A model generated the notes under the pieces. That model made no database searches and was not told the origin of the DNA. It saw only the letters and a list, made by a program, of their open reading frames with translations. Shown one piece after another: positions 1 through 43,821 of a stretch of 43,821 nt of DNA (within the stretch, counting starts at the first letter, position 1; every line of letters begins with the position of its first letter). The position numbers and the translations under genes were made by a program. The stretch is from Escherichia phage VerenaMeyer_Bas76, in the sequence record PQ850632.1; one strand, given 5' to 3'.

Positions 1-39
1 GTGCGCTCTGATGGTCAGACGCATATGCAAGGGGATTCT

Positions 40-549
40 ATGAAGCTGAAACTTAAGCAGCCATCACCAGAGGTGGTGCAAGCTGCACATGAAGAAGCTG
101 TTAGCGCAAACCGTCGCCGTAAACGACCGCGCGGTAAACAGAGCCTTTATCAATCATCCCGTAATTCTGCGGCATTGTGGGACCCGGACTACTGTGACGC
201 GTTAATCGAGTTCTTCGACCGCACGTCGTGGGAGCTTGTGCCAACGTCTAAGGGTGACGAACGCCCGCTGATTCAGGATAAACCACCGTCACTGGCCCGC
301 TTCGCCTTACACATCGGAGTCACTATCCCGATTATTAAGCTTTGGCTGCGTGAGATTCCCGCATTTGCAGAAGCCTGGGAGACAGCACAGGCGCTGGAAG
401 AGGCATACTTCACTGAAACGGGGGCCGCGGGCATCTCTGCTACGTTTGCTGCCGCGAAACTGGGCCTGAATAAAACAGTTGTCGCCGAAGAAGTACGCGA
501 CGAGCCAATCAGCGAAGTAACAATTAAGGTGGTGTCCGGTGAACGTTAA
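40..549 (+). CDS. terminase small subunit (putative)
   Basis: ORF 1..549 lies immediately upstream of and overlaps the large terminase gene. The protein is basic near the N-terminus (RRRKRPRGK) with an HTH-like segment. ATG at 40 follows AAGGGGA by 5 nt; ATG at 25 or the frame opening at 1 are alternatives. Function assigned by position and composition only. Confidence 0.5.
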   Translation: MKLKLKQPSPEVVQAAHEEAVSANRRRKRPRGKQSLYQSSRNSAALWDPDYCDALIEFFDRTSWELVPTSKGDERPLIQDKPPSLARFALHIGVTIPIIKLWLREIPAFAEAWETAQALEEAYFTETGAAGISATFAAAKLGLNKTVVAEEVRDEPISEVTIKVVSGER

Positions 550-1810
550 TATCACGGCAACGGAGCCGCAAGGCGCGTTTCTCGGTATGCATTGCAAGTT
601 TCCGGCATTCGTAGCTGGCTTCGGTACGGGTAAATCCGAAGTTATGTGCAACTCTGCACTACTCGACAGCATGGAAGGTGGGAGCGATTCTATCATCGCC
701 ATGTATGAGCCGACTTATGACCTGGTGCGCCTCATCCTTGCACCGCGTATGGAAGAAAAGCTCACCGACTGGGGTATCCGGTACAAATACAACAAGTCTG
801 ACAACATAATCTATACGTCTTCCGGACAATTTGGGGATTTTGTTCTGCGTACACTTGATAATCCAGCACGAATCGTTGGCTACGAATCGTTTCGTGCGAA
901 AATCGACGAGTTGGACACCCTTAACATGGAGCACGCCGAGCACGCGTGGAACAAAGTCATCGCCCGTAACCGCCAGTTGCCGCGGACATATAAACCTATT
1001 ACACCGAAACCTGCTAATACCGTTTCCGTGTTCACTACCCCGGAAGGATTCCGTTTCGTACATGACCGCTGGGTAGTCAAAAAGAATCCAGGCTACGAGA
1101 TGATTCAGGCGTCCACCCTGTCTAACCCGTTCCTGCCAGAAGATTATGTGCAGTCGTTACGCGACACATACCCAGGTCAGTTGATTGACGCCTACATCAA
1201 CGGCGAGTTCGTCAACCTGACGGCGGGGACTGTCTATTACGCCTATGACCGCAGGAAAAACAGCAGCCGCGAAACAATAAAACCAGGCGAGACTCTGTAT
1301 ATCGGGCAGGACTTTAACGTAGGCCACATGGCTAGTACAGTTTACGTGCAACGTGGCAAAGTCTGGCATGCAGTCGCCGAGTTGGTGGATATGTTCGATA
1401 CGCCCGATGTGGTGAGAGCCGTAACAGAGCGCTGGAAAAGTAAGGGCCACTATATCGTTATGTACCCCGACGCAAGCGGTAAAAACCGTAAAAGTAACAA
1501 CGCCAGCACATCTGATATTGCCCAGTTACAGCAGGCCGGCTTCGAAGTGCGCGCTAAATCGACAAACCCACCGGTTAAAGACCGCGTAGCGGCGATGAAT
1601 AAGGCGCTTGAATCTGGTATGGTCATGATTAATGAACAGGCTTGCCCTGTTACCGCACGATGCCTGGAGCAACAGGCTTACGACAAGAACGGCGAACCGG
1701 ATAAATCAGGCGGTGTGGACCACCAGAATGATGGAACCACATACCCTATCGCGTATGAAATGCCGATTCGCAAACCAGTTATTAACGTCCCGGTGACTTT
1801 CGCACTTTAA
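539..1810 (+). CDS. terminase large subunit
   Basis: 423 aa, GTG start after AAGGTGG. Walker A-like GFGTGKS near the N-terminus and a C-terminal nuclease-like region. Directly precedes the portal gene. Confidence 0.8.
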   Translation: MNVNITATEPQGAFLGMHCKFPAFVAGFGTGKSEVMCNSALLDSMEGGSDSIIAMYEPTYDLVRLILAPRMEEKLTDWGIRYKYNKSDNIIYTSSGQFGDFVLRTLDNPARIVGYESFRAKIDELDTLNMEHAEHAWNKVIARNRQLPRTYKPITPKPANTVSVFTTPEGFRFVHDRWVVKKNPGYEMIQASTLSNPFLPEDYVQSLRDTYPGQLIDAYINGEFVNLTAGTVYYAYDRRKNSSRETIKPGETLYIGQDFNVGHMASTVYVQRGKVWHAVAELVDMFDTPDVVRAVTERWKSKGHYIVMYPDASGKNRKSNNASTSDIAQLQQAGFEVRAKSTNPPVKDRVAAMNKALESGMVMINEQACPVTARCLEQQAYDKNGEPDKSGGVDHQNDGTTYPIAYEMPIRKPVINVPVTFAL

Positions 1811-1822
1811 GAGGATTATTCA

Positions 1823-3304
1823 ATGTTAACTATGAACGGTCAGAATCAGGGTGTTAAGACAAAACACCGGGAATGGCTGCATCACTTCGATAAATGGCAG
1901 AAGGTACGCCACGCTCTTGAAGGCGACCTTATCCGCTATCTGCGCAACGTCGGGAAGAACGAGCCTGACCAGACCTACGCAGCACAGCGACAGGAAGAAT
2001 ACGAGAACGGCGCTATCTGCTACAATTTCACCAAACGCACGCTGGCGGGGATGACGGGGTCAGTGATGCGCAAAGACCCTGAGCAGATTATCCCGCCTGA
2101 ACTTGAGTACCTGTTGCACAACGCTGACGGTTCAGGTGTCGGGCTGTGGCAGCACGCGCAGGATACGCTGATGGAGATTAACTCGATAGGCCGTGGCGGG
2201 TTGCTGGTGGACGCCCCGGAAACAGCCGCAGCAACGGCGGCAGAGCAGAACGCGGGATTATTAAACCCGGTAATCGCATTCTATACCGCGGAGAACATTA
2301 TCAACTGGAGACTCACCCGCATCGGTTCAGTGAACCGCGTGACGATGGTTGTATTGCGTGAGGCATGGGAATACTCGGAACCAGGCGCTGAGTTTGAAAC
2401 AAAATTCGGCGAGCAATACCGCGTCCTTGACCTGATTGACGGTCGCTACCGCCAGCGCATCTACCGCTTCGATGCCGAAGGTGGCGCACAGGATGAAGTA
2501 ATCGAAATCTTCCCGGAACTCGGCGAACAGTTGCGCGGTAAAATCCCGTTCACGTTCATTGGCGCAAGCAACAACGACGCCACTATAGACGATGCGCCTT
2601 TACTGCCGTTAGCTGAGCTAAATATCGGTCATTTCCGCAACAGCGCAGACAATGAGGAGTCCAGCTTCGTTGTAGGCCAGCCTACTCTGTTCATCGCCCC
2701 AGGTGAGAACATGAGCATGGAGCAATGGAAAGAAGCCAACCCTCACGGTGTGCGCATGGGGTCCCGTTCAGGTCATAACATTGGTTACGGCGGCAATGCG
2801 TTTCTGGTTCAGGCAGGAGAGAACAACCTCGCCAAACAGAACATGCTGGATAAAGAGAATCAGGCCATCCAGATTGGCGCGCAGCTTATCACCCCGACGC
2901 AGCAAATCACCGCGGAATCGGCCCGCCTGCAACGCGGCGCCGACACGTCAGTCATGGCAACAATAGCACGTAATGTAAGCATGGCGTATACCGATGCGTT
3001 GCGCTGGGTTGCGGGTATGCTTGGGCTTAGTGAAGATACTGAGATTGAGTTCAAGCTGAATATGGAATTCTTCCTGCAACCTATGACAGCTCAGGACCGC
3101 GCTCAGTGGATGGCGGATATTAACGCTGGCCTGCTACCCGCCACCGCTTACTATGCTGCGTTGCGCAAGGCAGGTGTGACTGACTGGACAGATGAGGACA
3201 TTCAGAACGCTATTGAAGACGCACCTCTGCCGTTGGGTTCTGTTGCTCAGGTAGCGGGAGAGATTCCGCAGTCGGCGCAGCAACAGGACACCACTCAGCA
3301 GTAA
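1823..3304 (+). CDS. portal protein
   Basis: 493 aa, ATG after AAGAGGA. Sits between terminase and head morphogenesis genes; size and acidic C-terminus are typical of portal proteins. Confidence 0.75.
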   Translation: MLTMNGQNQGVKTKHREWLHHFDKWQKVRHALEGDLIRYLRNVGKNEPDQTYAAQRQEEYENGAICYNFTKRTLAGMTGSVMRKDPEQIIPPELEYLLHNADGSGVGLWQHAQDTLMEINSIGRGGLLVDAPETAAATAAEQNAGLLNPVIAFYTAENIINWRLTRIGSVNRVTMVVLREAWEYSEPGAEFETKFGEQYRVLDLIDGRYRQRIYRFDAEGGAQDEVIEIFPELGEQLRGKIPFTFIGASNNDATIDDAPLLPLAELNIGHFRNSADNEESSFVVGQPTLFIAPGENMSMEQWKEANPHGVRMGSRSGHNIGYGGNAFLVQAGENNLAKQNMLDKENQAIQIGAQLITPTQQITAESARLQRGADTSVMATIARNVSMAYTDALRWVAGMLGLSEDTEIEFKLNMEFFLQPMTAQDRAQWMADINAGLLPATAYYAALRKAGVTDWTDEDIQNAIEDAPLPLGSVAQVAGEIPQSAQQQDTTQQ

Positions 3305-3314
3305 GTTCACCTAT

Positions 3315-3336
3315 AGCCCCGAAAGGGGCTTTCTTA
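3315..3336 (+). terminator. stem-loop AGCCCC-GAAA-GGGGCT followed by TTCTT (attenuator-like)
   Basis: Perfect 6-bp GC stem with GAAA tetraloop and a short T-run between the portal and head morphogenesis genes. Confidence 0.4.
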
Positions 3337-3340
3337 TAGT

Positions 3341-4417
3341 ATGCTATTAACTTTAGCGCCACAGGGTTTATCTATGAGCTTACTTACATCCCTAATCAGC
3401 CATCAGATATGGCTGCAACGCACCGCATCCGGTGAGGTGAAAGACCTCACGCCGTTCATTCAGGAGATAAGGGATGAAATCAAACGGCAGGTGCTGTTAT
3501 TCGGTGACGACGGTCGCAGCACTGCGCGACTGAATAAACTGTTACGCGACCTGGAAGAAGCACTAACCGGTATTACGGGTGACTGGCAAACAAAGCTAAC
3601 AGACGACCTTAAGGAACTGGCGGCGTACGAGGCTGAGTGGAACGTAAAGACACTGACCGCCAACGTAGACGCGGAATTTGTTACGCCTACCGCTGAGCAG
3701 GTATGGGCCGCTGCCGAGTTTCAACCATTATCATTGAGCGACAAGCCCGTTGATTTCACCAAGCTGATGTCTGGATGGGGCGAAACGGAAGTAGCACGTC
3801 TTGTAACTGGAGTTAAGATGGGCTTTGTGCAAGGTCAAACCACACGGCAGATTGTTAAGAATGTTGTTGGCGCTGGTGGACTAGCCGACATCTCAGAACG
3901 TAACGCGACTACGGTAATCCGCACCGCGCTGTCCCACGTATCCAACGAGGCCCGTAACGAGACGTACCGCCAGAACGACGACATCATCGAGAAGTACGAG
4001 TGGGTGTCAACGCTTGACAGCCGCACCAGTACGATTTGCAGGGTCAGAGACGGGATGACGTGGGAAATTGGTAAGGGGCCGATGCCCCCAGCCCATCCGA
4101 ACTGCCGGTCGTGCACGGCTCCGGTAATCAGTTCCGAGTTCGACTTCCTCGATAAAGGCGCAAAACGCGCGGCTAAAGGCGCGGAAGGTGGCACTCAGGT
4201 AAGCGCAGACACCACTTACTACGAGTTCCTTAAACAACAACCGGCGTGGTTTCAGGACCAGGCGCTCGGCCCGGTGCGAGGTAAGATTTTCCGTAACAGC
4301 GGTATATCGCCGGAAGAGTTTCGCGTAATATCTGTAGATGGTTTCGGGAATCCGCTCACGCTTAAGCAGATGGCGGAACTCGATAAACGTGTTGCTGATT
4401 ATCTGAAAGGGGAATAA
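3341..4417 (+). CDS. head morphogenesis protein (SPP1 gp7 / Mu F-like)
   Basis: 358 aa, directly after portal. Composition and position match the minor head protein family usually found after portal. ATG 3374 is an alternative start. Confidence 0.6.
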   Translation: MLLTLAPQGLSMSLLTSLISHQIWLQRTASGEVKDLTPFIQEIRDEIKRQVLLFGDDGRSTARLNKLLRDLEEALTGITGDWQTKLTDDLKELAAYEAEWNVKTLTANVDAEFVTPTAEQVWAAAEFQPLSLSDKPVDFTKLMSGWGETEVARLVTGVKMGFVQGQTTRQIVKNVVGAGGLADISERNATTVIRTALSHVSNEARNETYRQNDDIIEKYEWVSTLDSRTSTICRVRDGMTWEIGKGPMPPAHPNCRSCTAPVISSEFDFLDKGAKRAAKGAEGGTQVSADTTYYEFLKQQPAWFQDQALGPVRGKIFRNSGISPEEFRVISVDGFGNPLTLKQMAELDKRVADYLKGE

Positions 4418-4878
4418 TGATGGGCTTTTTCAAAGTAACTGACGTACCGTCTCGTCGCGTAGTCCAGTACGCCCGCGTGTCTGGCTCTGGCGAGAACGTG
4501 GTATTTATTGAGGACGAAAGTGTACTCGGTACACCGGTAGATGATATGCCGTTTGCAGATAAAACCGGTATTGCGTTGCCCGCCGCCGGTATGCTTTATG
4601 AAATTCCGTATCTGGCGGACGCTGGCGACGTGTATTTCTCTGTGCAACCAAAAGACGCTGAACTGGCCGACGGCAGCGCGACTATCACTGTCGAAGTTAA
4701 AGCAGGTGAAGCGCCGTATGCACTGACCTGGTACAAAGACGGTAAGGAAGTTGTCAACGCCCCGGAAGAGGCACTTTCCTTGACGGTTAACGCAGTGGGT
4801 GAATACTTCGTTAAAGTTACCGATGCTGATGGTGTAGAGGCTGTCAGTAAAGCTGCGAAGGTCACTAAGCCCGAATGA
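4417..4878 (+). CDS. Ig-like domain protein (possible capsid decoration protein)
   Basis: 153 aa, start overlaps the previous stop (TAATGATG). The C-terminal segment YALTWYKDGKEV...GEYFVKVTDADG is an Ig-like/BIG fold signature, paralogous to the C-terminus of ORF 7880..8221. Confidence 0.55.
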   Translation: MMGFFKVTDVPSRRVVQYARVSGSGENVVFIEDESVLGTPVDDMPFADKTGIALPAAGMLYEIPYLADAGDVYFSVQPKDAELADGSATITVEVKAGEAPYALTWYKDGKEVVNAPEEALSLTVNAVGEYFVKVTDADGVEAVSKAAKVTKPE

Positions 4879-4880
4879 TA

Positions 4881-4908
4881 AAAGGCCCCATTAAGGGGCC
4901 TTAGTTTT
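4881..4908. terminator. bidirectional intrinsic terminator (AAGGCCCC-ATTA-AGGGGCCTT)
   Basis: GC-rich hairpin with T-run on the plus side (AGTTTT) and A-run/T-run on the minus side. Sits between convergent genes 4417..4878(+) and 4908..5111(-). Member of a three-copy terminator family (see 12138 and 24196). Confidence 0.65.
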
Positions 4909-5111
4909 CAACGGAATCTTGTGTTTAAATCCTGCTCGTGGACGACCCTCAGAACAGTGTCATAATCCCCGTATCTTCCAGGTTCAAATATATCTAATGC
5001 CTTGTAAGCAGACATTGCGTCAGGGAAAACCTGCAGAACCTTTTTAACCCGGCACAAGTCACCGTCGAACTCTTCATCGAACTCTTGAACTACTTCGCAA
5101 ATTGCATACAT
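4908..5111 (-). CDS. hypothetical small acidic protein (67 aa), opposite-strand island gene
   Basis: ATG at 5111..5109 preceded by GGAGGTG on the minus strand. Driven by a TTGCAC-N17-TACTAT promoter copy and ends at the bidirectional terminator. No recognisable domain. Confidence 0.5.
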   Translation of the reverse strand: MYAICEVVQEFDEEFDGDLCRVKKVLQVFPDAMSAYKALDIFEPGRYGDYDTVLRVVHEQDLNTRFR

Positions 5112-5138
5112 TTTTCACCTCCTGTTTAAGTTAACTGA

Positions 5139-5167
5139 ATAGTACCCTATTATATTGGGGTGTGCAA
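5139..5167 (-). promoter_or_regulatory. sigma70-type promoter TTGCAC-N17-TACTAT (early promoter family copy 1)
   Basis: Minus-strand reading TTGCACACCCCAATATAATAGGGTACTATTCA. Near-identical copies at 13943..13971(-), 36609..36637(+) and 38025..38053(+). Confidence 0.55.
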
Positions 5168-5233
5168 ACTATTTATTTACGTATTCCAGTTATTCCACCG
5201 AATTGTAAATGTTGGAATAAACTATTCGAATAG

Positions 5234-5262
5234 TTGACTTTTCACTAAAAATATGATAAGCT
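5234..5262 (+). promoter_or_regulatory. candidate promoter TTGACT-N17-TGaTAAGCT overlapped by palindrome ACTATTCGAATAGT
   Basis: -35 TTGACT at 5234-5239; extended -10 (TG at 5254-5255, hexamer TAAGCT at 5257-5262). The 14-bp perfect palindrome at 5221-5234 abuts the -35. Confidence 0.3.
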
Positions 5263-5440
5263 CCACCTGAGCTTGTGAAGTATGAACAAGCGACCGCGGC
5301 GCGGGCAGGTAACGGAGCGGGACGTAAGTCCTGAGTGTAGTTACGCTGACGCGTTCGGAAGGGCCATACTCTATTGCTTGTGTAAAAAGTAACAGGTTTA
5401 CTGAGATTACGCCGTTTCTATGTTTAAATGATAAGGACTA

Positions 5441-5468
5441 GCGCCCCGCTTTATGGCGGGGCTTTACT
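5441..5468 (+). terminator. intrinsic terminator/attenuator upstream of the spanin genes
   Basis: Stem GCCCCGC/GCGGGGC (5443-5449 with 5456-5462) followed by TTTACTT, 19 nt upstream of the Rz-like start. Confidence 0.5.
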
Positions 5469-5486
5469 TATCGAGAAAGGGGAAAC

Positions 5487-5873
5487 ATGAATCTTAAAGC
5501 AACTGTCGTAGCAGGAGCATGTTTCATCATCCTGGTTTACGCACACGGCATCTACCAGTATCGCAGCGGATGGAACGAAGGCCGGGCTAATCTCGTTTCG
5601 CAGCAACAGCAGAAAGCACAGGCTGAGTTAGCGAAGAAAACACAACGGCAGCAGCAGGATGAATCGAAGGCCGCCGCCGCTGACAACGAAGGCAAGACGA
5701 AATCAGAGGTGATTACCCGTGAAGTCGTTAAGTACATTAAAACGCCTGGTCGCAGTGTGTGCGCTTTTGACCCTGAGCGCGTGCAGCTCAAGTCCCGCGC
5801 CGTCGCAAACGCCAACTCCATCCCCGGATACGACGATGATGCAGCCGCCGTGCAAACTGGCACCGCCAAGTAG
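5487..5873 (+). CDS. i-spanin (Rz-like inner-membrane spanin)
   Basis: 128 aa. N-terminal transmembrane anchor (ATVVAGACFIILVYA) followed by a charged, Q/A/K-rich periplasmic region. Contains an out-of-frame lipoprotein gene, the Rz/Rz1 hallmark. Confidence 0.7.
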   Translation: MNLKATVVAGACFIILVYAHGIYQYRSGWNEGRANLVSQQQQKAQAELAKKTQRQQQDESKAAAADNEGKTKSEVITREVVKYIKTPGRSVCAFDPERVQLKSRAVANANSIPGYDDDAAAVQTGTAK

Positions 5874-5982
5874 CGACGCCGACGAGGATTTGGCTATCGA
5901 CGTTCAGAACGCTGAATGTGTACGGCAACTGCGTCTGAAAGTGTTCATGTTGCAGGATTACGTGAGGAATATTCTGGAATAG
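5719..5982 (+). CDS. o-spanin (Rz1-like outer-membrane lipoprotein)
   Basis: 87 aa, GTG start after AGAGGTGA, in the +1 frame overlapping the 3' part of the i-spanin gene and extending past it. Signal peptide with lipobox LTLSAC, followed by a Pro-rich mature region. Confidence 0.7.
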   Translation: MKSLSTLKRLVAVCALLTLSACSSSPAPSQTPTPSPDTTMMQPPCKLAPPSSDADEDLAIDVQNAECVRQLRLKVFMLQDYVRNILE

Positions 5983-6064
5983 TTGCCTTGCATGTTGGAA
6001 TAATTTATTCTTGACATGTAAATCCGGGTGGCCCGGATTCCAACGTCCAGGGGACATACTGACT

Positions 6065-6766
6065 ATGAATCGTTTTTTACGTTATCCGTTCCAGGAAGAA
6101 GCTGGAGCAGAAGATAAAGCTGGTGGCGGTGACGCTCCTAAAATGTTCACCGCTGAAGAAGTTCAGGCGCTGATTGAGAAAGAAGTTGCCGGGCTTAAGG
6201 CTAATCAGGAAGCATTGTTGGCGGAGAAGAAAGAAGCCGCTCGCAAAGCAAAAGAGGCCGAAGAAGAACGGCAGCGCGCGCACCAGGAGGCGTTAAAGGC
6301 CGCCGGTAAGATGGACGAGTTTGAAAAGACGATTCGTAGCCAGTATGACCCGGTGTTAGCCGAGAAAGATGGCCGCATCTCCAGAATGGCAGAGCGTATC
6401 CTCGGCAGCGAACGTAAAGCGGTGCTAGGCTCTTTCGCGGGTGACTTTATTACCCCAGAAGCAGTGGACATTCTTGCGCCGTTCGTTAAGACTGAGTTCG
6501 AAGGCGATGATGTGGTTACTAAGTTTGTTGGTGCAGACGGTAACGTAATCACGACTGACCCGGAACAGTTCCGCAAATACCTGCGCGAACACAAGGCGTT
6601 TTCGCATTTGATCAAAGCAAATGCAGCTTCCGGCGGCGGGGCTTCCGGTAGCAAAGGCGGCGGGGCCGCACCAGCGTTTAAAGACATGAGTGAAGCAGAG
6701 CGTTTAGCCCTGTATAAATCGAACCCTGCCGAATTTGAACGGCAACTTAAAGCCCTGAGGAAATAA
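6065..6766 (+). CDS. scaffolding protein (putative)
   Basis: Highly charged, Ala/Glu/Lys-rich coiled-coil-like protein immediately upstream of the major capsid gene. ATG 6065 preferred over the TTG at 6011, which lies inside a hairpin. Confidence 0.55.
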   Translation: MNRFLRYPFQEEAGAEDKAGGGDAPKMFTAEEVQALIEKEVAGLKANQEALLAEKKEAARKAKEAEEERQRAHQEALKAAGKMDEFEKTIRSQYDPVLAEKDGRISRMAERILGSERKAVLGSFAGDFITPEAVDILAPFVKTEFEGDDVVTKFVGADGNVITTDPEQFRKYLREHKAFSHLIKANAASGGGASGSKGGGAAPAFKDMSEAERLALYKSNPAEFERQLKALRK

Positions 6767-6768
6767 TA

Positions 6769-7818
6769 ATGGCAATTACCACTATCGGCGATATCGTAAC
6801 TGGCAACATCCCGGTCCTGGCGTCTTATATGACCGAGGACCCGGTAGAAAAAACCGCGTTCTTCCAGTCTGGTATTCTGACCCCGACCCCGTACGCTGCC
6901 GAGATTGCCCGCGGCCCGTCCAACGTCGCTAATATTCCTTTCTGGAAAGCGATTGATACCTCTATCGAGCCGAACTACTCGAACGACGTATACCAGGACA
7001 TCGCCACCCCGCGTAACGTGCAGACCGGCGAGATGATGGCGCGCGTTGCGTACCTGAACGAAGGTTTCGGTCAGGCGGATTTGACCGTTGAACTGACCAG
7101 CCAGAACCCGCTGCAATCCGTAGCGTCACGTCTGGATAACTTCTGGCAGCGTCAGGCACAACGCCGTCTGATTGCTACCGCGCTCGGGCTGTACAATGAC
7201 AACGTAGCCGCTACCGACGCATACCACGAGCAGAATGACATGGTAATCGACGTGTCTGCTACTCTGGGCTTCGATGCGGGCGCGTTCATCGACGCTACCC
7301 AGACTATGGGCGATGCTCTGATGGGCAACGGCGGTGAAGTGCTGGGGGCTATCGCGATGCATAGCTTCGTTTATGCGCAGGCACGTAAGCAGCAGCTTAT
7401 CGACTTCATCCGTGACGCGGACAACAACACCATGTTCGCCACCTACCAGGGCTACCGCGTGATTGTTGACGACAGCATGACCGTAGTCGGCACTGGCCCG
7501 ACCCGTAAGTTCATCTCCATCATCTTCGGCAACGGCGCTATCGGTTACGGTGAAGGTTCTCCGTCCAACCCGCTGGAATACGAGCGCGAAGCGTCTCGCG
7601 GTAATGGTGGTGGCGTTGAAACCCTGTGGACCCGTAAGACCTGGTTGCTGCACCCACTGGGCTACAGCTTCACCAGCGCAGTAATCACCGGCAACGGCAC
7701 CGAGACTACCTCGCGCTCCGCTTCCTGGCAGGACCTGGCGAACGCCTCCAACTGGAACCGTGTGGTTGACCGCAAGCACGTACCGATTGCCTTCCTGGTA
7801 ACTGGTGTCGGTGCTTAA
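6769..7818 (+). CDS. major capsid protein
   Basis: 349 aa. Follows the scaffold gene and is followed by a strong terminator; size and position are typical of a major capsid protein. Confidence 0.75.
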   Translation: MAITTIGDIVTGNIPVLASYMTEDPVEKTAFFQSGILTPTPYAAEIARGPSNVANIPFWKAIDTSIEPNYSNDVYQDIATPRNVQTGEMMARVAYLNEGFGQADLTVELTSQNPLQSVASRLDNFWQRQAQRRLIATALGLYNDNVAATDAYHEQNDMVIDVSATLGFDAGAFIDATQTMGDALMGNGGEVLGAIAMHSFVYAQARKQQLIDFIRDADNNTMFATYQGYRVIVDDSMTVVGTGPTRKFISIIFGNGAIGYGEGSPSNPLEYEREASRGNGGGVETLWTRKTWLLHPLGYSFTSAVITGNGTETTSRSASWQDLANASNWNRVVDRKHVPIAFLVTGVGA

Positions 7819-7834
7819 GGTTAAGCTATAATCG

Positions 7835-7858
7835 AGAGGGACTTCGGTCCCTCTTTTC
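7835..7858 (+). terminator. intrinsic terminator after the major capsid gene
   Basis: 8-bp stem AGAGGGAC/GTCCCTCT with loop TTCG and a TTTT run. Confidence 0.6.
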
Positions 7859-7879
7859 ATTTACTAAGAGGATTCCTAA

Positions 7880-8221
7880 ATGGCAGACGTATTGAAGCGG
7901 CGCATCACCGGCGTCTCCGCTGACGCCCCGGGGGCCAAGATTGACATGGCGACTATTTCTCCTGCGTCTTTTTCTACCGCACTGGACGCTACCACAGCAG
8001 TTACAGCCGGGCAGACTATGACACTGCCCGTAGTTGTTACCGGTGGTCTGGCTCCGTACACCTACCAGTGGTACAAGGATAACAACGCTATCGCCGGGGC
8101 AAACGCTGCTTCCTATGCGAAGGCGTCCACTACTACCGCAGATTCTGGTACGTATAAAGTGGTTGTTCACGATGTGTATGGTAATATTATCTCCAGCAGC
8201 ACTGTAGCAACTGTGTCTTAA
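7880..8221 (+). CDS. Ig-like domain protein (second copy; possible decoration protein)
   Basis: 113 aa, ATG after AAGAGGA. Motifs YTYQWYKDNNAIAG...GTYKVVVHDVYG are Ig-like/BIG signatures, paralogous to 4417..4878. Confidence 0.6.
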   Translation: MADVLKRRITGVSADAPGAKIDMATISPASFSTALDATTAVTAGQTMTLPVVVTGGLAPYTYQWYKDNNAIAGANAASYAKASTTTADSGTYKVVVHDVYGNIISSSTVATVS

Positions 8222-8257
8222 TACAACGGCCCTTCGGGGCCGTAATAAGGAAAGGTC

Positions 8258-8437
8258 ATGGCAGATAATTATGTAATCCGCGAAAAGTACACCCACGTTG
8301 ATGTTGTTGACGGTCAGGTGATGCCTGTTCGCGGTGTTGTAGAGGCGGATGAACTGGTTGCAACCCAACCGGACAACGAAGAAGCGCACAACAACGGCGG
8401 TGGTACTAAGCGTCGTCGCCGTAAGTCAGAGGAATAA
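8258..8437 (+). CDS. hypothetical 59-aa protein with basic C-terminus (below ORF-track cutoff)
   Basis: ATG 8258 after AAGGAAAGG; open frame to TAA 8435-8437; ends GGGTKRRRRKSEE. Found by manual translation. Confidence 0.35.
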   Translation: MADNYVIREKYTHVDVVDGQVMPVRGVVEADELVATQPDNEEAHNNGGGTKRRRRKSEE

Positions 8438-8440
8438 TTT

Positions 8441-8953
8441 ATGCCGCTAATCGTGGAAACTGGGGTGATCGTCCCAAATGCCGACAGTTACATTAGTCTG
8501 GCTGACGCCCGCGCGTTAGCGGCTAATTATGGCCTTGAACTACCGGCAGACGATACCGCTGCAGAGGTGGCCTTGCGCAACGGTGCTACTTATGTCGGGC
8601 TTGCAGAACCGCAGATGTGCGGTCGTCGTGTATCCGCTGAACAGTCTCTGGCGTATCCTCGCACTGGCGTTACGTTAAACGGGTTCCCTGTCGCGAACAA
8701 TGTAATCCCGAAACAGGTTATTCTTGCGCAGGTAATCGCTGCCGCTACATATGGCGAGGGCACCGAAGTCCGGGCTAACTCAGACGGTCGCGCCGTGCAG
8801 ACTGAGCGTGTCGAGGGTGCGGTAACAGTGACCTACTTCAACAATGGCAACAGTGGCGCTACGACAGCGATTACCGCTGCTGACGACGCTTTACGCCCGT
8901 TATTGTGTGGCGGTCTTAACAATGGTTTCTCGTTTAACGTGTACCGGGGTTAA
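8441..8953 (+). CDS. head-tail connector / adaptor protein (putative)
   Basis: 170 aa. Position after the capsid genes and a composition resembling gp6-like connector proteins. Confidence 0.45.
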   Translation: MPLIVETGVIVPNADSYISLADARALAANYGLELPADDTAAEVALRNGATYVGLAEPQMCGRRVSAEQSLAYPRTGVTLNGFPVANNVIPKQVILAQVIAAATYGEGTEVRANSDGRAVQTERVEGAVTVTYFNNGNSGATTAITAADDALRPLLCGGLNNGFSFNVYRG

Positions 8954-8955
8954 AA

Positions 8956-9570
8956 ATGGCGAAGACTAAATCAGAGATATTCACGCTAATCGGTTCCGAG
9001 CTACCGGACAACACGACCGGACTTATTACGCCTGCGAAGTTGCGCGGGGTATTAACCCAGATGGCTGACTCACCTATTTACGCCACTCCGGGTGTTAAAG
9101 AGGTTGAAGTTCTCCGCGCTGCGTCGACAGTAGCGCAAGCGCCTACCGCAGTAGATACGGCGTTGCAGGTATCGTTCGGCTCTGCTCAGGGTAGTGCATC
9201 TGACCCGGTAATGATTAATGCTGCGGGGCTGGTTACATTCAACACCGCGGGTAACTACGCCGTTCGCATCAAGTTACAGGCGGGGCGCACAGGGGTCAGC
9301 GGCACGTCCATCCTGTTACCGCGCATTCTTCTTAACGGAGCTCAATACGGCTCACCAGCTGCCACGAAACTGGTAAGCGCCGATGTAACAATCCCGATTG
9401 AATCCCGCGTCGTTATTAACCCGACCGCAGGCCAGACGTTTGCCGTTCAGATTATGCGGGATAGCGCCGGGAGTAACTTCGGCGGCGTATACCCGCAAGC
9501 GGCTACGGTAACTGCATGGGGCACAGCACCATCTGCGCTACTGGTTATTTCGAGACTGGAGGCTGCGTAA
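8956..9570 (+). CDS. virion structural protein (unassigned)
   Basis: 204 aa, tightly packed in the head-tail joining region. No diagnostic motif recognised. Confidence 0.4.
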   Translation: MAKTKSEIFTLIGSELPDNTTGLITPAKLRGVLTQMADSPIYATPGVKEVEVLRAASTVAQAPTAVDTALQVSFGSAQGSASDPVMINAAGLVTFNTAGNYAVRIKLQAGRTGVSGTSILLPRILLNGAQYGSPAATKLVSADVTIPIESRVVINPTAGQTFAVQIMRDSAGSNFGGVYPQAATVTAWGTAPSALLVISRLEAA

Positions 9571-9701
9571 TGCGTAAAATAATTAATATGTGGATTAACT
9601 CTGATTTTTTGTGGAAGTACGAATTTTTGGTATCAGTGTTTGCGCTGGTATCAACAACAGCTCTAATTATATTTTTAGCGGTTTGCGGGGAGTCAACATG
9701 A
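9570..9701 (+). CDS. small hydrophobic membrane peptide (43 aa) in AT-rich insert
   Basis: ATG 9570 overlaps the upstream stop (TAATG) and is preceded by GGAGG. Encodes MRKIINMWINSDFLWKYEFLVSVFALVSTTALIIFLAVCGEST with one transmembrane segment. Local AT-richness contrasts with neighbouring genes. Stop overlaps the next start (ATGA). Confidence 0.4.
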   Translation: MRKIINMWINSDFLWKYEFLVSVFALVSTTALIIFLAVCGEST

Positions 9702-10057
9702 GCACCGCTTTCAGCAAACGTATGCAGGGCGTGGGTACACGCCTGCTAACCAAATTCGGTAGCACGGTAGCTCTGGTTCGCGCTGGCTCGAAAGTGTGGG
9801 ATGAAGTTCTCGGTGAATACGTCTGGTCTGCGGATGAAGCGCTGCCGTTGAAGGCCGTTCCGGTTCCGGTAAACGCTGGGCTGGTAAACGGTACGACGAT
9901 TCAGGCTGGCGACATGATTGTTAAAGCGGATTGTAGTGTCGTTCCGAAGATGGAAGACAAGGTACAATTCGGCGGCGAGCAATGGTCGGTCGTAGCCATT
10001 GAGAAGAAGATGGTTAACGATGATGTCGTGGCATATTTTATTCAGGTGAGAAAATGA
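9698..10057 (+). CDS. head-tail joining protein (putative)
   Basis: ATG 9698 after GGGGAG; about 119 aa. Position between connector and neck genes. The ORF-track start at 9611 is probably too far upstream. Confidence 0.4.
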   Translation: MSTAFSKRMQGVGTRLLTKFGSTVALVRAGSKVWDEVLGEYVWSADEALPLKAVPVPVNAGLVNGTTIQAGDMIVKADCSVVPKMEDKVQFGGEQWSVVAIEKKMVNDDVVAYFIQVRK

Positions 10058-10554
10058 GTTTCGCGCTTGATGTCTCTAAGTTCGTGGAAAAGGCGAAGAA
10101 GAACCCCGAGAAGGTGATGCGTCAGGTGTCTATCAAGCTGTTTTCCGCTATTATAAAGGCGAGTCCGGTAGATACAGGCCGGTTCCGAATGAACTGGATG
10201 GCCTCTGGCAGTACCCCCGCTTCCGGTACAAGCCGCGGTACTGACCCTAGCGGGGCGAACGCGATAAGCGCTATGGTTTCTGCGGTGTCAGGTTTACCCG
10301 ACTGGAGCGAGTTTACCCTGACAAATAACCTGCCGTATGCGGAAGTTATAGAGTTCGGGGGTTACGCTACTGGCTTCCACGGCCCTAAGCGCCCTTCTAA
10401 CTTAGGCTCTAAATTTGTTGGCCCATTGAGGCCGAAAGCGCCCAGCAGAACAACCACAGACGGATATTCCCTTCAGGCTCCGCAAGGTGTTGTCCGGGTT
10501 AACGTTCAGCGATTCAATAAACTGCTCGAAGAAGAAGCGAGGAAGTATAAATAA
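10054..10554 (+). CDS. neck/tail component, HK97 gp10-like
   Basis: 166 aa. Motif PVDTGRFRMNW is typical of the HK97 gp10 tail-component family. Confidence 0.55.
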   Translation: MSFALDVSKFVEKAKKNPEKVMRQVSIKLFSAIIKASPVDTGRFRMNWMASGSTPASGTSRGTDPSGANAISAMVSAVSGLPDWSEFTLTNNLPYAEVIEFGGYATGFHGPKRPSNLGSKFVGPLRPKAPSRTTTDGYSLQAPQGVVRVNVQRFNKLLEEEARKYK

Positions 10555-10967
10555 TGGGCTACTTTGAGGACTTAACAAAAGCGTTCGATGTTCCGCTGGT
10601 AGCCTTCGGAACCGCCAACGGCATCAAGGTTGCGCTTGAAAACATCGACGCGCCGACGTCAACCGATACGCCGTATCTGGCGAGTTACATGCTACTGGCA
10701 GATACCGAGCAGGCGGATTTGTTCTTCACTGAGCAACGCTCTGGTATTTATCAGGTAGACATTAACTACGCATCGGTGAAAGGTAGCGCGCCAATCAATA
10801 AAATGGCAGACTTACTTAACACGGCGTTTAAAGCAGGTAAGTCATTTTCGCGTAACGACATCTGCGCCGAGGTTCAATCGGTTAGCCTGGGGCCGCTGAT
10901 TGTAGAAAACGGATGGGCCAAACGACCATTGTCAATTAACTTTATTGCATTCACCAAGAGGCTGTGA
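10554..10967 (+). CDS. tail terminator / tail completion protein (putative)
   Basis: 137 aa, ATGA-coupled to the gp10-like gene and precedes the major tail gene. Confidence 0.4.
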   Translation: MGYFEDLTKAFDVPLVAFGTANGIKVALENIDAPTSTDTPYLASYMLLADTEQADLFFTEQRSGIYQVDINYASVKGSAPINKMADLLNTAFKAGKSFSRNDICAEVQSVSLGPLIVENGWAKRPLSINFIAFTKRL

Positions 10968-12136
10968 ATATGGCTACAACTCCTTTTAAGGGCGCGAATA
11001 CCGCGCAATTCTATGTGGCGGAAACTACCCCTGGCGTAACACCGACTAACCCGGTATGGTCGCCGTTGCGTAACACGGGCGGCGTTCCCGCTGTAACCCG
11101 CGATGCACTGACTTCCAACGAACTGGACGGCAGCCGTGAAACTACATCCATCCGAACCGGTAACAAGCAGGTTAGCGGGGAGTATGCCATCGAACTTAGC
11201 TCTCGTAGCCAGGATGATTTCCTTGCGGGAGCGATGACTTCTACGTGGCAAGCTGGGGTAGAGATTACTGGCGCCGAAATTACGGTCGCCCCAGCAGGTA
11301 AAACATTCACCCGCGCTGCCGGTAGCTTCATTACTGACGGTGTAGAAGTTGGCGACCTTATTGCGTTCACCGACTTAACCGGCGACAACGCAAAACCGTT
11401 TATCGTGACCGCGGTTTCCGCTCTGGTAGTTACGGGCGCAGGTATTCAGCACACGCTGACAGCAGAGACAGTAACCACTGACGCAAAAACTGGCGACAAG
11501 CTGGAAACCGGTAACGCGTGTAAGACGTTCTCCATCCTGACGTGGTTCAAGGGCCAGTGTGGTAACCCGGACGCGTACATGCTGACCAAAGGTGTGGAAA
11601 TCTCTGGCTTTACCGTAGAGCAGGCGGTTAACGCCATGGTCACCGGCAGCTTCCCGTTCATCGGCCTGAGTCAGGAGATTCTTACCGCGCCGCCGTCTGG
11701 CTCTGATTTCTCTCAGGTTACGTTCACCGATGAGCCGTTCTCGTCGGTAGATGTGTCGGTGTTCGATGGCTCCACGCCGTTGCGTTGCGATACTCTCACC
11801 ATCACCAACGACAACGGAGCTTCCGCGCAGTTCGAACTCGGTAACAGTAGCGTGGCGTTCGTCGAACGTGGACGCGCAGCTAACACATTCTCTATCTCTG
11901 GCAAGCTGTACGACATGGCGATGATTCAGAAGTTTATCAACGAGCAGCAGGTAGAGATTAACTCTATTCTGGCAGGGGTAAACGGGGCTATGTCTTTCAG
12001 TTTGAAACGTGCAGAGCTTACGGCGGTTACACCTGAGATTGGTGGGCCTGAGTCAATCACTCAGTCCATTGAAGGCCAGGCTACCGGCAATCAGTACCAG
12101 TCGTCTATCGTAATTCAACGTATCACCTACGCATAA
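10964..12136 (+). CDS. major tail (tube) protein (putative)
   Basis: 390 aa, last gene before the tail chaperone and tape measure set. Ser/Thr/Gly-rich. Confidence 0.5.
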   Translation: MNMATTPFKGANTAQFYVAETTPGVTPTNPVWSPLRNTGGVPAVTRDALTSNELDGSRETTSIRTGNKQVSGEYAIELSSRSQDDFLAGAMTSTWQAGVEITGAEITVAPAGKTFTRAAGSFITDGVEVGDLIAFTDLTGDNAKPFIVTAVSALVVTGAGIQHTLTAETVTTDAKTGDKLETGNACKTFSILTWFKGQCGNPDAYMLTKGVEISGFTVEQAVNAMVTGSFPFIGLSQEILTAPPSGSDFSQVTFTDEPFSSVDVSVFDGSTPLRCDTLTITNDNGASAQFELGNSSVAFVERGRAANTFSISGKLYDMAMIQKFINEQQVEINSILAGVNGAMSFSLKRAELTAVTPEIGGPESITQSIEGQATGNQYQSSIVIQRITYA

Positions 12137-12137
12137 A

Positions 12138-12166
12138 ACTAAGGCCCCTTTCGGGGCCTTTTTCTC
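12138..12166. terminator. bidirectional intrinsic terminator (AAGGCCCC-TTTC-GGGGCCTT)
   Basis: Hairpin with TTTTTC on the plus side, sitting between convergent genes 10964..12136(+) and 12165..12395(-). Same family as 4881 and 24196. Confidence 0.65.
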
Positions 12167-12395
12167 ACTCATCAATATTACTTCGATACTCCCGTAACTT
12201 CTCCAGACTTTCAATTGCTTCTGCTAAGTCGGTTCCGGTGTCCTTATGCCCGCGAAGACCCATGCACAATAACTTCTTCAATGCGTGCTGTAGTGCGGGG
12301 TCACGGATGTCGAAGGCACGGAGAACATCGTAAACGTCTACGGTCATAGTGCTGCCGTGAGTGTTTGTCATTGTTCGGTTGTATTTTGAAGTCAT
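12165..12395 (-). CDS. hypothetical protein (76 aa), last gene of the opposite-strand cassette
   Basis: Start overlaps the upstream stop (ATGA coupling with 12392..13522). No recognisable domain. Confidence 0.45.
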   Translation of the reverse strand: MTSKYNRTMTNTHGSTMTVDVYDVLRAFDIRDPALQHALKKLLCMGLRGHKDTGTDLAEAIESLEKLREYRSNIDE

Positions 12396-13522
12396 CCCAG
12401 CATCTCCGGTGAAATAGTTAAACGTGCGACCTCGCCATATTCGGCGCTATAAGTAATTACATTTGCACTACGGCCTGACATCCACCCGCCGCGGGAGGCA
12501 TAGGCGTCTTTAGCCGCTAAGGTGCGGTGTTGCTCAACAATCATGTTACGGCTTTCTACAATCTTCTGGTGGTGCAGGTGGCCTACGTGGGCGTAGCTAT
12601 AGACACTCTCACCGAACGCTTTGCGGAATTTGGCAATCATAACCGGTTCGATAGCATCGAATCGCGCCTTATGCCCGTGGTGAAAGAACAACGTCGTTTT
12701 TCCGTGTTGCACCATCTTGTAAACATCCGGCGACGTATCGACAATCACTCGGCTGTCGTTCGAATATAAAACTGTGAACATTTCAGCCAGCCATACAGAG
12801 CCTACAGGGTCATGGTTCCCCTGTACGATAAGCAAGCGAACATTTTTATGTTTAACCAGTGCCATATCTACAACACGGCGTACCATACGAATCATGTAGC
12901 GGACGAGTTTCTGGTAGCGAGTGTCTGCGTCCAACACGTGACGCGACTCGGGTGTAACGGCATCCAGACTATCGAAGTGCGCGAAATCACCCAGCAGGTT
13001 AATAACTCCTGTTCCTGCATCCGGTGCTTTCTGAAACGCCGCGTCGAACCAACGAGAGAACAGGTCTTCCGCAATCTTTATATCCCAGTCGTCGCCGCTC
13101 TCGTCGGCCCAGGCAAGCATACCGAGATGGAAATCAGATACCGTGTAAAGATTGAGTAGCTTGTCGTCGCGTTTGGCTCGAGTCGCTTTAGCCGGCGCAA
13201 CTGGCGTAATCTCTGACTTCATGCCTTCAATCACGGCTTTCATCAACTCGACCTGACGTTCAGCGTCGGTGTCTGTCTTAACCCATTGCAACTTAGTATT
13301 GCCGAACTCGTCTACCAGAGACGACGTCCCTTTAATCTTGTAGCCGTCTGGGACAAGGTGGCTAACGTCACGCCCGTGGCCTACACCTTTCTTAGCCAGC
13401 TTCGCTTTACGGATACGAATAACTCGGTCTGAGATGCCGTATTTACGGGCGATGTCTACATTCTTCATCCCGGCGTTCAATTCTTCCTGTAACTGTTCGT
13501 CGGTTATTTTCTTCTGGGCCAT
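12392..13522 (-). CDS. HTH-domain protein fused to calcineurin-like metallophosphoesterase
   Basis: 376 aa. N-terminal HTH (VDIARKYGISDRVIRIRKAKL). Ordered metallophosphatase motifs: SDFHLG, GDFAHFD, GNHD, HHGH, GHLHH. Confidence 0.7.
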   Translation of the reverse strand: MAQKKITDEQLQEELNAGMKNVDIARKYGISDRVIRIRKAKLAKKGVGHGRDVSHLVPDGYKIKGTSSLVDEFGNTKLQWVKTDTDAERQVELMKAVIEGMKSEITPVAPAKATRAKRDDKLLNLYTVSDFHLGMLAWADESGDDWDIKIAEDLFSRWFDAAFQKAPDAGTGVINLLGDFAHFDSLDAVTPESRHVLDADTRYQKLVRYMIRMVRRVVDMALVKHKNVRLLIVQGNHDPVGSVWLAEMFTVLYSNDSRVIVDTSPDVYKMVQHGKTTLFFHHGHKARFDAIEPVMIAKFRKAFGESVYSYAHVGHLHHQKIVESRNMIVEQHRTLAAKDAYASRGGWMSGRSANVITYSAEYGEVARLTISPEMLG

Positions 13523-13587
13523 GCTTACTTCCTCGTGTTTAGGATTTGTCCTATTTAACCACAGTGGATTCCTTTAAATAAAGGCAA

Positions 13588-13914
13588 CTATTTACTTTCT
13601 GCGCCTATCGCCCACCCTGTCATTACCATTTGCAGACGGGTGGCTGTCAGTAGGCTATAGAAAGCATCTCCGTTTTTCTCTACCGAACGTATCACTGTGT
13701 AGGTTACGGCCTGCGGGGGTAGGCCCGATTTACCGACATCTACGGCGGCCTCGCATTCACGGACTGTGGAGTCCTTAAATGCCTTTACAATAGTAGGGTC
13801 GGCTTTATCAAGCACACCAGAAGTCATAAGAACAGATTCACTAAATACCTGTTCGCACGGGGCTCCAAAAGTAGCAAAAGACATAAAACCCAGAGCTAGT
13901 ACTAATTTACGCAT
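13588..13914 (-). CDS. secreted/periplasmic small protein with signal peptide (108 aa)
   Basis: N-terminus MRKLVLALGFMSFATFGA is a classic signal peptide. ATG preceded by GAGGAA. First gene downstream of promoter copy 2. Confidence 0.55.
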   Translation of the reverse strand: MRKLVLALGFMSFATFGAPCEQVFSESVLMTSGVLDKADPTIVKAFKDSTVRECEAAVDVGKSGLPPQAVTYTVIRSVEKNGDAFYSLLTATRLQMVMTGWAIGAESK

Positions 13915-13942
13915 AATTATTTCCTCAGTAAGTTACATGTGA

Positions 13943-13971
13943 ATAGTACCCTATTATATTGGGGTGTGCAA
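13943..13971 (-). promoter_or_regulatory. sigma70-type promoter TTGCAC-N17-TACTAT (early promoter family copy 2)
   Basis: Minus-strand reading TTGCACACCCCAATATAATAGGGTACTATTCA, identical over about 30 nt to the copy at 5139..5167. Confidence 0.55.
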
Positions 13972-14078
13972 GTAGTGTGCTAGAATAAGTTTGCGCCTAG
14001 TGTCGCACACGAAAAGCGGGTGGTTCCCGCCTGGCGCATTAACCATAACCAGTAACCTCTTAACCAAAGGACTAAAGA

Positions 14079-14495
14079 ATGAAACTTTCTGATTTCTATT
14101 TTGCCGACCGCCACGCCGCCGGTACTAAAATGCCTATCCTTCTGCCCAGTGGTAAAGATTCCGGTGAATGGTTGCAGGTCATCGGCCCCGATTGTGACGC
14201 TGGTGTTCGTGCGGGCCGTGCCTACACAACGGCAATTCGACGCCTTACGGAAGAACTTGCGCCATTAGATAAAGAGTGCGAGGCGCTGAATAACTGGGCG
14301 CGCTATAATGATGAGAAGGGCTGGCGGGTGATGGACCTGAACAAGCAGCTTGCCGTGGAAATCGTCACCGGTTGGTCATTCGACGAACCATTCAGCAAAG
14401 AGGCGCTTGCTAACCTGTTCGACCAGTACAGTGGGTTGGCAGAGGCCGTAGTTAAGCATCACACCGATAGCCGCGAGAAACTCTCGGAAAAGTAA
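14079..14495 (+). CDS. tail assembly chaperone (G-like)
   Basis: 138 aa, immediately upstream of the tape measure gene. The -1 frame stays open from about 14480 to 14857, allowing a G-T style fusion. Confidence 0.6.
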   Translation: MKLSDFYFADRHAAGTKMPILLPSGKDSGEWLQVIGPDCDAGVRAGRAYTTAIRRLTEELAPLDKECEALNNWARYNDEKGWRVMDLNKQLAVEIVTGWSFDEPFSKEALANLFDQYSGLAEAVVKHHTDSREKLSEK

Positions 14496-14857
14496 AAGCG
14501 CTGTATGAATTTGCGCAATGGTGCTTTGTCGACCGCCACAAACGTAAGCAATTCGACGACATCGCGGCGGGCCACCAGGCGGCTTTGATTGCAATGGGCG
14601 TGATTAAAGAACCGCAGATGAAAGAAGCGACGGGGCCGGAATGCCCCGTTTCTCTTATCGACGTGTTCGAGAAATACCGTGCCATTAAATTCCTACAGCG
14701 CGAAACAGATGATACTATCGTTATAATCCCGCGCGATGCGCTCAAATGGCAAGATTTGGTAGCGTTTCGTGATGTCGCCGGTTACGGCATAAGTTTGTTC
14801 GAAGCCGAGGTTATCATGGGCTTAGACGGAATATTTGAGGGCAGAGAAGATGGCTGA
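14486..14857 (+). other. putative -1 programmed frameshift extension (T part of a G-T fusion)
   Basis: Sequence GGAAAAGTAA at the end of the G-like ORF. The -1 frame has no stop from about 14480 to 14857 and ends overlapping the tape measure start. The heptamer is not the canonical X_XXY_YYZ, so the shift site is uncertain. Confidence 0.4.
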
Positions 14858-17162
14858 TACGGCTTCCCTAATTGCCAGAGTAAAAACAGAAGGCGCTGAT
14901 GTAGCCGCTAAACAGCTTGACGCTATGGCGGCATCCGCAGACCGTGCGGACACATCCGTAAACAAACTAACGCCGGATGTTAATAAAGTAAACTCCGCTA
15001 CGTCTAAAGCGGCTTCTGACGGTTTCGCTAAATTCCGTAACGCCGCCGGGCAGGTAGGCTTCCAGGTGCAGGACATGGTCGTCCAGTTGCAGTCCGGCAC
15101 GTCTGCATTCGTAGCAATCGGGCAACAAGGCTCTCAGCTTGCGGGTGCTTTCGGCCCTGGTGGTGCGGTGCTTGGGGCTGTAATTGCTCTTGCGTCAGCT
15201 ATCGGTGGCGTCTTGTACAAATCGCTAACAGAGGCGGAGGGGAGTTCAAAAGACCTCGAAGCCGCGCAGAAACAGTTAAAAGACACCTTCCAGCAAACAG
15301 CATCCGGCTCTCTCGAACTGACAGACGGCCTTATCCAGCTTACCCAAATCAGCCGAGAAGCGGCGGAGACTCAGCTCGCTCTGGCTAAGGCTAACGCAGA
15401 CCTTATCGCGCAGCAAACAGCTAAAGCCGTTCGAGAGGACGCAGAATCATGGGAGACATGGAAAGCCTCCACAGCATCGGCTATTAGCCAGTATGATGCG
15501 CTGGTTTCTAAGGGTGCTGATGTAGGCGACACGTTAGAAAAACTCGGTGGCACTTACGAGGGTAATATCGTAGGCGTCAACATGCTGGCACAGAATATAG
15601 CAGAGCTTAGTAGTAAGTTCGGGGTTAACCGTGACCAGGCGCTGGAGATGATAGCGGCACAGAGCGCGTTTAATAAAGAGCCGACCGCTGAGAATGCCCG
15701 CCGCATCGCCGATGTGTTTACCGACTGGCTTGGTAACACTAAGCAGTTGAACCCGGAACTTATCCGCCTGACAGACAACGCCAACAAAAACGCCACGGCG
15801 CTGGAAAACGCAGAGAAGTCGGCAAACGCGGCGGCGGAGGCTCAAAAGAACCTCGGTCGTAACGTTAACTCAACCACGCAGAGATTCCAGGAACAGAACG
15901 AAGCTATCGTCAAGAATCAGCAAATCGCCATCTTAAGCGACCGTGAGCGTATCAGGGCACAAGCTGAACTGGATAAGCAGGCGTTCGCTAAACGTGAAGC
16001 TGTCACCAAAGAACAGATAGCCGCGTATAACGCTGCCCGTGACGCGGAAGCGCAGCAAGACATAGCTCGCATTGACAAGACCGAGAAAGAGAAGGCAGAC
16101 CGCGAGGCTAAATCGAACGAGAAACGTCTGGCGGCGCAGGCCAAACGCGAAGAAACGGCGGCGCAACGTCAGAAAAAAGCGGCGGAAGATTTCCTCGCTA
16201 CTGTCGACCGAACAACCGGAGACGAAATTTCTCGCATCACGGCGGCAGAAGAGCAGAAACTGGCGAAACTTGAAGAGTTTAACCGCGCCGGAACAATAAG
16301 CCAGCAGCAGTACGAAAACGCCAAAACGCAGATTATGCTCACCGCCGAGCAGGCCCGACAGGAAGAACTGGATAAGAAAAGAAAAGAAGCCCAGGAAAAG
16401 CAGCAGAAAGGCGACGACTTCATGGCACAGATTATGGGCCAGAACGCTACTGAGCTTGAGCTTCTCGACATCCAGGAACAGCAGAAGCTGGCGGTCGCGG
16501 ATAAGTATCGAGAGCAGGGGCTTATTAACGAGGAACAGTATCAGGCGGCACTTAACGCTATAAATGAGCAGTATGCTACGAAGCGCGCCGACGCTTTAGG
16601 TAATTCTTTCGGTGACATGGCGGCTAATGCTAAAACAGCATTTGGCGAGGCGTCCACCGCGTATAAAGCGTTTGCTATCGCACAGGCAACTATCGCCACG
16701 TACACATCGGCTATCGAGGCATATAAGTCAACGGCTGCCATCCCTGTTGTCGGCCCATTCCTGGCGCCGGTTGCTGCGGCTACTGCCGTTGCCGCGGGGC
16801 TGGCTAATATCGCCAAAATCCGCTCGGCGCGTGAGCAGGGCGGGCAGTTATCCGCCGGGCAGGCTTCTACTATCGCAGAACGCGGTAAACCAGAAGTTAT
16901 TATGCCTGCTGGTGCATCGCGAGTACGCACTGCACAGCAGATGAAAGAAATTATGGGGCAAAACGGGTCTTCTTCCGGCCCATCTAATGTTACCATCGTA
17001 AACAACACGAGTTCTCAAATCGGCAACGTATCCACTGAGCAAGATGATGAAGGCCGTTTGCGTATCATCATAGAAGAGCAAGTTGCTGCATCTTTGCAGA
17101 ACAGCAACAGCAAGATTAGCAAGGCCCGCAAAGCCACAAGAAATGCGCCGGGGTTTAAATAA
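14850..17162 (+). CDS. tail tape measure protein
   Basis: About 770 aa. Long Ala/Gln/Glu/Lys-rich coiled-coil, hydrophobic Gly/Ala-rich segments near the C-terminal third, located after the chaperones. ATG 14850 preferred over TTG 14835. Confidence 0.85.
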   Translation: MADTASLIARVKTEGADVAAKQLDAMAASADRADTSVNKLTPDVNKVNSATSKAASDGFAKFRNAAGQVGFQVQDMVVQLQSGTSAFVAIGQQGSQLAGAFGPGGAVLGAVIALASAIGGVLYKSLTEAEGSSKDLEAAQKQLKDTFQQTASGSLELTDGLIQLTQISREAAETQLALAKANADLIAQQTAKAVREDAESWETWKASTASAISQYDALVSKGADVGDTLEKLGGTYEGNIVGVNMLAQNIAELSSKFGVNRDQALEMIAAQSAFNKEPTAENARRIADVFTDWLGNTKQLNPELIRLTDNANKNATALENAEKSANAAAEAQKNLGRNVNSTTQRFQEQNEAIVKNQQIAILSDRERIRAQAELDKQAFAKREAVTKEQIAAYNAARDAEAQQDIARIDKTEKEKADREAKSNEKRLAAQAKREETAAQRQKKAAEDFLATVDRTTGDEISRITAAEEQKLAKLEEFNRAGTISQQQYENAKTQIMLTAEQARQEELDKKRKEAQEKQQKGDDFMAQIMGQNATELELLDIQEQQKLAVADKYREQGLINEEQYQAALNAINEQYATKRADALGNSFGDMAANAKTAFGEASTAYKAFAIAQATIATYTSAIEAYKSTAAIPVVGPFLAPVAAATAVAAGLANIAKIRSAREQGGQLSAGQASTIAERGKPEVIMPAGASRVRTAQQMKEIMGQNGSSSGPSNVTIVNNTSSQIGNVSTEQDDEGRLRIIIEEQVAASLQNSNSKISKARKATRNAPGFK

Positions 17163-18562
17163 TGAGCGACTTATATTTCCCACGTAGCCTTAAGCCAATT
17201 GTATCGAAAGGCTACTCAATGACCAGACGTAACAACGTCTGGAGTGTAGATTTAGCCGGTGGCGGAGTGCGTCAAGGCCGTGACACGTATTATGATGTGT
17301 TCCCAATAAGCGTAACCCTGATTACATCGGCACTGGGACGGCAGGCGTTTCTGTCGTTCCTCGAAAAAGTAGACGGCGGTGCGTCAAGTTTCTGGATGGC
17401 GCACGACTTCGGCATGGGTATTCAGGATTACCAGGTAACAATCACGTCAACCATCGCAGAGTCCACCGAAGATGGTATTAACTGGACAATTACTTTCACG
17501 GCAACCGCCGAGAAATCGCCGTTCCAGGACCTTGAGAACCAGTGCCTGATTAACAATCTGCCAGATTTGTACGGCTGTTACGGGGATTGTCTGGGTAGTT
17601 TCCTGAAAATATACGCGAACTATGAGACGACGTTCCCTCGCATCTGGAGCAATGAAGGGCCTGCAGGATACCCGCCGATTAACATGCTGGCATCTACGCT
17701 TGATAGCCGCATTGTTTACGATGGGCCACAGGTTTACTACATCAACCGCAACGGCAATCTTGTGCAGTCCGCCGCTAATGAATGGCCTCTTACGTTTATT
17801 GATGGGGTTGCTGTTGGGCGTGTACCACCGGAAAAGGCGGCTACCAATGTGGTAGAACATTCTAACAACTTACTATCTACATCATTTTCACGTGCCAGAA
17901 CAACAACCACGGCGAGTTCTTTGACGTTATTCCAAGAAACTTACGCCGCTAAATTAACCGCAACGTCGGTATCAGGGAACCACTATATAAACCAGGCAGA
18001 GTCCCCAGAACAAGAAACAAGATACTCTATTAGTGCTATTATAAAAGCAGATGAGTACCAGTCATCCGCGGTAGTCATCGGCAACCGAAACGCTTTAGAT
18101 AATTTCCAGTATGCCTATGTTGACTTAGCCTCTGGCTATTTGATATCAGGCGACACCTCAAGGTCGTTCGTAAGCAATCTTGGTGGTGGGTGGTATCACG
18201 TTTCAATGTCCGCGGACACTAACGACTCCGGCGGATTGATTTATTCGCAGATAAACATGTTGTCGCCGTCTAACTCCCTCACCTTCACAGGGGATGATGT
18301 CAGCGGGTTCATTACAGCCCTAATCCAGATGGAGCCTTCAGAGTTTGCCTCATCCCCGATAGTAACCGAGGAGTCACCGGTAACTCGTCCAACGGCATCA
18401 GCAAAAGTGGCAATGAACGGCGCGACAAGCATCGACATTACCTATTCCGACGGCTCTGTGGTAAACGTTCTGGCGGCAGATGATTACGCAACCATCCCGC
18501 AGGCTGATTCCGCGTGGGGTAGCAAGTACATCACTCGTATTGATTTTAATGTGGACGGTTAA
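17162..18562 (+). CDS. minor tail protein, lambda gpM-like N-terminus with C-terminal extension
   Basis: 466 aa. The N-terminal roughly 110 aa follow the gpM pattern (Y-x-V...SVTL...FLSFLEKVDGG-SSFWM); the remaining roughly 350 aa form an additional Ser/Thr-rich domain. Confidence 0.55.
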   Translation: MSDLYFPRSLKPIVSKGYSMTRRNNVWSVDLAGGGVRQGRDTYYDVFPISVTLITSALGRQAFLSFLEKVDGGASSFWMAHDFGMGIQDYQVTITSTIAESTEDGINWTITFTATAEKSPFQDLENQCLINNLPDLYGCYGDCLGSFLKIYANYETTFPRIWSNEGPAGYPPINMLASTLDSRIVYDGPQVYYINRNGNLVQSAANEWPLTFIDGVAVGRVPPEKAATNVVEHSNNLLSTSFSRARTTTTASSLTLFQETYAAKLTATSVSGNHYINQAESPEQETRYSISAIIKADEYQSSAVVIGNRNALDNFQYAYVDLASGYLISGDTSRSFVSNLGGGWYHVSMSADTNDSGGLIYSQINMLSPSNSLTFTGDDVSGFITALIQMEPSEFASSPIVTEESPVTRPTASAKVAMNGATSIDITYSDGSVVNVLAADDYATIPQADSAWGSKYITRIDFNVDG

Positions 18563-18565
18563 TTT

Positions 18566-19081
18566 ATGAGCCAGGAATCTGTAGAAGCCGCCTATCGCCG
18601 TAAGCTGGCCTCAAATCCCGACGGCGAGATGGACTACATCACGTTGCAAATCAGCCACCCGTTGTTGTCAAAGACGTACTATCTTGTTCGTGGGCTACAG
18701 GAACTCACGGTAACACTGGAGACAGGCGAAATTATCACGTTCGAGCCAACCCCGATGGAGGCGTCGGGGGCGGCTAACAACAGTGATATGGACCAGACGA
18801 CTACGTTTACTTTACCGGATATTCTCAATCAACTTGACGATGAGATGGATAAAATCCCTATGAGTAACACCGAGTTGCCGAAGTTCGTATTCCGACGTTA
18901 CGTCAGCACCGACCTGTCTTACCCGGCGGATGGCCCTGTCGTGTACGAGTTACAGGCCATCAACCAGGAGAAGGGCGAGTTCTCTGCGGATGTCGGTACA
19001 CCTATGCTGAACCAACGAAGCACTGGTATACTGATGACACCTAAAGAGATACCGTTATTACGCGGCCTGTTGACCACATGA
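18566..19081 (+). CDS. minor tail protein (gpL-like by position)
   Basis: 171 aa, sits between the M-like and K-like genes. Assigned by gene order only. Confidence 0.4.
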   Translation: MSQESVEAAYRRKLASNPDGEMDYITLQISHPLLSKTYYLVRGLQELTVTLETGEIITFEPTPMEASGAANNSDMDQTTTFTLPDILNQLDDEMDKIPMSNTELPKFVFRRYVSTDLSYPADGPVVYELQAINQEKGEFSADVGTPMLNQRSTGILMTPKEIPLLRGLLTT

Positions 19082-19443
19082 ATATTAACGACTACACGGG
19101 CATACCTTACGACTTTCGCAAGCGCAATTGCTGGCATCACGTGCGCATTGTCCGCGCGGATGCCGGGTTAGAAACCCCAGCGTTCGACGTTGCAAGCCCA
19201 ACGGCGATTAACGAAGCGTTCGACGAAGGCCATCGTGACACGAAGGGGCTTACAAAAATTGATAAGCCTGAAAACTTCTGTGCGGTTCTTATGGGGTATC
19301 GCCGTGGCGGTCGTATCGTGTGGCACGCGGGAGTTTACTTCGACGGGATGGTGAGTCATTGCGAGCTTGCGTCCCGTCAGGTACGGCTTGACAGGCTGGC
19401 GGATCTCAGAGACACGTACACGGAGATTGAATTTTGGCGATAA
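19078..19443 (+). CDS. tail assembly protein with NlpC/P60-like peptidase motifs (gpK-like)
   Basis: 121 aa. Cys/His catalytic signature RNCWHHV plus downstream HAG...SHC. ATGA-coupled to the upstream gene. Confidence 0.55.
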   Translation: MNINDYTGIPYDFRKRNCWHHVRIVRADAGLETPAFDVASPTAINEAFDEGHRDTKGLTKIDKPENFCAVLMGYRRGGRIVWHAGVYFDGMVSHCELASRQVRLDRLADLRDTYTEIEFWR

Positions 19444-22001
19444 TCCTGCACTACACGCGAAACGCTGATGGCGCTTTCAACCGTACAAAACACGTCGGGA
19501 TGCCGATGGAGTTTGTCGTTAACCGTATCCCGGACGGCGTTCCGGTACGCGTCTATCTTGGCGAGATTGGTGATGATACTGATGTTACAGACGACTTCGA
19601 CGCGCTCAAAGACGAGGACGCCGTGTACCACATTATTGAGGGCGCTGGCGGCGGCATTGGCGACGCCATCGGGAGTGTATTCAGTTTCATCCTTAAGCCA
19701 ATCGCCAAATTGTTCGGGCTAAACACAGCGGCTAACGCTAATTATTCCGCTACCAACAATCAGGCTACGTCGCCTAACAACAGTCTCACCGACCGCTCAA
19801 ACAAGCCACGACCTTATGAGCGTTCCTATGATATCTGCGGGACAGTGCAGACCATCCCCAATGACCTGATGCAGACATATAAGGTGTTTAATGCCGCGGG
19901 TGCGCTTATTGAATATGCGTACTATGACGCCGGTCGAGGGTATCTGCATATTGAGGAAGACGGTGTAACTGAGGCAGATACCCGAATCAGCGAGATAACT
20001 GGCTCGTCGGTGACGGTGTATTCTCCTTACACTTCGCCGAATAACACCAGCACACCACAATTGCATATCGGCGACCCTATAGACCAGAAATTGTACGTTA
20101 CATTTAAAAACGCCGATGTCGATGGCGCTGTTCTTCCCGCCCCTAATGATATCGCTATAGACGTGCAGGACTACACTGTCCAGCGGCAGGGAACAACCGG
20201 CGTTGTAGTAGGCGATGACGCTGGTTTCGATGAGTTTTTGGCGGTCGGGGACCTGGCATACTTCGATAACGTATATGCAGATACAACCCCAGGGTCTTTG
20301 GGTAATGAGGTTAACCTGGACGGGAGGTACACGGTTCTTTCGGTTAGTGAAACCACCCTTATTGTGGACGTCAGTACAAATCAATCAGTATGGAACCAGC
20401 TAGGGGCGTCTGTGTGGTTTATAGGTGAAGAGGGTAACCATCTTATAGGCCCGGCGGACACTTACGCGGCTTCTCTCTCTGAATGGGCGTACATCACCCG
20501 CGGTACTGTCGACCGTGTTGTAGCCAATGTCGCCGCCAGCAACGGCATGTATAAATACAACGGCGACTATAACCGCGCTTCAGTGACAGTGGAACTGCAA
20601 TACCAGATGGTTGATGAGCTGAAACAGCCTGTAGGTGATATATTTACTGTACAAGGAACCGTAACAGGCCGGAACACGGATTACACAGGTATTACTCTTT
20701 ACGGAAGTTTACCAACTGCTTCCAGATTCCGCGCCCGTATGCGTCGTGTTTCCGACACCGATAAAGATTTTGAAGGTACTGTTAGTGATGAGGTTACTTT
20801 CACTAATCTGTACGGGCAGTCTCTGGACACAACCCCACACTACGGCAACAGAACCACCGTACACTGCGCTCGTAAACAAACGCCACGTGCCGCGGAGGTG
20901 TCAGAACCGGAACTGCGCATGATTGCTACCGAGATGTGCTACAAATACTTAGGTAACGGCGTATTCGATACGGTAATGACACCGAACACTCAGGCCGTGC
21001 AGTCGCTAATCAGGCTGGCGCGTGACCCTGTGGTGGGTAATCTGGAACTGACAACGGCAAATATGGACAAGTTACTTGCCGTGCAGGAAGAAATTGAGTC
21101 GTATTTTGACAGTGAATTAGCCGGGCAGTTCTGCTACACATTCGACGACTACGACACAACCATGCAAGACATCGTTCAGACCATCGCGGAAGCCGTGTTT
21201 TGTACGGCATACCGTAAAGGTGCTGATATTATGCTGCGATTCGACCGTCCTGTTGCGGGGCCTGAGATGGTTTTCACCCACCGCAGCAAAACGACCGGTA
21301 CGGAGAAATGGACGCGCACGTTCAACGATTCGACAACCTACGATAGCCTGTCGTTCTCGTACATTGACCCGGATACAAACGTACAGGAGACGATTTATAT
21401 CCCGGAAGAACTCGGCGCGAACACCGAGGAATATGAATCGAAGGGCGTACGTAACTATCAGCAGGCATATTGGCTGGCGTGGCGTCGCTACCAGCGCAAC
21501 GCGTTAAGTAAAGTTGTCGTAGAGTTCGAAGCTACAGAAGAAGGTGCGCTCGCTACCCCCGGCGGGGTAATCAGCGTGGTTAAAGGCTCTCGCATTGCGC
21601 CGCAAGATGGTTATGTTGTTGCCGTTAATGGGCTTACGCTGACGCTGTCGCAGCCGGTTATGTTCACCCCCGGCGACGACCACTCCATCATCCTCAAGAA
21701 GCGCGATGGCTCGGTGCAGAGTATCTCCGTTATCAAAGGAAGCCACGACCGCGAAGTGATTATGCTCTCCGCACCTGAGGAGGCAATTTACACAGGGAAT
21801 AGCGCGCTAAAAACTGAGTTTTCATTCGGCAACGAAGCAAGGCATAATGCTCAGAAGATAGTTGTTTCTTCAATCGACCCCGGCGACGACCGCACGGTCA
21901 AGATTACGGGCTACAACTATGACGACGGATTCTATAAATACGACGGCGTCGCGCCATACGGTAGCGGTTTCTCCGACGGATTCAGCAATGGTTTTAATTA
22001 A
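19434..22001 (+). CDS. tail tip / central fibre protein (gpJ-like host specificity protein)
   Basis: 855 aa, large protein after the M/L/K-like genes. An internal ATG at 19503 is an alternative start; the N-terminal region may correspond to a gpI-like segment. Confidence 0.6.
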   Translation: MAIILHYTRNADGAFNRTKHVGMPMEFVVNRIPDGVPVRVYLGEIGDDTDVTDDFDALKDEDAVYHIIEGAGGGIGDAIGSVFSFILKPIAKLFGLNTAANANYSATNNQATSPNNSLTDRSNKPRPYERSYDICGTVQTIPNDLMQTYKVFNAAGALIEYAYYDAGRGYLHIEEDGVTEADTRISEITGSSVTVYSPYTSPNNTSTPQLHIGDPIDQKLYVTFKNADVDGAVLPAPNDIAIDVQDYTVQRQGTTGVVVGDDAGFDEFLAVGDLAYFDNVYADTTPGSLGNEVNLDGRYTVLSVSETTLIVDVSTNQSVWNQLGASVWFIGEEGNHLIGPADTYAASLSEWAYITRGTVDRVVANVAASNGMYKYNGDYNRASVTVELQYQMVDELKQPVGDIFTVQGTVTGRNTDYTGITLYGSLPTASRFRARMRRVSDTDKDFEGTVSDEVTFTNLYGQSLDTTPHYGNRTTVHCARKQTPRAAEVSEPELRMIATEMCYKYLGNGVFDTVMTPNTQAVQSLIRLARDPVVGNLELTTANMDKLLAVQEEIESYFDSELAGQFCYTFDDYDTTMQDIVQTIAEAVFCTAYRKGADIMLRFDRPVAGPEMVFTHRSKTTGTEKWTRTFNDSTTYDSLSFSYIDPDTNVQETIYIPEELGANTEEYESKGVRNYQQAYWLAWRRYQRNALSKVVVEFEATEEGALATPGGVISVVKGSRIAPQDGYVVAVNGLTLTLSQPVMFTPGDDHSIILKKRDGSVQSISVIKGSHDREVIMLSAPEEAIYTGNSALKTEFSFGNEARHNAQKIVVSSIDPGDDRTVKITGYNYDDGFYKYDGVAPYGSGFSDGFSNGFN

Positions 22002-22013
22002 AGAGGACTCTAT

Positions 22014-24194
22014 ATGTCAAGCGGATGCGGTGACGTTTTAAGCCTGGTGGATTTACAAACCGCCAAGAAACACCAGATTTTCGAGGCCGAGGTTATCACC
22101 GGTAAAGCTGGCGGTGTAGCTACGGGTGCTGATATTGATTACGCAACTAATCAGGTTACGGGACAGACACAGAAGACGTTGCCAGCCGTGTTGCGTGACG
22201 CCGGGTTCAGACCTGCGCCATTCACATTCGAAACAGGTGGGACTTTGGGCGTTAACGACGCTGACCTGGCGGTGTTGTGGCCAGGGCCATCAGGCGACGG
22301 CAACTATTATGCATGGAAAGGTGCCCTGCCAAAAACCATCCCGGCATCTTCAACCCCGGCGTCTACGGGCGGAGTAGGCCAGACCGCATGGGTTGCCGTT
22401 AGTGAAGCTGCATTGCGCCGTGATTTGGCCCTAAGCACTGGCGCAGGGTTAGTTGGGACAACATCCGGCAGGACCGTACAGGCAGAGTTTGACTACCGCA
22501 AGACTCAAGCAGCAAAAACAGAGATAAACATACTTGACTACCTTCCAGCTAACGTGATCGCAGCTCTAAACGATGTTAACGCGTCAAAAGCACTAGGAAG
22601 CGTAAGGACATACATTGAGCAGGCTTTAGCGGCAGCAACTAGCGAGAATATCGGTACTGGGGTTACTTTACGTTTCCCGGCTGGGTTCTTTTGGCTTGAT
22701 TCTACTCTTAACCTTCCAAAAAGGACGCGTATTGTTGGGGTCTACCCAGAAACATACTTTATGGCTCTCCCTGACTTTACTGGCACTAACGTAATTGCCG
22801 GTTCCACAGGACCCGCTATAGTCGCTATTGATAACACAGGACAAGACCCGTTTTATATTGAAGGTTTCCAGATAAACGCAGATGGTTCCCAGCCGAATGT
22901 GGTTGGGCTGCACATTGGCGGCTGCCGTAATTCCGTCGTCCGTCGGATATCTGTATCTGGAACCTTCGATGCTGCTGTTGTTATCCACCCTAAAAACGCA
23001 ACATCTGGAGACGTGGAGAACCTGGAATTAAGCCACGTATGGACATTAGGCGGTGGGCTTGTGCTCAGGACTAATACAGATATCGACCGTGGAAATTTAA
23101 CAGGCCTGTCATTCCGGGATTGTATGTTTTTCAGCACAATCGACAACAACCCTTCATGGGCGACATCTGGCAACCCTAGTATCAGGTTCTCCTGCCATGT
23201 AGACCGACAGATTTTTGCATGTACATTCGACCGTGTAGGATGGGCGAGTCGCGCAACATACGCCATCTATTCAGAAAGCCTAGCCGGAAATAGTGCATCT
23301 GATGTCAAGGGCTTCCGCGATATTCATTTTACAGATTTCCACGGAGAAGCCCACAATGCCGATGGGTCATTAACAGCGGACTGTACTTTTGCCCTTCTTG
23401 CGAATATGCGTAACAGTACATTTACTAATATCCAACGCTCCGGCGCTGTGACTCGCGGCGGCATTATCATGGATGGGTGCGAATACGTAACATTCAACTC
23501 AGTATCATTTGCGGACCCTAATATCACAACAGGAACAACGACACCTTGTTGCGTATACCAGAACTCCACCAACAGATTTAATAGATTTATTAACTGTGAC
23601 TTAACAGATGCAACCGGGAGCATGTTTGATTTAGCCGGTTGGACCGTGTCATCCAGTGTAATGTATTATTTTAAGGGTCTTTTTTGGGACGATAGTGGGA
23701 CAAGTACCTGGGAGAGTGAACAAATGTCTTCAAAACCATTTGTTCTTTTTAAAAGGTCTGCGCTTAACGCCAATAACGGTTCTGCTTACCCGCAGGAATC
23801 AGGCGTAACTATGGCTACTTCTGGTGATAATCTACAGGTTACCTTTGCACGAGACGCTACCACAAAAACATTCACAATACCAATCACAACTACAAACGCT
23901 GTTTTCAACAACCACGACCGTGTTTATGTCCTATTCCGTCATCAGTTCACTAGCTATGGCACTGGCACAGTTGTAAAAATAGGGCTTGGAACATCCTATG
24001 TGACTATCTCACCTCAGACAGGGAACGATTATTTTGCGGCTATTAGCTTAGCACGTAGCCAGGCTACTAGTTTTAATATACAAGTAACCTATAGCGGGGC
24101 CTCAGCTGACTGCGGAATATTAATTAGGGATTTAATTATTTCTGACAGGATGCCGTGGGTGCCGAACTTCACCAAAGCATTACTTTGCGATTAA
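22014..24194 (+). CDS. tailspike / receptor-binding protein with beta-helix (putative polysaccharide depolymerase)
   Basis: 726 aa, last structural gene. N-terminal roughly 140-aa anchor-like domain, then long Asn/Gly/Thr/Ser-rich repeats typical of right-handed beta-helix tailspikes. Confidence 0.6.
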   Translation: MSSGCGDVLSLVDLQTAKKHQIFEAEVITGKAGGVATGADIDYATNQVTGQTQKTLPAVLRDAGFRPAPFTFETGGTLGVNDADLAVLWPGPSGDGNYYAWKGALPKTIPASSTPASTGGVGQTAWVAVSEAALRRDLALSTGAGLVGTTSGRTVQAEFDYRKTQAAKTEINILDYLPANVIAALNDVNASKALGSVRTYIEQALAAATSENIGTGVTLRFPAGFFWLDSTLNLPKRTRIVGVYPETYFMALPDFTGTNVIAGSTGPAIVAIDNTGQDPFYIEGFQINADGSQPNVVGLHIGGCRNSVVRRISVSGTFDAAVVIHPKNATSGDVENLELSHVWTLGGGLVLRTNTDIDRGNLTGLSFRDCMFFSTIDNNPSWATSGNPSIRFSCHVDRQIFACTFDRVGWASRATYAIYSESLAGNSASDVKGFRDIHFTDFHGEAHNADGSLTADCTFALLANMRNSTFTNIQRSGAVTRGGIIMDGCEYVTFNSVSFADPNITTGTTTPCCVYQNSTNRFNRFINCDLTDATGSMFDLAGWTVSSSVMYYFKGLFWDDSGTSTWESEQMSSKPFVLFKRSALNANNGSAYPQESGVTMATSGDNLQVTFARDATTKTFTIPITTTNAVFNNHDRVYVLFRHQFTSYGTGTVVKIGLGTSYVTISPQTGNDYFAAISLARSQATSFNIQVTYSGASADCGILIRDLIISDRMPWVPNFTKALLCD

Positions 24195-24195
24195 A

Positions 24196-24224
24196 ACTAA
24201 GGCCCCAAACGGGGCCTTTTCTCT
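24196..24224. terminator. bidirectional intrinsic terminator (AAGGCCCC-AAAC-GGGGCCTT)
   Basis: Hairpin with TTTTCTC at the junction of the convergent late (plus) and replication (minus) operons. Third copy of the terminator family. Confidence 0.65.
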
Positions 24225-24360
24225 ACTCTTCTGATAACTTCTCCAGTACAAACGCCAGTTGTGCATTAGCGGCATCCCTCTGTTGCCGTAGTCGTAGAAC
24301 CTCTTCTTCGAGTTCCTTGATACGTTTTTGCAATGCTGGAATCGGGGCTATGATGTTCAT
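24223..24360 (-). CDS. hypothetical 45-aa coiled-coil peptide (below ORF-track cutoff)
   Basis: ATG 24360..24358 overlaps the upstream stop (ATGA). Translation MNIIAPIPALQKRIKELEEEVLRLRQQRDAANAQLAFVLEKLSEE. Ends at the terminator. Confidence 0.3.
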   Translation of the reverse strand: MNIIAPIPALQKRIKELEEEVLRLRQQRDAANAQLAFVLEKLSEE

Positions 24361-24542
24361 TTCTCACCTTCGCTTTTCTTGAAGCTGCGCTTTATGTCCG
24401 GCAGCGTGTAACATCGTGACTTTTCATATTTACCGTTCGAGCTTACTAAAACAAAGCTGTTGCCGTCTTTTGATATGTACTCGATGGTGAAAGTATTGAA
24501 TGAGCGTATGCTGTATATTTCATCACCAACATTAAGTTTCAT
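24357..24542 (-). CDS. hypothetical protein (61 aa)
   Basis: ATGA-coupled to the helicase gene. No motif recognised. Confidence 0.4.
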   Translation of the reverse strand: MKLNVGDEIYSIRSFNTFTIEYISKDGNSFVLVSSNGKYEKSRCYTLPDIKRSFKKSEGEK

Positions 24543-25963
24543 TTCTTACCTCGTCTCTTCATGTAATTAAGCAACTCTTCCTGTACCGATTTTTTCTCGT
24601 CCGTACGCGCGGCAACAACCTCGTCCAGCGTGTCTTTAGCGACGATATGATAGAGGAACACCGGGCGCTCGTGTCCCGCCTGTTTCTGGCGGACCGGGCC
24701 GATGCGCTCAACGACCTGCAAATAGTGCTCAAGGTTCCAGCCTTGTGAAATAAACGCTAGATGGTGTCCGCCGTCCTGTAAATTCAAACCATGCCCGGCT
24801 GACGCAGGATGCACGCATAAGATTTCGATTTCGCCGCGGTTCCACGCTTCCATCTGCTTATTCCCCTTAGCGCCTTTGGCAAACGCCTGCGCCTGCGGGA
24901 AACGTTTCAGGATGCGCTCCAGTTCGTGCTTGAACTGATAGGCCACCAGTAACGGTGCCCCCTGTAACTCCTCAACAATGGACTCGAGCGCATCAAGTTT
25001 CGTGTCGTGCACTTTCTCCCATTCTTTGGTTGCTTCGCCGTCTTCGCCCGTCACATACACGGCACCGGAAGCAATCTGCAAGCACTTAGCCGTTTTAGCG
25101 GCAGCGTTGGCAGCCTGCACCTCCCCACTCTCCAGTTCCGCGATTAACTTTTTCTCCATGTCGTCGTACGCCTGACGCGCTTTCTTCGGCAGGTCTATTT
25201 CGACCGGTACGATAATCGGCGCTTCACAACCAAACCACTCGGCAGGGTCTATGGTCAGGCTGATGTCTTTCATCTTCTGATGAATCTCATTATCCGCACC
25301 CGGTCGTGCATGATACTCGCGGGCCATAGCCGATTTACCTTTCTGTACCGAGTTAAACCAGCGGTCGGTGAATGCTGTGTACGAAGAGCCGAGGCGCTCG
25401 CCAGCGTCGATAAACCAGTTCTGACCCCACAAGTCTTTGAGGCCGTTTGGTGACGGTGTGCCTGTCAGGTTGATGAAACGCTTAACCTTTCCGAACGCAA
25501 CCTTGCTGAGCGCCTTTGCCCGCTTGCTACCACCCGAACGGCTGCGGAACGATTTAAGCTTCGTGCTTTCATCGGCAACGATAACCGTAAAAGGCCAGTC
25601 GTCTTTGCCGTAGTAGTCAATTAGCCACTCGATAACTTCGTAGTTAGTGCACACCACGTTAGCATCTGACTCCAGCGCTGCGATGCGGCGCTTCTCCGAA
25701 CCAGTTGCATCTACGACACGCAGACAAGGGAATTGCCATTTCTCTTGTTCAGCGGGCCACGTACCGGACGCAACACGTAACGGGGCAAGGATTAACACGC
25801 GGTCCTCTTCCGTAAGCTGCCCGTTGCGGAACAGGCGGTTGAGCACCCACATAGTGGAGGAGGTTTTACCTCCCCCCATTCCGCACCAGATATTACAGCG
25901 CGGGTGTTGCAGCATGAACGAAGTCATGAGCTTCTGGTACTCACGCCTTTGAAACTTACTCAT
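24539..25963 (-). CDS. SNF2-family (superfamily II) helicase
   Basis: 474 aa. Walker A GMGGGKTSS, motif II DESTKLK, motif III LTGTPSPN, C-terminal helicase motif QVVERIGPVRQ. Confidence 0.85.
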   Translation of the reverse strand: MSKFQRREYQKLMTSFMLQHPRCNIWCGMGGGKTSSTMWVLNRLFRNGQLTEEDRVLILAPLRVASGTWPAEQEKWQFPCLRVVDATGSEKRRIAALESDANVVCTNYEVIEWLIDYYGKDDWPFTVIVADESTKLKSFRSRSGGSKRAKALSKVAFGKVKRFINLTGTPSPNGLKDLWGQNWFIDAGERLGSSYTAFTDRWFNSVQKGKSAMAREYHARPGADNEIHQKMKDISLTIDPAEWFGCEAPIIVPVEIDLPKKARQAYDDMEKKLIAELESGEVQAANAAAKTAKCLQIASGAVYVTGEDGEATKEWEKVHDTKLDALESIVEELQGAPLLVAYQFKHELERILKRFPQAQAFAKGAKGNKQMEAWNRGEIEILCVHPASAGHGLNLQDGGHHLAFISQGWNLEHYLQVVERIGPVRQKQAGHERPVFLYHIVAKDTLDEVVAARTDEKKSVQEELLNYMKRRGKK

Positions 25964-26753
25964 TTACTGCCCCCATGAACGCCTTTATAAATTCAGCGGC
26001 TACTTGCGGGACGATGGCATTGCCATAACCGCGCAATCGTCCCACTCTTGCGGATACCCCATGAGTTGCCTCGCAAAATCCGCCTGGTATGACTCTAGTT
26101 TCCTTATCTGCTCCATGGTTGGGTTTCCATGAATCCCATAAACATGAAGCCACATCTGGCGATAAAGAGTATCGTTCCTGAATTTTCCGTCCTTTCTGTA
26201 AAATGTCTTGCTGAGATCCCCGTAATCCTTCCATCCTCGCGCCGTTGGTGTCGCCCATCCTCGCGCCAAAGATGATTCTTTTCCTTTCCTGTGGAGAGCC
26301 GACGCTGCAAGCTGGCAATACTGACGCCCCGCAGGCGTAGCCTTTGTCTTCCAGGTTAAGGAATACAAAATCGAGCCAGTGCTTCCCAATTGCTGCTGCA
26401 ACCTGCTCTCCAAACAGCAATTCAGGCTTGCACTCTCTGATGAGCCTGAGAAATGCTGGGGCAAGGTGTCGATCGTCGTCAAATCCGAGAGACTTACCGG
26501 CAACGCTAAACGGCTGGCAAGGTGGTGATCCTGTCCAGAGTCGAGTGCTTTCTGGTATTCCTGCCAGCTGGAGTGCAAGGGGCCACCCTCCGATTCCGGC
26601 AAAGAAGTGACACTGTGTAAATCCTTCCAGGTCTGAAGGGGTGACTTCGGTGATTGATCGTTCATCGACATATCCGTAAGGAATTAGTTTATTGTTAATT
26701 AATTCACGCAGCCACGCGGCTGCGCCTTTATCCCATTCGTTGTAATAGTTCAT
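25956..26753 (-). CDS. DNA (cytosine-5)-methyltransferase, compact form
   Basis: 265 aa. Motif I FFAGIGGW, motif IV GSPPCQPF, ENV-like FGEQV, motif VIII QERKR, motif X GNAIVP. The target-recognition region between VIII and IX is short. Confidence 0.75.
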   Translation of the reverse strand: MNYYNEWDKGAAAWLRELINNKLIPYGYVDERSITEVTPSDLEGFTQCHFFAGIGGWPLALQLAGIPESTRLWTGSPPCQPFSVAGKSLGFDDDRHLAPAFLRLIRECKPELLFGEQVAAAIGKHWLDFVFLNLEDKGYACGASVLPACSVGSPQERKRIIFGARMGDTNGARMEGLRGSQQDILQKGRKIQERYSLSPDVASCLWDSWKPNHGADKETRVIPGGFCEATHGVSARVGRLRGYGNAIVPQVAAEFIKAFMGAVNE

Positions 26754-26941
26754 TTCGCCACCAGAACTAACTCTTTACGCCCGAACGCCGTAACGTTACC
26801 GGTTACGTCTTCAATAACCAGTTTACCGTTCGACTCGACGAACACCGTGTCAACGGCAACAGGACGACGGGTCTTAACGTTGAAAATCATGTCGCCTGGT
26901 ACGATGTCACGTGCTGGTTTGCGGTCATATTCGTGTTTCAT
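26750..26941 (-). CDS. hypothetical protein (63 aa)
   Basis: ATGA-coupled to the methyltransferase gene. Start preceded by the promoter at 26975..27003 and AAGGAA. Confidence 0.45.
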   Translation of the reverse strand: MKHEYDRKPARDIVPGDMIFNVKTRRPVAVDTVFVESNGKLVIEDVTGNVTAFGRKELVLVAK

Positions 26942-27257
26942 TTCTAAATTCCTTATATTGTTGGGGTATGTGCTTACTATAATAGTCTGCTATTAGGGTG
27001 TCAATCTGTTTTATCGAACCAACGACAAAAACATTTGCGCCACGTTTACGTATACGCTCGTGTTCCCGTAGCTGGTGCGGGTCTGGCTTAGTGTTTTCGT
27101 CTTTCTTCACCTCGACGAACCAGACGATGCCGCCGGGTAGAATTGCCAGCAGGTCAGGAGCGCCTGAACGTCCTTCGTAGGAAAGTTTACGAACGAGGCC
27201 ACCAATGGCCTCGAATCGCTCTTTTGCGTATTTCTGGATGCGGCCCTCTTTAGTCAT
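26925..27257 (-). CDS. VRR-NUC domain nuclease
   Basis: 110 aa. PD-(D/E)XK-type motifs GAPDLLAI...VWFVEVKK...QLREHE, characteristic of VRR-NUC. Confidence 0.7.
   Translation of the reverse strand: MTKEGRIQKYAKERFEAIGGLVRKLSYEGRSGAPDLLAILPGGIVWFVEVKKDENTKPDPHQLREHERIRKRGANVFVVGSIKQIDTLIADYYSKHIPQQYKEFRNETRI
26975..27003 (-). promoter_or_regulatory. sigma70-type promoter TTGACA-N17-TATAGT (internal, inside the 3' end of the VRR-NUC gene)
   Basis: Minus-strand reading TTGACACCCTAATAGCAGACTATTATAGT. Same family as 30678 and 32978. Confidence 0.45.
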
Positions 27258-27406
27258 GACCGCAGCATCCAGGTAAGGAAAACCCAGCCTAGAATGGCAA
27301 CACCGGCAAACTGAAAGAACAGGCCGTAACAGAACATAGCAGCTATTCCCGCACCGAGTAACAGTGCGAGCATGGTTACTATGGTCCTAAATACAAACTT
27401 TGTCAT
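27254..27406 (-). CDS. small membrane protein (50 aa, two predicted TM segments; below cutoff)
   Basis: Manual translation MTKFVFRTIVTMLALLLGAGIAAMFCYGLFFQFAGVAILGWVFLTWMLRS. ATG preceded by GAGGGG; ATGA overlaps at both ends. Confidence 0.35.
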   Translation of the reverse strand: MTKFVFRTIVTMLALLLGAGIAAMFCYGLFFQFAGVAILGWVFLTWMLRS

Positions 27407-27492
27407 AATACACACCCCTCACGTTTCGTATGCTCAATCCCGCAGCGCGGACAGATTCGGCAGTCTTCTTCGTATAACCAGTAAATTTTCAT
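27403..27492 (-). CDS. zinc-ribbon-like micro-protein (29 aa; below cutoff)
   Basis: Manual translation MKIYWLYEEDCRICPRCGIEHTKREGCVL with CxxCxxC and a further Cys. ATGA overlaps with both neighbours. Confidence 0.25.
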   Translation of the reverse strand: MKIYWLYEEDCRICPRCGIEHTKREGCVL

Positions 27493-27620
27493 TCCAGCAC
27501 CCACAAATAAATTGCTACTAGCATACCCAATACGGCGACCATCATGCCGTATTGACCCTCGTGACAGTAGACACCAGCGGCGAATCCCGCCAGCACCGCG
27601 ATAATCAGTTTACTTAGCAT
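27489..27620 (-). CDS. small membrane peptide (43 aa; below cutoff)
   Basis: Manual translation MLSKLIIAVLAGFAAGVYCHEGQYGMMVAVLGMLVAIYLWVLE. Start overlaps the DNA polymerase 3' end; stop overlaps the next ATG. Confidence 0.3.
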   Translation of the reverse strand: MLSKLIIAVLAGFAAGVYCHEGQYGMMVAVLGMLVAIYLWVLE

Positions 27621-29781
27621 AGCGTTTTAACTCCTGACCTTCCGCTACAAGAGGGAACCCCTCCGCCCATTCTGGTAATTCGCACATCAATCGCTCAAGC
27701 TCTGCGACATTGTATTCCGGCGTATCTGGAGTTTCGCAGATAATCTCATCGTGGACATGAAGTACAATTGGATAACCGTTTGCTTCTACGTTCAGCAGCG
27801 CGTTGGCCAGCAAATCACGGCACAACGCCTGAGTGCAGTTTTCCACGAGTTTACCGGAATATGTGTACTGGAACCCCCACTGTCGGGTTAGCTGATTTTC
27901 GCCCTGGTACTTGATGCGCACGTTAGTAGACACCTTCCCGTCTTCGTCTGTCTCTTTTGATACGCTTAACCCGACGCCTGGATAAGACATAACACGACCC
28001 GACGGCAGCGTCATACGCAACCACCAACCAGCGACTTTGTTGCCGTTGTTGTCTGTTTCTACGTTACGCGAAAACTTAACCCCGCGCGGCCCTGCGGTGA
28101 ACTCTTTACCCGGATTGCGGATAGCCGCCATAGCTGCATCTTCAATATCGCGCCAGAATTGGACTATTGCTGGGTTAGCTTCCCGGTACATGCGCTTTAA
28201 AGCGTCACAGGTGCGCCAAACTTTCTTATCAAGAATATATGATGGTCGGTCATCTTTTTCACCAGGACGTGGCGGTCGCTTGGCTTCCTGAATACGCGCC
28301 CATTCATATCCTCGTGCGGTAGCGGCCCAGATATGGTCAGGGAAAGTCCCGTCTAAAGTACGGGCCATATCGTTCAAATCAAGCCCTAAGTTTTTAGCAA
28401 ACGTGACGAAAGCCCCTACACCCCCCGCGTAACCCAGTCCGAGAACCATTGCTTTGGCTATTTGTCTTTGGTCCTTTGTTACGTCGTCATAACTAACGTT
28501 GAACACGGTTGATGCGAGTTTCTTATACACATCAACCCCGTTTACAAATACTTCTATTAAATCGTCTTCGCCAGCCAGCCACGCCAAACCACGGCCTTCA
28601 ACGTTAGAGTAATCGGCTACGACAAACTTATGCCCTGCTTCCGGGATAATGCAGCTACGAACCGTCGACGCCGTTAGCTTGGCTACGTCGAAACGGCGAT
28701 GCGCACGACCCTTAAGTAGCGCTGAAATGCCCTTATCCAGTTCATCATCGTGATAGTACCCGCGCGCCAGGTTCTGTGGTTGGAAGCCTTTACCTGCGAA
28801 CCGTAACGTACGCTTGGCCCCACCGTACTGGATGCAACCACGGCGGCGGTCGTCCGACGAGCGACCCAACAGCAGCGGGTTATATTTCGTTGACGCAGTG
28901 GACGCGGCCCCGAGGCGCATTTCTATAATTGTGCGGGCGTCGTCGGGTAAATCCTCATCCACCAGCAGGTCGTTAAGCGTTGACTTCTGTGCATTGTGTA
29001 TGCGGTGCGCGGGCGCAAGTTCACGCAGAATCGGAAGGAAGTCTTTACCGGTAAGCGAGCCGCCGTATTTACGTTGAGCTTCTTCCTGTAACTGTGCCTT
29101 GTGCTTCTCTACGGCTTCAATCGCGGCTTCCGCCAGTGCGACGTCAACCTTAAATCCGCGGTCGTTGATTAACTGGTCAAGCTCCAGTACACGGTCTTCG
29201 AACTCGGAGTTACCCCAACGCGGCAGCTTATGGAAGACTTCACGCATCGCAGTGATGTCGCTCACGGCGTACCTGATGAACATCGCCCACTCGTCAGGGT
29301 GAGTTTCTGCGGTGTAGCGGCGGATTTTGTAGTTCTTCGGCGTCGGTTTAGAGAAACGCTTAATCAGAGCCTTGCCGCGTTTATCTTTCGCGTTGTCTGC
29401 AGACACGCCCAGCACTTCGCACAGCGCATCAAGAGAACCCGGCAGCGCGTGACGAAATGCCCAAATCATCGTATCAATGGTGTTGCTTACCGGAATATCA
29501 AAGCCCCAGCAGTGTTTCATGATGAGCCTGTCGAACATTGAGCCGTTGTGCCACACCATCTTGATGCGGCTGTTTGGCTTCACCAGGCGGCGTAATGCGC
29601 GATGCAAATCACCCGGCATGTCGCTGCCGTCTGTGCAATCCCATACCTGCACAGGCTGGTCGTCAAAAGCATATGTACAAATAAGCACTTCGGTGGTTGG
29701 ATGTTCGGCGTAAGCGTAGGAACCGACTTTCTTTAAATCGGCTTCGGAGAATGTTTCAAAGTCCAGGTATAAGTAGCTCAT
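27610..29781 (-). CDS. DNA polymerase I (family A) with 3'-5' exonuclease domain
   Basis: Exo I motif LDFETFS; polymerase motif A DYSNVEGR, motif B RQIAKAMVLGLGYAGG, motif C VLHVHDE. ATG at 29781 (preceded by AAGGAAA) preferred; the ORF track extends to a GTG at 29850. Confidence 0.9.
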   Translation of the reverse strand: MSYLYLDFETFSEADLKKVGSYAYAEHPTTEVLICTYAFDDQPVQVWDCTDGSDMPGDLHRALRRLVKPNSRIKMVWHNGSMFDRLIMKHCWGFDIPVSNTIDTMIWAFRHALPGSLDALCEVLGVSADNAKDKRGKALIKRFSKPTPKNYKIRRYTAETHPDEWAMFIRYAVSDITAMREVFHKLPRWGNSEFEDRVLELDQLINDRGFKVDVALAEAAIEAVEKHKAQLQEEAQRKYGGSLTGKDFLPILRELAPAHRIHNAQKSTLNDLLVDEDLPDDARTIIEMRLGAASTASTKYNPLLLGRSSDDRRRGCIQYGGAKRTLRFAGKGFQPQNLARGYYHDDELDKGISALLKGRAHRRFDVAKLTASTVRSCIIPEAGHKFVVADYSNVEGRGLAWLAGEDDLIEVFVNGVDVYKKLASTVFNVSYDDVTKDQRQIAKAMVLGLGYAGGVGAFVTFAKNLGLDLNDMARTLDGTFPDHIWAATARGYEWARIQEAKRPPRPGEKDDRPSYILDKKVWRTCDALKRMYREANPAIVQFWRDIEDAAMAAIRNPGKEFTAGPRGVKFSRNVETDNNGNKVAGWWLRMTLPSGRVMSYPGVGLSVSKETDEDGKVSTNVRIKYQGENQLTRQWGFQYTYSGKLVENCTQALCRDLLANALLNVEANGYPIVLHVHDEIICETPDTPEYNVAELERLMCELPEWAEGFPLVAEGQELKRYAK

Positions 29782-29945
29782 TTCTTTTTCCTTAAATCCA
29801 GTGCCTTCGTTTCGCTTAATCTTATTTTCATACAATTGCGGCAAATCCACACATGCCTGTACCCGGCCCGGTACTCATCCGCGTACCACGGAAGCGGTTT
29901 CATATAGCGGTAAACGTGCTTACAGAAAAACATTATTTTCGACCC

Positions 29946-29973
29946 TTAGTAAAAAGGCCCAATGAAGGGCCTT
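29946..29973 (-). terminator. intrinsic terminator/attenuator between the SSB-like and polymerase genes
   Basis: Minus-strand hairpin AAGGCCC-TTCATT-GGGCCTT followed by TTTTTA. Confidence 0.45.
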
Positions 29974-29992
29974 AGTTAAATTGATTCAGATA

Positions 29993-30619
29993 TTAGCGGC
30001 GGCGACGTTCGCGGCGCGGTGCTTCATCTTCTTCGTCGTCTTCCAGGTCATTGACGCTCGCAGCGACTTTAGAACCGCCGAACGCTTTGCCTTCGCCAAC
30101 GTATTTAATCGCCAGCAGGTTAACGCCGAGGACTTTGTATTTCTGGCTGAACCAGATTTCAACGCTTACGTTAGCTAAGCATCCGCTGTAAACCTGTTCA
30201 CCTTCAATCTGTTCACCGTCTACATTGAAGTCCTGTTCTACCTGAGTCTCACCTTTTTTAGAGGTTACAATCAGCGGCTGCTTCTGTGCCTTCGCTTTGA
30301 AGTAGAAGCCTTCCGGGAAGTCTTCAAACGGATTGTCACGCTCGGCAATGTCTTTAATCGCACATTTATCCATGTGCTTACCTTCGCCGTAGTTGGACTT
30401 CATCCACTTCTCGGCGGCGGCTGCACCTAACGCTTCTTCAACTACAGCGTAAACGGTGTCGTAGAGCGCGTCGATTTGCGCGTGGTCGGACGGCAGGATA
30501 ATAGTCGCGCTGTACTGACCTTTAGTGATTGAACCATCATCATTTTCACGGTCTTTTTCGCGTTCGAATACGTTAACCCAGGCAGTGTTTACTTTACGCA
30601 GATTTAATTTCAGTCCCAT
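29993..30619 (-). CDS. single-stranded DNA-binding protein-like (putative)
   Basis: 208 aa. Sits alone under a strong promoter between the nuclease and polymerase genes. Acidic tail DLEDDEEDEA followed by an Arg-rich end. Assignment is tentative. Confidence 0.4.
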   Translation of the reverse strand: MGLKLNLRKVNTAWVNVFEREKDRENDDGSITKGQYSATIILPSDHAQIDALYDTVYAVVEEALGAAAAEKWMKSNYGEGKHMDKCAIKDIAERDNPFEDFPEGFYFKAKAQKQPLIVTSKKGETQVEQDFNVDGEQIEGEQVYSGCLANVSVEIWFSQKYKVLGVNLLAIKYVGEGKAFGGSKVAASVNDLEDDEEDEAPRRERRRR

Positions 30620-30677
30620 TTGATTTCTCGCTTTTCAGTTTCAGTTTACTCCGGGATCTGCCCGGCCAGTGATTAGA

Positions 30678-30706
30678 ACTATAATAGCTAACTATTCATG
30701 TGTCAA
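30678..30706 (-). promoter_or_regulatory. sigma70-type promoter TTGACA-N17-TATAGT
   Basis: Minus-strand reading TTGACACATGAATAGTTAGCTATTATAGT, nearly identical to the promoter at 32978..33006. Confidence 0.55.
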
Positions 30707-30895
30707 ATAAAATTTTGCAATAGGGATTATGTTCTCGAAATTAAGCATATTGGCCGGTTCGAACTCATCCTCTACAGGGTCGTATCGCATCATGGTACCG
30801 TTCAAGAACGTGAACGATTCCGAGTGTAGATACCCATCCCAGCGCCATACCATCAAAAAATCTTTATCAGTCGGCATTTCATTTACTTGAATCAT
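30692..30895 (-). CDS. hypothetical protein (67 aa)
   Basis: ATG 30895..30893 overlaps the nuclease stop (ATGA). The Shine-Dalgarno GAGGAGGA lies inside the last codons of the nuclease gene. The ORF track extends to 30925. Confidence 0.4.
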   Translation of the reverse strand: MIQVNEMPTDKDFLMVWRWDGYLHSESFTFLNGTMMRYDPVEDEFEPANMLNFENIIPIAKFYLTHE

Positions 30896-32148
30896 TCTAA
30901 ATCCTCCTCTGTAACTTGATTCCACTCAGGACGTTTGTCATCCGCCGTTGCGACGCATGGCGCACCGGGCTTACGGGTAATGAAGTCTTTCAGTTCTTCT
31001 TCCGGTACAATTTTAACCGCTTCGGTCGGTGTCATAAGAACTACCTTTTGCAGCATAGTACCGTACTTCTCGAATACTGCGTCGGTATCTTTCCACGCAC
31101 GATTACCGGGGCGACCTTCAACCAGTTTGTATCCTGGCACTTTCTTACCTGAATGCAAAGCAGCAGCCATCGCTTTCTCAACCTTGTCAATGTGCTGGCG
31201 CAACAAAGGCAACTTCTCATATTCAGCTACGAGTTGCTCCGGCGTAAGTTCCAGCGCAAAGTCGTCCTCCAGTTCTTCGGCAAGTACAGAATTAACAGTC
31301 TTTGTACGCGCTGCGCACTGTTCAGAGAACCGACACCACTGACAACCGTCGACAGACGGCTTAAAGTCCGACGCTTTCAGGTTCTTCTTGCCTCGGAAAT
31401 ACGCATCAAGGGCTAACAGTGCGCGTTTCTGTGCGAACTTAGCGAACAGTTCCAGACCTTCAACCGAGATGTCCCACTCCGACGCGCCCCCGGCGTACGG
31501 CTGGAAGATTACCAGGCGCACTACTGAGATGTTATAACGTCTCTTGAGTCGGCGGTAAACACCGAGAGCGTAGAGCATAAGCTGCTTGTTTTCTTTCGCT
31601 TCGACATGATGCCGTCCTGTTTTCAGGTCGCCGATAATGAGCATATGCTCGTCAGTGTTCGCCAGTTCCTGAACGGCAACGAGGTCGGCGGTTCCGAATG
31701 TCTCTACGCCTTCATATCCCGGATGCAGAACCTCAGTAAGATTTACGCGCATCTCCAGCTTCGCGTAAGTCGCCACGTCGATAATCGCTTTGCAGTAATC
31801 GGTGTACTTTGTACACTGGTCAATCATGTCCGCCGTAATCAGTACCGCACCTTTCATCGGACTGATTAGCGCCTTAATCTGACCTTTACCCTCATCCAGC
31901 ACGTAAGCGCCGACTTCTCGTTCTAACGGCAAAGCAGTTCCTTTGATGTACTGATTCAGGTGAATCTCAGATATCGTGTGCATAGCCGTGCCTGATATGG
32001 CGGCTTTACCTGACGTGTTAGGAATGTCTTTTTCACATGCCAGCGATGCACTGCACGCCAACCATTTCTTAGCACCAGACGGCGACAGTAAGGCGTGTAC
32101 ATCGTTATTTCCGCCGCGTTCCTTTAAAACCATGCTCTGCTCTCCCAC
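30892..32148 (-). CDS. PD-(D/E)XK exonuclease (Cas4/RecB-like) with Cys cluster
   Basis: 418 aa. N-terminal SPSGAKKWLACSASLAC, catalytic core IGDLKTG, QLMLYAL motif, C-terminal CQWCRFSEQC cluster. Ends VTEEDLE. Confidence 0.7.
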   Translation of the reverse strand: MGEQSMVLKERGGNNDVHALLSPSGAKKWLACSASLACEKDIPNTSGKAAISGTAMHTISEIHLNQYIKGTALPLEREVGAYVLDEGKGQIKALISPMKGAVLITADMIDQCTKYTDYCKAIIDVATYAKLEMRVNLTEVLHPGYEGVETFGTADLVAVQELANTDEHMLIIGDLKTGRHHVEAKENKQLMLYALGVYRRLKRRYNISVVRLVIFQPYAGGASEWDISVEGLELFAKFAQKRALLALDAYFRGKKNLKASDFKPSVDGCQWCRFSEQCAARTKTVNSVLAEELEDDFALELTPEQLVAEYEKLPLLRQHIDKVEKAMAAALHSGKKVPGYKLVEGRPGNRAWKDTDAVFEKYGTMLQKVVLMTPTEAVKIVPEEELKDFITRKPGAPCVATADDKRPEWNQVTEEDLE

Positions 32149-32306
32149 TGGTCAATTAAATGCCGTGTCTTGTGGTCGCAATGTAAGGCCCATCCATACA
32201 TCGACTCGAAGACATAAAAGTCACTTTTAACGAAAGTCGTACGCTTAATCTGCGACAGGTGACGGCCTATATCTTTAGGCCGTGGTACTTTTCCTAAGTA
32301 CGCCAT
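32124..32306 (-). CDS. hypothetical protein (60 aa)
   Basis: On the ORF track; overlaps the start region of the nuclease gene. No motif recognised. Confidence 0.3.
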   Translation of the reverse strand: MAYLGKVPRPKDIGRHLSQIKRTTFVKSDFYVFESMYGWALHCDHKTRHLIDQWESRAWF

Positions 32307-32445
32307 CTATTCCATCTGGTGTGCACCGGACGGCGCACGCAACAGCCACAACGCCTCTGTGTTATCCCGCCTGTCTACGGCGCGGTAGAGTTGGTAAATC
32401 ATATTTCCGCCCCTCCGTTAAAGCGGCCCGAAGGCCGCCTGATAG

Positions 32446-32946
32446 TTATTCTTCTTCGAAATACTTGTTCTTAATCGCCGTCAGGCGTTTCAGGTATTCA
32501 GCCAGGTCTTCGTCTTTAATCGCGGCAATCTTCATTTTCTTACCGGTGAACTCCTCCAGCAGTTCATCGGAATCGTCGCACGCAGCATCGCTAGGACCTT
32601 CGTTAATTGCATCGTCGATAGCCTGAATCTGGTCACGAAGAGACTGGTAATCGACCTCTTCTTTCTCTTCTTCTGGTTCTGGAGTCGGCTCCTCTACTTT
32701 AGCTTTACGCGGCTTGCGTTTCGGCTTCTCTTCTTCTGCTGGTTTAGCGTCAACGATGTCTTCACCTTCAACAGGGATTTCTTTTGTTGCTTCTTTTTCG
32801 CACTCAGCTACCGCTTCTTTGGTATACACTACCGTCTCTACTTCTAACGGCGCTGCAACTTGTGCTGACTGTTTCGCACTGTTCGCAGCAATCAGTTCAT
32901 GTGCAACTACGAAACGTTCCAGTAATTTTAAGAATTGTTCTAACAT
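32446..32946 (-). CDS. highly acidic protein, first gene after a strong early promoter
   Basis: 166 aa. Long Glu/Asp/Pro/Lys-rich region (EEPTPEPEEEKEEVD...), ends YFEEE. ATG preceded by the conserved leader AAACGAGAGGAGAGA. Confidence 0.6.
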   Translation of the reverse strand: MLEQFLKLLERFVVAHELIAANSAKQSAQVAAPLEVETVVYTKEAVAECEKEATKEIPVEGEDIVDAKPAEEEKPKRKPRKAKVEEPTPEPEEEKEEVDYQSLRDQIQAIDDAINEGPSDAACDDSDELLEEFTGKKMKIAAIKDEDLAEYLKRLTAIKNKYFEEE

Positions 32947-32977
32947 TTGTTTCTCTCCTCTCGTTTGGTATGGGCTA

Positions 32978-33006
32978 ACTATAATAGCGAACTATTCACA
33001 TGTCAA
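32978..33006 (-). promoter_or_regulatory. sigma70-type promoter TTGACA-N17-TATAGT
   Basis: Minus-strand reading TTGACATGTGAATAGTTCGCTATTATAGT. Divergent from the plus-strand promoter of the XRE gene. Confidence 0.6.
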
Positions 33007-33030
33007 TGGGCTTTTCTAAAATAATTAATA

Positions 33031-33039
33031 TGGTACTAT
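33031..33039 (+). promoter_or_regulatory. candidate extended -10 promoter (TGgTACTAT) for the XRE-type HTH gene
   Basis: TG at 33031-33032 and hexamer TACTAT at 33034-33039 followed by the ACTATTCA box; no good -35. Confidence 0.35.
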
Positions 33040-33070
33040 TCACATATCAACTGACTAAGGAGTAATTGAC

Positions 33071-33286
33071 ATGCAACCATCTGAACTAGGCATCCGTGTA
33101 GAACAACGCCGCAAAGAACTCGGCATCTCCCAGCGCCGTCTGGCGGTCCTGGCTGGCGTTTCCCAGGGCGCGATTAACCAGCTTGCGCTCGGGGTAACTC
33201 AGGACGTCCGGCCGGCAACGCTGTTCAAACTGGCGGAAGTTCTGGAAGTAGACGCCAAGTGGCTGGCGTTAGGTGAAGGGGCTTAA
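33071..33286 (+). CDS. XRE/Cro-type helix-turn-helix transcriptional regulator
   Basis: 71 aa. HTH signature ELGISQRRLAVLAGVSQGAINQL. Lone plus-strand gene between two minus-strand operons. Confidence 0.7.
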   Translation: MQPSELGIRVEQRRKELGISQRRLAVLAGVSQGAINQLALGVTQDVRPATLFKLAEVLEVDAKWLALGEGA

Positions 33287-33301
33287 AGCCCCTTTCTTTT
33301 T
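33276..33301 (+). terminator. intrinsic terminator (AAGGGGCTT-AA-AGCCCCTT plus TTCTTTTT)
   Basis: The hairpin contains the stop codon of the HTH gene and is followed by a T-run. Confidence 0.5.
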
Positions 33302-33303
33302 AC

Positions 33304-35526
33304 CTATTCCAAATCCTCCTCTGTCACCACCAGCATCTCATTTGGTTCGTATAGTGTCTTCGGCCTTAATCTATCCCCTATTCTTTCGGGTATACGATAT
33401 GTTCTCGGTACTACTTCGCCGTTAGCATCGCAACCAAGCATTAGTTCTCCATCTTTCAACATTTTATCAAGATGGGTGTTAGTCACAGAGAAGTCACCGG
33501 AACGAGCCACTATCTGCTGCTGAGTAAAACCGCGACCTGTGTCATCTGACTGTTGCAGGTCTTCCAGTGCCGAAAGTATTGACTCCTTCCTTACTTCATC
33601 CCTGCCGCGTTTAACTTCTTCCTTTACTTTTTGCTTACCTTCTTTCGTCAACCCTTCTTCCCGCTCTTTCTCCTCGTCAGTTTTGAACGGCTCGAAACCC
33701 CACGGCATCAACACAAGCGCCTTGTGTGGTTCAGGAAGGTCCAGGTTTACGATTGTGCCGTATTCTTCTGTGCCCCCCAGGAACTCAACCGCACGGTACT
33801 CTTTCGGCGGCGGAGCTTCGCGGAACTGCACAGACTCCAGCACCATGCCAACCGTTTTCTGTTGAGGACCGTGCTTAAATTTCGAGTGGTATACGTTTAT
33901 TTGACGGTCGGTTGCACGTTCGATTGTCAGTTCCACGTCAACACCCGCATACAGCGCCCCACTGCCGCGTGCTTTCTTTCCACCCTTCGGCGTATGGTGG
34001 ACAACGCCTACTGCGGCTTTAGTTGCATCGCGTACTTCTTTCAGAATGGCGATAACTTTACCCATGCCGATTGCTGTTGATGAACTGTTCTCGTCGAACT
34101 TATCAATCGTCAGTGCCAGGGTCTGGTTAAGGGTGTCGAACGCAACCATGCCAATTGGCTCGTCGCCAGCAGTTTCGCGCATTAACTTAATCAGGCTTTT
34201 AAGTTTGCCGACTTCGCCCATATCGATGACGTGTACATAATCTTTACCTTCCCCGCCATATTTAGCCGCTAGTGCATCAATACGGGTGCGTGTAGCTGCG
34301 CCACCCTCACCATCAATATAGAAATGGTGGCAACGCTGGGTATCCGCCCCCGCAAACCTGTACCCGGCGGCGCTGAGGTACATCATCCCCAGCGTATAGA
34401 ACGATTTGTACGTGCCAGATTCCCCGACGATATCCCAGATACAATCCGACGGCATGTACCCCTCAACGACGAAATCAGCCTTTACCGGCTCCGGTAACTC
34501 GTCCTCCTCTGAGTCCTCGTCGTCTTCCAGGTCGTCGAGGCTGCAAGTTACTGGGTCCTCGTTCTCTGTGCGGTGTAGTTCTTCAATCTCTTCTTCCGGT
34601 AAATCAGGCAGAGCCGCACGAATGCTGTTAATGCTGATAGGTTGCTTATCTATGTTAAGCTCGTCGGGTAGGCCACACATACGCAGGGCCAAATGCTGCC
34701 TACGGTTAAGCTCGGTGCAAGCGCCGTTGTTTGTATGCTGGCAGACAAAGCGCACTTCTTTACCGTCGAGCATTATGCTGGTGGAGCCCTTGCCTGTATG
34801 CAGATGTTCGTTAGGGCATGGCACTTCGTACCCGCGCCCGGAAGATAAAGCGTCAAGGCCAAGCTCGGCTTCGCAGAAGTGTGCTATATCCGCGTTAAGC
34901 CCATGCTCATCAGCGGCAAGTGTTTTAGCCTCACGCTTACGCAACCCCATCTCTTCGGCTTTCTTGATGTACCGCTCAGCACGGATAACACGCCCTTCTG
35001 TAACCGTTATCTTCGACTCTTTATGCGGCAGGTAGATAAGGCGGTTGCCGTCTTCTGTGCAGTGGTCGCGCAACGCTTCGTCTATTTCTAACTCTGCACA
35101 AATAGCACGTTGCACCATCCACGCGTCGTTAGAGTTAAACGGCGTGCGAGCTGGAACCAGAACGCGGAAAGCGTAATCTCCATTTTTACATGCGTGCTGA
35201 TGCGATGCCGTTGTGTGCAGAATATTGAAGAACGGCGCGTTCTTGAATTTGCGTGTCAGGTCGCGGTACTGAGTACGGTTGAGATGGTCGAAATCGAACT
35301 TAACCACACTGTCTTCCAGGATAGCGTTTTTACGGCGACCACCAACAGGCGCAATAGCTTTCTGTTTAATCTTGGCAGCGTCGTACTCTTCCTTAGTCCA
35401 TGACGGGTCCACGGATAAACGCTTCGATGTATCGCAGACATACTCGACAAACTGCTCCAGCGGCATTTCACGCGCTACAGGGTTTTTATCGAATGTGTTA
35501 CGCAGCGTTGCAAAAACAATATTCAT
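33304..35526 (-). CDS. DNA primase / replicative helicase (primase-polymerase-like N-terminus, zinc-binding region, RecA-like ATPase)
   Basis: 740 aa. Cys/His cluster CPNEHLH...C, Walker A-like GESGTYKS, RecA-like helicase core. Ends VTEEDLE. Confidence 0.65.
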   Translation of the reverse strand: MNIVFATLRNTFDKNPVAREMPLEQFVEYVCDTSKRLSVDPSWTKEEYDAAKIKQKAIAPVGGRRKNAILEDSVVKFDFDHLNRTQYRDLTRKFKNAPFFNILHTTASHQHACKNGDYAFRVLVPARTPFNSNDAWMVQRAICAELEIDEALRDHCTEDGNRLIYLPHKESKITVTEGRVIRAERYIKKAEEMGLRKREAKTLAADEHGLNADIAHFCEAELGLDALSSGRGYEVPCPNEHLHTGKGSTSIMLDGKEVRFVCQHTNNGACTELNRRQHLALRMCGLPDELNIDKQPISINSIRAALPDLPEEEIEELHRTENEDPVTCSLDDLEDDEDSEEDELPEPVKADFVVEGYMPSDCIWDIVGESGTYKSFYTLGMMYLSAAGYRFAGADTQRCHHFYIDGEGGAATRTRIDALAAKYGGEGKDYVHVIDMGEVGKLKSLIKLMRETAGDEPIGMVAFDTLNQTLALTIDKFDENSSSTAIGMGKVIAILKEVRDATKAAVGVVHHTPKGGKKARGSGALYAGVDVELTIERATDRQINVYHSKFKHGPQQKTVGMVLESVQFREAPPPKEYRAVEFLGGTEEYGTIVNLDLPEPHKALVLMPWGFEPFKTDEEKEREEGLTKEGKQKVKEEVKRGRDEVRKESILSALEDLQQSDDTGRGFTQQQIVARSGDFSVTNTHLDKMLKDGELMLGCDANGEVVPRTYRIPERIGDRLRPKTLYEPNEMLVVTEEDLE

Positions 35527-35651
35527 TTCTTTTTCTCCGCACGTTCTAAGGCTTCCTGCATACGGCGCATTGCGCGGTTCATCTTTACCGGCGCGAAGAA
35601 ATCGGCGCCGTGTTTCTGTCGGCGCAGCTGTGGAACTATTAACTTCGTCAT
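35523..35651 (-). CDS. hypothetical 42-aa basic peptide (below cutoff)
   Basis: Manual translation MTKLIVPQLRRQKHGADFFAPVKMNRAMRRMQEALERAEKKK. Stop overlaps the primase ATG (ATGA). Confidence 0.3.
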   Translation of the reverse strand: MTKLIVPQLRRQKHGADFFAPVKMNRAMRRMQEALERAEKKK

Positions 35652-35720
35652 TGTATAATCCTTGTGCTTACTTTGATGATTTGTGCTTTGGCCCCGACGT
35701 TCTTGCGTTGGGGTTTCTTT

Positions 35721-36011
35721 TTACCGTTTAGCCAACTCTTCCAGCAAATTTTTATACTCTTCAAAATATTCCTCGACCAAATCATCGCCGAAATAGAAGT
35801 CGATATACTCGAGATTATCTCTTACGTTAAGCGATGCCGACATGGTGCTTAGTTGGCGTAAGCTAATTAGCTTCATTTCTGTTTCTACACAGAAAGGCCG
35901 GTAGGTATCAAGATGGCAAGAGATATTGAAACATAAGGCGAACTCTCCCGCCACGGTGTGGACCATATACACTTCGTTTTCTGCTTTATTGTGGAAAATT
36001 ACGCCTTTCAT
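35721..36011 (-). CDS. hypothetical protein (96 aa)
   Basis: ATGA-coupled to the upstream HTH gene. No motif recognised. Confidence 0.45.
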   Translation of the reverse strand: MKGVIFHNKAENEVYMVHTVAGEFALCFNISCHLDTYRPFCVETEMKLISLRQLSTMSASLNVRDNLEYIDFYFGDDLVEEYFEEYKNLLEELAKR

Positions 36012-36190
36012 TTCACGTTCTCCTTAATCCATGCTTCGACTTTATTACGGTCAAATGTTCCCGGTAAACGGCGGCCCATAACCTTAATACAGCAGTCAGG
36101 GAATTTGCCGCTGCGCAACCAGTTATTAATGGTCTGACGTGTCACCCCGATACGTTCAGCTACTTCATTCTGCGTCATATAATGCGACAT
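36008..36190 (-). CDS. AlpA/excisionase-like HTH DNA-binding protein
   Basis: Motif MTQNEVAERIGVTRQTINNWLRSGKFP. ATG at 36190 preceded by AGGAGAT; the ORF track extends to 36304. Confidence 0.55.
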   Translation of the reverse strand: MSHYMTQNEVAERIGVTRQTINNWLRSGKFPDCCIKVMGRRLPGTFDRNKVEAWIKENVK

Positions 36191-36287
36191 TTTTATATCT
36201 CCTGTTTGTTTGGTGAAACTGAGTATAGGATAGCGGGAATGTAAAAGCAACCAATCTCTGTAATATTTAATCTTTACAAAAATGTTA

Positions 36288-36317
36288 TTGAAAGTTCTTG
36301 ACACATGTTTGTATAAT
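36288..36317 (+). promoter_or_regulatory. candidate promoter TTGAAA-N18-TATAAT
   Basis: -35 at 36288-36293, -10 at 36312-36317. Directs transcription into the non-coding region 36325-36540. Confidence 0.3.
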
Positions 36318-36344
36318 GGTTTTGGGACTTGTATATATTACGGA

Positions 36345-36376
36345 GTTGACGAACCCTCCCCGAGGGATTCGTCAAC
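36345..36376 (+). other. long imperfect hairpin (GTTGACGAACCCTC / GAGGGATTCGTCAAC) in the control region
   Basis: 14-bp stem with one bulge and a 3-nt loop, seen directly. Flanked by two copies of the 12-mer AACCCTCCCCGA (36352-36363 and 36568-36579). Confidence 0.5.
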
Positions 36377-36516
36377 CCCTCCCAGACAGCTGAGATGCTT
36401 GCCTTGGGGTTTAAGGATAAGTGTATCTAAATCTCATTTAAAGAAGTAACCCGCTGAAATATCTACTGTTTCTTAATGTGCCGTAGATTCGCAACCGTAA
36501 AAATGTAACGATTATT

Positions 36517-36540
36517 GGGCAGGCTTAAGCCTGCCCTTTA
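36517..36540 (+). terminator. terminator-like hairpin GGGCAGGC-TTAA-GCCTGCCC plus TTTA
   Basis: Perfect 8-bp GC-rich stem with a short T-run. Confidence 0.4.
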
Positions 36541-36608
36541 GTTACCAAGTAATAAGAATAAAGGCACAACCCTCCCCGAAGAATCACAACGGCAACGTAA
36601 CTATTCTC

Positions 36609-36637
36609 TTGCACACCCCAATATAATAGGATACTAT
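36609..36637 (+). promoter_or_regulatory. sigma70-type promoter TTGCAC-N17-TACTAT (early promoter family copy 3)
   Basis: TTGCACACCCCAATATAATAGGATACTATTCA followed by the leader CGAAACGAGACAGAGGAG. Confidence 0.55.
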
Positions 36638-36662
36638 TCACTTATCGAAACGAGACAGAGGA

Positions 36663-36863
36663 GTGGTGGTTATGTTTAAGAAGGGTCAGTTGATTAAAAC
36701 GATGTACGGTAGCTTAGGTATTATTGAAAAGAAATCGGCAGTGTACCGAAGTTCTTATGTCGTTAGCTTACTCAGGGAGCACGGGTTAAGTTCCGCGGCG
36801 TATTACCAAGAGTATGAAATGAAACTAATTGGCAACAATTTTAAATTCAAAGGGGTGAAGTGA
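36663..36863 (+). CDS. hypothetical early protein (66 aa)
   Basis: First ORF after promoter copy 3. GTG 36663 or ATG 36672. Confidence 0.45.
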   Translation: MVVMFKKGQLIKTMYGSLGIIEKKSAVYRSSYVVSLLREHGLSSAAYYQEYEMKLIGNNFKFKGVK

Positions 36864-37078
36864 TGGAAGAATTAATTTGTATTGAATCCCGCCAGGATGT
36901 GCAGGATTGGTTTGTGAAAGGTAACAAATATTCGTCAGGAGTATATTACGACGGCCGTCGATACGTTTTAGATGAAGACGGTGATGAATGGGATTTAGAG
37001 GACACTGTGGGCGAGACTTTAACCGTTAGTTTTCTTCAATGTTGTTTCCGCATCATTCACAACGGCGCCGAATCATGA
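36860..37078 (+). CDS. hypothetical early protein (72 aa)
   Basis: Start overlaps the upstream stop. Acidic protein. Confidence 0.45.
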   Translation: MMEELICIESRQDVQDWFVKGNKYSSGVYYDGRRYVLDEDGDEWDLEDTVGETLTVSFLQCCFRIIHNGAES

Positions 37079-37110
37079 TGCTCGTGCCGACGACTCTGAG
37101 GGAGGTTGCC

Positions 37111-37335
37111 GTGAATAATATTTTAATTGTGGGGGTTGATATGAGTCCGTATAACCAATTCCGCCTTGAGCGTCTACGTCGCGGATTAAGTAACGCTAAA
37201 TTAGCTCTCGATATATGGGAGAGTACGCCATATTTTTCCTCGAAGGCCTGGTATGTAGCTCGCGCTAAAGCGTCCGTACAGTACCGCGAGTATAAGTTAA
37301 ACAGTTTCCTTAAACACCACGGGGTAGCGTTATGA
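37111..37335 (+). CDS. hypothetical early protein (74 aa)
   Basis: GTG 37111 after GAGGGAGG. The ORF track extends upstream to 37039. Confidence 0.4.
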   Translation: MNNILIVGVDMSPYNQFRLERLRRGLSNAKLALDIWESTPYFSSKAWYVARAKASVQYREYKLNSFLKHHGVAL

Positions 37336-37475
37336 GAGAAGCATTCGAACGATGGGCCGTCGTAGAGGGTCTGCCGGTTAACAAGGGTTTAAAGAAAGAG
37401 TACCTGAACGTTAAGACGCGTCTTGCGTGGCGGGCGTGGAAAGCTGGTGCGCAAGCTGTGATGAATAAGGGGTGA
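37332..37475 (+). CDS. hypothetical 47-aa protein (below cutoff)
   Basis: ATGA-coupled. Manual translation MREAFERWAVVEGLPVNKGLKKEYLNVKTRLAWRAWKAGAQAVMNKG. Confidence 0.3.
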   Translation: MREAFERWAVVEGLPVNKGLKKEYLNVKTRLAWRAWKAGAQAVMNKG

Positions 37476-37478
37476 TTT

Positions 37479-37673
37479 ATGGGTAAGTGGATTAAGTGTA
37501 GTGAGCGAATGCCGGGTGACTTTGAAGATGTCCTGGTTTCGGATGGGGGTAACGTTGAGGTGATGTGGTGGGACTGCGACGGTTTCTGGGATTGTTGGGC
37601 GCCGCGCAACTCAAACATCGATATAGACGATGTGACTCACTGGATGCCGTTACCTGAGCCGCCAGAAGTGTGA
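37479..37673 (+). CDS. DUF551-like small protein
   Basis: 64 aa. C-terminal WMPLPEPP motif and Cys/Trp-rich core typical of the phage DUF551 family. Confidence 0.5.
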   Translation: MGKWIKCSERMPGDFEDVLVSDGGNVEVMWWDCDGFWDCWAPRNSNIDIDDVTHWMPLPEPPEV

Positions 37674-37714
37674 TGTTATATTGTAACAATAGTTTGGGAT
37701 TTTACTGAGTGACT

Positions 37715-37736
37715 TACGCTGCTACACAGCAGCGTA
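37715..37736 (+). other. 9-bp stem-loop TACGCTGCT-ACAC-AGCAGCGTA in an intergenic region
   Basis: Perfect inverted repeat, followed by a second hairpin GTGTCG...CGACAC at about 37751-37770. Confidence 0.4.
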
Positions 37737-37816
37737 CAACTTTAGATTAGTGTCGTCAAAAAGCGACACTTTCACCAAACGCAACAATCGAAGTGACTAT
37801 TGCAGGAGACGCAACA

Positions 37817-37984
37817 ATGATTACTAAAGAACAAGCGCAATCATTATATGATGCGATTATCGCAGTTGCAGAGGCACACGCGGACTACGCAACAGCGGAT
37901 TACTATAGTGTTGACGACGCTGGGGGTAGGAAACGCGAGGCCGAGACAAATTTATGGGATGTGTTGCAGAGGATGACCTCGTAA
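37817..37984 (+). CDS. hypothetical early protein (55 aa)
   Basis: ATG 37817 after AGGAGA. The ORF track starts at GTG 37793. Confidence 0.35.
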   Translation: MITKEQAQSLYDAIIAVAEAHADYATADYYSVDDAGGRKREAETNLWDVLQRMTS

Positions 37985-38024
37985 CCTGTCCCGTGGTGAC
38001 AATACAAACACCAATAAAATTTAC

Positions 38025-38053
38025 TTGCACACTAAGATAGAATAGGCTACTAT
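38025..38053 (+). promoter_or_regulatory. sigma70-type promoter TTGCAC-N17-TACTAT (early promoter family copy 4)
   Basis: TTGCACACTAAGATAGAATAGGCTACTATTCA followed by the leader ACACAAACGAGAGGAGAGACGGAAG. Confidence 0.55.
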
Positions 38054-38084
38054 TCATTTACACAAACGAGAGGAGAGACGGAAG

Positions 38085-38234
38085 ATGGTTACTTTGATGG
38101 ATATGGAATTCGAAAACAGCGTAGCAACTTACCGCGAGATGACTATGGCGCAGGCGTATCACCTGGCCTCAAACGGCAACTTCTACAAGGCGCAAATCAT
38201 CAATGAGTTCGGGGTAATTGACTATGAATTTTAA
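38085..38234 (+). CDS. hypothetical 49-aa protein (below cutoff)
   Basis: ATG 38085 after GAGGAGAGA. Manual translation MVTLMDMEFENSVATYREMTMAQAYHLASNGNFYKAQIINEFGVIDYEF. Confidence 0.4.
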   Translation: MVTLMDMEFENSVATYREMTMAQAYHLASNGNFYKAQIINEFGVIDYEF

Positions 38235-38496
38235 CAGTTACACCGTGACCGTTGATTTTGAGGGGCTGGAGTTGCCCCTCCCCAACAACTACAGATATAT
38301 AACACGTGACCGTTTCGGTTTTATCCAGGGGTGGCGGAACAAACCAACAGACACTGAGTTCGGGATGTCAGGAGGAGAAGAGTTGCCGATCACTTTCGGG
38401 CATCAGAGTAGTAATGAAAAACTTAAAACTGTGATTCGTAAGTATCGACGCCGTGGTAATACCGGGCTTATAGCGATAACCGGCGCTGTTGAGTAA
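38224..38496 (+). CDS. hypothetical early protein (about 90 aa)
   Basis: ORF track 38218..38496. ATG 38224 or TTG 38218. Confidence 0.4.
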   Translation: MNFNSYTVTVDFEGLELPLPNNYRYITRDRFGFIQGWRNKPTDTEFGMSGGEELPITFGHQSSNEKLKTVIRKYRRRGNTGLIAITGAVE

Positions 38497-38515
38497 ACGG
38501 GAGGAGAGACAGAAG

Positions 38516-39202
38516 ATGAGTAACAAAAACGAAGTATTCGAGTACCTGATTGACCAACTACGTCAGCAGGTAAATAACAACCAGTGCGAAGACCTGGCGC
38601 ATGAGGTGCAGTCACTTAAGAATCAGTTACGTGATGCGTCGGCGCTGGTGGCGGAGTTGCAGGAAGACAACATTAAGAAATCTGAGCACATATCGCACCT
38701 GTCGGAACTGGTGGACGAGTTGATGGGGACTATAACGTTAATGAACGGGGACGTTGAGGCTTACAAAGTTCTACGCAAATGTGCGTGCGCCTATGGGCAA
38801 TCCGGTTGTCGCGACGACGCCGCTCATATCGAGAAATCGTGGATTGAGCACGCTGGCGCCGCATGCCCTGTACCGGACGATACTGTTGTTGATATTAAAT
38901 TCCGAAACGGCAAAATGGAAAGTAATACCAAAGCGCTATGGTGGAGTTGGGGCCTAAATGGCGGACCATACGAAATTGTTGCGTACCGTGTTGCCGCGCA
39001 ACAATGCAATAAGGACGATACTCGTGAGTGCGCGCATGATTGGGTGCTGGACGAAAAAGGGGACTACTTCATTTGCGCTAAATGCGGTAAGCAAGAAGCT
39101 GACTTAATTGATTGCCGACACACTAATACCGTCGGTTTGCGTAAGGGCTTTGCGCCGGGGTTTACTAAAAAGTGTCTGGATTGCGGGGCTAAACTGAAAT
39201 GA
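38516..39202 (+). CDS. coiled-coil / Cys-rich zinc-ribbon protein (228 aa)
   Basis: ATG 38516 after GGGAGGAGAGA. N-terminal heptad-like region; C-terminal CxxC pairs (CAKCG...CLDCG). Confidence 0.5.
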   Translation: MSNKNEVFEYLIDQLRQQVNNNQCEDLAHEVQSLKNQLRDASALVAELQEDNIKKSEHISHLSELVDELMGTITLMNGDVEAYKVLRKCACAYGQSGCRDDAAHIEKSWIEHAGAACPVPDDTVVDIKFRNGKMESNTKALWWSWGLNGGPYEIVAYRVAAQQCNKDDTRECAHDWVLDEKGDYFICAKCGKQEADLIDCRHTNTVGLRKGFAPGFTKKCLDCGAKLK

Positions 39203-39402
39203 CCAGCATCCTCTTTATCTGGGTACTGTCCGCAGGCCAGATGCAACTGGCGGCAGCAGAAACGTTTTATTCGATGGAGGCGTGCCAGTCAGCGGCACGC
39301 GCCGCAGAGAACGCGCACTTCCTGTTTCAGGGCGACAAGCCAAACGATTCAGAGGTACGCGCTATCTGCTCACCTAAGCGACTTGGTAAACAGGAGAAAT
39401 AA
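39199..39402 (+). CDS. small protein with N-terminal hydrophobic (signal-like) segment (67 aa)
   Basis: ATGA-coupled. N-terminus MTSILFIWVLSAGQMQLAAA. Confidence 0.4.
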   Translation: MTSILFIWVLSAGQMQLAAAETFYSMEACQSAARAAENAHFLFQGDKPNDSEVRAICSPKRLGKQEK

Positions 39403-39403
39403 C

Positions 39404-39589
39404 ATGGTACAGAGATACGATGTATGGTGCATAGAAGATATTTTTAAGAATAGCCACGACGGTAGCTATGTTAAATACGAAGACTACGCGAAACTCGAAG
39501 CCGAGTTGCAGAAATACAAGGACCAGTTTCCTGATTACGTCGAGTGCGCGAACTGCGGGTCGGTTATACATGTGGAGGGGGTGGAGTGA
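39404..39589 (+). CDS. hypothetical protein with C-terminal CxxC (61 aa)
   Basis: ATG 39404 after CAGGAGAAA. Ends ECANCGSVIHVEGVE. Confidence 0.4.
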   Translation: MVQRYDVWCIEDIFKNSHDGSYVKYEDYAKLEAELQKYKDQFPDYVECANCGSVIHVEGVE

Positions 39590-39591
39590 AG

Positions 39592-39816
39592 ATGACGAGT
39601 AGAGAGCAGTTTTATGAATGGTTTTATGAATATACCGCATGCGACCCAAATGACATTAGGTATGTGGATATGGTCGAGATGTATTGGATGGCATGGAAGG
39701 CATCGCGAGAGGCGATTGAGGTTCAAGCGTGCCCATGCCCAAACGACCATGGCCCGTATGTTGATGACCATTATCGCGAGCAAATTAATAACGCAGGCCT
39801 AAAGTTGAAAAAATGA
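39592..39816 (+). CDS. hypothetical protein (74 aa)
   Basis: ATG 39592 (GTG 39586 alternative) after GGAGGGGG. Contains a CPCPNDHG motif. Confidence 0.4.
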   Translation: MTSREQFYEWFYEYTACDPNDIRYVDMVEMYWMAWKASREAIEVQACPCPNDHGPYVDDHYREQINNAGLKLKK

Positions 39817-39898
39817 TTATCCAACTGAACGACAGCATGAAAGCCGATACCATTCAGCTTGAAGATTACGGCATACAACTCGCGGAGATTCTCGCCCT

Positions 39899-40192
39899 AT
39901 GAGCCTTGCAACTGACATCCTGAAACGGAGCGGCCTTGCGCCGCTGTCGCCGAGAGCGAACACACGAATATACAAGCGCCGCCGTAATGCGCTGTACCCT
40001 GAGATTCAGGCCAGACGCAAAGCAGTCCGCGCCTGCGGATTCCAGAACGGGAAGGCTGTGAATCTCGGTGAGTTTAAAACAAAGGAACGTGCGGCTATCG
40101 CTAATCGGTTATTTAATTACTGGAAATCGCTGGGTTATGAAGATATTCCGACGAAACCACAGAGACGACAATACATCTGGCGTCATAAATAA
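39899..40192 (+). CDS. basic protein (97 aa), possible nucleic-acid binding
   Basis: Lys/Arg-rich (RRRNALYPEIQARRKAVR...). Preceded by an ATGA-coupled 29-codon micro-ORF at 39813..39902. Confidence 0.45.
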   Translation: MSLATDILKRSGLAPLSPRANTRIYKRRRNALYPEIQARRKAVRACGFQNGKAVNLGEFKTKERAAIANRLFNYWKSLGYEDIPTKPQRRQYIWRHK

Positions 40193-40222
40193 ACCGTTAT
40201 TAAGATAATTCCTAACCGTGCT

Positions 40223-40262
40223 ATCCTCCAGTTACTGCATACTTAATACGCACCTGGAGGAT
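40223..40262 (+). promoter_or_regulatory. inverted repeat ATCCTCCAG...CTGGAGGAT occluding the holin Shine-Dalgarno
   Basis: Perfect 9-bp inverted repeat (40223-40231 and 40254-40262). The right arm contains the GGAGGA Shine-Dalgarno of the holin gene, which starts at 40268. Confidence 0.45.
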
Positions 40263-40267
40263 TCATC

Positions 40268-40576
40268 TTGGATAAATTTACTGAAACAGTGACAGGCTGG
40301 CTTCTCGCTGCCGCACTAGCCGGAGGGGTAATCGGACTAAGGCAACATAAGTCCGCTATTTCCGGCCCTATCGACGGCTTCTGCTTTATTGCAACTGGCT
40401 TCACTTGCGCCGTATTTGGCGCACCTCTCGCAGCTCAATGGTTTGGCATTACCGGGGAACGCGAGATAGCGGGCCTCGGATTCATCATTGCCATTCTCTG
40501 GATGCCTATCTATTCCCGCCTTTCTGGCATCGTATCGGGCGGCGATATTGCCCGCCCAGGAGGACCACATGACTGA
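40268..40576 (+). CDS. holin (putative, three transmembrane segments)
   Basis: 102 aa, TTG start 6 nt after GGAGGA. Three hydrophobic segments. Immediately upstream of a second membrane protein and the endolysin. Confidence 0.55.
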   Translation: MDKFTETVTGWLLAAALAGGVIGLRQHKSAISGPIDGFCFIATGFTCAVFGAPLAAQWFGITGEREIAGLGFIIAILWMPIYSRLSGIVSGGDIARPGGPHD

Positions 40577-40841
40577 GCTATTCTGGTTTGCCGTAATGCT
40601 GGCAATCGGTGGCGCATCGCTGTTTAATGTATACCACCCCAGTGTTGACGATGGGTTATTTGGTCGGGTGCTCTACATCCTGACTGCTATCGTTTGCGCT
40701 GCCGGATGTATTCACCTGTTACAGGGCAGCATGTCTCCGACGCTGCCTGAGACATTAATCACATTAGTTGCGCTGCGCCAGATTCGTCAGGCGTGGCTGT
40801 CATACGGAGGACATAAGCGTGTCTCGAAACATTTCAGATAA
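40569..40841 (+). CDS. second lysis-cassette membrane protein (holin/antiholin partner candidate)
   Basis: 90 aa, ATG after GGAGGA. Two hydrophobic segments. Overlaps the holin 3' end and the endolysin 5' end. Confidence 0.45.
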   Translation: MTELFWFAVMLAIGGASLFNVYHPSVDDGLFGRVLYILTAIVCAAGCIHLLQGSMSPTLPETLITLVALRQIRQAWLSYGGHKRVSKHFR

Positions 40842-41304
40842 TGGGTTGCATTTCACCGCTGCGTTCGAGGGATTCCGAGGTACTGCGTATCGTGCTACGC
40901 CGAACGAGAAGTACCCTACTATTGGCTACGGAAGCTATGGCCCTCATGTGTATGAAGGGCAGAAGATTACGAAGGGGCAGGGCCTCCTGTTACTGAATCG
41001 TGATATGGCTAAGGCCGTAGCTGCGGTTGACGCAGCAGCACACCATTCATTGACACAGGCACAGTTCGATGCAGTGTGCGACCTGGTATACAACGCAGGT
41101 GCTGGTGTGATTGCCGCTACCACCGGCACGGGTAAGGCACTGCGTTCTGGTGATATTGCAACGCTGCGGGCTAAGCTGGCGCTGTTCATCAACCAGAACG
41201 GCAAACCGTTACTTGGCCTGCGTCGCCGTACTGCCGGTCGTCTGGCGCTGTTCGACGGTAAGCCGTGGCAAGAGGCGGAGGCTATCGGGAGGGCTGTTAA
41301 ATGA
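40819..41304 (+). CDS. endolysin (lysozyme-like, glycoside hydrolase family 24-type motifs)
   Basis: AFEGFRGTAYRATPNEKYPTIGYGS matches the catalytic Glu region and conserved TIGYG of T4-type lysozymes. GTG 40819 after GGAGGA. The ORF track start at 40768 is probably too far upstream. Confidence 0.7.
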   Translation: MSRNISDNGLHFTAAFEGFRGTAYRATPNEKYPTIGYGSYGPHVYEGQKITKGQGLLLLNRDMAKAVAAVDAAAHHSLTQAQFDAVCDLVYNAGAGVIAATTGTGKALRSGDIATLRAKLALFINQNGKPLLGLRRRTAGRLALFDGKPWQEAEAIGRAVK

Positions 41305-41431
41305 TGGACGAATACGAAGGCGTTTAGTAAACTTATCCCTACGCTGTTTGTGCTTGCATACTAAGCCCCGGTAAACCCGAAGCAGCAGCCCAAGCGGTGG
41401 AGACTGCGTAGGGTTCAAGGGCTTATGGCCA

Positions 41432-41462
41432 AAACCCGGACCGCAAATCCGGGTTTTATTTT
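41432..41462 (+). terminator. intrinsic terminator after the endolysin gene
   Basis: AACCCGGA-CCGCAAA-TCCGGGTT followed by TTATTTT. Confidence 0.6.
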
Positions 41463-41467
41463 ACCAA

Positions 41468-41496
41468 TTGACACCTAAGACTAATCCGACGATACT
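41468..41496 (+). promoter_or_regulatory. candidate promoter TTGACA-N17-GATACT
   Basis: Perfect -35 TTGACA at 41468-41473; weak -10 GATACT at 41491-41496. About 40 nt upstream of a strong terminator. Confidence 0.3.
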
Positions 41497-41535
41497 TAAA
41501 TCACCTCCTGCTCCATCCCTCTGCTCTCCAGTTTT

Positions 41536-41569
41536 ATCCCGGCCCTGACCCAGCCGGGATTTTTTTTTA
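41536..41569 (+). terminator. strong intrinsic terminator (ATCCCGGC-CCTGACCCA-GCCGGGAT plus T9)
   Basis: 8-bp GC-rich stem followed by nine T. Confidence 0.7.
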
Positions 41570-41590
41570 TCTATTTTCTGCAATGACTAG

Positions 41591-41619
41591 TTGACTATTA
41601 CCATCGACCCTATTATATT
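41591..41619 (+). promoter_or_regulatory. sigma70-type promoter TTGACT-N17-TATATT
   Basis: -35 at 41591-41596, -10 at 41614-41619, followed by the leader CGACAACGAGAACGGGGTAGAGAGAA and ATG 41654. Confidence 0.5.
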
Positions 41620-41653
41620 TACTCCATCGACAACGAGAACGGGGTAGAGAGAA

Positions 41654-41842
41654 ATGATGACTAAGATTAAGCATACCGATAACTGGGGTGATTTCATGGA
41701 GATAGAGAAATGCCGTGACGGGACATTACTTATAACTTGTACAGACGGAGATACCGACGAATCAGTTAGTGTTAACGTGAGTATGGATGATTTTATGATT
41801 ATTGTTGAGCAAGCGGCGGCTTTTTACGGAGATGATAAATGA
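41654..41842 (+). CDS. hypothetical acidic protein (62 aa)
   Basis: First gene after the promoter at 41591. Two Cys pairs. Confidence 0.45.
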   Translation: MMTKIKHTDNWGDFMEIEKCRDGTLLITCTDGDTDESVSVNVSMDDFMIIVEQAAAFYGDDK

Positions 41843-41988
41843 AAATCACAGATATCGAAGCATTCAAAGACGCACAACTGATGGTGCGCATCGCCGTTAG
41901 TAACCTGAGCAACAGCATTCCCGCGGACGCGTTCTGGTTCGCTGCAATGCAGACACTGAAAGCAGCTTATGCAGGAGAGAAGAAATGA
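41839..41988 (+). CDS. hypothetical 49-aa protein (below cutoff)
   Basis: ATGA-coupled at both ends. Manual translation MKITDIEAFKDAQLMVRIAVSNLSNSIPADAFWFAAMQTLKAAYAGEKK. Confidence 0.35.
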   Translation: MKITDIEAFKDAQLMVRIAVSNLSNSIPADAFWFAAMQTLKAAYAGEKK

Positions 41989-42182
41989 AAGTTAAAGCCG
42001 CTAAAATTCTCTGGTTAGCCGCCCTTGACTATGTCACAGAGGGTAAAGTGTATGATGTATACAACCCGACAGCTACTGGTTTCGGTTATATAGACTCCGA
42101 CGACGACTGCCATATTTTCATAGACTTTGGTAACGATGACGGTGATGGTTTCCACGGCGTTAAATGGGAGGTTGTAGAATGA
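41985..42182 (+). CDS. hypothetical acidic protein (65 aa)
   Basis: ATGA-coupled. Asp/Gly-rich C-terminus. Confidence 0.4.
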   Translation: MKVKAAKILWLAALDYVTEGKVYDVYNPTATGFGYIDSDDDCHIFIDFGNDDGDGFHGVKWEVVE

Positions 42183-42340
42183 GCGAACAAGGTCAAGTAA
42201 GCCAACCATTACGAGTAGGCCGTAAGGTGAGTCACACCCCGTTCCCGACACGCGAGGAACTGATGAAACGTAACAGTTTCCCTGGGCCGGACAAGAACAA
42301 GTATCTCAACCGCATGTGGGGAGAGCGTAAAAATGACTGA
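42179..42340 (+). CDS. hypothetical 53-aa protein (below cutoff)
   Basis: ATGA-coupled start. Manual translation begins MSEQGQVSQPLRVGRK. Confidence 0.3.
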   Translation: MSEQGQVSQPLRVGRKVSHTPFPTREELMKRNSFPGPDKNKYLNRMWGERKND

Positions 42341-42518
42341 CCGTGAATATGAAAAGATGATGGTAGAGGCCGTTAACGGCGGCGTAGACATTAGCCACGT
42401 GATGTGCGTCCTGAATAATAAAATCGCGGTAGCCGAGCAAATGGTGGAGTCGCTTTATGAGACGCGCCGCGAACTGATTAACTGCTTCAACCCGAACAAA
42501 GGTGACACCAATGCCTAA
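42333..42518 (+). CDS. hypothetical protein (61 aa)
   Basis: On the ORF track; tightly packed in the operon. Confidence 0.4.
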   Translation: MTDREYEKMMVEAVNGGVDISHVMCVLNNKIAVAEQMVESLYETRRELINCFNPNKGDTNA

Positions 42519-42810
42519 AATCACAATTGCATCGCTCGAGCGCCGTATTATGGTGCTTGAGTCGGAGAAACAGACGTTAGGCGGGCAACTGTCAATTAAC
42601 GGTGAGTTTCAACTGGAGGCGTATAAAGAACTTCTAGAGGCGTTTAAAGAGCTACAAGCCATCGCGTCTGACATAGAAAATATGATTGGATTGTTGCAAT
42701 CCGGGGAGTGGGCCGAACACTGCACTAAATCGGCGTTAGGAAAACGGCTTGAGACGGAGATTACTGACATGCTGAGTTGTCTTGTTGAGGCGCCAGATGA
42801 GCACGCCTGA
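42511..42810 (+). CDS. hypothetical coiled-coil protein (99 aa)
   Basis: ATG 42511 overlaps the upstream gene. Heptad-like N-terminus. Confidence 0.4.
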   Translation: MPKITIASLERRIMVLESEKQTLGGQLSINGEFQLEAYKELLEAFKELQAIASDIENMIGLLQSGEWAEHCTKSALGKRLETEITDMLSCLVEAPDEHA

Positions 42811-42979
42811 GCCGGTAGTTATCGATGGCGTCCTGTGGAAACCTTACTCGGTTAACCACATCGACGCCGATGGGAAGAAGTTCAGTTTCTACATTTTTGC
42901 GATTAGCCGTGAGCACGCTGCGTGTGTAGTAGACGATATACGAGAAACGGCGTGGCTTGGCGATGAGATAGTGGGGTGA
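42797..42979 (+). CDS. hypothetical protein (60 aa)
   Basis: ATG 42797, in frame with ORF-track entry 42782..42979. Confidence 0.35.
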   Translation: MSTPEPVVIDGVLWKPYSVNHIDADGKKFSFYIFAISREHAACVVDDIRETAWLGDEIVG

Positions 42980-42983
42980 GAGC

Positions 42984-43067
42984 ATGAGTCTTGAGGCGGT
43001 TATTGGTCTTGTAGTGGCAAGCTATTTTATCGGCGTATTGGTTGGTTTTGTGTGGGGTCGAAAATAA
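42984..43067 (+). CDS. transmembrane micro-peptide (27 aa; below cutoff)
   Basis: Manual translation MSLEAVIGLVVASYFIGVLVGFVWGRK. TAATG overlap with the next gene. Confidence 0.3.
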   Translation: MSLEAVIGLVVASYFIGVLVGFVWGRK

Positions 43068-43348
43068 TGGCGCGTACTGTTGCATCGAGATTCACTGATA
43101 TTGAATCTGCGATAGAAGAGGCCGTCTATCGTAAATATGCAAACGCCAGTGAAACACAGAATTACGGTGTTATCTCGGTCAATGGCATGTTCGAAACACG
43201 CAGGGTGCGCGCTTGTCGACCGCAAGAGTTTATATGGTCTACAGAGGGGTTGGTTCCTCGGTGCCTCGTTCTTACTAACGGCAGCCATACGGTGTTCGTA
43301 GACCTGGATAAGAAAGACATAACGGTTACTAAGGGAGAGATTAATTGA
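43067..43348 (+). CDS. hypothetical protein (93 aa)
   Basis: ATG 43067, in frame with ORF-track entry 43052..43348. Confidence 0.4.
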   Translation: MARTVASRFTDIESAIEEAVYRKYANASETQNYGVISVNGMFETRRVRACRPQEFIWSTEGLVPRCLVLTNGSHTVFVDLDKKDITVTKGEIN

Positions 43349-43581
43349 TTACCAGCATTCCTAACCTTATTAAAGAATTTGGCACGATGGCGGAGACGTG
43401 CCGACAAACAGGCCTCAACGAAATGACGATTGCGAAGTACAGCAAAGACGTGAAATGCGAGCGCCACGTAATTTTTAACAACCGTCTGATGACGCACGTT
43501 AAGACAAGCCCGGTGTTATTCACGCGCCGGGGTATCACTAAAACAGAGCAACGTATTGCTAAAGAGGAGAGTGGAGAATGA
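43345..43581 (+). CDS. hypothetical protein with HTH-like segment (78 aa)
   Basis: TTG start after AGGGAGAG (ATG 43387 alternative). Segment GLNEMTIAKYSKD resembles an HTH. Confidence 0.35.
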   Translation: MITSIPNLIKEFGTMAETCRQTGLNEMTIAKYSKDVKCERHVIFNNRLMTHVKTSPVLFTRRGITKTEQRIAKEESGE

Positions 43582-43733
43582 AAAAGTTAACTATCTACTG
43601 GAAAACAGGGGCTACGTCAGAACTCGATGTTTTCAGCGTAACGCAGTGTGAAAAGTTCTGGTATGCCGAAACATTCAACGGTGAAGTGAGAATACCAATC
43701 GCACTGGTAGACGGCGGCGATATAACAGAATAA
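43578..43733 (+). CDS. hypothetical 51-aa protein (below cutoff)
   Basis: ATGA-coupled, ATG after GGAGAGTGGAGA. Last gene before the terminator. Confidence 0.35.
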   Translation: MKKLTIYWKTGATSELDVFSVTQCEKFWYAETFNGEVRIPIALVDGGDITE

Positions 43734-43742
43734 CCAACCCAC

Positions 43743-43766
43743 AAGCCCTCTACGGAGGGCTTTTCT
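43743..43766 (+). terminator. intrinsic terminator (AAGCCCTC-TACG-GAGGGCTT plus TTCTG)
   Basis: Hairpin directly after the last early gene. Confidence 0.55.
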
Positions 43767-43821
43767 GTACATCCCGCCCAATCCCCTTATATAATCCATT
43801 TAGACGCGTAGGGCGCGTCTG

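Follow-up and report, generated by a model that had tools for sequence, protein, structure and literature searches.

A nested +1 reading frame under selection in the C5-cytosine methyltransferase gene of Escherichia phage VerenaMeyer_Bas76 probably encodes a second subunit

The window analysed here is the whole 43,821-nucleotide stretch of record PQ850632.1, from Escherichia phage VerenaMeyer_Bas76 (Bas76), a Kagunavirus with 99% identity to the BASEL phage Bas71. The leftward operon of interest lies on the minus strand and encodes a 110-aa VRR-NUC-like nuclease or Holliday junction resolvase (26925-27257), a 63-aa hypothetical protein (26750-26941; phrog_4879, E=3e-46), a 265-aa C5-cytosine methyltransferase (25956-26753) and a 474-aa SNF2-type helicase (24539-25963; PF00176, E=4e-13), whose gene is labelled 'DNA helicase' in the Bas71 and K1G records. 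The stop codon of the 63-aa ORF overlaps the methyltransferase start (ATGA), the methyltransferase stop and the helicase start overlap by 8 nt, and the genes of the operon are translationally coupled. A terminator-like hairpin on the same strand (24199-24218; an 8-bp stem with six G-C pairs, followed by a T-rich tail) lies at the operon end, and no minus-strand terminator-like site was found along the operon ahead of 24218-24199. According to the initial annotation, the methyltransferase shares an operon with an SNF2 helicase and a VRR-NUC nuclease. The operon and the helicase stand; the nuclease scored under the Pfam cut-off for VRR_NUC (PF08774; 18.4 bits, E=0.0024, cut-off 23.8 bits) but matched phrog_93 ('endonuclease', E=2e-32) and phrog_5702 ('Holliday junction resolvase', E=4e-19).

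The further suggestion that this arrangement reflects coupled DNA modification and processing found no support in the wider family. Among the flanks of 160 methylase family loci, an SNF2 homolog was present in only 9 and a VRR-NUC homolog in only 2, and the methylase has neighbours unrelated to the helicase/nuclease set in N15, XAP3, Marilyn and Cr-LKS3. The linkage is lineage-specific, the arrangement being that of the Guernseyvirinae replication module. No gene for a cognate restriction endonuclease was found adjoining the methylase; because its neighbours (helicase, small hypothetical proteins, resolvase and DNA polymerase) include no restriction enzyme partner, we consider it an orphan.

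The 265-aa frame (frame A, product alpha) matched PF00145 (E=1e-21) and phrog_363 (E=6e-75). In phmmer comparisons with M.HhaI structures (E=5e-12) the PCQ, ENV and QxRxR signatures were aligned, and hhalign matched frame-A residues 33-165 to residues 1-171 of HhaI when the M.HhaI family was used (98.3% probability, E=1e-14). Both the Pfam and the hhalign matches end at motif VIII. The individual motifs are motif I (FFAGIGG, residues 50-56, 26586-26606; AdoMet binding, aligned with FAGLGG of M.HhaI), motif IV (PPCQPFS, residues 77-83, 26505-26525; catalytic Cys79, aligned with PCQ), motif VI (FGEQV, an ENV variant, residues 114-118, 26400-26414; aligned with FMENV) and motif VIII (QERKR, residues 155-159, 26277-26291; aligned with QKRER). 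Motif X (GNAIVP, residues 244-249, 26007-26024), with invariant G244, N245 and A246, was called by pattern and not by HMM alignment. The core of canonical motif IX, [LM][QM]G[FY]P, was found in none of the 162 frame-A proteins of the family, and residues 171-200 were unalignable. An AF2 model of frame A built with 56 homologs was unusable (pLDDT 41); the shallow alignment (70-92% identity) is the probable reason.

A second ORF of 223 aa (frame B, product beta) lies inside frame A on the minus strand, in the +1 frame (26000-26671; phrog_1008, E=3e-20), and covers 84% of the alpha span. A second in-frame ATG is present at 26665. Across loci, the first ATG of frame B tends to fall within frame-A residues 25-39. 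An SD-like sequence precedes it in about 46% of loci, and the SD-forming AGG arginine codon is enriched there (25% versus 11%); the Bas76 start has only a weak SD (GGA). The first 72 or so residues, which overlap frame-A motifs I-IV (26456-26671), form a stop-free leader that is predicted to be disordered (AF2 pLDDT <50). Its openness is not fortuitous: 3.9 stops were expected in this interval, and none of 300 shuffles was stop-free.

Three blocks follow the leader. A conserved helix and beta-hairpin (LN..LESRLQQQLGSTGSILYSLTWKTKATPAGRQYCQLAAS; 26297-26425, AF2 pLDDT 70-84) is dual-coding with frame-A motifs VI-VIII and has invariant residues L83, L87, G99, T106, W107 and K108. It is followed by a W.TP module (GWATPTARGWKD; 26225-26260), a candidate target-recognition element on the basis of alignments and module counts, which is present once in Bas76 and in zero to five copies among family members. 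The last block (KLESYQADFARQLMGYPQEWDDC; 26033-26101) resembles motif IX. Bas76 frame B carries the motif-IX-like block ARQLMGYPQEWDDC in addition to the W.TP module; the family form of the block is LNP..SRWLMG[FY]P.EW, the Bas76 version is ARQLMGYPQEW, and 126 of 162 frame-B proteins contain W[LM][ML]G.[PR]. Frame-A motif X sits about 35 nt downstream of the MGYP core.

Searches with frame B itself were less informative. The sole hhalign match of the frame-B profile to M.HhaI or its family was to HhaI residues 271-293, which is motif IX, and it was weak (E=0.048 and 0.024, probability 1-2%). HMMER searches of PDB sequences with the profile, and of Pfam with each member, returned nothing meaningful, and NCBIfam gave no match. 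The AF2 model of frame B alone (54 homologs) had a mean pLDDT of 58.5, with only residues ~78-125 and ~150-205 reaching 70-84, and Foldseek found no PDB match to it below E=0.2. Among plasmids, tblastn with frame B returned 15 records, none with an informative name: they were labelled 'DNA cytosine methyltransferase' or had no annotation. Frame-B products nonetheless make up 30,811 representative clusters in databases. One relative (L168) has an in-frame fusion of frame B to Dam (PF05869, E=4e-53), and in another (L009) frame B carries an Endonuclease_7 domain (PF02945, E=1e-24).

Selection on the two frames was examined in a sample of 162-164 homologous loci with GC contents of 45-71%. On average, 88% of the gene was open in the +1 frame, compared to 24% in the +2 frame. 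In shuffles that fixed the frame-A protein and its codon usage while permuting synonymous codons (300 per locus), 140 of 162 loci had a real +1 open run longer than those of 95% or more of the shuffles, and in 81 loci it was longer than all 300, while the +2 control reached this level in 6 of 162. The +1 run of Bas76 extends over 227 codons, whereas its shuffles averaged 74 and reached 151 at most. The reciprocal test, in which frame B was fixed, showed that frame A was kept open in all 162 loci. Openness was accompanied by conservation of the encoded protein. With an independent frame-B HMM, real sequences scored 301 bits and synonymous shuffles 150 (281 and 135 bits, respectively, for Bas76); in each of the 74 loci the real score was above that of the best shuffle. 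Both frames are therefore kept open and conserved under purifying selection of their own, across a very large family.

When constraint was resolved by region and by frame, its order along the DNA was A (motifs I-VIII), A and B together, B (variable region), B (motif IX) and A (motif X). Frame-A-specific constraint was 2.4-5.5 bits/residue across motifs I-VIII and 3.8 at motif X, and the segment between motifs VIII and X was near zero (0.4-0.6). Frame-B constraint was 0.1-0.4 bits/residue in the leader. In the helix-hairpin block the frame-B excess was 1.3-2.4 and the frame-A excess 1.6-3.9; in the W.TP region frame B had 0.9-1.7 bits and frame A 0.5-0.6; and the motif-IX-like block showed the strongest frame-B-specific constraint (3.1-4.0). 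The constrained blocks thus appear to follow the canonical order of motifs I-VIII, variable region, IX and X, with the variable region and motif IX apparently read in frame B. The shared DNA falls into zones in which one frame dominates, zones in which both are constrained, and the leader, which is merely kept open.

These results change how the 265-aa protein is read. The C5-cytosine methyltransferase gene is real and its catalytic core is intact. The initial annotation had credited it with all catalytic motifs and with a very short target-recognition region, which was taken to suggest a short or relaxed recognition site. Motif IX is missing from the frame, and the short recognition region is a product of reading one frame only. 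As the second frame likely supplies the recognition part, the suggestion of relaxed specificity from length is unsupported.

Other accounts of the second frame were weighed. That the open +1 frame is an untranslated by-product of frame-A composition and codons, or of constraint at the nucleic-acid level, with a single compact enzyme sufficing, is hardly credible. Composition does contribute, as shuffles carry fewer +1 stops (6.5) than +2 stops (13.4); the highest-GC loci are individually non-significant in the shuffle test and about half of the bits scored by the frame-B HMM are passive. However, shuffling with the frame-A protein and its codon usage kept constant rejects this account in the great majority of loci, frame-B residues are conserved about 150 bits above the passive expectation, and frame-B-specific constraint is highest where frame A is unconstrained. 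The in-frame Dam and Endonuclease_7 fusions and the abundance of frame-B products speak against it as well, and a compositional artefact was rejected on the shuffle tests, the frame-B-specific conservation and the fusions. Programmed frameshifting to give a single chain is quite improbable, taking two versions together: one in which ribosomes read frame A to motif VIII, shift +1 to read the variable region and motif IX in frame B and return to frame A for motif X, and a simpler one in which a single +1 shift yields an alpha(N)-beta(C) fusion. The canonical order of frame-specific constraint along the DNA is what such a chain would leave, and rare hybrid entries exist (P0039, frame A 1-102 followed by frame B; L093, motifs I-VIII of frame A followed by motif IX of frame B; L140, frame B followed by the C-terminus of frame A), but these are single contigs or MAGs that may contain indel errors. 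If ribosomes switched frames, frame B would not need to be open for some 80 codons upstream of its conserved core, with constraint of its own over motifs VI-VIII, nor would frame A need to be open throughout the variable region, as it is in all 162 loci. No conserved slippery site was identified, and the frame-B start has a conserved ATG, often with an SD. The double-frameshift model was rejected on this excess openness of both frames, the lack of a conserved slippery site and the conserved ATG, and we know of no precedent for two consecutive programmed frameshifts.

A third account accepts that frame B is a real, translated overlapping gene and holds that its product is an independent overprinted protein (a DNA-binding regulator, say, or an anti-defence factor) and not a methyltransferase subunit, while alpha is a self-sufficient compact methylase. 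The lack of any Pfam, PDB sequence or fold match for frame B fits this account, as does the shortness and weakness of its similarity to motif IX, and fusion to domains as unrelated as Dam and Endonuclease_7 might be expected of a modular DNA-binding protein. Against it, alpha would have to function with no motif IX in any family member and an essentially unconstrained VIII-X segment. Frame-B-specific constraint peaks at the expected place of motif IX, just upstream of motif X, and the canonical order is kept across the gene. The Dam fusion ties frame B to DNA methylation, and the sole experimentally studied enzyme with such a gene architecture requires both chains. We consider an independent protein unlikely.

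We conclude that a single piece of DNA at this locus, read in two frames, probably encodes a two-polypeptide (alpha/beta) C5-cytosine methyltransferase resembling M.EcoHK31I. In the proposed enzyme, alpha, carrying motifs I-VIII as well as motif X, would be the catalytic Rossmann core, and its VIII-X segment would serve as a poorly constrained linker. Beta (up to 223 aa) would initiate independently in the +1 frame, at the ATG that lies inside the gene some 82 nt downstream. It would consist of the unconstrained and probably disordered leader, the helix-hairpin block, the variable W.TP module and the motif-IX block. From this layout we infer that beta joins alpha and supplies the functions of the small domain, namely motif IX and probably target recognition; since frame B holds the constrained variable modules as well as motif IX, the recognition part most likely resides on the second polypeptide. 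By analogy with M.EcoHK31I, for which it was shown experimentally, methylation would need alpha and beta together. The enzyme, an orphan in the replication operon, presumably methylates phage DNA at a specific site and so may evade particular restriction systems, a putative anti-restriction role being the default expectation for an orphan phage methylase. Broad protection is argued against by the high sensitivity of Kagunavirus phages Bas70-76 to RM systems in BASEL phenotyping (PMC11990801). No methylome for a Kagunavirus was found in the literature.

Under the alpha/beta reading, specificity could not be predicted from the 265-aa product alone and the enzyme would not be a minimal relaxed methylase. 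Cloning a recoded frame A only, or codon-optimising it, would silently destroy beta and probably give an inactive enzyme. Standard annotation loses one of the two ORFs, with Bas71 keeping frame A and other records frame B only, so that tens of thousands of database proteins without a Pfam match are unexplained frame-B products. If beta carries the specificity modules, methylomes of prophage-bearing strains could be used to decode W.TP content into target sites.

The family comprises at least 8,000 clusters for frame A and, for frame B, at least 30,000 representative clusters, from Proteobacteria, Acidobacteria, Verrucomicrobia, cyanophages and others, and is an unusually well-sampled natural case of two proteins sharing 600-1,100 nt. 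It is possible, although we hold this only tentatively, that the whole phage and prophage family of 'orphan Dcm-like' methyltransferases consists of obligate alpha/beta enzymes with a +1-frame specificity subunit over ~85% of the alpha gene, and with specificity set by the zero to five W.TP units in beta. If so, these pairs would be among the longest and most widespread of the known same-strand dual-coding pairs in prokaryotic viruses, unannotated in most genomes, and the W.TP units could be swapped or expanded in beta while alpha reads through them as a tolerant linker. We found no description in the literature of family-wide dual coding in these methylases.

Records of related phages differ in what they retain. 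In K1G, the Kagunavirus type species, ORF31 ('C-specific methylase') and ORF30 ('Mte8-like protein') form the orthologous locus, with both nested ORFs annotated and with helicase and resolvase flanks as in Bas76; neither a function nor an alpha/beta reading is attached. The central cassette has diverged from that of Bas76 (frame A 61% and frame B 42% identical), and the variable module of K1G is different. Bas71, the closest relative, annotates frame A alone. The sole phage paper with the term 'Mte8' leaves it unexplained; our guess is that it may be an old database name for M.EcoHK31I. Of the records found, none bears the name EcoHK31I.

M.EcoHK31I, from E. coli HK31, is a two-polypeptide C5-methyltransferase with the target YGGCCR. 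Its beta chain is encoded wholly within alpha in another frame, alpha having motifs I-VIII plus X, beta motif IX; both are required, and in beta an N-terminal portion can be separated from the portion with motif IX (PMC2836561, PMC3404938). Compared by published description only, Bas76 has the same nesting (same strand, other frame) and, with a tentative motif IX in frame B, apparently the same split of motifs. M.EcoHK31I is part of a restriction-modification system, whereas the Bas76 enzyme is an orphan and belongs to the replication operon of a phage. In the literature the TRD predicted for M.EcoHK31I is assigned to alpha, while the variable module region of Bas76 is under constraint in frame B, not frame A; the division of labour suggested for Bas76 would differ from this precedent. 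M.AquI is likewise a natural two-polypeptide C5-methyltransferase that requires assembly and is split in the variable region (PMC3404938). Its small subunit contains the distal variable region with motifs IX and X, and its genes are essentially consecutive; in Bas76, the putative large subunit keeps motif X, and the putative small subunit is encoded wholly within it in the other frame. The canonical monomeric enzymes M.HhaI and M.HaeIII (PF00145) are homologous to the frame-A core and have the same order of blocks along the DNA. In these enzymes all blocks lie in one frame and on one chain, whereas in Bas76 the variable region and motif IX appear in the +1 frame.

The 265-aa C5-methyltransferase ORF (frame A, 25956-26753, minus strand) contains almost the whole of a second ORF of 223 aa (frame B, 26000-26671), which lies on the same strand in the +1 frame. 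The stretches LYSLTWK and QLMGYPQEWDDCAVMAMPSSR are unique to the frame-B product in the window. In RefSeq and GenBank, phage K1G has both ORFs annotated, as ORF31 ('C-specific methylase') and ORF30 ('Mte8-like'); the records of Bas71 and Bas75 annotate frame A alone. A tblastn search with the frame-B product matched 228 phage records, ranging over Xanthomonas, Vibrio and Rhodobacter phages, a cyanophage and N15, and all of these matches fell under a methyltransferase gene. The genes annotated in XAP3, N15 and Marilyn are matched in their +1 frame. For cyanophage Cr-LKS3 the annotated gene is the frame-B product itself, and the overlying 322-codon frame-A ORF is unannotated. An exhaustive profile search of public protein collections recovered frame-B products in at least 30,811 representative clusters, 8,322 of them at E<=1e-30. 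In nearly all products of the full set the start falls at profile positions 1-7; none has a Pfam domain, and there is no NCBIfam family for them. The collections name them 'hypothetical protein' or, wrongly, 'restriction enzyme', and PHROGs places them in phrog_1008 'DNA methyltransferase'.

The comparison drew on 160 related loci, taken from viral contigs and genomes across many phyla. In 164 loci with a GC content of 45-71%, the longest stop-free run in the +1 frame covered 88% of the gene on average and 59% at minimum; in the +2 frame 24% of the gene was open, with about 13 stops. That the open +1 frame is a compositional artefact is extremely improbable, because it is rejected by shuffles in which synonymous codons were permuted within each gene, preserving exactly the frame-A protein and its codon usage. 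For 140 of 162 loci the real +1 run was longer than in at least 95% of shuffles, and for 81 loci it was longer than in every one of the 300; the window run is 227 codons long, while its shuffles averaged 74 and reached at most 151. The +2 frame, taken as a control, was null (p<0.05 in 6 of 162 loci). When the frame-B protein was fixed instead and frame A was tested, frame A proved more open than expected in all 162 loci. A frame-B HMM built from the genome loci and scored on the independent viral loci gave a mean of 301 bits for real +1 translations compared to 150 bits for frame-A-synonymous shuffles, and the real sequence outscored its best shuffle in 74 of 74 loci. By these scores, roughly half of frame-B conservation is passive, imposed by frame A, and half is its own. 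Both frames are almost certainly protein-coding under selection.

Selection on the two frames was mapped along the gene from per-column scores of 141 non-redundant sequences, comparing the real residue with other-frame-synonymous shuffles (excess bits per residue). Frame-A residues 31-100 (motifs I-IV) score 2.7-5.5, with 0.1-0.4 for the frame-B leader (residues 1-76). The leader has no sequence constraint of its own and is disordered in an AF2 prediction, yet it is kept stop-free: in the window 3.9 stops would be expected, and none of 300 shuffles lacked stops. Over frame-A residues 101-170 (motifs VI-VIII; frame-B residues 77-146) the scores are 1.6-3.9 in frame A and 0.8-2.4 in frame B, and this stretch is genuinely doubly coding. 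Frame A falls to 0.4-0.6 at residues 171-200, where frame B, here in the region of its W.TP module, scores 0.9-1.3. At frame-A residues 221-240 the values are 1.1-1.5 for frame A and 3.1-4.0 for frame B (residues 197-216), and frame-A residues 241-250 (motif X) score 3.8. As the map indicates, the order of blocks in the DNA is the canonical one for a C5-methyltransferase, motifs I-VIII, variable region, IX and X, with the variable region and the putative IX falling in the +1 frame.

The initial annotation credited the methylase with all catalytic motifs. Motifs I, IV, VI, VIII and X do align to M.HhaI, but motif IX is absent from frame A; its canonical core was found in 0 of 162 frame-A proteins. 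In frame B, W[LM][ML]G.[PR] is present in 126 of 162 proteins, within the block G.LNP..SRWLMG[FY]P.EWD.C, of which the window version is KLESYQADFARQLMGYPQEWDDC. When the frame-B profile was aligned by hhalign to M.HhaI (reference sequence identical to PDB 10mh_A), the sole match was motif IX (residues 271-290, TRKLHPRECARVMGYPDSYK; E=0.048). A profile built from 30 M.HhaI relatives gave the same outcome, with motif IX alone matched (E=0.024). The weak statistics reflect the shortness of the block. The match is unique and reproducible and lies where motif IX would be expected, some 35 nt upstream of motif X. It is this position, together with a short and weakly significant alignment, that marks the block as a putative motif IX. 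The frame-A profile matched that of the M.HhaI relatives with 98.3% probability, restricted to motifs I-VIII. In the middle of frame B a GW.TP.A.D.K unit (the W.TP module) is present in 0-5 copies across the family and in one copy in the window. Length variation in the family is variation of this array, through which frame A merely reads. The 'very short target-recognition region' of the earlier description is the view from one reading frame, with frame B overlooked.

Several indirect features bear on translation of frame B. Its first ATG clusters at frame-A residues 25-39, within a VDERSI.DV block, and an SD-like sequence precedes it in about 46% of loci. In the D-x-R-S-I block (26650-26664 in the window) the Arg codon is AGG in 25% of loci compared to 11% of Arg codons gene-wide, and AGG with its neighbouring codons gives GAAAGGAGC, a Shine-Dalgarno-like sequence that precedes the frame-B ATG by about 10 nt. 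CGA is used at this position in the window, which has only a weak GGA ahead of its frame-B ATGs (26671 and 26665). In a prophage (L168, Logan DRR294231 contig, beside an integrase; 2925-4494), frame B (3001-4494) begins 76 nt after the frame-A ATG and spans the entire overlap. Past the frame-A stop it is extended by 580 nt, without another ATG on the way, and there encodes a Dam N6-adenine methyltransferase domain (PF05869, E=4e-53); a 497-aa beta-Dam fusion thus overlaps a 329-aa alpha. In a viral contig (IMGVR_UViG_2974755438_000001), frame B carries an in-frame Endonuclease_7 domain (Recombination endonuclease VII/HNH; PF02945, E=1e-24) inserted ahead of the usual RKSQRNS tail. In-frame fusions to established domains are hard to explain unless frame B is read. 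With the clustered start ATGs, the SD-like sequences and the protein clusters, they argue, indirectly and from sequence, that it is translated. In one further homolog (P0360) the frame-B leader is enlarged by a Cys-rich insertion (about 170 residues) that has only a weak Stc1-like match.

The best explanation of the locus would be a two-polypeptide C5-methyltransferase, and we consider this model likely. Alpha, from frame A, would supply the catalytic core and a tolerant linker. Beta, from frame B, would consist of a disordered leader, a helix-hairpin block, the variable W.TP module or modules and motif IX; by associating with alpha it would complete the small domain, and it would probably set target recognition. 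What is said here of start-site usage, subunit association, activity and target sequence is what we infer. A short or relaxed recognition site, proposed earlier from the small size of the enzyme, does not follow once beta is counted. BASEL phenotyping also found Kagunavirus Bas70-76 highly sensitive to the RM systems tested (PMC11990801).

It is unlikely that frame B is translated but functionally unrelated to the methylase, since the motifs are split in a complementary manner between the frames and their blocks are colinear with the canonical order. Very unlikely, in our estimate, is a single chain produced by frameshifting; rare hybrids would fit it, but it leaves unexplained why frame B is open for 80 codons upstream of the core and why frame A is open across the variable region. 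Three hybrids were seen, each known from one contig or MAG. In P0039 frame-A residues 1-102 are joined to the frame-B core at a TTT C junction, in L093 frame-A motifs I-VIII run on into the motif-IX-like block of frame B, and in L140 frame B runs on into the frame-A C-terminus. Indel errors, gene decay or genuine variation may account for them.

The window (43.8 kb) is an essentially complete Kagunavirus (Guernseyvirinae) genome. Over 24300-27500 it is closest to Escherichia phage LotteLoewe_Bas71 (99.1% identity), with 85-97% identity to K1G, K1H, K1ind1-3 and other BASEL Kagunavirus isolates. The methylase sits within a leftward (minus-strand) replication module that begins with DNA polymerase A (27610-29850) and three tiny ORFs, followed by a VRR-NUC-like resolvase (26925-27257), a 63-aa ORF (26750-26941), the methylase, an SNF2 helicase (24539-25963), ORFs of 61 and 45 aa, and a strong terminator-like hairpin (24218-24199; AAGGCCCCGTTTGGGGCCTT, then a T-rich tail). 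The hairpin separates the operon from the converging tailspike gene, which ends at 24194. The three genes named by the initial annotation lie where it placed them and their families hold (methylase PF00145, E=1e-21 and phrog_363, E=6e-75; helicase PF00176, E=4e-13); the nuclease is sub-threshold for Pfam VRR_NUC (E=0.0024) but clear in PHROGs (E=2e-32). Start and stop codons of neighbouring genes overlap (ATGA; ATGAGTAA), which fits the single operon proposed. A near-consensus sigma-70-like promoter (26976-27004, minus strand; TTGACA, 17-nt spacer, TATAGT; 11 of 12 matches) lies within the 3' part of the VRR-NUC gene, shortly before the 63-aa ORF, methylase and helicase; the total count of promoter-like sites across the region was not above chance. 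Elsewhere, a 376-aa ORF (12392-13522, minus strand) is opposite in strand to the surrounding rightward structural module, has a weak, sub-threshold Metallophos_2 match (E=2e-4) and may be a moron-type insertion. At about 35000-37000 GC falls to 0.41 and GC skew flips sign, which marks the boundary of the leftward replication module and a strand switch.

Functional coupling of the methylase to its neighbours was not borne out. Of 160 loci, 9 are flanked by an SNF2 homolog and 2 by a VRR-NUC homolog, and the methylase neighbours in N15, XAP3, Marilyn and Cr-LKS3 are unrelated. The linkage is characteristic of the Guernseyvirinae replication module rather than of the methylase family. A putative site-specific anti-restriction role is plausible.

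Relative to K1G the window cassette is 61% identical in frame A and 42% in frame B, compared to about 87-95% for the flanking genes. The first ~60 and last ~35 residues of frame A are nearly identical between the two, which indicates a mosaic cassette with its centre swapped; Bas75, like K1G, carries a different cassette. Bas80 (PQ850597), a siphovirus in the collection that belongs to another group (Skatevirus cluster), has an identical frame B (100% over 219 aa). Such identity suggests recent horizontal exchange of the cassette.

These results correct the annotation of the locus, with practical consequences for cloning and specificity prediction, and the family is a good, though precedented, natural model of overlapping-gene evolution. 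We found no paper in the literature describing the scale and conservation depth of the dual coding, which appear to be under-appreciated, and none describing variable specificity modules in a nested frame; the indication that such modules are located there likewise appears to be under-appreciated. The kind of system is already known, from M.EcoHK31I, reportedly described in 1995, and from the nested ORF of K1G, annotated since about 2010. The window locus shares its gene architecture with M.EcoHK31I, for which a nested two-polypeptide arrangement has been established by experiment (PMC2836561, PMC3404938), and the two are likened by that architecture.

Follow-up and report, generated by a model that had tools for sequence, protein, structure and literature searches.

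In Escherichia phage VerenaMeyer_Bas76, three minus-strand open reading frames of 43, 29 and 50 aa (ORF1, ORF2 and ORF3) fill the space from the DNA polymerase gene to the VRR-NUC gene. We hold with high confidence that all three are genuine genes under selection, arranged as one core gene and two accessory genes. The window, which is the whole 43,821-nucleotide stretch of DNA analysed, comes from a Kagunavirus-like phage of the subfamily Guernseyvirinae, and the region is 96-98% identical to Escherichia phage LotteLoewe_Bas71. The operon is ordered as follows: gp2.5-like SSB, a 51-aa ORF, DNA polymerase, ORF1, ORF2, ORF3, VRR-NUC, a 63-aa ORF, C5 methyltransferase and SNF2-type helicase. The polymerase probably starts at the ATG at 29781, with ATGA coupling to the 51-aa ORF before it. 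Beginning with its ATG, ORF1 overlaps the final 11 nt of the polymerase gene, whose 3' end carries both the Shine-Dalgarno sequence and the start of ORF1. Coordinates are given in the table.

Features of the DNA polymerase/VRR-NUC interval and its borders (positions in the window)
Feature	Position	Strand	Remarks
DNA polymerase A gene (longest ORF)	27610..29850	-	Bas71_0042 'DNA polymerase'; upstream neighbour of ORF1
ORF1 Shine-Dalgarno AGGAG	27631..27635	-	within polymerase coding sequence; duplex -6.9 kcal/mol
ORF1, 43 aa, MLSKLIIAVLAGFAAGVYCHEGQYGMMVAVLGMLVAIYLWVLE	27489..27620	-	phrog_10404; hydrophobic, accessory
ORF2, 29 aa, MKIYWLYEEDCRICPRCGIEHTKREGCVL	27403..27492	-	phrog_38225; Cys/His knuckle peptide, Guernseyvirinae core by distribution
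GAGGGG, Glu-Gly codons of ORF2 and Shine-Dalgarno of ORF3	27415..27420	-	duplex -8.8 kcal/mol
ORF3, 50 aa, MTKFVFRTIVTMLALLLGAGIAAMFCYGLFFQFAGVAILGWVFLTWMLRS	27254..27406	-	phrog_14925; accessory, hydrophobic, predicted all-helical, variable slot
VRR-NUC / Holliday-junction-resolvase-like nuclease gene	26925..27257	-	phrog_93, phrog_5702; downstream neighbour of ORF3

An earlier note on this DNA had described three minus-strand ORFs of 43, 29 and 50 codons between the polymerase and VRR-NUC genes, and its coordinates and lengths proved exact. Its further remark that such genes are usually unannotated was not borne out for this clade, since the nearest relative, Bas71 (Bas71_0039-0041), and most Kagunavirus records annotate all three and all are contained in PHROGs; the remark applies only to ORF2 in Jerseyvirus, many records of which leave it out (16 of 40 sampled rows had no annotated feature under it). 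In Bas71 the genes Bas71_0041, Bas71_0040 and Bas71_0039 correspond to ORF1, ORF2 and ORF3 with the same order, lengths and overlaps and without any structural difference, and the annotation is identical in Bas71 and Bas74. The three genes are already catalogued as hypothetical proteins, and the feature is an ordinary one that is mostly annotated. Where present, the peptides occupy the same genomic position throughout the 55 Guernseyvirinae loci analysed. The spacing between polymerase and VRR-NUC varies from 89 to 1125 nt across these loci.

Coding conservation and translational coupling

Selection on the three frames was assessed in 55 oriented Guernseyvirinae loci by pooled Nei-Gojobori pN/pS. 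The proposed frames gave values of 0.216 for ORF1, 0.069 for the ORF2 core and 0.226 for ORF3, compared with 0.176 for the polymerase C-terminus and 0.174 for VRR-NUC, and the value of ORF2 represents the strongest purifying selection in the neighbourhood. The two alternative frames yielded 0.84-3.7 and contained stops in all cases except one off-frame of the short ORF2 core, whereas the proposed frames had no internal stop in any sequence compared. Because pN/pS is low in the proposed frames only, all three ORFs evolve at the protein level. The earlier note had stated that a lack of ribosome occupancy and of coding conservation in related genomes would speak against its proposal; such conservation is clearly present (pN/pS 0.07-0.23 in the 55 loci). 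Third codon positions hold a disproportionate share of the variable sites (binomial P 0.013 for ORF1, 0.0009 for ORF2 and 0.006 for ORF3), and the lengths of 43 aa for ORF1 and 50 aa for ORF3 are fixed in nearly all database homologues.

ATGA start/stop overlaps link ORF1 to ORF2, ORF2 to ORF3 and ORF3 to VRR-NUC, and all junctions of the linkage described previously were found. The ORF1/ORF2 overlap, either ATGA or GTGA, is present in all 46 unfused loci. When the 461-nt stretch was shuffled, three or more ATGA-linked ORFs of at least 20 codons each arose in 7 of 20,000 cases. However, ten such chains exist within the window, one of them likely spurious (antisense, 26061-26340), and the chain is therefore the normal gene packing of this genome and not peculiar to the spot. 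Pairing to the anti-Shine-Dalgarno sequence is good for ORF1 (AGGAG, -6.9 kcal/mol) and ORF3 (GAGGGG, -8.8 kcal/mol) but weak for ORF2 (-3.7 kcal/mol) and VRR-NUC (-3.1 kcal/mol), with 6.3% of background positions reaching -6 kcal/mol or lower. The statement that each ORF carries a Shine-Dalgarno sequence is thus half right, with ORF2 as the weak case. ORF2 and VRR-NUC are probably translated by termination-reinitiation coupling.

Within the chain (27254-27620) the coding strand showed neither a promoter-like site of at least 10/12 nor a terminator-like site, and a consensus promoter scan gave no plus-strand site in the region. An Rfam search of the whole window matched no family. With its conserved overlap and no intervening promoter or terminator, the locus has the sequence features of a translationally coupled operon. 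A literature search returned no functional, ribosome-profiling or proteomic data for the three genes, and a Kagunavirus RNA-seq study models only 57 genes in total, the three not among them (PMC12645636).

A conserved Cys/His peptide

In tblastn searches ORF2 was found in 444 phage records, against about 446 that contain the region, and it is intact with a start codon in 55 of 55 loci. Judged by this distribution, ORF2 is a core gene of Guernseyvirinae encoding 29-36 aa. The peptide is hydrophilic and contains four Cys and one His residue. The CxxC...C pattern reported for it before was right in pointing to a Cys-rich peptide, but the actual pattern is richer, C-x2-C-P-x-C-G-x2-H-x5-C. The candidate metal ligands are kept in most loci, with C14 and C27 found in 55/55, C17 in 54/55, H21 in 53/55 and C11 in 49/55; the first Cys is replaced by Arg or Phe in 6 loci. 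Gly13, Thr17 and Arg19 are each encoded by four synonymous codons while the residue is fixed.

Profile searches against PHROG assigned ORF1 residues 1-43/43 to phrog_10404 (E 2.5e-31), ORF2 residues 1-28 to positions 5-32 of the 36-position model phrog_38225 (E 2.7e-21) and ORF3 residues 1-50/50 to phrog_14925 (E 3.2e-27). These families carry no functional annotation, and the phrog_38225 model represents a 36-aa fused form, whereas the window encodes the separate form of 29 aa. Searches of Pfam, NCBIfam, PADLOC and PDB sequences gave no significant match for any of the three peptides. The best sub-threshold score of ORF2 in Pfam was E 0.21; the 29-aa form had no NCBIfam match, and the 36-aa fused form from relatives reached E 0.023 and 15 bits, the curated cutoff being 115. 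A HMMER search of 1.84 billion representative proteins gave two matches, both in the same clade and none outside Guernseyvirinae; its length of only 29-36 aa keeps ORF2 almost entirely out of metagenomic protein catalogues. At the DNA level, a degenerate pattern of ORF2 had only three matches in 185,579 prokaryotic genomes, all of them phage-derived fragments, and among viral contigs it matched only those in the same class of phage genome size, most of which were already in the comparison set. Two more distant phages with the polymerase/VRR-NUC pair (L055 and L061) have no ORF2-like peptide in the interval. The names '3-hydroxyanthranilate 3,4-dioxygenase' and 'transposase' given to ORF2 homologues in GenBank derive from a likeness to rubredoxin-type and zinc-ribbon sites and are spurious.

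The fused form arose in Jerseyvirus lineages that have no ORF1, through a 116-nt deletion between TGATTAT direct repeats. The deletion places ORF2 in frame behind the first 7 codons and the Shine-Dalgarno sequence of ORF1, which yields a peptide of 33-36 aa beginning MLSKLIIYYF[RH]EEDCRICPRCG..., and in these phages the AGGAG within the polymerase serves the Cys peptide. A padded ORF2 query retrieved only the 36-aa form and rare frameshift fusions of 68-79 aa, and no informative gene fusion was found. Another possibility considered was that read-through or frameshifting joins ORF2 to the polymerase or to ORF1, the ORF2 frame being open across ORF1 in the window. It was rejected, as this frame gives a pN/pS of 2.3 across ORF1, has a stop in SETP3-type phages and differs from the frame used in the fused form.

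The earlier designation of ORF2 as a zinc-ribbon peptide is only loosely apt and goes too far. ORF2 shares C-x2-C-P-x-C-G with rubredoxin-type CPxCG knuckles and zinc ribbons such as Nop10, ribosomal S27ae and the C-terminal site of 3-hydroxyanthranilate 3,4-dioxygenase, and its best PDB sequence matches fall on rubredoxin-type/zinc-ribbon sites, all at E 0.65 or above. However, it has a single knuckle (C11-x2-C14-P-x-C17-G) followed by H21 and C27, and lacks a second CxxC; a minimal zinc ribbon is twice its size. With neither two knuckles nor a significant family or structure match in Pfam, NCBIfam or the PDB, it does not qualify by sequence for the zinc-ribbon/rubredoxin-like group. The CCHC zinc knuckle of the retroviral nucleocapsid type (PF00098) resembles ORF2 in the order Cys-Cys-His-Cys, in a span of 14 residues (C14...C27) and in a basic, nucleic-acid-friendly composition. 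Yet the knuckle is spaced C-x2-C-x4-H-x4-C and ORF2 C-x2-C-x3-H-x5-C, and a comparison with Pfam zf-CCHC gave no match at E 1 or below, which places ORF2 outside that family as well. An AlphaFold2 single-sequence model of the 33-aa GTG-extended window form had a pLDDT of only 60, too low to be informative.

Several features of ORF2 would also suit a pure translational relay from the polymerase gene to VRR-NUC, which presents a Shine-Dalgarno sequence and whose peptide has no function. Overlaps flank ORF2 on both sides, its own pairing and that of VRR-NUC are weak, and the Shine-Dalgarno sequence of the next gene is the GAGGGG of ORF2; 36-37 of 37 unique sequences keep the third positions of these GAG GGG codons unchanged. 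In addition, the C-terminal tail differs by downstream neighbour (CVL, CIL or C[IV]DEYA). But a mere relay would not explain why 20 of the 22 core residues hardly change although synonymous sites do, nor why the Cys and His positions are kept in 49-55 of 55 loci, and we consider it improbable that the peptide itself is without function.

Hydrophobic peptides in a variable slot

ORF1 and ORF3 are strongly hydrophobic, with GRAVY values of 1.48 and 1.52, in agreement with the earlier description of two of the ORFs. ORF1 contains two hydrophobic stretches flanking an invariant H-E-x-Q-Y loop, and ORF3 was modelled by AlphaFold2 with 21 homologues as a single helix of residues 2-49 (pLDDT 88.6) and not as a hairpin. 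The two peptides were found in 223 and 120 records, respectively; between half and three quarters of the relatives lack them. The slot of ORF3 is taken in other phages by hydrophobic peptides of 23-25 aa, a 64-aa protein (phrog_25645), an HNH endonuclease (phrog_99), an HNH remnant or nothing. From this distribution and their sequences, ORF1 and ORF3 appear as dispensable hydrophobic helical peptides, carried as cassettes in a recombination/homing-endonuclease hotspot. A universal core peptide, ORF2, beside two dispensable cassettes in an insertion hotspot is the main structure of the locus, a point absent from the earlier note. Paralogy of ORF1 and ORF3 was tried and rejected at an hhalign probability of 0.4%.

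Searches of PHROG and Pfam and two database-wide protein searches gave only Guernseyvirinae relatives of ORF1 and ORF3, with at least 63% identity. The suggestion in the earlier note of membrane-targeted effectors or regulators is a plausible guess for these two. AcrZ, MgrB, SgrT, T4 Imm and HK97 gp15 are small peptides of the inner membrane that either modulate a larger membrane protein or bar superinfecting phages. ORF1 and ORF3 may be compared with them by analogy in their small size (43-50 aa), hydrophobicity, helicity and patchy accessory distribution, but they share no sequence similarity with them. The PHROG, Pfam and protein-database searches likewise gave no homology to the superinfection-exclusion proteins T4 Imm/Sp, P22 SieA and HK97 gp15.

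Small holins and the toxins Hok, TisB and Ldr are also small, hydrophobic and helical, and the size, extreme hydrophobicity and helicity of ORF1 and ORF3 recall them. The two could be membrane peptides that kill the host or time its lysis, in the manner of holins/antiholins or of depolarisers of the type I toxin kind. Their location speaks against this, as the lysis genes lie elsewhere (in Bas71 holins and endolysin at 39.6-40.7 kb and spanins at 5.5-6.0 kb), whereas ORF1 and ORF3 sit in a replication operon and are not retained by many relatives. Searches of PHROGs, Pfam and NCBIfam matched them to no family of holins or toxins, and the consensus scan gave no strong antisense promoter. ORF1 and ORF3 are accordingly not part of a holin/lysis cassette by location or by PHROG and Pfam matches, and a killing or lytic role is improbable.

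A membrane anchor for the replisome, with ORF1 and ORF3 in the membrane and the Cys peptide bridging to the polymerase or DNA, would be analogous to the phi29 proteins p1 and p16.7. The peptides would be co-translated within a replication operon, and the fused form provides the Cys peptide with the hydrophobic N-terminus MLSKLIIYYF. Yet many relatives replicate normally without ORF1 and ORF3, the position of ORF3 holds unrelated genes in relatives (HNH endonucleases, the 64-aa protein), and none of the peptides is homologous to the phi29 proteins, so that an anchoring role appears quite unlikely.

Proposed roles and significance

The idea that the ORFs are chance open frames in non-coding spacer DNA, conserved as a regulatory element, RNA structure or homing-endonuclease target, is already strongly disfavoured. 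In its favour are the small size of the ORFs, the HNH endonuclease genes that directly adjoin ORF2 in several relatives, the DNA-level alignment across Jerseyvirus records, which within the interval is confined to a 59-nt core of ORF2, and the invariant third positions of GAG GGG, consistent with nucleotide-level (Shine-Dalgarno) constraint. Against it, that constraint explains only about 6 nt, pN/pS is 0.07-0.23 in the proposed frames and 0.84 or higher in the others, variation is concentrated at the third positions of codons, residues stay fixed where their four-fold degenerate sites are free to vary, frame and start codon are kept in 55/55 loci despite the 116-nt deletion, and no Rfam family is matched.

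The explanation that we favour, by a modest measure, combines three real coupled genes with a function for each peptide. The three small protein genes would be translated by coupling within the replication operon. ORF2 would fold round a metal ion, most likely zinc, and probably act as a small accessory or adaptor of the co-translated polymerase and/or VRR-NUC resolvase, while its 3' codons would supply the ribosome-binding site for whichever gene comes next. ORF1 and ORF3 would probably insert into the host inner membrane and, as optional fitness genes, modulate a host membrane function or exclude superinfecting phages. In short, the sequences suggest, at low confidence, that the middle peptide is a metal-binding helper of replication/recombination and the flanking two are accessory inner-membrane modulators. 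Taken singly, each of these functional assignments is tentative and rather unlikely to be correct. In a genome where gene overlap is the rule, neither adjacency nor coupling to the polymerase and nuclease argues more than weakly for a physical partnership. More unlikely still is the most specific version, in which the 29-36 aa Cys/His peptide is a dedicated metal-binding micro-subunit on a family-A DNA polymerase or a stand-alone VRR-NUC resolvase and the membrane peptides are interchangeable host-interaction cassettes, e.g. for exclusion or anti-defence.

The practical value of these findings is modest and no long-standing question is opened by them. Kagunaviruses serve as chassis in synthetic and therapeutic projects (BASEL collection, PMC11990801). 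When such phages are engineered, ORF2 is probably needed, and ORF1 and ORF3 lie in a naturally variable, insertion-tolerant slot. ORF2 is a universal Guernseyvirinae gene that is unannotated in a large share of Jerseyvirus records and elsewhere mislabelled as a dioxygenase or transposase. The 116-nt deletion that re-fuses ORF2 to the start of ORF1 is a neat case of selection keeping a micro-gene translated. If the Cys/His peptide is indeed a metal-binding micro-subunit, it would be among the smallest known accessory proteins of a replisome or resolvase.

Gene layout and coding evidence

The minus strand of 27000-27900 was read, its ORFs were listed and coordinates were re-derived, which bore out both the positions and the ATGA-linked chain described in the earlier note. 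Every junction downstream of ORF1 (ORF1/ORF2, ORF2/ORF3 and ORF3/VRR-NUC) is an ATGA overlap. A Shine-Dalgarno sequence had been claimed for each ORF; pairing is good for ORF1 (AGGAG, -6.9 kcal/mol) and ORF3 (GAGGGG, -8.8 kcal/mol), but weak for ORF2 (-3.7 kcal/mol), and weak also for VRR-NUC (-3.1 kcal/mol). When the stretch was shuffled 20,000 times, a three-ORF chain of this kind arose by chance in only 7 cases. Chains like it nevertheless number ten in the window as a whole; the one at 26061-26340 on the plus strand lies antisense to the methyltransferase gene and is probably spurious. ATGA-linked chains are this phage's general way of gene packing.

Features of the polymerase to VRR-NUC interval, with pN/pS in the proposed frame or, for the two flanking genes, for comparison
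Feature	Coordinates	Strand	pN/pS	Remarks
DNA polymerase gene	ends at 27610	minus	0.176 (C-terminus)	reading of 27000-27900 and ORF listing
ORF1, 43 aa	27620 to 27489	minus	0.216	ATG within the polymerase gene, 11 nt from its end
ORF2, 29 aa, MKIYWLYEEDCRICPRCGIEHTKREGCVL	27492 to 27403	minus	0.069 (core)	re-derived coordinates
ORF3, 50 aa	27406 to 27254	minus	0.226	re-derived coordinates
VRR-NUC gene	starts at 27257	minus	0.174	ORF listing

Coding conservation in related genomes, on which the earlier note had made its reading of these ORFs as genes depend, was found: pooled Nei-Gojobori estimates from unique sequences gave a pN/pS of 0.069-0.226 for the three proposed frames and 0.84-3.7 for the other two frames. 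Stop codons occur in all off-frames except one of the short ORF2 core, and variable sites are enriched at third positions, significantly so for ORF1, ORF2 and ORF3. Gly13, Thr17 and Arg19 of ORF2 each use four synonymous codons with the residue unchanged. The third positions of its GAG GGG codons (Glu-Gly of 'REGC'; 27415-27420, minus strand) are invariant in 36-37 of 37 unique sequences, and the adjoining codons vary synonymously. This pattern of substitution is consistent with a double duty of GAG GGG, as coding sequence and as Shine-Dalgarno sequence of whichever gene comes next. Rfam gave no match in the window. ORF1, ORF2 and ORF3 are three selected, overlapping small genes within the replication operon.

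A scan of the coding strand inside the micro-ORF chain found neither a promoter-like site of at least 10/12 nor a terminator-like site. A sigma-70-like match (TTGACA, 17-nt spacer, TATAGT; 11/12) lies inside the VRR-NUC gene at 26976-27004 on the minus strand, and a promoter is annotated at the equivalent position in phage Jersey. From this predicted promoter, the 63-aa, methyltransferase and helicase genes further downstream could be transcribed without reliance on the chain. Upstream of the polymerase, a 51-aa ORF (29778-29933, minus strand), whose equivalent in the nearest relative, Escherichia phage LotteLoewe_Bas71, is annotated as Bas71_0043, shares an ATGA overlap with an ATG that lies within the longest polymerase ORF, so that the polymerase probably starts at 29781 and not at the GTG at 29850. 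Among related Jerseyviruses, Salmonella phage Ent3 carries inteins within its helicase and DNA polymerase genes (L004 346-1389 and 2943-3839); the window polymerase ORF, at 723-746 aa, is so close to the 726 aa annotated in Bas71 that there is no room for one.

A core gene in a variable interval

Fifty further Guernseyvirinae loci were taken from viral contigs with the VRR-NUC protein as query and, together with the window and four GenBank loci, gave 55 oriented loci. The polymerase and VRR-NUC genes are set apart by many different distances, from 89 to 1125 nt. All 55 loci have an intact ORF2 with its start codon, a sequence pattern identifies ORF1 in 45, and ORF3 occurs in 24; tblastn against GenBank matched 444, 223 and 120 records, respectively, all Guernseyvirinae. 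Elsewhere the ORF3 position holds unrelated hydrophobic peptides of 23-25 aa, a 64-aa protein (phrog_25645), a full HNH endonuclease (phrog_99) or a truncated HNH remnant (Jersey_40), and in some loci it is empty. In Bas74, L023 and L048, other HNH-type genes lie between the polymerase gene and ORF1. Where the Jerseyvirus layout is minimal, ORF2 overlaps the stop codon of the polymerase gene at one end and the start codon of VRR-NUC at the other. The interval comprises one core gene, ORF2, and two accessory genes, ORF1 and ORF3, in an insertion hotspot.

The hotspot receives free-standing HNH or 'endonuclease VII' genes (L003 1498-2004; L002 1882-2004; L124 1011-1706; L023, L048, L017, L026), at one of two sites, directly behind the Cys peptide or ahead of ORF1 on the polymerase side; in phage Jersey a truncated HNH remnant is left. 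Start/stop overlaps of the same kind are kept at the junctions of the inserted genes. In a single locus, the SETP3-type contig L017, ORF1 starts with ACG and not with ATG as in its near twin L026, which may reflect a recent inactivation of this accessory gene or a sequencing error.

Nine of the 55 loci carry a fused form in which the first seven ORF1 codons run directly into ORF2, with a product of 33-36 aa (MLSKLIIYYF[RH]EEDCRICPRCGIEHTKREGC...). SETP3/SETP7-type phages have TGATTAT at ORF1 codons 5-7 and again at the ORF2 start, and the fused phages lack exactly the 116 nt separating the two copies. The deletion places ORF2 in the frame of ORF1, behind its ATG and Shine-Dalgarno sequence. 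Because ORF1 is found in both genera, Kagunavirus and Jerseyvirus, the simplest explanation is that a Jerseyvirus sub-lineage lost it through this deletion.

Properties of the three peptides

The hydrophilic ORF2 peptide contains four Cys and one His. The candidate metal ligands C14 (55/55 loci), C17 (54/55), H21 (53/55) and C27 (55/55) are kept, and C11 is kept less strictly (49/55, with Arg or Phe in the remaining six). Its C-x2-C-P-x-C-G is a rubredoxin-type knuckle and its CCHC spacing is unlike that of the retroviral knuckle. The description as a zinc-ribbon peptide is only loosely right, since the second CxxC pair of a canonical zinc ribbon is absent. Nothing significant was found in Pfam, NCBIfam, PADLOC or PDB sequence searches. 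The PDB match was weak (rubredoxin-like site of 3-hydroxyanthranilate dioxygenase, E ~1.2), and a single-sequence AlphaFold2 model reached a pLDDT of just 60, too low to be informative. That ORF2 serves purely as a translational relay is argued against by its very strong amino-acid conservation. ORF2 is tentatively read as a metal-binding knuckle peptide that acts with the replication-recombination proteins.

Two of the three peptides, ORF1 and ORF3, are hydrophobic (GRAVY ~1.5), as the earlier note had observed. In ORF1 two hydrophobic stretches flank an invariant H-E-x-Q-Y loop, and the AlphaFold2 model of ORF3 is a single continuous helix (pLDDT 88.6). No relation between them was detectable. 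A holin role is argued against by the location of the lysis genes elsewhere in the genome. Both are tentatively read as inner-membrane helical peptides. Their patchy distribution, and the other small hydrophobic peptides that can take their place, point just as tentatively to an optional role in host interaction, for instance in the modulation of a host membrane protein or in superinfection exclusion.

Distribution and annotation

Database-wide searches with ORF1 and ORF3 returned only relatives of at least 63% identity and almost invariant length, on contigs up to ~45 kb. For ORF2, a 5.8-billion-protein collection contained only a 36-aa form and a few frameshift fusions of 68-79 aa, and HMMER, run in full over 1.84 billion representatives, added just one 32-aa form. 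In 185,579 prokaryotic genomes a degenerate pattern matched three times, always in a phage-derived fragment. The rare fusions (P0002-P0011, metagenome and assembly proteins) join ORF1 to ORF2 or ORF2 to ORF3 through a single frameshift and have 1-3 members each; indels introduced in assembly are their probable origin. Across ORF1, the ORF2 frame showed no coding selection. More distant phages with the polymerase/VRR-NUC module had no ORF2-like gene. By these searches the three are lineage-restricted orphans.

The region is 96-98% identical to Bas71 and matches ~446 Guernseyvirinae records of the genera Kagunavirus and Jerseyvirus. The expectation that such genes are usually unannotated fails for the close relatives, because Bas71 (Bas71_0039 to Bas71_0041, hypothetical proteins) and Bas74 annotate exactly these three CDSs, and the peptides match full-length phrog_10404, phrog_38225 and phrog_14925, families without assigned function. 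It does apply to ORF2 in many Jerseyvirus records, where 16 of 40 evenly sampled matches had no feature beneath. Homologues of this Cys peptide (29-32 aa) are named '3-hydroxyanthranilate 3,4-dioxygenase' in phage JSSK01 (JSSK01_47, L126 529-627) and 'transposase' in phage S4lw (S4_00009, L127 501-599) in GenBank. Both names are spurious and look like propagated misannotations, the former probably from the chance-level PDB match between the CPxCG knuckle and the enzyme's site. Literature searches on the three ORFs brought up no functional data, and none from ribosome profiling or proteomics.

In the whole Bas71 genome (L125), annotated micro-genes of 30-45 aa are unusually numerous (among them Bas71_0007, 0016, 0024, 0049, 0051, 0054, 0061, 0073 and 0082), and ORF1-ORF3 belong to this genome-wide pattern. 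They are real but ordinary genes, which PHROGs catalogues and the records of the nearest relatives already annotate. This analysis adds a little to that: ORF2 is a universal Guernseyvirinae gene, frequently unannotated or misnamed; a defined 116-nt deletion relates its fused and separate forms; and the polymerase-VRR-NUC interval is a hotspot for cassettes and homing endonucleases.

Follow-up and report, generated by a model that had tools for sequence, protein, structure and literature searches.

The stretch of DNA analyzed here (the window) comprises 43,821 nucleotides of Escherichia phage VerenaMeyer_Bas76 (PQ850632.1), a Kagunavirus (Guernseyvirinae) that is 96% identical to phage Bas75. 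It carries genes for two small HTH proteins, one of which is Cro-like and matches Pfam family HTH_3 (E = 2e-12), while the other, an HTH_17 protein, is encoded by the first gene of a leftward operon whose last gene is that for the helicase-primase. Ahead of non-structural genes stand σ70-type promoters bearing a palindrome (Table 1). In this virulent E. coli phage, at least eight to ten promoters contain the palindrome, whose copies are single and dispersed across 36 kb.

Table 1. Palindrome-associated promoters and genes for candidate regulators in the window
Feature	Position	Strand	Details
Class A promoter, block TTGCACACCCCAATATAATAGGGTACTATTCA	5136–5167	-	-35 TTGCAC 5162–5167; -10 TACTAT 5139–5144; operator core 5138–5151
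Class C promoter	5221–5262	+	-35 TTGACT 5234–5239; -10 TAAGCT 5257–5262
Class A promoter	13940–13971	-	operator core 13942–13955
Class B promoter TTGACA-N17-TATAGT (11/12 consensus)	26976–27004	-	perfect operator 26981–26994 in spacer
Class B promoter TTGACA-N17-TATAGT	30678–30706	-	operator core 30683–30696
Class B promoter TTGACA-N17-TATAGT	32978–33006	-	operator core 32983–32996
cro-like gene promoter region	32995–33042	+	best candidate TTCACA-16-TAAAAT (32995–33022)
71-aa 434-Cro-like HTH_3 protein	33071–33286	+	proposed operator-binding repressor
60-aa HTH_17 (excisionase/MerR-like) protein	36008–36190	-	Pfam HTH_17, E = 1.6e-8
Class A promoter	36609–36640	+	TTGCAC 36609–36614, N17, TACTAT 36632–36637; operator core 36625–36638
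Class A promoter	38025–38056	+	TTGCAC 38025–38030, N17, TACTAT 38048–38053
Class C promoter TTGACT-N17-TATATT (41591–41619)	41586–41619	+	operator-like ACTAGTTGACTATT 41586–41599 over -35, 1 mismatch

The initial annotation had called attention to an 8-mer, ACTATTCA (or TGAATAGT), in promoters that it presumed to be early, and all seven of its positions are correct (5136 and 13940 on the minus strand; 30691, 32991, 33035, 36633, and 38049 on the plus strand). Seven copies in the window compare with 1.09 expected, a number reached in none of 100 shuffled sequences. The 7-mer ACTATTC occurs 11 times against 4.56 expected, a count that takes in 36600 and both arms of a palindrome at 5221–5234. 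The repeat is therefore real, but the repeated unit is longer than had been supposed: TATAATAGSNWACTATTCA is common to all seven sites (seven against 0.09 expected, with up to three mismatches), and ACTATTCA is the right arm and flank, a half-site rather than a whole site, of a dyad-symmetric putative operator, K-AATAG-N4-CTATT-M. This palindrome of 14–16 bp, which can also be written (T/G)AATAG-N4-CTATT(A/C), has a core of 14 bp arranged as 5-4-5. The core has 12 matches with no more than one mismatch (1.18 expected), seven of them perfect. In a ranking of 11,264 inverted repeats, covering every 5-bp arm with gaps of 0–10 nucleotides, AATAG-N4-CTATT came first in the window (seven observed, 0.03 expected, p = 4e-15), as it did in phage fBC-Eco01 (seven against 0.05) and in Salmonella phage Jersey (four against 0.03); the rest of the top-ranked repeats were terminator hairpins. 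An information profile of 16 sites gave 1.7–2.0 bits for the arms, 1.07 for the flanking position, 0.58 for the inner positions, and 0.02 for the two central positions.

The palindrome occupies three registers. As had been described for the 8-mer, it lies over the -10 in class A promoters (TTGCAC-N17-TACTAT) and in the spacer in class B promoters (TTGACA-N17-TATAGT), where it also reaches the upstream edge of the -10; in class C promoters an operator-like site lies over the -35. The original list lacked the full site at 26981–26994, which reads AATAGCAGACTATT on the transcribed strand and is without the 8-mer, and the -35 sites at 5229 and 41586. Each of the three class B promoters matches the consensus at 11 of 12 positions; together they account for three of the four best σ70 matches between 26 and 44 kb and so should need no activator.

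Among the leftward promoters, that at 26976 is embedded in the resolvase ORF, in its 3' part, with gene 26941 and the helicase genes after it, that at 30678 drives the genes for the ssDNA-binding protein (29993–30619) and DNA polymerase, and that at 32978, which is divergent from the cro-like gene, drives 32446–32946 and the exonuclease operon. The promoters at 36609 and 41586 drive, respectively, a rightward small-gene operon starting at 36672 and the rightmost small-gene operon, and the operator of the promoter at 38025, GAATAGGCTACTATTC (38040–38055), has perfect 6-bp arms. Two further promoters serve genes on the opposite strand: a 67-aa gene (4908–5111) within the structural module is driven from 5136, and an island running from 13914 to 12165, which encodes a 108-aa protein, a DNA-repair exonuclease, and a 76-aa protein, is driven from 13940. 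Finally, the promoter at 5221 stands before gene 5282 and the spanin genes. The two half-sites reported there (5221–5234) are present, but their orientation is wrong for an operator; the region is better read as an extra half-site, ACTATTC (5221–5227), followed by the operator-like GAATAG-TTGA-CTTTTC (core 5229–5242, one mismatch) overlapping the -35. This architecture is that of the site at 41586, and the promoter is conserved in fBC-Eco01 at 6154. The additional ACTATTC noted at 36600 does exist, but it stands alone as a half-site immediately before the -35 of the 36609 promoter, is not conserved in fBC-Eco01, and is probably a chance occurrence.

The same palindrome is present at the orthologous promoters of Jersey. 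The arms are kept, and divergence falls in the N4 center and in the stretch separating the -35 from the arm. Thus, AATAG-N4-CTATT is retained with diverged flanks at the orthologue of the 13940 promoter (Jersey 16956), and the arms are unchanged at that of the 36609 promoter (39909), which reads TTGACA-N18-TACTAT. The orthologues of the 26976, 30678, and 41586 promoters (29242, 32929, and 42337, respectively) are annotated as promoters in Jersey, and in the last of these (AATAGTTGACTAGT) the mismatch is in the opposite arm. Could such a pattern have arisen without a dedicated regulator, from promoter cassettes that share an ancestor or were spread by gene conversion, combined with contacts by σ70, whose -10 hexamers the arms resemble? 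The 32-nt blocks at 5136 and 13940 are identical and that at 36609 is nearly so, which suggests copying, and in classes A and B the right arm supplies part of the -10. We nevertheless consider this explanation improbable, since the left arm occupies spacer or upstream positions that σ70 does not read, the element is dyad symmetric with an uninformative center, three registers are occupied, and the arms persist across genera while Jersey has not kept the rest of the block (for example, CACCCCAA). The palindrome, its three registers, and its cross-genus arms instead favor the original suggestion that a fixed sequence at variable positions is a regulator's site rather than a polymerase contact.

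What might the regulator be? Two candidates had been put forward, and comparisons of sequence and predicted structure clearly favor the XRE-type protein, the product of the cro-like gene. Among solved structures, 434 Cro matches it best in sequence, over the full length (E = 2e-6). Its predicted fold has five helices (pLDDT 82) and is matched best by 2CRO and 3CRO, with 2CRO at the top (TM-score 0.74–0.81, 42% identity). Two copies of the palindrome adjoin its gene in the divergent region. Like the window operator, 434 operators (ACAAG-N4-nTTGT) are 14-bp dyads with a 5-4-5 layout and an uncontacted center, and AATAG shares with ACAAG the A at position 1 and the A-G at positions 4–5. As with the sites of 434 Cro and CI (OR1–3 and OL1–3), the operators overlap promoters and copies adjoin the regulator gene. 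The system departs from 434 in that the half-site is AATAG, the sites are single and dispersed rather than clustered as triplets at two operators, and their reach would extend to gene islands within the structural module; moreover, the phage has no CI partner, integrase, or lysogeny module, its group being annotated as virulent.

The same pairing of protein family and operator type recurs in distant homologues (33–43% identity) from uncultivated temperate phages in IMG/VR. In six of 10 such loci (L060, L061, L063, L064, L065, and L068) a perfect A[AT]TAG-N4-CTA[AT]T lies within 150 bp upstream of the gene. Only seven other perfect sites occur in 138 kb of homologue loci; six are paired, about 25 bp apart, in OL-like clusters 0.65–2.4 kb downstream, and the seventh is in the L060 intergenic region, just beyond the assumed gene start. 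These loci are CI/Cro-type immunity regions with a CI 31% identical to that of 434. Unlike the window protein, the homologue is the N-terminal domain of a 229–230-aa CI with an S24 peptidase domain, its operators are clustered (OR- and OL-like, 24–25 bp apart), and the dominant half-site is ATTAG. That homologous repressors elsewhere are accompanied by the same type of palindrome is a further argument against an origin without a regulator. Judging from these comparisons, the palindrome is most likely the operator of the phage's small 434-Cro-like repressor.

The second candidate, the HTH_17 protein, is a less attractive choice. It had been called AlpA-like, but it is a generic HTH_17 protein outside the AlpA family: PF05930 is not matched, and no significant homologue, AlpA included, was found among solved structures. 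Under this alternative the protein, made from a candidate promoter in which we found no palindrome, would bind the palindrome and either activate transcription or, once loaded at the promoter, act in antitermination like AlpA or Q. Its occurrence does track the crisp motif. Only Kagunavirus and Jerseyvirus, two genera with a common core half-site, have the protein (80–84% identity; 80% for the Jersey copy), and both it and the crisp AATAG palindrome are missing from phage St162, which counts against the Cro-like protein. So does the recognition helix, which reads SQGAINQ in the window and SQSLITH in Jersey, with an identical core half-site. The substitute motif in St162 is degenerate and weakly significant (ATTAG-N4-CTAAT, four against 1.3 expected); TATTA-N6-TAATA, a motif chosen post hoc, occurs eight times against 1.19 expected, and the homologue of the 38025 promoter (at 13003) has TATTAG-N4-GTAATA in place of the operator. 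On the other hand, the base flanking the half-site varies between G (90) and T (110) in Kagunavirus and is T in 48 of 48 Jerseyvirus sites, and such a difference between genera fits a genus-variable binder (the Cro-like proteins are 49% identical) better than the near-constant HTH_17 protein. Small HTH_17 proteins of the Xis/BldC type bind head-to-tail direct repeats. In the promoters that P. aeruginosa AlpA controls, its binding element is located between -35 and -10 (PMC7969949). The class B sites are similarly placed, and lambdoid Q antiterminators likewise have a binding element embedded in a promoter, but the AlpA element (GGGACG-N5-GGTA) is not palindromic (PMC7969949), and class A and C sites fall outside the spacer. 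In addition, the HTH of the window protein starts at residue 5, leaving no N-terminal segment like that which AlpA inserts into the RNA exit channel; the near-consensus class B promoters have no need of an activator; and none of the distant homologue loci, where Cro-like homologues adjoin the same operator type, encodes an HTH_17 protein. In favor of the HTH_17 protein, RNA-seq of a related phage placed an HTH gene among four "early" genes (PMC12645636), and from gene order this is probably the HTH_17 gene. On balance, we regard this alternative as unlikely.

Recognition by a host DNA-binding protein seems very improbable. Nothing specific speaks for it beyond a core common to E. coli and Salmonella phages, and we know of no enterobacterial regulator whose consensus fits the palindrome. 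Furthermore, the flank varies with phage genus, and the motifs of Jersey and St162 differ although both have Salmonella as host. Another proposal comes from the literature, where the motif is already published and left unexplained. PHIRE found seven copies per genome of a motif with the consensus tgAATAGTa-ccTATTat-T in the Kagunaviruses fBC-Eco01 and VB_EcoS-Golestan (PMC9825357, PMC7203180). This is the window motif at syntenic positions (the 26976 promoter, for example, corresponds to PHIRE promoter 4 at fBC-Eco01 27126), and it was reported as predicted promoters only, with no palindrome, registers, or Cro link. For fBC-Eco01 the seven "phage promoters" (PMC9825357; GenBank features) were ascribed to a phage-encoded RNA polymerase, an idea to which we give almost no credence and which gene content already contradicts: there is no RNA polymerase gene, ORFs of more than 700 aa all being tape measure, tail, tailspike, DNA polymerase, or helicase-primase. 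The sites are also embedded in ordinary -35/-10 promoters, and PHIRE detects repeated sequences only.

We therefore return to the Cro-like protein, a dimer of which probably binds the palindrome as a repressor at promoters that include its own. We infer both binding and repression, and repression over activation solely from site position and promoter strength. A dimer bound to AATAG-N4-CTATT would in every case cover an essential part of a predicted σ70-type promoter (the -10 for class A, the spacer plus the upstream -10 edge for class B, and the -35 for class C) and so would exclude host RNA polymerase. As the protein accumulated, expression of the operons for replication and recombination, of the small-gene operons, and of both opposite-strand gene islands would be lowered. 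If this reading is right, the protein would have operators at its own promoter and at most of the non-structural ones, providing for shut-off and autoregulation, a gene switch that we take to be real and fairly ordinary. The protein would limit its own synthesis through a weaker operator, AATATGGTACTATT (33027–33040, one mismatch), which lies at about +1 of the candidate cro-like gene promoter, with its center 44 bp from that of the operator at 32983. All 28 distinct Kagunavirus sequences compared have this mismatch.

The 8-mer ACTATTCA, singled out by the initial annotation as a box common to early promoters, occurs at exactly the seven places assigned to it (7 copies against 1.09 expected), a number reached in none of 100 shuffles. 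The shorter ACTATTC is likewise in excess (11 against 4.56 expected, including the copy at 36600 and both arms of a 14-bp palindrome at 5221). The repeat exceeds eight bases: the seven 8-mer sites share one relative orientation and all match TATAATAGSNWACTATTCA (7 against 0.09 expected), which is the inverted repeat AATAG-N4-CTATT, and the window holds 12 matches to the latter with no more than one mismatch, against 1.18 expected (see table). One perfect copy, at 26981, had been overlooked because the 8-mer is absent there. When all inverted repeats with 5-bp arms and gaps of 0-10 nt (11,264 combinations) were counted without bias in three genomes, AATAG with a gap of 4 ranked first in the window (7 against 0.03 expected, p = 4e-15) and likewise in the relative fBC-Eco01 (7 against 0.05) and in the Salmonella phage Jersey (4 against 0.03), the other top inverted repeats being G+C-rich terminator stems. 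Given that about 1.2 matches are expected, the one-mismatch sites at 3335 and 35353 are probably fortuitous, as is the ACTATTC at 36600 that had been counted with the promoter copies. The site at 3335, TATAGTATGCTATT, directly follows a terminator hairpin and overlaps the ATG (3341) annotated as start of the head-morphogenesis gene. Chance may account for it, or it may be an additional site; translation of that gene may in fact begin further downstream.

Putative operator sites, promoters and neighboring features of the window
Feature	Site start	Extent	Strand	Description
Class A promoter	5138	5136-5167	-	perfect site across spacer and -10; TTGCAC-N17-TACTAT
Class A promoter	13942	13940-13971	-	same architecture, perfect site
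Class A promoter	36625	36609-36640	+	same architecture, perfect site
Class A promoter	38041	38025-38056	+	same architecture, perfect site
Class B promoter	26981	26976-27004	-	perfect site in spacer; TTGACA-N4-AATAG-N4-CTAT-TATAGT
Class B promoter	30683	30678-30706	-	same architecture, perfect site
Class B promoter	32983	32978-33006	-	same architecture, perfect site
Class C promoter	5229		+	one mismatch; -35 formed by N4 center and right arm, (A/C)TAG-TTGA-CT
Class C promoter	41586		+	same architecture, one mismatch
Site of cro-like gene	33027	33027-33040		one mismatch; near +1 of TTCACA-16-TAAAAT
Site at head-morphogenesis gene	3335	3335-3348		one mismatch
Further site	35353			one mismatch
14-bp palindrome		5221-5234		two half-sites
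cro-like gene		33071-33286	+	71 aa
HTH_17 gene		36008-36190	-	60 aa
Island		4908-5167	-	within structural module
Island		12165-13971	-	within structural module
Stably folding region		36288-36545	+	promoter TTGAAA-18-TATAAT
Terminator hairpin		3315-3330		upstream of site at 3335
Terminator-like hairpin		36517-36536		end of stable fold

The stretch from 30000 to 38500 matches 440 phage records, and because the best of these is Escherichia phage Bas75 (96.4% identity over 100% of the query), the phage is, on sequence similarity, a Kagunavirus of the subfamily Guernseyvirinae, a group of virulent siphoviruses of ~43 kb. According to the Bas75 annotation, the interval 1-24 kb contains rightward structural genes, interrupted by two small opposite-strand islands; genes for replication and recombination occupy 24-36 kb and point leftward; and the stretch 36.6-43.8 kb is again rightward, with small genes and lysis genes. 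Neither that annotation nor the open reading frames of the window include an RNA polymerase, an integrase or a CI-type (S24) repressor, and the cro-like gene is an isolated gene flanked by two leftward operons, not part of a CI/Cro bistable lysis-lysogeny switch. The two islands carry identical 32-nt palindrome-bearing promoters and look like moron-type insertions that share control with the replication genes; St162 (a Salmonella phage) and Jersey have islands at matching places, each with its own version of the site. We also note a control-region indel between the otherwise 96%-identical phages: between a leftward gene start and its palindrome-bearing promoter, Bas75 (33129-33413) has ~250 bp more than the window (32947-32982), and an open reading frame, Bas75_0049, is annotated across the extra sequence.

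Ten of the sites overlap a promoter-like sequence, at its -10, its spacer or its -35, two of them being in the divergent region beside the cro-like gene. Each class A promoter has a Shine-Dalgarno sequence and a start codon 25-35 nt downstream, and the class B promoters, which agree with consensus at 11 of 12 positions, are three of the four best σ70 matches between 26 and 44 kb. As had been proposed, the cro-like gene's own promoter (the best candidate found) carries the box, the center of its site being 44 bp from that of the site in the divergent promoter at 32983. The 14-bp palindrome previously described ahead of the spanin leader does exist, but its half-sites are back to back, which is not operator geometry, and the right-hand one serves as left arm of the class C site at 5229. 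TATAAT was considered as the class A -10 and rejected, as it has no usable -35 (2-3 of 6 positions); the homologous promoters of Jersey (TTGACA-N18-TACTAT) and St162 (TTGCAA-N17-TAATAT) also favor the tabulated hexamers.

The pattern of conservation bears on what reads the site. The arms hardly vary, if at all, among 40 Kagunavirus sequences, and variation within sites falls mostly in the center. Between orthologous promoters of the window and Jersey, which belong to different genera, AATAG and CTATT are kept while the centers (caga/aaca, ttag/ttaa, gata/tgta) and the bases from the -35 to the arm (ccct/aatt, catg/cctt) differ; several of the Jersey sites coincide with promoter features of its GenBank record. 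In a pool of 16 sites, the arm positions carry 1.7-2.0 bits of information; the value is 1.07 for the flanking base, 0.58 for the inner positions and 0.02 for the central two. The element is thus a dyad-symmetric 14-bp site whose outer 5 bp on each side are conserved and whose middle 4 bp vary. This profile fits reading by a symmetric dimer and not by RNA polymerase, in keeping with the suggestion that the box is a regulator's binding site rather than a polymerase contact. At the flanking position, Kagunavirus half-sites have either G (90) or T (110), and all 48 from Jerseyvirus have T; hence the ACTATTC(A) initially reported is a genus-specific form of the half-site. Common descent of the promoters with no regulator involved is very improbable, since it would explain neither the symmetric left arm, at positions that σ70 does not read, nor the three registers. 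Recognition by a host factor is unlikely because the two Salmonella phages differ in motif.

The motif has been recorded before in a different guise. PHIRE yielded seven "phage promoters" in fBC-Eco01, with consensus tgAATAGTa-ccTATTat-T (PMC9825357), annotated in GenBank (OM272052) at syntenic positions, and seven also in VB_EcoS-Golestan (PMC7203180). The accompanying reading for fBC-Eco01, that these are promoters for a phage-encoded RNA polymerase, fails because this phage group is without such a polymerase; no gene for one was found among the open reading frames or in the annotation. The label (OM272052; PMC9825357) is therefore misleading and may propagate. In some records the Cro-like protein is named "cro" or "repressor," and a literature search returned no paper that treats the palindrome as an operator, describes its registers or links it to that protein.

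Two small proteins had been put forward as binders. The Cro-like protein belongs to Pfam HTH_3 (47 bits against a cutoff of 23); its best match of solved structure is 434 Cro, over the full length (residues 6-68, E = 2e-6), and its predicted fold of five helices (pLDDT 82) has 2CRO as top Foldseek match (TM-score 0.74/0.81), with 3CRO also among the top. The other candidate, described as AlpA-like, proved not to be a member of that family: its Pfam matches were to HTH_17 and generic HTH families only, not to AlpA (PF05930), so that it is a generic HTH_17 (excisionase/MerR-like) protein, and comparison with solved structures gave no homolog and no AlpA match. Its HTH starts at residue 5 of 60, and an N-terminal RNA-exit-channel segment is lacking. 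Ten small or neighboring open reading frames yielded no further DNA-binding protein, only a DUF551 domain.

Within the subfamily, sequence comparison is ambiguous as to which protein binds. The Cro-like protein shares 49% identity with its Jersey counterpart and 40% with that of St162, and the recognition helices differ; for the HTH_17 protein the identity with Jersey is 80%, and St162 has neither this protein nor the AATAG palindrome. Homologous St162 promoters carry a related, degenerate TAWTA-N6-TAWTA (8 against 1.19 expected, for a pattern chosen after looking), and a repeat search on St162 found nothing promoter-like. Co-variation of operator and recognition helix through St162 is thus suggestive at most, its motif being degenerate and weakly significant; the St162 helix, TQSAISH, is closer to that of Jersey than to that of the window. 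We note that a small divergent Cro-type protein of L063, an IMG/VR locus of an uncultivated temperate phage (9671-9922, minus strand), has the recognition helix VTQSAISH, as in the St162 Cro-like protein (9779-10000), and that both genomes have ATTAG/CTAAT-type half-sites, which hints at a correspondence between helix and half-site.

The deciding test was of homologs outside the subfamily, and it points to the Cro-like protein. Among viral contigs, a profile search gave ten distant homologs, and six of these (L060, L061, L063, L064, L065 and L068) have at least one perfect A[AT]TAG-N4-CTA[AT]T, and often two or three, in the 150 bp upstream of the gene. The 138 kb of these loci contain seven other perfect sites, six in OL-like clusters (pairs ~25 bp apart) 0.65-2.4 kb away and the seventh in the L060 intergenic region, just past the assumed gene start, so that all of them fall within the immunity regions. 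All six loci are classical immunity regions, each with a small divergent HTH gene and a CI of 229-230 aa that is 31% identical to 434 CI and carries an S24 peptidase domain. The Cro-like HTH lineage is thus tied to 5-4-5 operators of exactly this type. None of the loci encodes the HTH_17 protein, which has no homologs outside the subfamily in the phage collection. We regard binding of the palindrome by the HTH_17 protein as unlikely, even though the distribution of that protein among the phages is consistent with it and an element between -35 and -10 has a precedent in AlpA (PMC7969949): the protein is not of that family, the AlpA element is not palindromic, and class A and class C sites lie over the -10 or -35, leaving only the three class B promoters with AlpA/Q placement. 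Terminator-like hairpins, looked for as AlpA/Q-type downstream terminators, occur at chance frequency. As a separate observation, DicA of the Rac prophage (L070) is 42% identical to the Cro-like protein; its dicA-dicC region has no AWTAG-N4-CTAWT site, and a different palindrome, TGTTAG-N6-CTAACA, was seen by eye in the intergenic region at ~1134-1151.

The best-supported reading of these comparisons is that a dimer of the Cro-like protein binds the operators and excludes RNA polymerase by covering the promoter at its -10, spacer or -35. The operators of phage 434, ACAAG-N4-nTTGT, have the same 5-4-5 layout as the palindrome, and the first glutamine of the 434 recognition helix contacts base 1. 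Both that glutamine and the A at half-site position 1 are invariant in all lineages examined, which suggests a link between the two, as in 434. Because the class B promoters are near consensus and the sites overlap hexamers, the effect would be repression and not activation: the Cro-like protein would lower transcription of the operons for replication, recombination, small genes and islands and, through its own weaker site, cap its own synthesis. In terms of the lambdoid switch, it would correspond to the Cro half, the CI half being missing in this virulent phage. RNA-seq of a relative, phage K1B4 (PMC12645636), with its coarse time resolution and a supplementary table limited to host annotation, yielded neither promoter positions nor timing that could be applied here. 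It is conceivable, though decidedly unlikely, that the site has a dual use, with the HTH_17 protein loading or activating RNA polymerase at the palindrome and the Cro-like protein later competing for shut-off. The HTH_17 protein, made from a palindrome-free promoter, would then be a small regulator of a new type, found only in Kagunavirus and Jerseyvirus and serving as middle-gene activator or AlpA/Q-like antiterminator, and one 14-bp element would time the whole non-structural program of a virulent phage.

The finding is real, coherent and useful for annotation, though mechanistically conventional; the proposed mechanism is textbook, and the conceptual gain is therefore modest. For the Guernseyvirinae, a large group of therapeutic candidates (about 440-550 records), a published annotation is corrected, since the motif cannot mark phage-polymerase promoters where the group has no such gene. 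There is also now a testable map of one Cro-type protein and some ten operators over the promoters of replication, recombination, small-gene and "moron" island operons. A strictly virulent phage may have retained one half of an ancestral immunity module, Cro, for use as a global shut-off device, and resident prophages whose CI recognizes AWTAG-type operators might repress these phages.

Finally, the near-consensus promoter (11 of 12 positions) at the start of the stably folding region is palindrome-free. The ~210 nt that follow it fold unusually stably (MFE -72.4 kcal/mol, z = -4.5) up to the terminator-like hairpin. An Rfam scan of the window, this region included, gave no matches; the region may specify an early non-coding RNA or a leader between divergent early operons.

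Follow-up and report, generated by a model that had tools for sequence, protein, structure and literature searches.

The nuclease and the helicase-primase of a Kagunavirus replication module end in the same seven amino acids, VTEEDLE. Judging from comparison with related phages, this tail is probably one instance of a short linear motif, a portable peptide for docking that acts at the protein level and is carried by the SSB, the nuclease, and the helicase-primase. As in phage T7, such a motif would probably tie the three proteins to one shared partner. An earlier note on this DNA had proposed a common docking motif resembling the T7 tails. Comparative evidence supports that proposal: the tail is retained across lineages, its Asp-Leu core is invariant, and additional copies of the motif exist. 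The window referred to below is the whole stretch of DNA that was analysed, 43,821 nucleotides of Escherichia phage VerenaMeyer_Bas76.

The shared tail and further copies of the motif

The replication module of the window encodes an exonuclease, a replicative helicase-primase, a gp2.5-like SSB, and a family A DNA polymerase (Table 1). The nuclease is assigned to the DUF2800 and RecB/Cas4-like proteins by its Pfam match, its D…D-x-K core, and four conserved cysteines. Residues D155, D174-x-K176, Q189, and Y193 and the cysteines C32, C269, C272, and C278 are invariant in the alignment. The protein had been given a length of 418 residues, but its true start is probably Met6 at 32133, which yields a product of 413 residues, as in nearly all homologues. 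The Pfam model for DUF2800 stops at residue 407 and leaves the tail outside the family model. The helicase-primase has an N-terminal half that is exchangeable among relatives. For the SSB, relatives are present in the PDB (4jg2 and 5odj).

Table 1. Features of the replication module, copies of the motif, and neighbouring elements in the window
Feature	Position	Strand	Evidence or remark
Family A DNA polymerase with 3'-5' exonuclease	27610..29850	-	Pfam PF00476, PF01612
gp2.5-like SSB / annealing protein (DUF2815, Enc34 ORF6 family)	29993..30619	-	PF10991, 3.9e-16; phrog_112 'Gp2.5-like'
Motif copy 3: ASVNDLED, SSB residues 187-194, start of disordered tail	30038..30061	-	translation
67-aa accessory gene, ATGA-coupled to nuclease, variable slot	30692..30895	-	phrog_6314
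DUF2800 / PD-(D/E)XK (RecB/Cas4-like) exonuclease	30892..32148	-	Pfam PF10926, 8.2e-68, and PF12705; phrog_69 exonuclease
Motif copy 1: VTEEDLE and stop, C-terminus of DUF2800 nuclease	30892..30915	-	translation
Shine-Dalgarno GAGGAGG in Glu-Glu-Asp codons of nuclease tail	30903..30909	-	7 nt before next ATG
Convergent HTH gene past the helicase-primase end	33071-33286	+	
Terminator hairpin directly after helicase-primase stop, shared with convergent HTH gene	33275..33296	.	
Replicative helicase-primase, RepA/AAA_25 core at residues 345-516	33304..35526	-	Pfam PF13481; phrog_3228, full length
Motif copy 2: VTEEDLE and stop, C-terminus of helicase-primase	33304..33327	-	translation
Motif copy 4: CSLDDLED, helicase-primase residues 328-335	34522..34545	-	acidic linker from N-terminal primase-like half to helicase core

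Translation of both tails confirms that the nuclease and the helicase-primase each end in VTEEDLE followed by a stop codon, as had been noticed before. This identity is not due to chance, since only 5.5e-6 identical C-terminal heptapeptide pairs are expected among the 64 non-overlapping ORFs of the window, and the DNA string common to both tails has two occurrences in the window where shuffles predict 0.01. No other pair among these 64 ORFs shares even a C-terminal tripeptide. The two tails had been described as encoded by the same 16 nucleotides; the exact string that they share is shorter, ACAGAGGAGGATTT, with 14 nt. If three mismatches are allowed, the match between the two genes extends over 25 nt, GT[T/G]ACAGAGGAGGATTT[A/G]GAAT[G/A].

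The motif, with the consensus [VA]-[ST]-[DE]-[DE]-D-L-x-[DE], also occurs inside proteins. The SSB-like protein had been credited with an acidic tail. It does have one, ASVNDLEDDEEDEAPRRERRRR, which carries the third copy of the motif and finishes with a basic cluster, PRRERRRR. In an alignment of SSBs that are 39-99% identical, D191, L192, and D194 are invariant, and the SSB motif was found in every lineage. The resemblance between the helicase-primase tail (…VVTEEDLE and stop) and the SSB segment (…SVNDLEDD) is likewise kept across lineages. The fourth copy, in the linker of the helicase-primase, is retained in the Kagunavirus, Jerseyvirus, and 37P2-like enzymes despite their differing N-terminal modules.

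Two unrelated small proteins from the replication modules of relatives end in the motif as well. One is a 77-aa phrog_5169 protein (…AT[PL]EDLE), and the other is a protein of 62-67 aa (…ATDEDLE). At 84 loci, C-termini of the form [DE]DL.{0,3} were found in 168 of the 6,943 ORFs of 60 aa or more. Nucleases and helicase-primases account for 136 of these and small replication-module families for 30, which leaves 2 others. A regular-expression search found no motif in the polymerase, the sole core replication protein to be without one.

Selection on the peptide and the Shine-Dalgarno overlay

About 120 Kagunavirus homologues of the nuclease retain its tail, and D416 and L417 are invariant in the alignment down to 39% identity. 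Searches for close homologues returned near-identical Kagunavirus proteins only, which alone are uninformative on selection. Related loci were sought with narrower nuclease alignments; a 26-sequence alignment had no usable conserved stretch. The helicase-primase tail is kept in Kagunavirus, and the form x[ST/A][DE][DE]DLx is found on the helicase-primases of Jerseyvirus, Cornellvirus, 37P2-like, and Dhillonvirus/SO-1 phages, at about 30% identity.

In the lineages that have the tail in both proteins, the helicases are about 30%, the nucleases 44-57%, and the polymerases 60-66% identical. The pairs of tails are VTEEDLE / VTEEDLE in Kagunavirus, VTEDDLEA / TTEGDLE in Jerseyvirus, ATDSDLED / SEEDDLEN in Cornellvirus, ASDEDLS / ASDEDLNS in 37P2-like phages, and ATDEDLSNE / ATDDDLKD in Dhillonvirus/SO-1.

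Across 160 related loci, the Asp-Leu core is constant and its codons are variable. Asp and Leu are unchanged in 46 nuclease, 50 helicase, and 57 SSB distinct DNA variants, a count that takes only variants in which the DL core could be located. The alignment checks (D416/L417 in the nuclease; D191/L192/D194 in the SSB) are independent of this anchoring. For the Leu of the motif, all six codons are in use in the helicases. Because Asp and Leu are constant while codons vary freely, these comparisons indicate that selection on the tail acts at the protein level.

A different explanation for the conservation lies in the DNA of the nuclease junction, GAGGAGGATTTAGAATGA. The tail could be conserved only as a Shine-Dalgarno sequence and translational-coupling junction, with a peptide that has no function. 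As the earlier note had recognised, the nuclease tail does supply the Shine-Dalgarno of the next gene: GAGGAGG precedes, by 7 nt, an ATG (30893-30895) that shares bases with the nuclease stop in an ATGA, and the junction has the usual layout of such coupling, with the Shine-Dalgarno 5-10 nt upstream and the start overlapping the stop. The slot behind it holds at least 8 unrelated genes among relatives. A coupled gene also overlaps the helicase-primase stop in Shashou and several other Kagunaviruses, and the choice of GAG-GAG correlates with the presence of the coupled gene. In the window, however, the helicase-primase tail is followed by a terminator and no gene, so that coupling at this junction is found in relatives and not here. 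Kagunavirus nucleases with a coupled gene read ACA GAG GAG, whereas those followed by TAA and a TTGACA promoter read AGT GAA GAA, which is no Shine-Dalgarno, and still keep S-E-E-D-L-E. The tails of Jerseyvirus have no coupled gene, and the motifs of Jerseyvirus, Dhillonvirus, and 37P2-like phages are kept in quite different DNA. A Leu written with six codons beside a constant Asp also speaks against a nucleotide signal, as do the copies internal to the SSB tail and to the linker of the helicase, since a Shine-Dalgarno is irrelevant there. The comparative data thus contradict this explanation and make it very improbable. Conservation solely through the embedded Shine-Dalgarno, which the earlier note had considered, does not agree with a peptide that persists where no Shine-Dalgarno is needed. 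Even less credible is a recent DNA event without functional meaning, for instance a gene conversion or 3'-end duplication involving both genes. The 14-nt identity and the 25-nt stretch with only 3 mismatches would suit such an event. Against it, both proteins carry the motif, in divergent DNA, in all lineages examined, a breadth that contradicts a recent origin; moreover, the upstream codons differ and no accessory cassette is common to both 3' junctions.

The comparisons show the Shine-Dalgarno as an overlay on codon choice and not as the cause of conservation. The identical 14-nt string would be a by-product of the same amino acids together with the GAG-GAG choice that makes a Shine-Dalgarno for the ATGA-coupled gene. 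The junction offers a clean natural case of a protein motif and a ribosome-binding site on the same nucleotides, in which the two constraints are separable. Exchange of accessory genes between the two near-identical 3' junctions was also considered and was rejected; no downstream family occurs in both slots.

Comparison with known docking tails

By analogy, the motif is likely an SSB-type docking peptide, comparable to the tails of T7 gp2.5 and gp4 and of T4 gp32, that binds a common basic site. The T7 tails are …DEDGDF in gp2.5 and …SNDTDF in gp4. Both bind the front basic patch of gp5, as seen in PDB 6P7E; the gp2.5 tail has a second site in the DNA groove of its own protein (PMC12339929). 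The SSB described here is homologous to gp2.5 (PF10991, phrog_112), and the helicase-primase ends in an acidic, SSB-like tail. As in T7, the SSB and the helicase-primase each have a short acidic tail with a hydrophobic anchor, here …[DE][DE]DLx. Unlike in T7, there is no C-terminal Phe. The tails end in Glu, Asp, Asn, Ser, or Ala, and the anchor is an invariant Leu at position -2 to -4, followed by 1-3 residues. The motif is also near-identical between proteins, not merely similar, and its carriers include an exonuclease, the linker of the helicase-primase, and small accessory proteins. The SSB copy in the present clade is internal and followed by a basic cluster. Finally, the polymerase is without a thioredoxin-binding domain, the corresponding insertion being absent in the alignment with T7 gp5.

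In T4, acidic Asp-Leu elements are likewise present in an SSB tail, that of gp32 (…ADDTDLDDLLNDL), through which replication and repair partners are recruited. The VADDLDAF segment of this tail docks onto Dda via Val, Leu, and Phe and an Asp-Lys salt bridge (PMC11551737). The T4 tail is described on the SSB hub, whereas here the peptide of the SSB is found on several client enzymes too. Nor is there homology between gp32 and gp2.5/DUF2815.

In bacteria, SSB tails are known to serve as hubs for host enzymes. They resemble the present motif in that an acidic disordered tail with a hydrophobic end serves as a universal docking peptide. The C-terminal D-D-D-I-P-F-COOH is not found here, however, and there is no Pro-Phe-COOH. 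There, one tail carrier meets many pockets; here, many carriers imply one receptor.

A specific physical link between a nuclease and its ssDNA-binding partner, as in lambda Exo-Redβ and RecE-RecT, would be expected here. The nuclease and the gp2.5-like annealing protein are neighbours in the conserved duf2800-gp2.5-polA module (PMC8093625), and λ Exo binds the C-terminal domain of Redβ (PMC6393309). In those systems a folded annealase domain contacts the exonuclease, whereas the candidate here is a shared linear tail motif that may have the polymerase, and not the annealase, as its partner.

In a distant environmental clade, a two-part tail, DDFEDL…DDLV, is common to the nuclease and the SSB; in distant relatives the proximal motif contains Phe, and the tail ends with Leu-Val/Ile. 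The terminal residues of the nuclease and SSB tails in this clade change together within genomes, by shuffle tests that ignore shared ancestry. A shuffle-based comparison of helicase and SSB flanks, which also ignores shared ancestry, was not significant. Since the two-part tail of the distant clade is common to the nuclease and the SSB, sharing of the motif between these two is probably older, and the helicase probably gained it later.

The tails might instead act without any common partner, each as a DNA mimic in cis that gates the DNA-binding surface of its own protein. In crystals of Enc34 ORF6, gp2.5, and two further DUF2815 proteins, the proximal tail of one molecule occupies the DNA-binding sheet of an adjacent one (PMC5686142), and the gp2.5 and Enc34 SSB tails are described as occupying their own DNA-binding surface (PMC5686142, PMC12339929). 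Tail removal alters DNA binding or selectivity in gp2.5, gp32, and Enc34 ORF6: the first two gain DNA affinity, and Enc34 ORF6 gains dsDNA binding with its ssDNA affinity unchanged (PMC5686142, PMC12339929). The carriers of the motif are, moreover, all DNA-binding enzymes. Yet 3-5 structurally unrelated proteins, some of only 62-77 aa, have a specific motif rather than generic acidity, and the joint change of terminal residues in the nuclease and the SSB is predicted by one shared receptor, not by several cis sites. Action in cis is unlikely for these reasons. Recruitment or hijacking of a host protein, for instance a replication, repair, or chaperone factor, in place of a phage protein is also improbable. 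Every cultured carrier of the D-L variant has a host among the Enterobacterales, which would allow for a conserved host receptor, and bacterial SSB tails provide a precedent as hubs for host enzymes. However, the motif matches neither the E. coli SSB-Ct (…DDDIPF-COOH) nor clamp-binding motifs, the lineage-specific terminal co-variation in the distant environmental clade fits a co-evolving phage receptor, and the phages encode their own polymerase, helicase-primase, and SSB. Readings of the tail as a clamp-binding motif, an SSB-Ct mimic, or a C-terminal degron were set aside, as the sequence is off those consensus motifs.

Candidate receptors and a possible address tag

Docking of the shared peptide, and with it the identity of the receptor, we infer from the comparisons above. 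The acidic residues would guide the peptide to a basic surface, and a small hydrophobic pocket would hold the invariant Leu (in distant relatives, Phe) as an anchor. The helicase-primase hexamer, with up to 12 motifs, would be tethered to the same receptor as the nuclease and the SSB, and the three would compete for it. By analogy, the phage's own family A DNA polymerase is the most likely receptor: no other core replication protein lacks the motif, and T7 gp5 binds the gp2.5 and gp4 tails in this manner. A second candidate site, of near-equal standing, is the SSB's own ssDNA-binding groove, since the proximal tail sits there in crystals of DUF2815 proteins and gp2.5.

The duf2800-gp2.5-polA module is among the commonest replication and recombination modules of tailed phages. 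A tail shared by its nuclease and SSB, and here by the helicase-primase, offers a concrete hypothesis, cheap to test, of how these enzymes are connected. It would extend the "electrostatic tether" principle of T7 to an exonuclease and small accessory proteins. The literature covered, which was incomplete, yielded no description of a tail common to DUF2800 nucleases, DUF2815 SSBs, and helicase-primases.

A broader and doubtful possibility is that the module uses the motif as a general "replisome address tag". Any protein that gained a tail of 6-8 residues would be recruited to the same hub, be it the nuclease, the helicase-primase, or a small accessory or regulatory protein like that of phrog_5169. 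Clients would compete with the SSB tail, which would order the hand-offs of ssDNA. The DNA of the Kagunavirus tag would form a ready-made SD/ATGA junction that helps to capture accessory genes at both 3' ends. If such a tag is true, replisome membership would be predictable from the tail sequence in thousands of uncharacterised phages.

A structure prediction for the SSB, made with an alignment of 12 close sequences, gave no usable model (mean pLDDT 37). The polymerase has a basic β-hairpin-like segment near the position of the T7 front basic patch (K587-R591), but the alignment there is poor and unreliable. The candidate docking peptides are VVTEEDLE and ASVNDLEDDEEDE.

Two identical tails in one replication module

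The region shares 98% identity with Escherichia phage LotteLoewe_Bas71 and 90-95% with numerous other genomes of Kagunavirus (Guernseyvirinae). Translation of both sites bears out the earlier note in that the nuclease and the helicase-primase both end in VTEEDLE-stop. The exact DNA string common to the two tails, ACAGAGGAGGATTT, is 14 nt long, not 16 nt as claimed; it is found at only these two sites in the window, with 0.01 expected. Among 64 non-overlapping ORFs, 5.5e-6 pairs with an identical C-terminal heptapeptide are expected, and no other pair has even one C-terminal tripeptide in common.

Features of the replication module, with small tail-bearing proteins from the loci of relatives
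Feature	Position	Strand	Remarks
Helicase-primase	33304-35526	-	AAA_25 core, phrog_3228
Helicase-primase residues 1-348	34483-35526	-	modular, primase-like half
Helicase-primase linker motif	34522-34545		CSLDDLEDDEDSEEDE
Helicase-primase tail	33304-33327		VTEEDLE-stop
Promoter upstream of 166-aa gene	32978-33006	-	near-consensus sigma-70, TTGACA-17-TATAGT, 11/12 matches
Acidic 166-aa protein, function unknown	32446-32946	-	phrog_3127; between helicase-primase and nuclease
DUF2800 / PD-(D/E)XK exonuclease	30892-32148	-	
Nuclease tail	30892-30915		VTEEDLE-stop
67-aa gene	30692-30895	-	
Promoter upstream of SSB gene	30678-30706	-	near-consensus sigma-70, TTGACA-17-TATAGT, 11/12 matches
gp2.5-like SSB/annealing protein	29993-30619	-	PF10991
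SSB motif	30038-30061		ASVNDLEDDEEDE
SSB residues 195-208	29993-30037	-	end in basic cluster
Family A DNA polymerase	27610-29850	-	
Small protein, locus L003	7853-8086	-	
Small protein, locus L009	6091-6324	+	
Small protein, locus L055	12393-12581	+	

The longest nuclease ORF, of 418 aa, has GTG 32148 as its start codon. Since nearly all homologues are 413-414 aa long and begin M-[IV]-LKERGG, translation probably begins instead with the ATG of position 32133 (-).

The very acidic phrog_3127 protein has a conserved aromatic-acidic C-terminus of its own, …NKYFEEE in the window and …KYYEIED, …EEFYDAE or …KYYDIQED in distant lineages. It constitutes a second tail motif of the module, distinct from the first.

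Peptide and ribosome-binding site

One explanation for the shared ending is that it is nothing but a ribosome-binding site. The nuclease tail does supply the Shine-Dalgarno sequence (SD) of the next gene, as the earlier note proposed: GAGGAGG lies 7 nt before the ATG that overlaps the stop codon (ATGA) and opens the 67-aa gene. The helicase-primase stop is directly followed by a terminator hairpin and then by a convergent HTH gene. In Shashou (helicase 59% identical), VTEEDLE ends both proteins and a coupled gene overlaps each tail; thus in some relatives the helicase tail has acted as an SD. In many Kagunaviruses, however, the nuclease is followed by TAA and a TTGACA promoter. There V-S-E-E-D-L-E is kept (S-E-E-D-L-E encoded by AGT GAA GAA GAT TTG GAA) while the SD is gone, so that conservation due solely to the embedded SD, which the earlier note had named as part of a refutation, is not what is seen. 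Jerseyviruses likewise have …VTEDDLEA and …TTEGDLE tails without coupled genes.

Where a DL core can be located, Asp and Leu are constant in 46 distinct DNA variants of the nuclease, 50 of the helicase-primase and 57 of the SSB, a count that is itself anchored on DL; all six codons are in use for the helicase-primase Leu. Alignments provide an independent check: D416 and L417 of the nuclease are invariant down to 39% identity. Because SD-less tails keep the peptide, and Asp-Leu is fixed while codons vary, the ribosome-binding site does not suffice, and it is primarily the peptide that is constrained. The use of GAG-GAG codons is an overlay that occurs where a downstream gene is coupled, and it accounts for the identical 14 nt.

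In the loci of relatives fetched around nuclease homologues (L001-L083), each of the two genes has a variable slot for accessory genes at its 3' junction. The nuclease is followed by at least 8 unrelated small genes and the helicase-primase by at least 6, and the two slots have no gene family in common among these loci. All of these small genes begin at a stop-overlapping ATG (GAATGA), and several of their products resemble small membrane proteins. Relatives without the 67-aa gene have an equivalent TTGACA directly after the nuclease stop.

Distribution of the motif

A nuclease profile search gave 11,137 relatives among 50%-identity cluster representatives. From these, 80 viral loci were taken (nucleases 44-96% identical, flanks up to 10 kb) and the neighbouring proteins identified. 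In every lineage of the 80 loci, nuclease and helicase-primase both end x-[ST/A]-[DE]-[DE]-D-L-x(1-3), even between helicase-primases only ~30% identical. Examples, nuclease first, are ATDSDLED and SEEDDLEN in Cornellvirus, ASDEDLS and ASDEDLNS in Klebsiella 37P2/VLCpiS11a-like phages, VSDEDLA and AADEDLE in distant Cornellvirus relatives, and ATDEDLSNE and ATDDDLKD in Dhillonvirus / Sodalis SO-1.

A [DE]DL.{0,3} C-terminus occurs in 168 of the 6,943 ORFs of at least 60 aa in the fetched loci: 136 nucleases or helicase-primases, 30 copies of two unrelated small module proteins, and only 2 others. One small protein (77 aa, …AT[PL]EDLE, phrog_5169 over its full length) is encoded immediately upstream of the helicase-primase by Jerseyviruses and by some of the Kagunaviruses. 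The other (62-67 aa, …ATDEDLE) lies between SSB and polymerase in 37P2-like phages. A tblastn search of the window found no homologue of either. The LPSE1 annotation gives only a 35-aa 'uvsX-like' fragment for the 77-aa gene.

The acidic SSB tail reported earlier is present and also holds a copy of the motif itself. In all lineages this copy immediately follows the OB core (ATDNDLDDDDD in Cornellvirus, CSDEDLGDDDEDE in Dhillonvirus), with D191, L192 and D194 invariant. Motif and acidic run are followed by a conserved basic cluster, APRRERRRR, in which P201 is invariant, whereas T7 gp2.5 and distant DUF2815 proteins end with a hydrophobic motif. In Dhillonvirus, 37P2-like phages and Cornellvirus the SSB tails are enlarged into repeated acidic/basic modules (…DDEDE-PRKRRK…).

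A second helicase-primase copy, in the acidic linker that precedes the helicase core, is kept by Kagunavirus, Jerseyvirus and 37P2-like proteins although the N-terminal halves are exchangeable. For many Kagunaviruses and for all Jerseyviruses the alignment begins only at residue ~348 (73-94% identity from there on), and the N-terminal half is another one. Copy number varies among helicase-primases (loci L042 and L002): one of Jerseyvirus type has the linker motif duplicated in tandem, DEEDLADEEDLADEE, and those of Cornellvirus have two copies within the C-terminal tail, …TDINDLEDSQPTSEEDDLEN. The polymerase was searched for the motif and no copy was found.

Proposed docking role and probable origin of the tag

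The suggestion that the tail is a common docking motif like those of T7 is backed by this comparative evidence. Its nearest precedents are the T7, T4 gp32 and Enc34 ORF6/DUF2815 tails. The tails of T7 gp2.5 (…DEDGDF) and gp4 (…SNDTDF) attach to gp5 at its front basic patch (K587/K589/R590/R591); a DTDF peptide is visible in PDB 6P7E, and the gp2.5 tail also occupies its own positive groove (PMC12339929). T4 gp32, which ends in …ADDTDLDDLLNDL, contacts Dda with its VADDLDAF segment via Val, Leu and Phe plus an Asp-Lys salt bridge (PMC11551737). In crystals of Enc34 ORF6 and other DUF2815 proteins, a neighbouring molecule accommodates the proximal tail in its DNA-binding sheet (PMC5686142).

The motif may resemble the T7 tails in its working, without being a strict member of their class. 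T7 tails end in Phe, whereas here the last residue is not Phe and the anchor is Leu. Unlike them, the SSB copy is internal and precedes basic residues, and the motif is also found on an exonuclease, the helicase-primase linker and small proteins. Nor is it a match to the bacterial SSB-Ct. No description of a tail shared by nuclease, SSB and helicase-primase was found in the searchable literature.

By analogy with these precedents, the motif would act as an electrostatic tether plus a hydrophobic anchor, by which SSB, nuclease and helicase-primase would all bind, in competition, to a single receptor. The DNA polymerase is the favoured candidate because it alone among the core replication proteins has no copy of the motif, because no other member of the module is as conserved (60-66% identical), and because T7 offers a precedent. 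The groove of the SSB ranks closely behind it, and the two may serve together, as they do in T7. The SSB structure prediction has a pLDDT of 37, and the polymerase aligns only unreliably with the basic patch of T7.

The duf2800-gp2.5-polA trio has already been noted (PMC8093625). In 80 loci of one distant clade, nuclease and DUF2815 SSB have a common tail in two parts, first [DE][DE]F[DE]D[LIV][ST] proximally and then [DE][DE]L[VIL]-COOH at the very end; the helicases lack it and occasional small proteins have it. For this reason nuclease-SSB sharing is read as the older state of the module, and on this reading helicase-primase and small proteins would have gained the tag in the Guernseyvirinae/Dhillonvirus group.

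Distant nucleases (~33-40% identical) end …DKRPAL-x6-10-[DE][DE]F[DE]DL…. The endings in the distant clade are lineage-specific and matched between nuclease and SSB (…EDMI/…ADMI, …ADIL/…SEIL, …EDLV/…DDLV). Over the last three residues there are 68 matches, against 38.6 ± 4.0 with shuffled pairs, a comparison uncorrected for shared ancestry. In structure 4jg2, the DUF2815 protein of B. cereus has …AADDFTTIEDD as its C-terminus.

Follow-up and report, generated by a model that had tools for sequence, protein, structure and literature searches.

The gap between the divergent early operons of Escherichia phage VerenaMeyer_Bas76 raises the question of whether it encodes a small RNA, marks a replication origin, or is simply a crowded control region. 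The window analyzed here is the whole 43,821-nt stretch of record PQ850632.1. Structural genes run rightward from 1 to ~24 kb of the window, replication genes run leftward at ~24.4-36.2 kb and end with a 740-aa AAA_25 helicase-primase and a 60-aa HTH_17 protein, and small early genes run rightward from 36.67 kb. In comparison with phage records, the region 36200-36680 is 100% identical to that of Escherichia phage vB_EcoS_XY2 and 99.8% identical to that of Bas75, and it is matched in 392 records, almost all of them Kagunavirus or Jerseyvirus (Guernseyvirinae). As judged by sequence, the window is a member of Kagunavirus, Guernseyvirinae. The same region has zero matches in 5,426 complete E. 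coli genomes, and the gene contexts of distant HTH relatives (L069-L073) are unrelated. The gap had originally been put at 358 bp, but because the HTH gene has its conserved start at the ATG at 36193 and not at the upstream GTG, its real length is ~478 bp (36194-36671). It also contains a feature missing from the original list, a leftward promoter (36250-36222) ahead of the HTH-to-primase operon, whose -35/-10 pair is present in all three differing versions of this segment that we read (TTGATT-17-TATACT and TTGTGT-17-TATAGT in relatives).

The original prediction had described the gap as a structured control region, and the sequence elements on which it was built are all present at the coordinates that it gave (Table 1). 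The cassette promoter (TTGAAA-18-TATAAT, 36288-36317) matches the consensus at 11 of 12 positions, as only three other sites in the 43.8-kb window do. With hexamers near consensus and a spacer in the 16- to 18-nt range, it is a putative sigma-70 promoter, and in the alignment it is the same in the other phages with this type of cassette (type A; see below) apart from spacer changes. The record of phage fBC-Eco01 annotates a host promoter at this site and lists both this promoter and the terminator as predicted by software; the fBC-Eco01 paper reports predicted promoters and terminators only as overall totals. The -35 is flanked by an inverted repeat of 11 nt (91% complementary, arms 17 nt apart) that may serve as an operator. 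Downstream, 36345-36358 pairs with 36362-36376, with one bulged A, to form the 14-bp-stem hairpin, two copies of the 12-mer AACCCTCCCCGA begin at 36352 and 36568, and the terminator-like hairpin is a perfect palindrome, GGGCAGGCTTAAGCCTGCCC (36517-36536), followed by TTTAGTT. Its stem comprises 8 bp, 7 of them G-C, and its tail UUUAGUUACC is picked up by the 5-T-in-8 scan rule with only 3 consecutive U, making the U run of the RNA (UUUAGUU) short. The early promoter (TTGCAC-17-TACTAT) lies at 36609-36637, 70 nt downstream. As had been claimed, there is no ORF preceded by a ribosome-binding site: between 36318 and 36610 the + strand has no ORF of at least 8 codons with a Shine-Dalgarno sequence.

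Table 1. Positions of the features discussed in the text, in window coordinates
Feature	Position	Strand	Remarks
Leftward promoter of the HTH-to-primase operon, TTGCTT-17-TATACT	36222..36250	-	Read from sequence
Candidate operator, inverted repeat TACAAAAATGT / ACATGTTTGTA	36275..36313	.	Flanks the -35 and overlaps the spacer of the cassette promoter
Cassette promoter, TTGAAA-18-TATAAT	36288..36317	+	Predicted; 11/12 sigma-70 match
Predicted untranslated RNA, ~220 nt	36324..36545	+	Putative ends placed 7 nt past the -10 and at the U run
5' hairpin of the type A module, 14 bp, bulged A, CCC loop	36345..36376	+	From sequence and fold
C-rich repeats, AACCCTCCCCGA (36352-36363) and degenerate AACCCCTCCCAGA (36374-36386)	36352..36386	+	Further AACCCTCCCCGA copy at 36568-36579
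3' module t1, with GCCGU island (36478-36486)	36469..36583	+	Common to type C and some type B cassettes
Composite terminator-like hairpin	36505..36545	+	Outer stem GUAAC/GUUAC, internal loop (3' side UUUA), inner stem GGGCAGGC/GCCUGCCC
Element GAATCACAACGGCAACGTAAC upstream of the rightward promoter	36581..36601	+	Near-invariant in every cassette type
Rightward early promoter, TTGCAC-17-TACTAT, palindrome AATAGGATACTATT over the -10	36609..36638	+	Conserved; right border, outside the cassette
Type B cassette, same layout	5222..5472	+	Palindrome CTATTCGAATAG, promoter, RNA core, composite terminator
Type B promoter, TTGACT-17-(TGa)TAAGCT	5234-5262	+	
Type B RNA core, 108 nt	5269-5377	+	Model R1 match, 129 bits, E 5e-32
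Type B composite terminator	5430-5472	+	Inner stem GCCCCGC/GCGGGGC, outer stem GAUAAG/CUUAUC, tail UUUACUU

Folding of the 222-nt type A RNA gives -72.4 kcal/mol (z = -4.5), a value that 0 of 200 shuffled sequences equaled, and the opposite strand of this segment folds equally well (z = -5.5). The whole window has no match in Rfam 15 at the gathering threshold, permissive scans of 36100-36800 and 5200-5500 returned best E-values of 0.5-10, and none of 14 related loci gave a match at E up to 1 (best, 3.9 and 4.4). An RNA anti-CRISPR that mimics a CRISPR repeat was considered and rejected: the best Rfam CRISPR-DR match, in a type C locus, has an E-value of 3.9, and the 6-bp stem CCCCGC/GCGGGG of the E. 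coli I-E repeat is found here only in the long hairpin of type D and in the terminator at 5.2 kb.

Sequences separating the HTH gene from the first rightward gene were collected from viral contigs and GenBank phages, and ~50 distinct related loci were compared, with cassettes typed by motif on 420-nt stretches upstream of a conserved anchor. In most phages the gap measures 450-490 bp; insertion of an extra gene lengthens it in some, it reaches ~970 bp in Salmonella Jerseyviruses, and its right end, GAATCACAACGGCAACGTAAC followed by the 34-mer promoter, is almost unchanged across relatives. At least five 5' modules occupy the locus, namely, A, B (two subtypes), C (including a Jerseyvirus form), and D, and there is little or no detectable sequence similarity between modules A to D. 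The window is of type A, which is carried by 20 phage records; the distinct 420-nt stretches number 5 for A, 20 for B (with a recognized 3' module), 19 for C, and 3 for D. Each type starts at its left end with a strong + strand promoter of its own, followed by a long imperfect hairpin and then a 3' hairpin module. The promoters read TTGAAA-18-TATAAT in A, TTGACT-17-TGnTAAGCT in B, TTGACA-17-TAAGGT or -TAAGTT in C, and TTGACA-16-TAAAAT in D. The three 3' modules, t1, t2, and t3, share one layout of outer stem, internal loop, and GC inner stem but differ in outer-stem sequence, and they occur in the joins A+t1, B+t1, B+t2, B+t3, C+t1, C+t2, and D+t2, the recombination joint between a type B 5' module and t1 being visible in two loci (L213 and L015). 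Consistent with such joins, the 3' half of the window's unit (36454-36560) is found at 87-100% identity in 334 phage records, 266 of them from Salmonella phages, whereas its 5' half is found in only 20. On these grounds, units consisting of a promoter plus a 5' RNA domain are exchanged whole by recombination, with joints directly after the -35 of the leftward promoter, which marks the left border of the cassette at ~36250, and internally at ~36469.

Several of the structures at the locus vary in a compensatory manner. In type C, the stems GUAAG/CUUAC, GUAAU/AUUAC, GUAAA/UUUAC, and GUGAG/CUCAC replace one another around interchangeable tips, with GUGAG/CUUAC retaining a G.U pair, and the inner stem of t1 varies from C-G to U-A (GGGCAGGT..ACCTGCCC, 7 occurrences over the loci collected) and from A-U to G.U (GGGCGGGCC..GGCCTGCCC). 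An IHF-like reading of the minus strand (WATCAR-N4-TTR, in the island AAGTnnCTGAT) can be made in types B, C, and D; it is absent from type A and from the 5.2-kb copy described below.

The comparison also bears on the 12-mer repeat. Although an exact pair is improbable by chance (~0.007 expected, by our own estimate), we treat the repeat as real yet apparently incidental because it is lost in other type A phages, where the second site reads AACCTTCCCTAA or AACCCTACCTGA, and because the second copy is present in type C phages, which lack the hairpin. Since its copies are not co-conserved in relatives, the 12-mer was rejected both as an iteron and as a pairing partner.

A second cassette with the same layout, of type B, lies at 5.2 kb in the window, back-to-back with a copy of the 34-mer promoter, and the same type B core occupies the 36-kb locus in many sister phages. 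About 50 nt separate its core from its composite terminator, which has the layout of the t1 hairpin at 36 kb with a different outer stem and whose inner stem GCCCCGC/GCGGGGC becomes GCCCTGC/GCAGGGC in relatives, a change from C-G to U-A. The cassette ends ~25 nt before the gene for an Rz-like spanin, beyond which come the head genes, and the + strand operon upstream of it closes with its own terminator-like hairpin (4882-4902). We found no other promoter ahead of the Rz-like/head gene block. This copy is strikingly conserved: among the 180 phage records found, 168 carry it at 95-99% identity and another 10 at 99% or higher, and in comparison with Salmonella phage S102 the cassette shows 96-99% identity, against 65-91% for the genes on either side, the major capsid gene among them, so that the cassette is conserved more strongly than the capsid gene. 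A 36-aa ORF annotated within it in one record is broken by 1-nt indels in near-identical copies, which rules out a coding function for this cassette.

For the type B core we aligned 30 distinct sequences, compared two candidate structures, and derived a covariance model, R1. The fold consists of a 5' hairpin (P1) followed by a long irregular hairpin made up of the long-range helix H2, P3, a conserved internal loop (GGAG/UGAGUGUAG), and a variable apical hairpin, P4. In the model-fitted alignment, 97.5% of cells are paired, 8 of 27 pairs have changed on both sides (65 such cells), and the covariation score is 0.272, compared with 0.102 for shuffled alignments (0 of 500 reached the observed value) and at most 0.051 for slid partners; in an unfitted MAFFT alignment, the values point in the same direction (93.6% paired, 0.198 versus 0.104). 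G.U pairs occupy 96 of 810 cells, and at three positions the pair is G.U in 26-27 of the 30 sequences. Because conserved G.U pairs would be A.C mismatches on the other strand, the fold is that of a + strand RNA rather than of DNA, and the strong covariation shows that this RNA structure is under selection. A local hairpin, P2, was considered in place of H2, and both pair well; H2 is favored, as column 32 covaries with column 91 or 93 with three pair types and zero breaks. Alternative conformers may exist alongside H2.

Within the window, model R1 matches positions 5269-5377 only; it finds nothing at 36.3 kb or in type A, C, or D loci, and an nhmmer profile built from the central region of B, C, and D cassettes likewise misses type A. 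Type A was therefore not placed in the type B family. It is a positional counterpart of type B and not a detectable homologue, with t1 in common, and its 5' hairpin sits where types B, C, and D have their long hairpins. The type A hairpin is invariant in the type A loci that were read and thus offers no test of covariation, and the few substitutions in the central part disagree with the predicted central pairings. Because the model and the profile miss type A, the loci are too similar, and these central substitutions do not fit, the 5' hairpin and the t1 hairpin are the only robust structures of type A. The RNA-level role of type A rests on position, promoter, and folding energy.

Overall, the positions 36288-36545 probably do constitute a real noncoding RNA cassette. 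The prediction of an untranslated RNA of ~200 nt from promoter to terminator is supported by the comparison, in that a strong promoter on the + strand is followed in every type at the locus by a long hairpin and a 3' hairpin module and that a second cassette of the same layout in this genome has a fold backed by covariation. Two of the three 3' modules at the locus, t2 and t3, lack any U run. As for function, the reading that we prefer, to which we give roughly even chances, is a self-contained early noncoding RNA unit that forms an exchangeable cassette and acts most likely as a cis leader with a leaky terminator. Host sigma-70 RNA polymerase would initiate at ~36324 on the + strand and transcribe the 14-bp 5' hairpin, a spacer of ~130 nt, and then the composite GC hairpin with UUUAGUU. 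Acting in cis as a promoter-proximal leader, the unit would stop most transcripts at the leaky terminator, releasing a stable RNA of ~220 nt, and the remaining transcripts would continue into the rightward operon. What counts at the 36-kb locus would then be a strong promoter and a folded RNA, not a particular sequence.

Several observations favor a cis leader. The promoter of the 5.2-kb cassette is the sole one recognizable there and the upstream operon is terminated, so the lysis and head genes must, it seems, depend on read-through. Because t2 and t3 have no U run, the RNA made from loci that carry them would be the 5' part of a longer transcript into the operon; the U runs that do occur are short (UUUA), and structure has been kept while sequence was swapped. 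Such retention of structure with free exchange of sequence is more in keeping with a generic leader or attenuator than with a trans regulator that recognizes a particular sequence. Other observations weigh against the cis leader: type A is an orphan with no detectable relation to B, C, and D; its hairpin comes from near-identical loci and has no covariation behind it; both strands of the segment fold equally well; the rightward operon has its own conserved promoter and does not require a leader; and scans with PHROGs and Pfam of 20 neighboring proteins, most of them of no known function, found no Q-family, N-family, or other antiterminator protein. Taken together, a leader or attenuator acting in cis and an RNA acting in trans come out about even, and the trans-acting small RNA is a close rival.

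The closest known arrangement is the late leader of lambda, in which the promoter PR' gives a 194-nt "6S" transcript that ends at the terminator tR' and is read through after modification by Q. Both loci of the present phage appear similar to PR'-6S-tR' in having a strong constitutive sigma-70 promoter, ~200 nt of untranslated RNA, and a terminator ahead of an operon, and the 5.2-kb cassette, like the lambda leader, precedes lysis (Rz-like) and head genes. Unlike the lambda leader, the cassettes have no Q-family partner among the 20 proteins scanned and no demonstrable Q-binding or pause element, a second promoter follows the terminator at the 36-kb locus, and the cassette RNA is highly structured and covarying, which is not known to be a requirement of the lambda leader. 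A second parallel is with putL and putR of HK022, cis-acting antitermination RNAs of ~70 nt with two stem-loops, and with nutL and nutR of lambda: here too, a structured RNA follows each of two strong promoters heading operons, and structure is conserved more than sequence. The two cassettes of the window differ from put sites in that they are not detectable homologues of each other. In N/nut or rrn-type sites, boxA (consensus CGCUCUUUAACAA) stands next to the boxB hairpin. Compared with that consensus by eye, the conserved UCUAUU island of the cassettes does not match it, as GCUCUUU is not kept; the island reads AUCUCAUUU in A, GUCUAUUGU in B, GCUCUAUUC or GCUAUAUUC in C, and GUCUAUUUA in D. 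The early leader of T7 carries hairpins processed by RNase III, an enzyme that needs roughly two helical turns. The present unit resembles it in its strong host promoter, its untranslated leader, and a hairpin with lower stem, internal loop, and upper stem before the first early gene, but the composite hairpin here has only ~13 bp and a short U run.

That the RNA instead acts freely in trans, as a regulator of host or phage mRNAs or as a decoy for a host RNA-binding factor or defense system, is a possibility to which we give rather little weight despite its closeness to the cis leader. Specificity would come from the variable domain with the 5' hairpin, and the 3' end would be set by the terminator. 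In support of such a role, the cassette is an independent promoter-to-terminator unit without an ORF, and the rightward operon's own promoter makes it dispensable as a leader; moreover, the allelic hypervariability of one locus would fit an arms race, the 96-99% identity of the 5.2-kb cassette between flanks of 65-91% (E. coli versus Salmonella phage) fits a sequence-specific partner, and C/U-rich single-stranded stretches are present in several types. A short, ORF-less transcript predicted to run from promoter to terminator in an early control region also recalls phage small or 5'-UTR-derived noncoding RNAs such as lambda oop, which lies beside the replication genes and is antisense to cII. 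Unlike oop, however, the unit has no antisense target in this phage; a search of the window found no antisense match longer than 11 nt between the unit and the rest of the phage. The type A unit has neither the long U tail nor the conserved seed of an Hfq-type small RNA: UUUAGUU is shorter than a typical Hfq-type terminator needs, and no conserved single-stranded seed is common to all types. Furthermore, without a U run in t2 and t3, no discrete 3' end is to be expected in many relatives, there is no copy in the 5,426 E. coli genomes, and the second cassette is placed where read-through is obligatory.

A broader reading, which we put forward tentatively and with similarly low confidence, is that the two cassettes represent an undescribed class of phage regulatory RNA, serving as antitermination elements or defense decoys, with the swaps reflecting selection for new specificities. 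If so, an ultraconserved member would gate the lysis/head operon and a hypervariable allelic member would sit at the early control region; antitermination elements of this kind could be processive and either protein independent or protein assisted, and decoys would be aimed at host RNA-sensing defense.

The alternative offered in the original prediction, that the region is a replication origin beside the primase-helicase operon or supplies an origin-activating or primer transcript, gains nothing from the analysis and seems to us very improbable. On this reading, the DNA would be opened by transcription that starts at the strong promoter, or the transcript would remain as a primer, as at origins that use transcription or a primer RNA (T4 origins, ColE1 RNA II, and lambda oop). 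The position, at the point of divergence next to the genes for the HTH_17 protein and AAA_25 helicase-primase, is suitable, there is an AT-rich stretch between the divergent promoters, and structure and transcription, not sequence, are kept at the 36-kb locus. The cumulative GC-skew minimum also falls at ~35-36.5 kb; it does not discriminate, because it coincides with the switch in gene orientation. Tandem repeats or iterons were not found, the sole exact repeat, the 12-mer, is not conserved, and DnaA-box-like sites occur at the level expected by chance (35 found versus 33.9 expected, with a single 1-mismatch site in the gap). The second cassette, moreover, sits in the structural gene block, where there is no change of skew, and the conserved G.U pairs and compensatory changes in relatives speak for a folded RNA, which transcriptional activation alone does not need. 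Equally improbable is that the gap is no more than divergent promoters crowded together with operators for the HTH proteins, the hairpins being incidental or an insulating terminator and the RNA functionless, since the points that would suggest it (the inverted repeat around the -35 of the cassette promoter, an operator-like palindrome on the rightward promoter with 7 copies in the window, a type A hairpin without covariation support, and strands that fold equally well) are set against >200 nt of untranslated sequence kept between promoter and hairpin in every type, compensatory changes in the type C stems and the 3' hairpin, strong covariation of the type B fold, and recurrence of the cassette at a second locus.

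Returning to the cis leader, a promoter-to-terminator noncoding RNA unit or leader is already known as a kind in phages; the family and its allelic, modular behavior are new. There is no Rfam family for it, the literature searched holds no description of an RNA or of an origin in these phages, and a transcriptome paper on one related phage does not mention intergenic or noncoding RNA. Kagunavirus and Jerseyvirus, of the Guernseyvirinae, are common therapy and biocontrol phages whose regulation is essentially unstudied, and present records leave such gaps empty or fill them with seemingly spurious small ORFs. The analysis provides a map of the early control region at the level of transcription units, and the type B core, supported by covariation, could become a curated RNA family. 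One genome that carries both an ultraconserved and a freely replaceable copy of one kind of unit is unusual and suited to cassette swaps, and it raises the question of whether late and early rightward expression are gated by read-through of the cassettes.

Three minor observations concern the distribution of these elements. The leader before the gene at 14079 was examined as a third cassette and rejected, since it is not significantly structured (z = -0.3). The 34-mer of the rightward early promoter occurs in 3 copies in the window. Like the region at 36 kb, the 5.2-kb cassette has no copy in the 5,426 E. coli genomes, and a 19-base pattern searched in one-per-species bacterial genomes gave 13 matches, about the number expected by chance, among which the one true copy lies in a mis-binned phage contig.

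Seven promoters in the window carry the palindrome AATAG-N4-CTATT over the -10 element or the spacer, and three of the seven are leftward promoters of the form TTGACA-17-TATAGT. This motif is probably a common operator for a phage helix-turn-helix (HTH) regulator. The fBC-Eco01 paper gives the same motif as the promoter of a phage RNA polymerase; no such polymerase was seen in the annotated stretches examined or among the 20 neighbouring proteins scanned with PHROGs and Pfam.

The 5.2-kb cassette has an RNA fold backed by covariation, and between E. coli and Salmonella phages it is better conserved than the capsid gene. The perfect palindrome at its promoter, CTATTCGAATAG, has the half-site of AATAG-N4-CTATT in everted order. 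A single regulator of AATAG-N4-CTATT might both switch off the early promoters and act on the 5.2-kb cassette promoter.

Positions of candidate sites, the second cassette and small annotated genes in the window
Feature	Position	Strand	Location or source
AATAG-N4-CTATT	36625, 38041, 33027, 32983, 30683	+	
AATAG-N4-CTATT	13955, 5151	-	
Second cassette, type B (promoter, structured RNA, terminator)	5222-5472		Upstream of Rz-like and head genes
Perfect palindrome CTATTCGAATAG	5222-5233		Abuts -35 of 5.2-kb cassette promoter
11-nt inverted repeat TACAAAAATGT/ACATGTTTGTA	36275-36285 and 36303-36313		Arms either side of type A promoter -35
Direct repeat CAACG-G-CAACG	36585-36595		Inside near-invariant element, just 5' of rightward promoter -35
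Small 'hypothetical protein' gene	36274-36375	-	Bas75 record
Small 'hypothetical protein' gene	36525-36641	-	Bas75 record
Small 'hypothetical protein' gene	5282-5392	+	Bas75 record

The 36-kb early-operon gap, where the 5' module of the cassette is of type A, B, C, or D, holds further candidate binding sites. The inverted repeat TACAAAAATGT/ACATGTTTGTA, whose left arm is found in type B loci too, is a candidate operator, and the direct repeat beside the conserved rightward early promoter could also be bound by a protein. An island, AAGTnnCTGAT, is conserved in types B, C, and D and aligns with window positions ~36455-36470; read on the minus strand it is the IHF-like WATCAR-N4-TTR, and its degenerate positions take the variation. 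The fit is absent from type A and from the 5.2-kb copy.

The type I-E CRISPR repeat of E. coli has the stem CCCCGC/GCGGGG, which also occurs in the long hairpin of type D (loci L007 and L008) and in the hairpin at window 5443-5462. In type D, UAAAC follows the hairpin, as it does in that repeat. Matches of both hairpins to the Rfam CRISPR repeat models were not significant.

All three small genes annotated within the cassettes are probably spurious calls; in close relatives, 1-nt indels disrupt the plus-strand frame in the 5.2-kb cassette. In a metagenome-assembled genome (MAG) labelled 'Bacillota bacterium', a 6.2-kb contig (JAEWLW010000073) carries a genuine type B core (95 bits); this contig probably belongs to a Guernseyvirinae phage and was placed in the bacterial MAG during binning.

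Salmonella Jerseyviruses (L211-L216) have ~970 bp without an annotated gene (locus positions ~620-1600), with no Rfam match. A type C cassette with the 3' hairpin module t1 comes first; after it lie 'AATAAAGGCAC...ACGGCAA' modules in duplicate, hairpins rich in GC, and a Shine-Dalgarno-preceded short ORF (MVRVLV...) of variable length. In type B cassettes with hairpin module t3 (L011 and L019), a (CTCA)n microsatellite of 3 to 6 copies lies just 5' of the UUCG-loop hairpin, and its length differs among otherwise near-identical phages.

Follow-up and report, generated by a model that had tools for sequence, protein, structure and literature searches.

In bacteriophage T4, transcripts of the lysozyme gene e that originate from upstream promoters, like those of soc, gene 49 and I-TevI, fold in such a way that the Shine-Dalgarno sequence and/or the start codon is hidden, and they are poorly translated (McPheeters et al. 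1986, reviewed in PMC3014915). In phage lambda, the 'sdi' stem-loop at nucleotides -21 to -7 of the S gene splits initiation between two in-frame starts with a basic residue between them, Met1, which gives the antiholin, and Met3, which gives the holin. Lysis-gene hairpins that occlude a ribosome-binding site have precedents in T4 e and lambda S, and to our knowledge there is no report of one from Guernseyvirinae or Dhillonvirus. Here we analyse the leader of the lysis cassette of Escherichia phage VerenaMeyer_Bas76 (sequence record PQ850632.1), where the window is the whole stretch of 43,821 nucleotides and all positions refer to it. The locus resembles T4 gene e in that a lysis gene follows earlier genes and is preceded by a hairpin predicted to mask its Shine-Dalgarno sequence, a geometry found both in the window and in its relatives, and it resembles lambda S in that a stem-loop 5' of a holin gene would control access to a G-rich Shine-Dalgarno sequence.

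The Bas76 window belongs to Kagunavirus, a group of siphovirus coliphages within the Guernseyvirinae. Comparison of positions 39800-41400 with phage records gave approximately 130 matches at 80-95% identity, nearly all of them to Kagunavirus coliphages, and the 271 nt at 40150-40420, which cover the leader and the 5' part of the holin gene, are 100% identical in Escherichia phage MarieHeimVoegtlin_Bas70. The hairpin sits in a 75-nt gap within a tightly packed run of + strand genes that extends from around 38086 to 41304. Directly upstream of the leader is a 97-aa gene of unassigned function (39899..40192, + strand; PHROG 9632), and downstream is a lysis cassette of three + strand genes. The first is a 102-aa holin-family gene with a TTG start (40268..40576; PHROG 2359 holin, E 1e-31), the second a 90-aa holin-like gene whose start overlaps the stop of the first (ATGACTGA; 40569..40841; PHROG 2508 holin, E 2e-33), and the last an endolysin gene with a GTG start that was placed by analogy with relatives (40819..41304; Pfam Phage_lysozyme, E 4e-26). 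A terminator-like hairpin can be read from the sequence after the endolysin gene, at 41431-41465.

A Pfam search with the 102-aa protein gave no match. Its counterparts in relatives are annotated as holins, with three predicted transmembrane segments in Shashou, and the PHROG 2359 family match, synteny and these annotations together identify the product as a probable holin at the level of a family. The TTG start at 40268 is supported by the identical length of the open reading frame annotated in relatives and by the N-terminus MDKF/MDKL, which is kept in Dhillonvirus homologues that start with ATG. In some relatives a gene for an HslV-like peptidase lies between the 97-aa gene and the leader block, and the leader stays with the holin gene where this insertion changes the upstream neighbour. 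A promoter-like site is found at approximately 38024-38052, ahead of the same-strand gene run, and no terminator-like site was found between the same-strand genes (38086-40192) and the hairpin, so that transcripts from farther upstream should read into it.

The earlier note had described a perfect 9-bp inverted repeat in this gap, and its coordinates proved exact: the 5' arm ATCCTCCAG (40223..40231, + strand), which holds an anti-Shine-Dalgarno-like CCUCC, is 100% complementary to the 3' arm CTGGAGGAT (40254..40262, + strand) across an intervening 22 nt. Its placement of the Shine-Dalgarno sequence GGAGGA within the 3' arm (40256-40261), six nucleotides ahead of the TTG, was likewise correct to the base; the T-rich spacer TTCATC and the start codon (40268-40270) together occupy 40263..40270. 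Within the + strand loop (TTACTGCATACTTAATACGCAC, 40232..40253), 40236-40238 are predicted to pair with 40250-40252 as a 3-bp inner helix, and RNAfold predicts below the stem a 3-bp lower helix between GUG at 40218..40220 (+ strand) and CAU at 40264-40266. KW1E lacks this lower helix, which is weak and does not covary; in HK578 its analogue is a CGUGA/UUAUG pairing that covers the AUG.

Perfect 9-bp inverted repeats with loops of 3-30 nt occur eight times in the window as distinct repeats, where Markov resamples lead us to expect about five, and this near-chance frequency means that the repeat by itself is not significant. The predicted RNA fold of 40217-40270 has a free energy of -16.1 kcal/mol (z = -4.4), and none of 200 shuffled sequences was as stable, with a z of only -1.3 when the fold is taken in a 108-nt context. 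In read-through RNA the Shine-Dalgarno region is predicted to be paired with a probability of 0.89-0.93 and to cost 10-14 kcal/mol to open. In a ranking over the 83 genes annotated in Bas70, the holin start region came second at 12.8 kcal/mol, with a median of 4.8. A search of Rfam returned no family, the sole match being to STnc500 on the opposite strand at 13.7 bits (gathering score 44) and E 0.29. In silico, then, it is confirmed that the hairpin is predicted to form in RNA and to mask the Shine-Dalgarno sequence of the holin gene.

Among 42 unique Kagunavirus sequences, nucleotide diversity is 0.01 in the 5' arm, 0.03 in the loop, 0.00 in the 3' arm and 0.01 in the spacer; it is 0.11 in the 30 nt upstream of the 5' arm, and 0.035 and 0.35 at second and third positions, respectively, of the holin codons. 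Diversity this low points to purifying selection on the whole leader, at least as strong as that on non-synonymous sites. The few stem variants that do occur within the group fit an RNA helix: the stem is lengthened to 11 bp in L033 and to 13-14 bp in L037 and L102, and in L040 and L102 an A-U pair has become G.U.

The holin family extends beyond Kagunavirus to Dhillonvirus (45-48% identity), to the metagenomic sequences L101 (71%) and L106, and to KW1E_UTAR (approximately 37%); word-indexed protein searches returned only Kagunavirus- and Dhillonvirus-type proteins, a scan of genome contigs found no prophage or bacterial relatives, and a metagenome scan added no further lineages. Across six lineages of the family the stems differ and their place does not, with the sole Shine-Dalgarno-like purine run always in the 3' arm. 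The arms are AUCCUCCAG and CUGGAGGAU in Kagunavirus, including the window, followed by UUCAUC and UUG; AUCCUCUGGUCG and UGGCUGGAGGAU, with four G.U pairs, in L101, followed by UUUAUU and UUG; AUCCCCCGUG and CACGGGGGAU in L106, followed by UUUUAUU and UUG; AGUCCCAGUGAG and CUUACUGGGACU in the HK578 type, followed by U5 and AUG, the last stem U extending this to a run of six; CCCCAGUGAG and CUUACUGGGG in the L099 type, followed by CU, U6 and AUG; and UCCCCGGA and UUCGGGGA in KW1E, followed by U8 and AUG. In the five non-Kagunavirus lineages the hairpin has a z of -2.8 to -7.1 against shuffled sequences, and only the L101 and KW1E hairpins are weaker than that of Kagunavirus.

Six of the nine stem pairs show compensatory changes on both sides. 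In the alignment from which this was derived, 96.9% of cells are paired, compared with 30-53% when the partner arm is slid, and the covariation score was reached by none of 500 shuffles; the alignment consists of the arms only, anchored at the stem base and taken from each sequence's own fold, a construction that favours pairing, and it covers only about six independent lineages. Since these lineages are homologous, the common architecture could in part reflect inheritance rather than independent selection. MAFFT followed by RNAalifold gave no consensus structure across the lineages because the arms were misaligned. No Shine-Dalgarno-occluding hairpin was found in two more distant holin homologues, those of Pectobacterium phage Wc4 and Pseudomonas phage Amjad_SA, which indicates that the architecture is confined to enterobacterial lineages.

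The sister lineages carry terminator-like versions of the hairpin. Their stems have predicted free energies of -19 to -24 kcal/mol and are followed directly by U6-8 and the ATG, and a T-rich tract follows the stem in all lineages. In HK578 and KW1E, where the U-tract abuts the ATG, the hairpins were flagged as intrinsic terminators, and L106, HK578, L099 and KW1E obtained positive terminator scores and the window a negative one, by a formula that is uncalibrated and serves for ranking only. Predicted opening costs in HK578, L110, L099, L106 and KW1E are 12-24 kcal/mol. As RNA that carries the hairpin in HK578 or KW1E would be both terminated and untranslatable, the holin gene in these phages seems to need a transcript that starts inside the hairpin.

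A candidate for such a start overlaps the 5' arm. Scanning with a sigma-70 weight matrix, which is crude and was built from consensus frequencies, identified a putative extended -10 element TGcTATCCT on the + strand at 40219..40227 (TG at 40219-40220; hexamer TATCCT at 40222-40227, 4/6 matches), preceded at a distance of 16 nt by a putative -35 hexamer TTAAGA (40200..40205, + strand; 4/6 matches). The last five nucleotides of the -10 hexamer are the first five of the 5' arm. On this crude matrix the candidate scores approximately 10 and ranks 36 among 87,590 positions on both strands; it was not reported at 40200-40227 by a stricter promoter scan of the window, and its -35 element is weak and variable in relatives (TTAGGA, TTCGGA). 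Within the loop itself TAATAC and CTTAAT were checked by eye as alternative -10 elements, and neither has a -35 at usable spacing. Among the promoters and terminators predicted in the genome papers on Golestan and fBC-Eco01, none is placed at the leader site, and the transcriptomic expression classes of the Kagunavirus K1B4 are coarse and come from an infection that was not synchronised (PMC12645636).

In all nine representatives, drawn from the six lineages, the top-scoring sigma-70-like site within the 150 nt before the holin gene has a -10 element whose end falls at the 5' arm or just within it, such that a start predicted 7 nt beyond the end of the -10 leaves 0-4 nt of the arm in the RNA. 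By the same reckoning the start in the window would be at approximately 40234 (A), within the loop. Kagunavirus, L101, L106 and both Dhillonvirus types have TGnTA, usually with a hexamer beginning TAT, ahead of the 5' arm, and the lineages with a poor -35 all carry it (TGCTATCCT, TGGTATCCT, TGATATAGT, TGTTAATAT); the 'n' has a diversity of 0.51 between invariant neighbours. KW1E has no TG and instead has a good -35 (TTGACC-17-TACTAT), in a site that was flagged by the promoter scan and that ends one base before the 5' arm. That the TG is kept with a poor -35 and is absent with a good one is the pattern expected for extended -10 promoters. In L110 and L112, moreover, a G-to-A change creates a perfect TATAAT and breaks two stem pairs. 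In the -10 region the T and TAT bases do not vary, although they are unpaired in the folds. It should be noted that conservation of the -10 is confounded by the fact that most of the hexamer is also stem, and that the TG could alternatively be conserved for the lower GUG/CAU helix. The loop, near-invariant in Kagunavirus, shows a degree of conservation that a promoter model does not specifically require.

For RNA starting at 40234 the predicted opening cost is 3.3-7.5 kcal/mol, compared with the 10-14 kcal/mol of read-through RNA, and across the lineages an arm-free start lowers it from 5.6-24.5 to 0.5-8 kcal/mol; in the hairpin-free window RNA the Shine-Dalgarno region is still predicted to be 41-59% paired.

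These features suggest a model in which the leader would act as a cis-acting, RNA-level module of the lysis cassette. According to the model, transcripts that probably read in from the genes at 38086-40192 would carry both arms; the hairpin in this RNA would bury the Shine-Dalgarno sequence, with the lower helix reaching towards the start codon, so that no holin would be made from it. In Dhillonvirus, L106 and KW1E the hairpin and its U-tract would probably also terminate read-through transcripts. A weak host sigma-70 extended -10 promoter (TTAAGA-16-TGcTATCCT) that overlaps the 5' arm may then supply RNA from a predicted start at approximately 40234; lacking the 5' arm, this RNA could not form the hairpin and would expose GGAGGA-N6-UUG, making it the likely source of translatable holin message. 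The modest strength of the promoter and the TTG start would together set the rate at which holin accumulates. Control of this kind, with read-through RNA translationally silent and promoter-proximal RNA open as in T4 gene e, is the reading that we favour, at slightly under an even chance of being right. In its general form, which we put forward tentatively and could well see fail, the proposal is that a compact module of 45-75 nt is common to coliphages of Kagunavirus, Dhillonvirus and the KW1E type. Its one hairpin would serve as terminator or insulator and as a mask of the holin ribosome-binding site on read-through RNA, and the 5' arm of this hairpin would hold the -10 element of an extended -10 host promoter whose transcripts escape both. 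A Gp2-like RNA polymerase inhibitor that spares extended -10 promoters was considered as a timer for the switch and rejected: the window has a homologue (42797-42979) of a protein annotated as 'similar to 2LMC', and it has no sequence or fold match to Gp2.

The main alternative is that the hairpin is a constitutive translational throttle. There would be no internal promoter, all holin mRNA would be polycistronic read-through RNA that carries the hairpin, and the hairpin and the TTG start would keep holin low and delay lysis, with the A/U-rich loop as a conceivable ribosome standby site. The hairpin, its occlusion of the Shine-Dalgarno sequence and its conservation are all as such a throttle would have them, and Kagunavirus, L101 and L106 all retain TTG as the start codon. 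The Kagunavirus hairpin is among the weaker ones, has a conserved 22-nt loop and is not terminator-like, the candidate promoter is weak, and in lambda the time of lysis is set by the rate of holin translation (bioRxiv 10.1101/2025.05.14.654169). Against this, an opening cost of 10-14 kcal/mol lies far above the genome median of 4.8. By the relation of de Smit and van Duin, a cost of this size would reportedly cut initiation by several orders of magnitude, and holins are needed in large numbers. A throttle is hardly workable in the sister lineages, where the stems reach -19 to -24 kcal/mol and a terminator U-tract touches the ATG, and it leaves unexplained the invariant unpaired T and TAT bases, the trade-off between the TG and the -35, and the change in L110 that improves the -10 to TATAAT at the expense of the stem. 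We therefore regard a throttle as a possible but doubtful account of the module, while a constant throttle in Kagunavirus specifically is plausible. The earlier note had proposed a hairpin that occludes the Shine-Dalgarno sequence and thereby throttles the holin. The predicted occlusion is borne out by the fold (z -4.4), the low diversity and the compensatory changes at 6/9 pairs; for a constant throttle on all holin mRNA the comparison suggests, in its place, a switch that depends on the transcript.

It is also conceivable that the leader is activated by processing. Read-through RNA would stay silent until cleavage between the arms, perhaps by RNase E in the A/U-rich loop or by another endoribonuclease, freed the Shine-Dalgarno sequence, and the timing of this cut would time holin translation. 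The loop (ACUUAAUAC) is indeed A/U-rich and almost invariant in Kagunavirus, at a diversity of 0.03 that a passive loop would not need, and the intact RNA is strongly occluded. However, outside Kagunavirus the loops have only 3-9 nt and are unrelated in sequence, and processing within them cannot be the common mechanism; stems of 9-13 bp are, in addition, too short for RNase III. We consider processing improbable.

A further possibility is that the hairpin is mainly a transcription terminator or insulator between the upstream genes and the lysis cassette, and that its overlap with the Shine-Dalgarno sequence is incidental. The flagged homologous hairpins of HK578 and KW1E, the positive scores of L106, HK578, L099 and KW1E and the T-rich tract in all lineages are in keeping with termination. 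The hairpin in the window, by contrast, was not flagged as an intrinsic terminator in the scan and scores negatively; it has a 22-nt loop, an interrupted U-tract and the tail UUCAUCUU. Nor is the overlap incidental, because every lineage has its Shine-Dalgarno sequence in the 3' arm even though the stems differ, and a terminator alone would leave the holin gene without a transcript. As the main function of the element, termination thus appears quite improbable.

Finally, the repeat could act at the level of DNA, as a palindromic operator of the lysis genes to which a dimeric regulator binds. A site of this kind might well look like the one here, in which the centres of two perfectly inverted 9-bp arms lie 31 bp, about three helical turns, apart in a highly conserved block. 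The helix of L101, however, is held only by means of its four G.U pairs, which are mismatches in DNA, and G.U pairs are also present in the stems of L040, L102, HK578 and KW1E; the arms are 3-22 nt apart and differ in sequence from lineage to lineage, and the genome contains no other copy of the 9-mer. The G.U pairs and the range of loop lengths indicate an RNA structure rather than a DNA-binding palindrome, and an operator is very unlikely. That the repeat is functionless and due to chance, for which its near-expected frequency (about five per 43.8 kb, eight seen) and the z of only -1.3 in the 108-nt fold might be cited, is scarcely credible and is effectively refuted by the comparative data, given that the repeat sits exactly on the Shine-Dalgarno sequence, has a diversity close to zero and covaries across six lineages, and that the holin start ranks 2 among 83 genes in occlusion.

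Phage isolation for therapy yields Kagunaviruses and Dhillonviruses more often than most other coliphages, and we know of no study of lysis scheduling in either. If transcript-dependent masking of the kind that we favour is correct, lysis genes at the end of an operon of earlier genes would need neither a sigma factor nor an antiterminator of the phage's own to stay silent. Where T4 relies on a dedicated late sigma factor, sigma-70 alone would suffice, and the timing of lysis would hang on one weak promoter. Changes to the TG at 40219-40220, to A40223 and to the pairs 40230-40231/40254-40255 should then shift the latent period and burst size, and could be used to engineer lysis timing; the leader would also be a very small natural combination of insulator, promoter and ribosome-site mask that is portable for synthetic biology. 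Should the throttle alone be true, the leader would be a clean, conserved case of structure-limited holin translation outside the lambda paradigm. For a common group of therapy candidates, the locus gives concrete and inexpensive experimental access to the timing of lysis.

With RNA thermometers and riboswitch expression platforms the leader shares the pairing of the Shine-Dalgarno sequence by an anti-Shine-Dalgarno strand; it differs from them in having no Rfam match and no aptamer-like structure conserved across lineages, and its perfect, G-C-rich pairing looks too stable for an RNA thermometer. The Dhillonvirus, KW1E and L106 hairpins are like intrinsic terminators in their G+C-rich stems, short loops and U4-U8 tracts, from which the window departs in its 22-nt loop and interrupted U-tract. 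In comparison with lambda S, the Bas76 stem is longer and more stable and there is a single TTG start: the protein begins M-D-K-F-T-E-T-V-T-G-W, and the next in-frame start-type codon, a GTG at codon 8, has no Shine-Dalgarno sequence. No homology of the product to the lambda S holin family was found, PHROG 2359 being its only family match. T4 gene e is the precedent for the reading that we favour, with several differences. The late promoters of T4 depend on gp55 (TATAAATA), and Bas76 has in their place a candidate, predicted only, for a host sigma-70 promoter of the extended -10 type; the gene concerned is a holin rather than an endolysin gene; the hairpins of sister lineages are also terminator-like; and there is no sequence homology between the two leaders, which belong to unrelated phage families. 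A T4-type late promoter TATAAATA, dependent on gp55/gp33, is absent from 40190-40267, and this absence, along with the Kagunavirus affiliation of the phage, makes the relationship to T4 one of functional analogy and not of membership. A module that combines a terminator, a mask of the ribosome-binding site and an overlapping promoter would, if confirmed, be a new variant.

The 22-nt loop of the leader hairpin (40232-40253), upstream of the TTG start of the holin-family gene, is near-invariant among Kagunaviruses, with a diversity of 0.03, and the loops of other lineages are short and unrelated to it in sequence. The loop could be conserved as a 5' UTR or ribosome standby site, as an RNase site or as a binding site. 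When the start regions of the 83 annotated genes of the related Escherichia phage MarieHeimVoegtlin_Bas70 were ranked by the predicted energy needed to unfold them, just one was more occluded than that of the holin, with an opening cost of 16.7 kcal/mol. It belongs to a 33-aa hypothetical ORF with a TTG start (36258-36359 of Bas70, minus strand), which could be an error of gene calling or a further structured leader.

In many relatives the 97-aa gene and the holin leader are separated by an inserted HslV-like peptidase gene of about 420 nt (in Shashou at 1240-1677; the equivalent point in the window lies at about 40190-40196), and in these relatives the leader block is unaltered from AAAC...ATTA(A/G)GATAAT onward. 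Between 40150 and 40420 the window shows 100% identity to Bas70, yet the complete holin protein (40268-40576) shares only 90% identity with that of Bas70 and 99% with that of Shigella phage phiSD1. The comparison suggests a recombination breakpoint within the holin gene, a sign of mosaicism.

The three lysis genes begin with different codons, TTG (40268), ATG (40569) and GTG (40819), each preceded by a GGAGGA-type Shine-Dalgarno sequence, and the first two overlap within ATGACTGA. Downstream of the endolysin, two terminator and promoter units lie back-to-back on the plus strand (41431-41619). The first comprises a hairpin (41431-41465) followed by TTGACA-17-GATACT (41468-41496), and the second a hairpin with a T9 run (about 41540-41572) followed by TTGACT-17-TATATT (41591-41619); a block of small genes comes after them.

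The product of 42797-42979 (plus strand) shares 90% identity with a homologue in fEg-Eco06 whose annotation reads 'RNA polymerase inhibitor, similar to 2LMC_A' (T7 Gp2). Its AlphaFold model (pLDDT 80; three strands and one helix) gave no significant match in the PDB and did not hit Gp2, leaving the Gp2-like annotation unsupported; the best, non-significant matches were phage p56 uracil-DNA glycosylase inhibitors.

A near-palindromic 18-nt motif, TGAATAGTANCCTATTAT, occurs seven times in the window against 0.08 expected, at 5136-5153 and 13940-13957 on the plus strand and at 30681-30698, 32981-32998, 33025-33042, 36623-36640 and 38039-38056 on the minus strand. In the opposite-strand reading, promoter-like TTGCAC(AC)-17-TACTAT sites with a Shine-Dalgarno sequence and start codon 20-30 nt downstream are formed by at least four of these seven (5136, 13940, 36623 and 38039), and two of the seven are enclosed by consensus TTGACA-17-TATAGT promoters. 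The motif is probably a common promoter or operator core, and the 38039 copy likely drives an operon ending in the lysis cassette. In fBC-Eco01 the same 18-nt motif had been reported by PHIRE and labelled 'phage promoter'.
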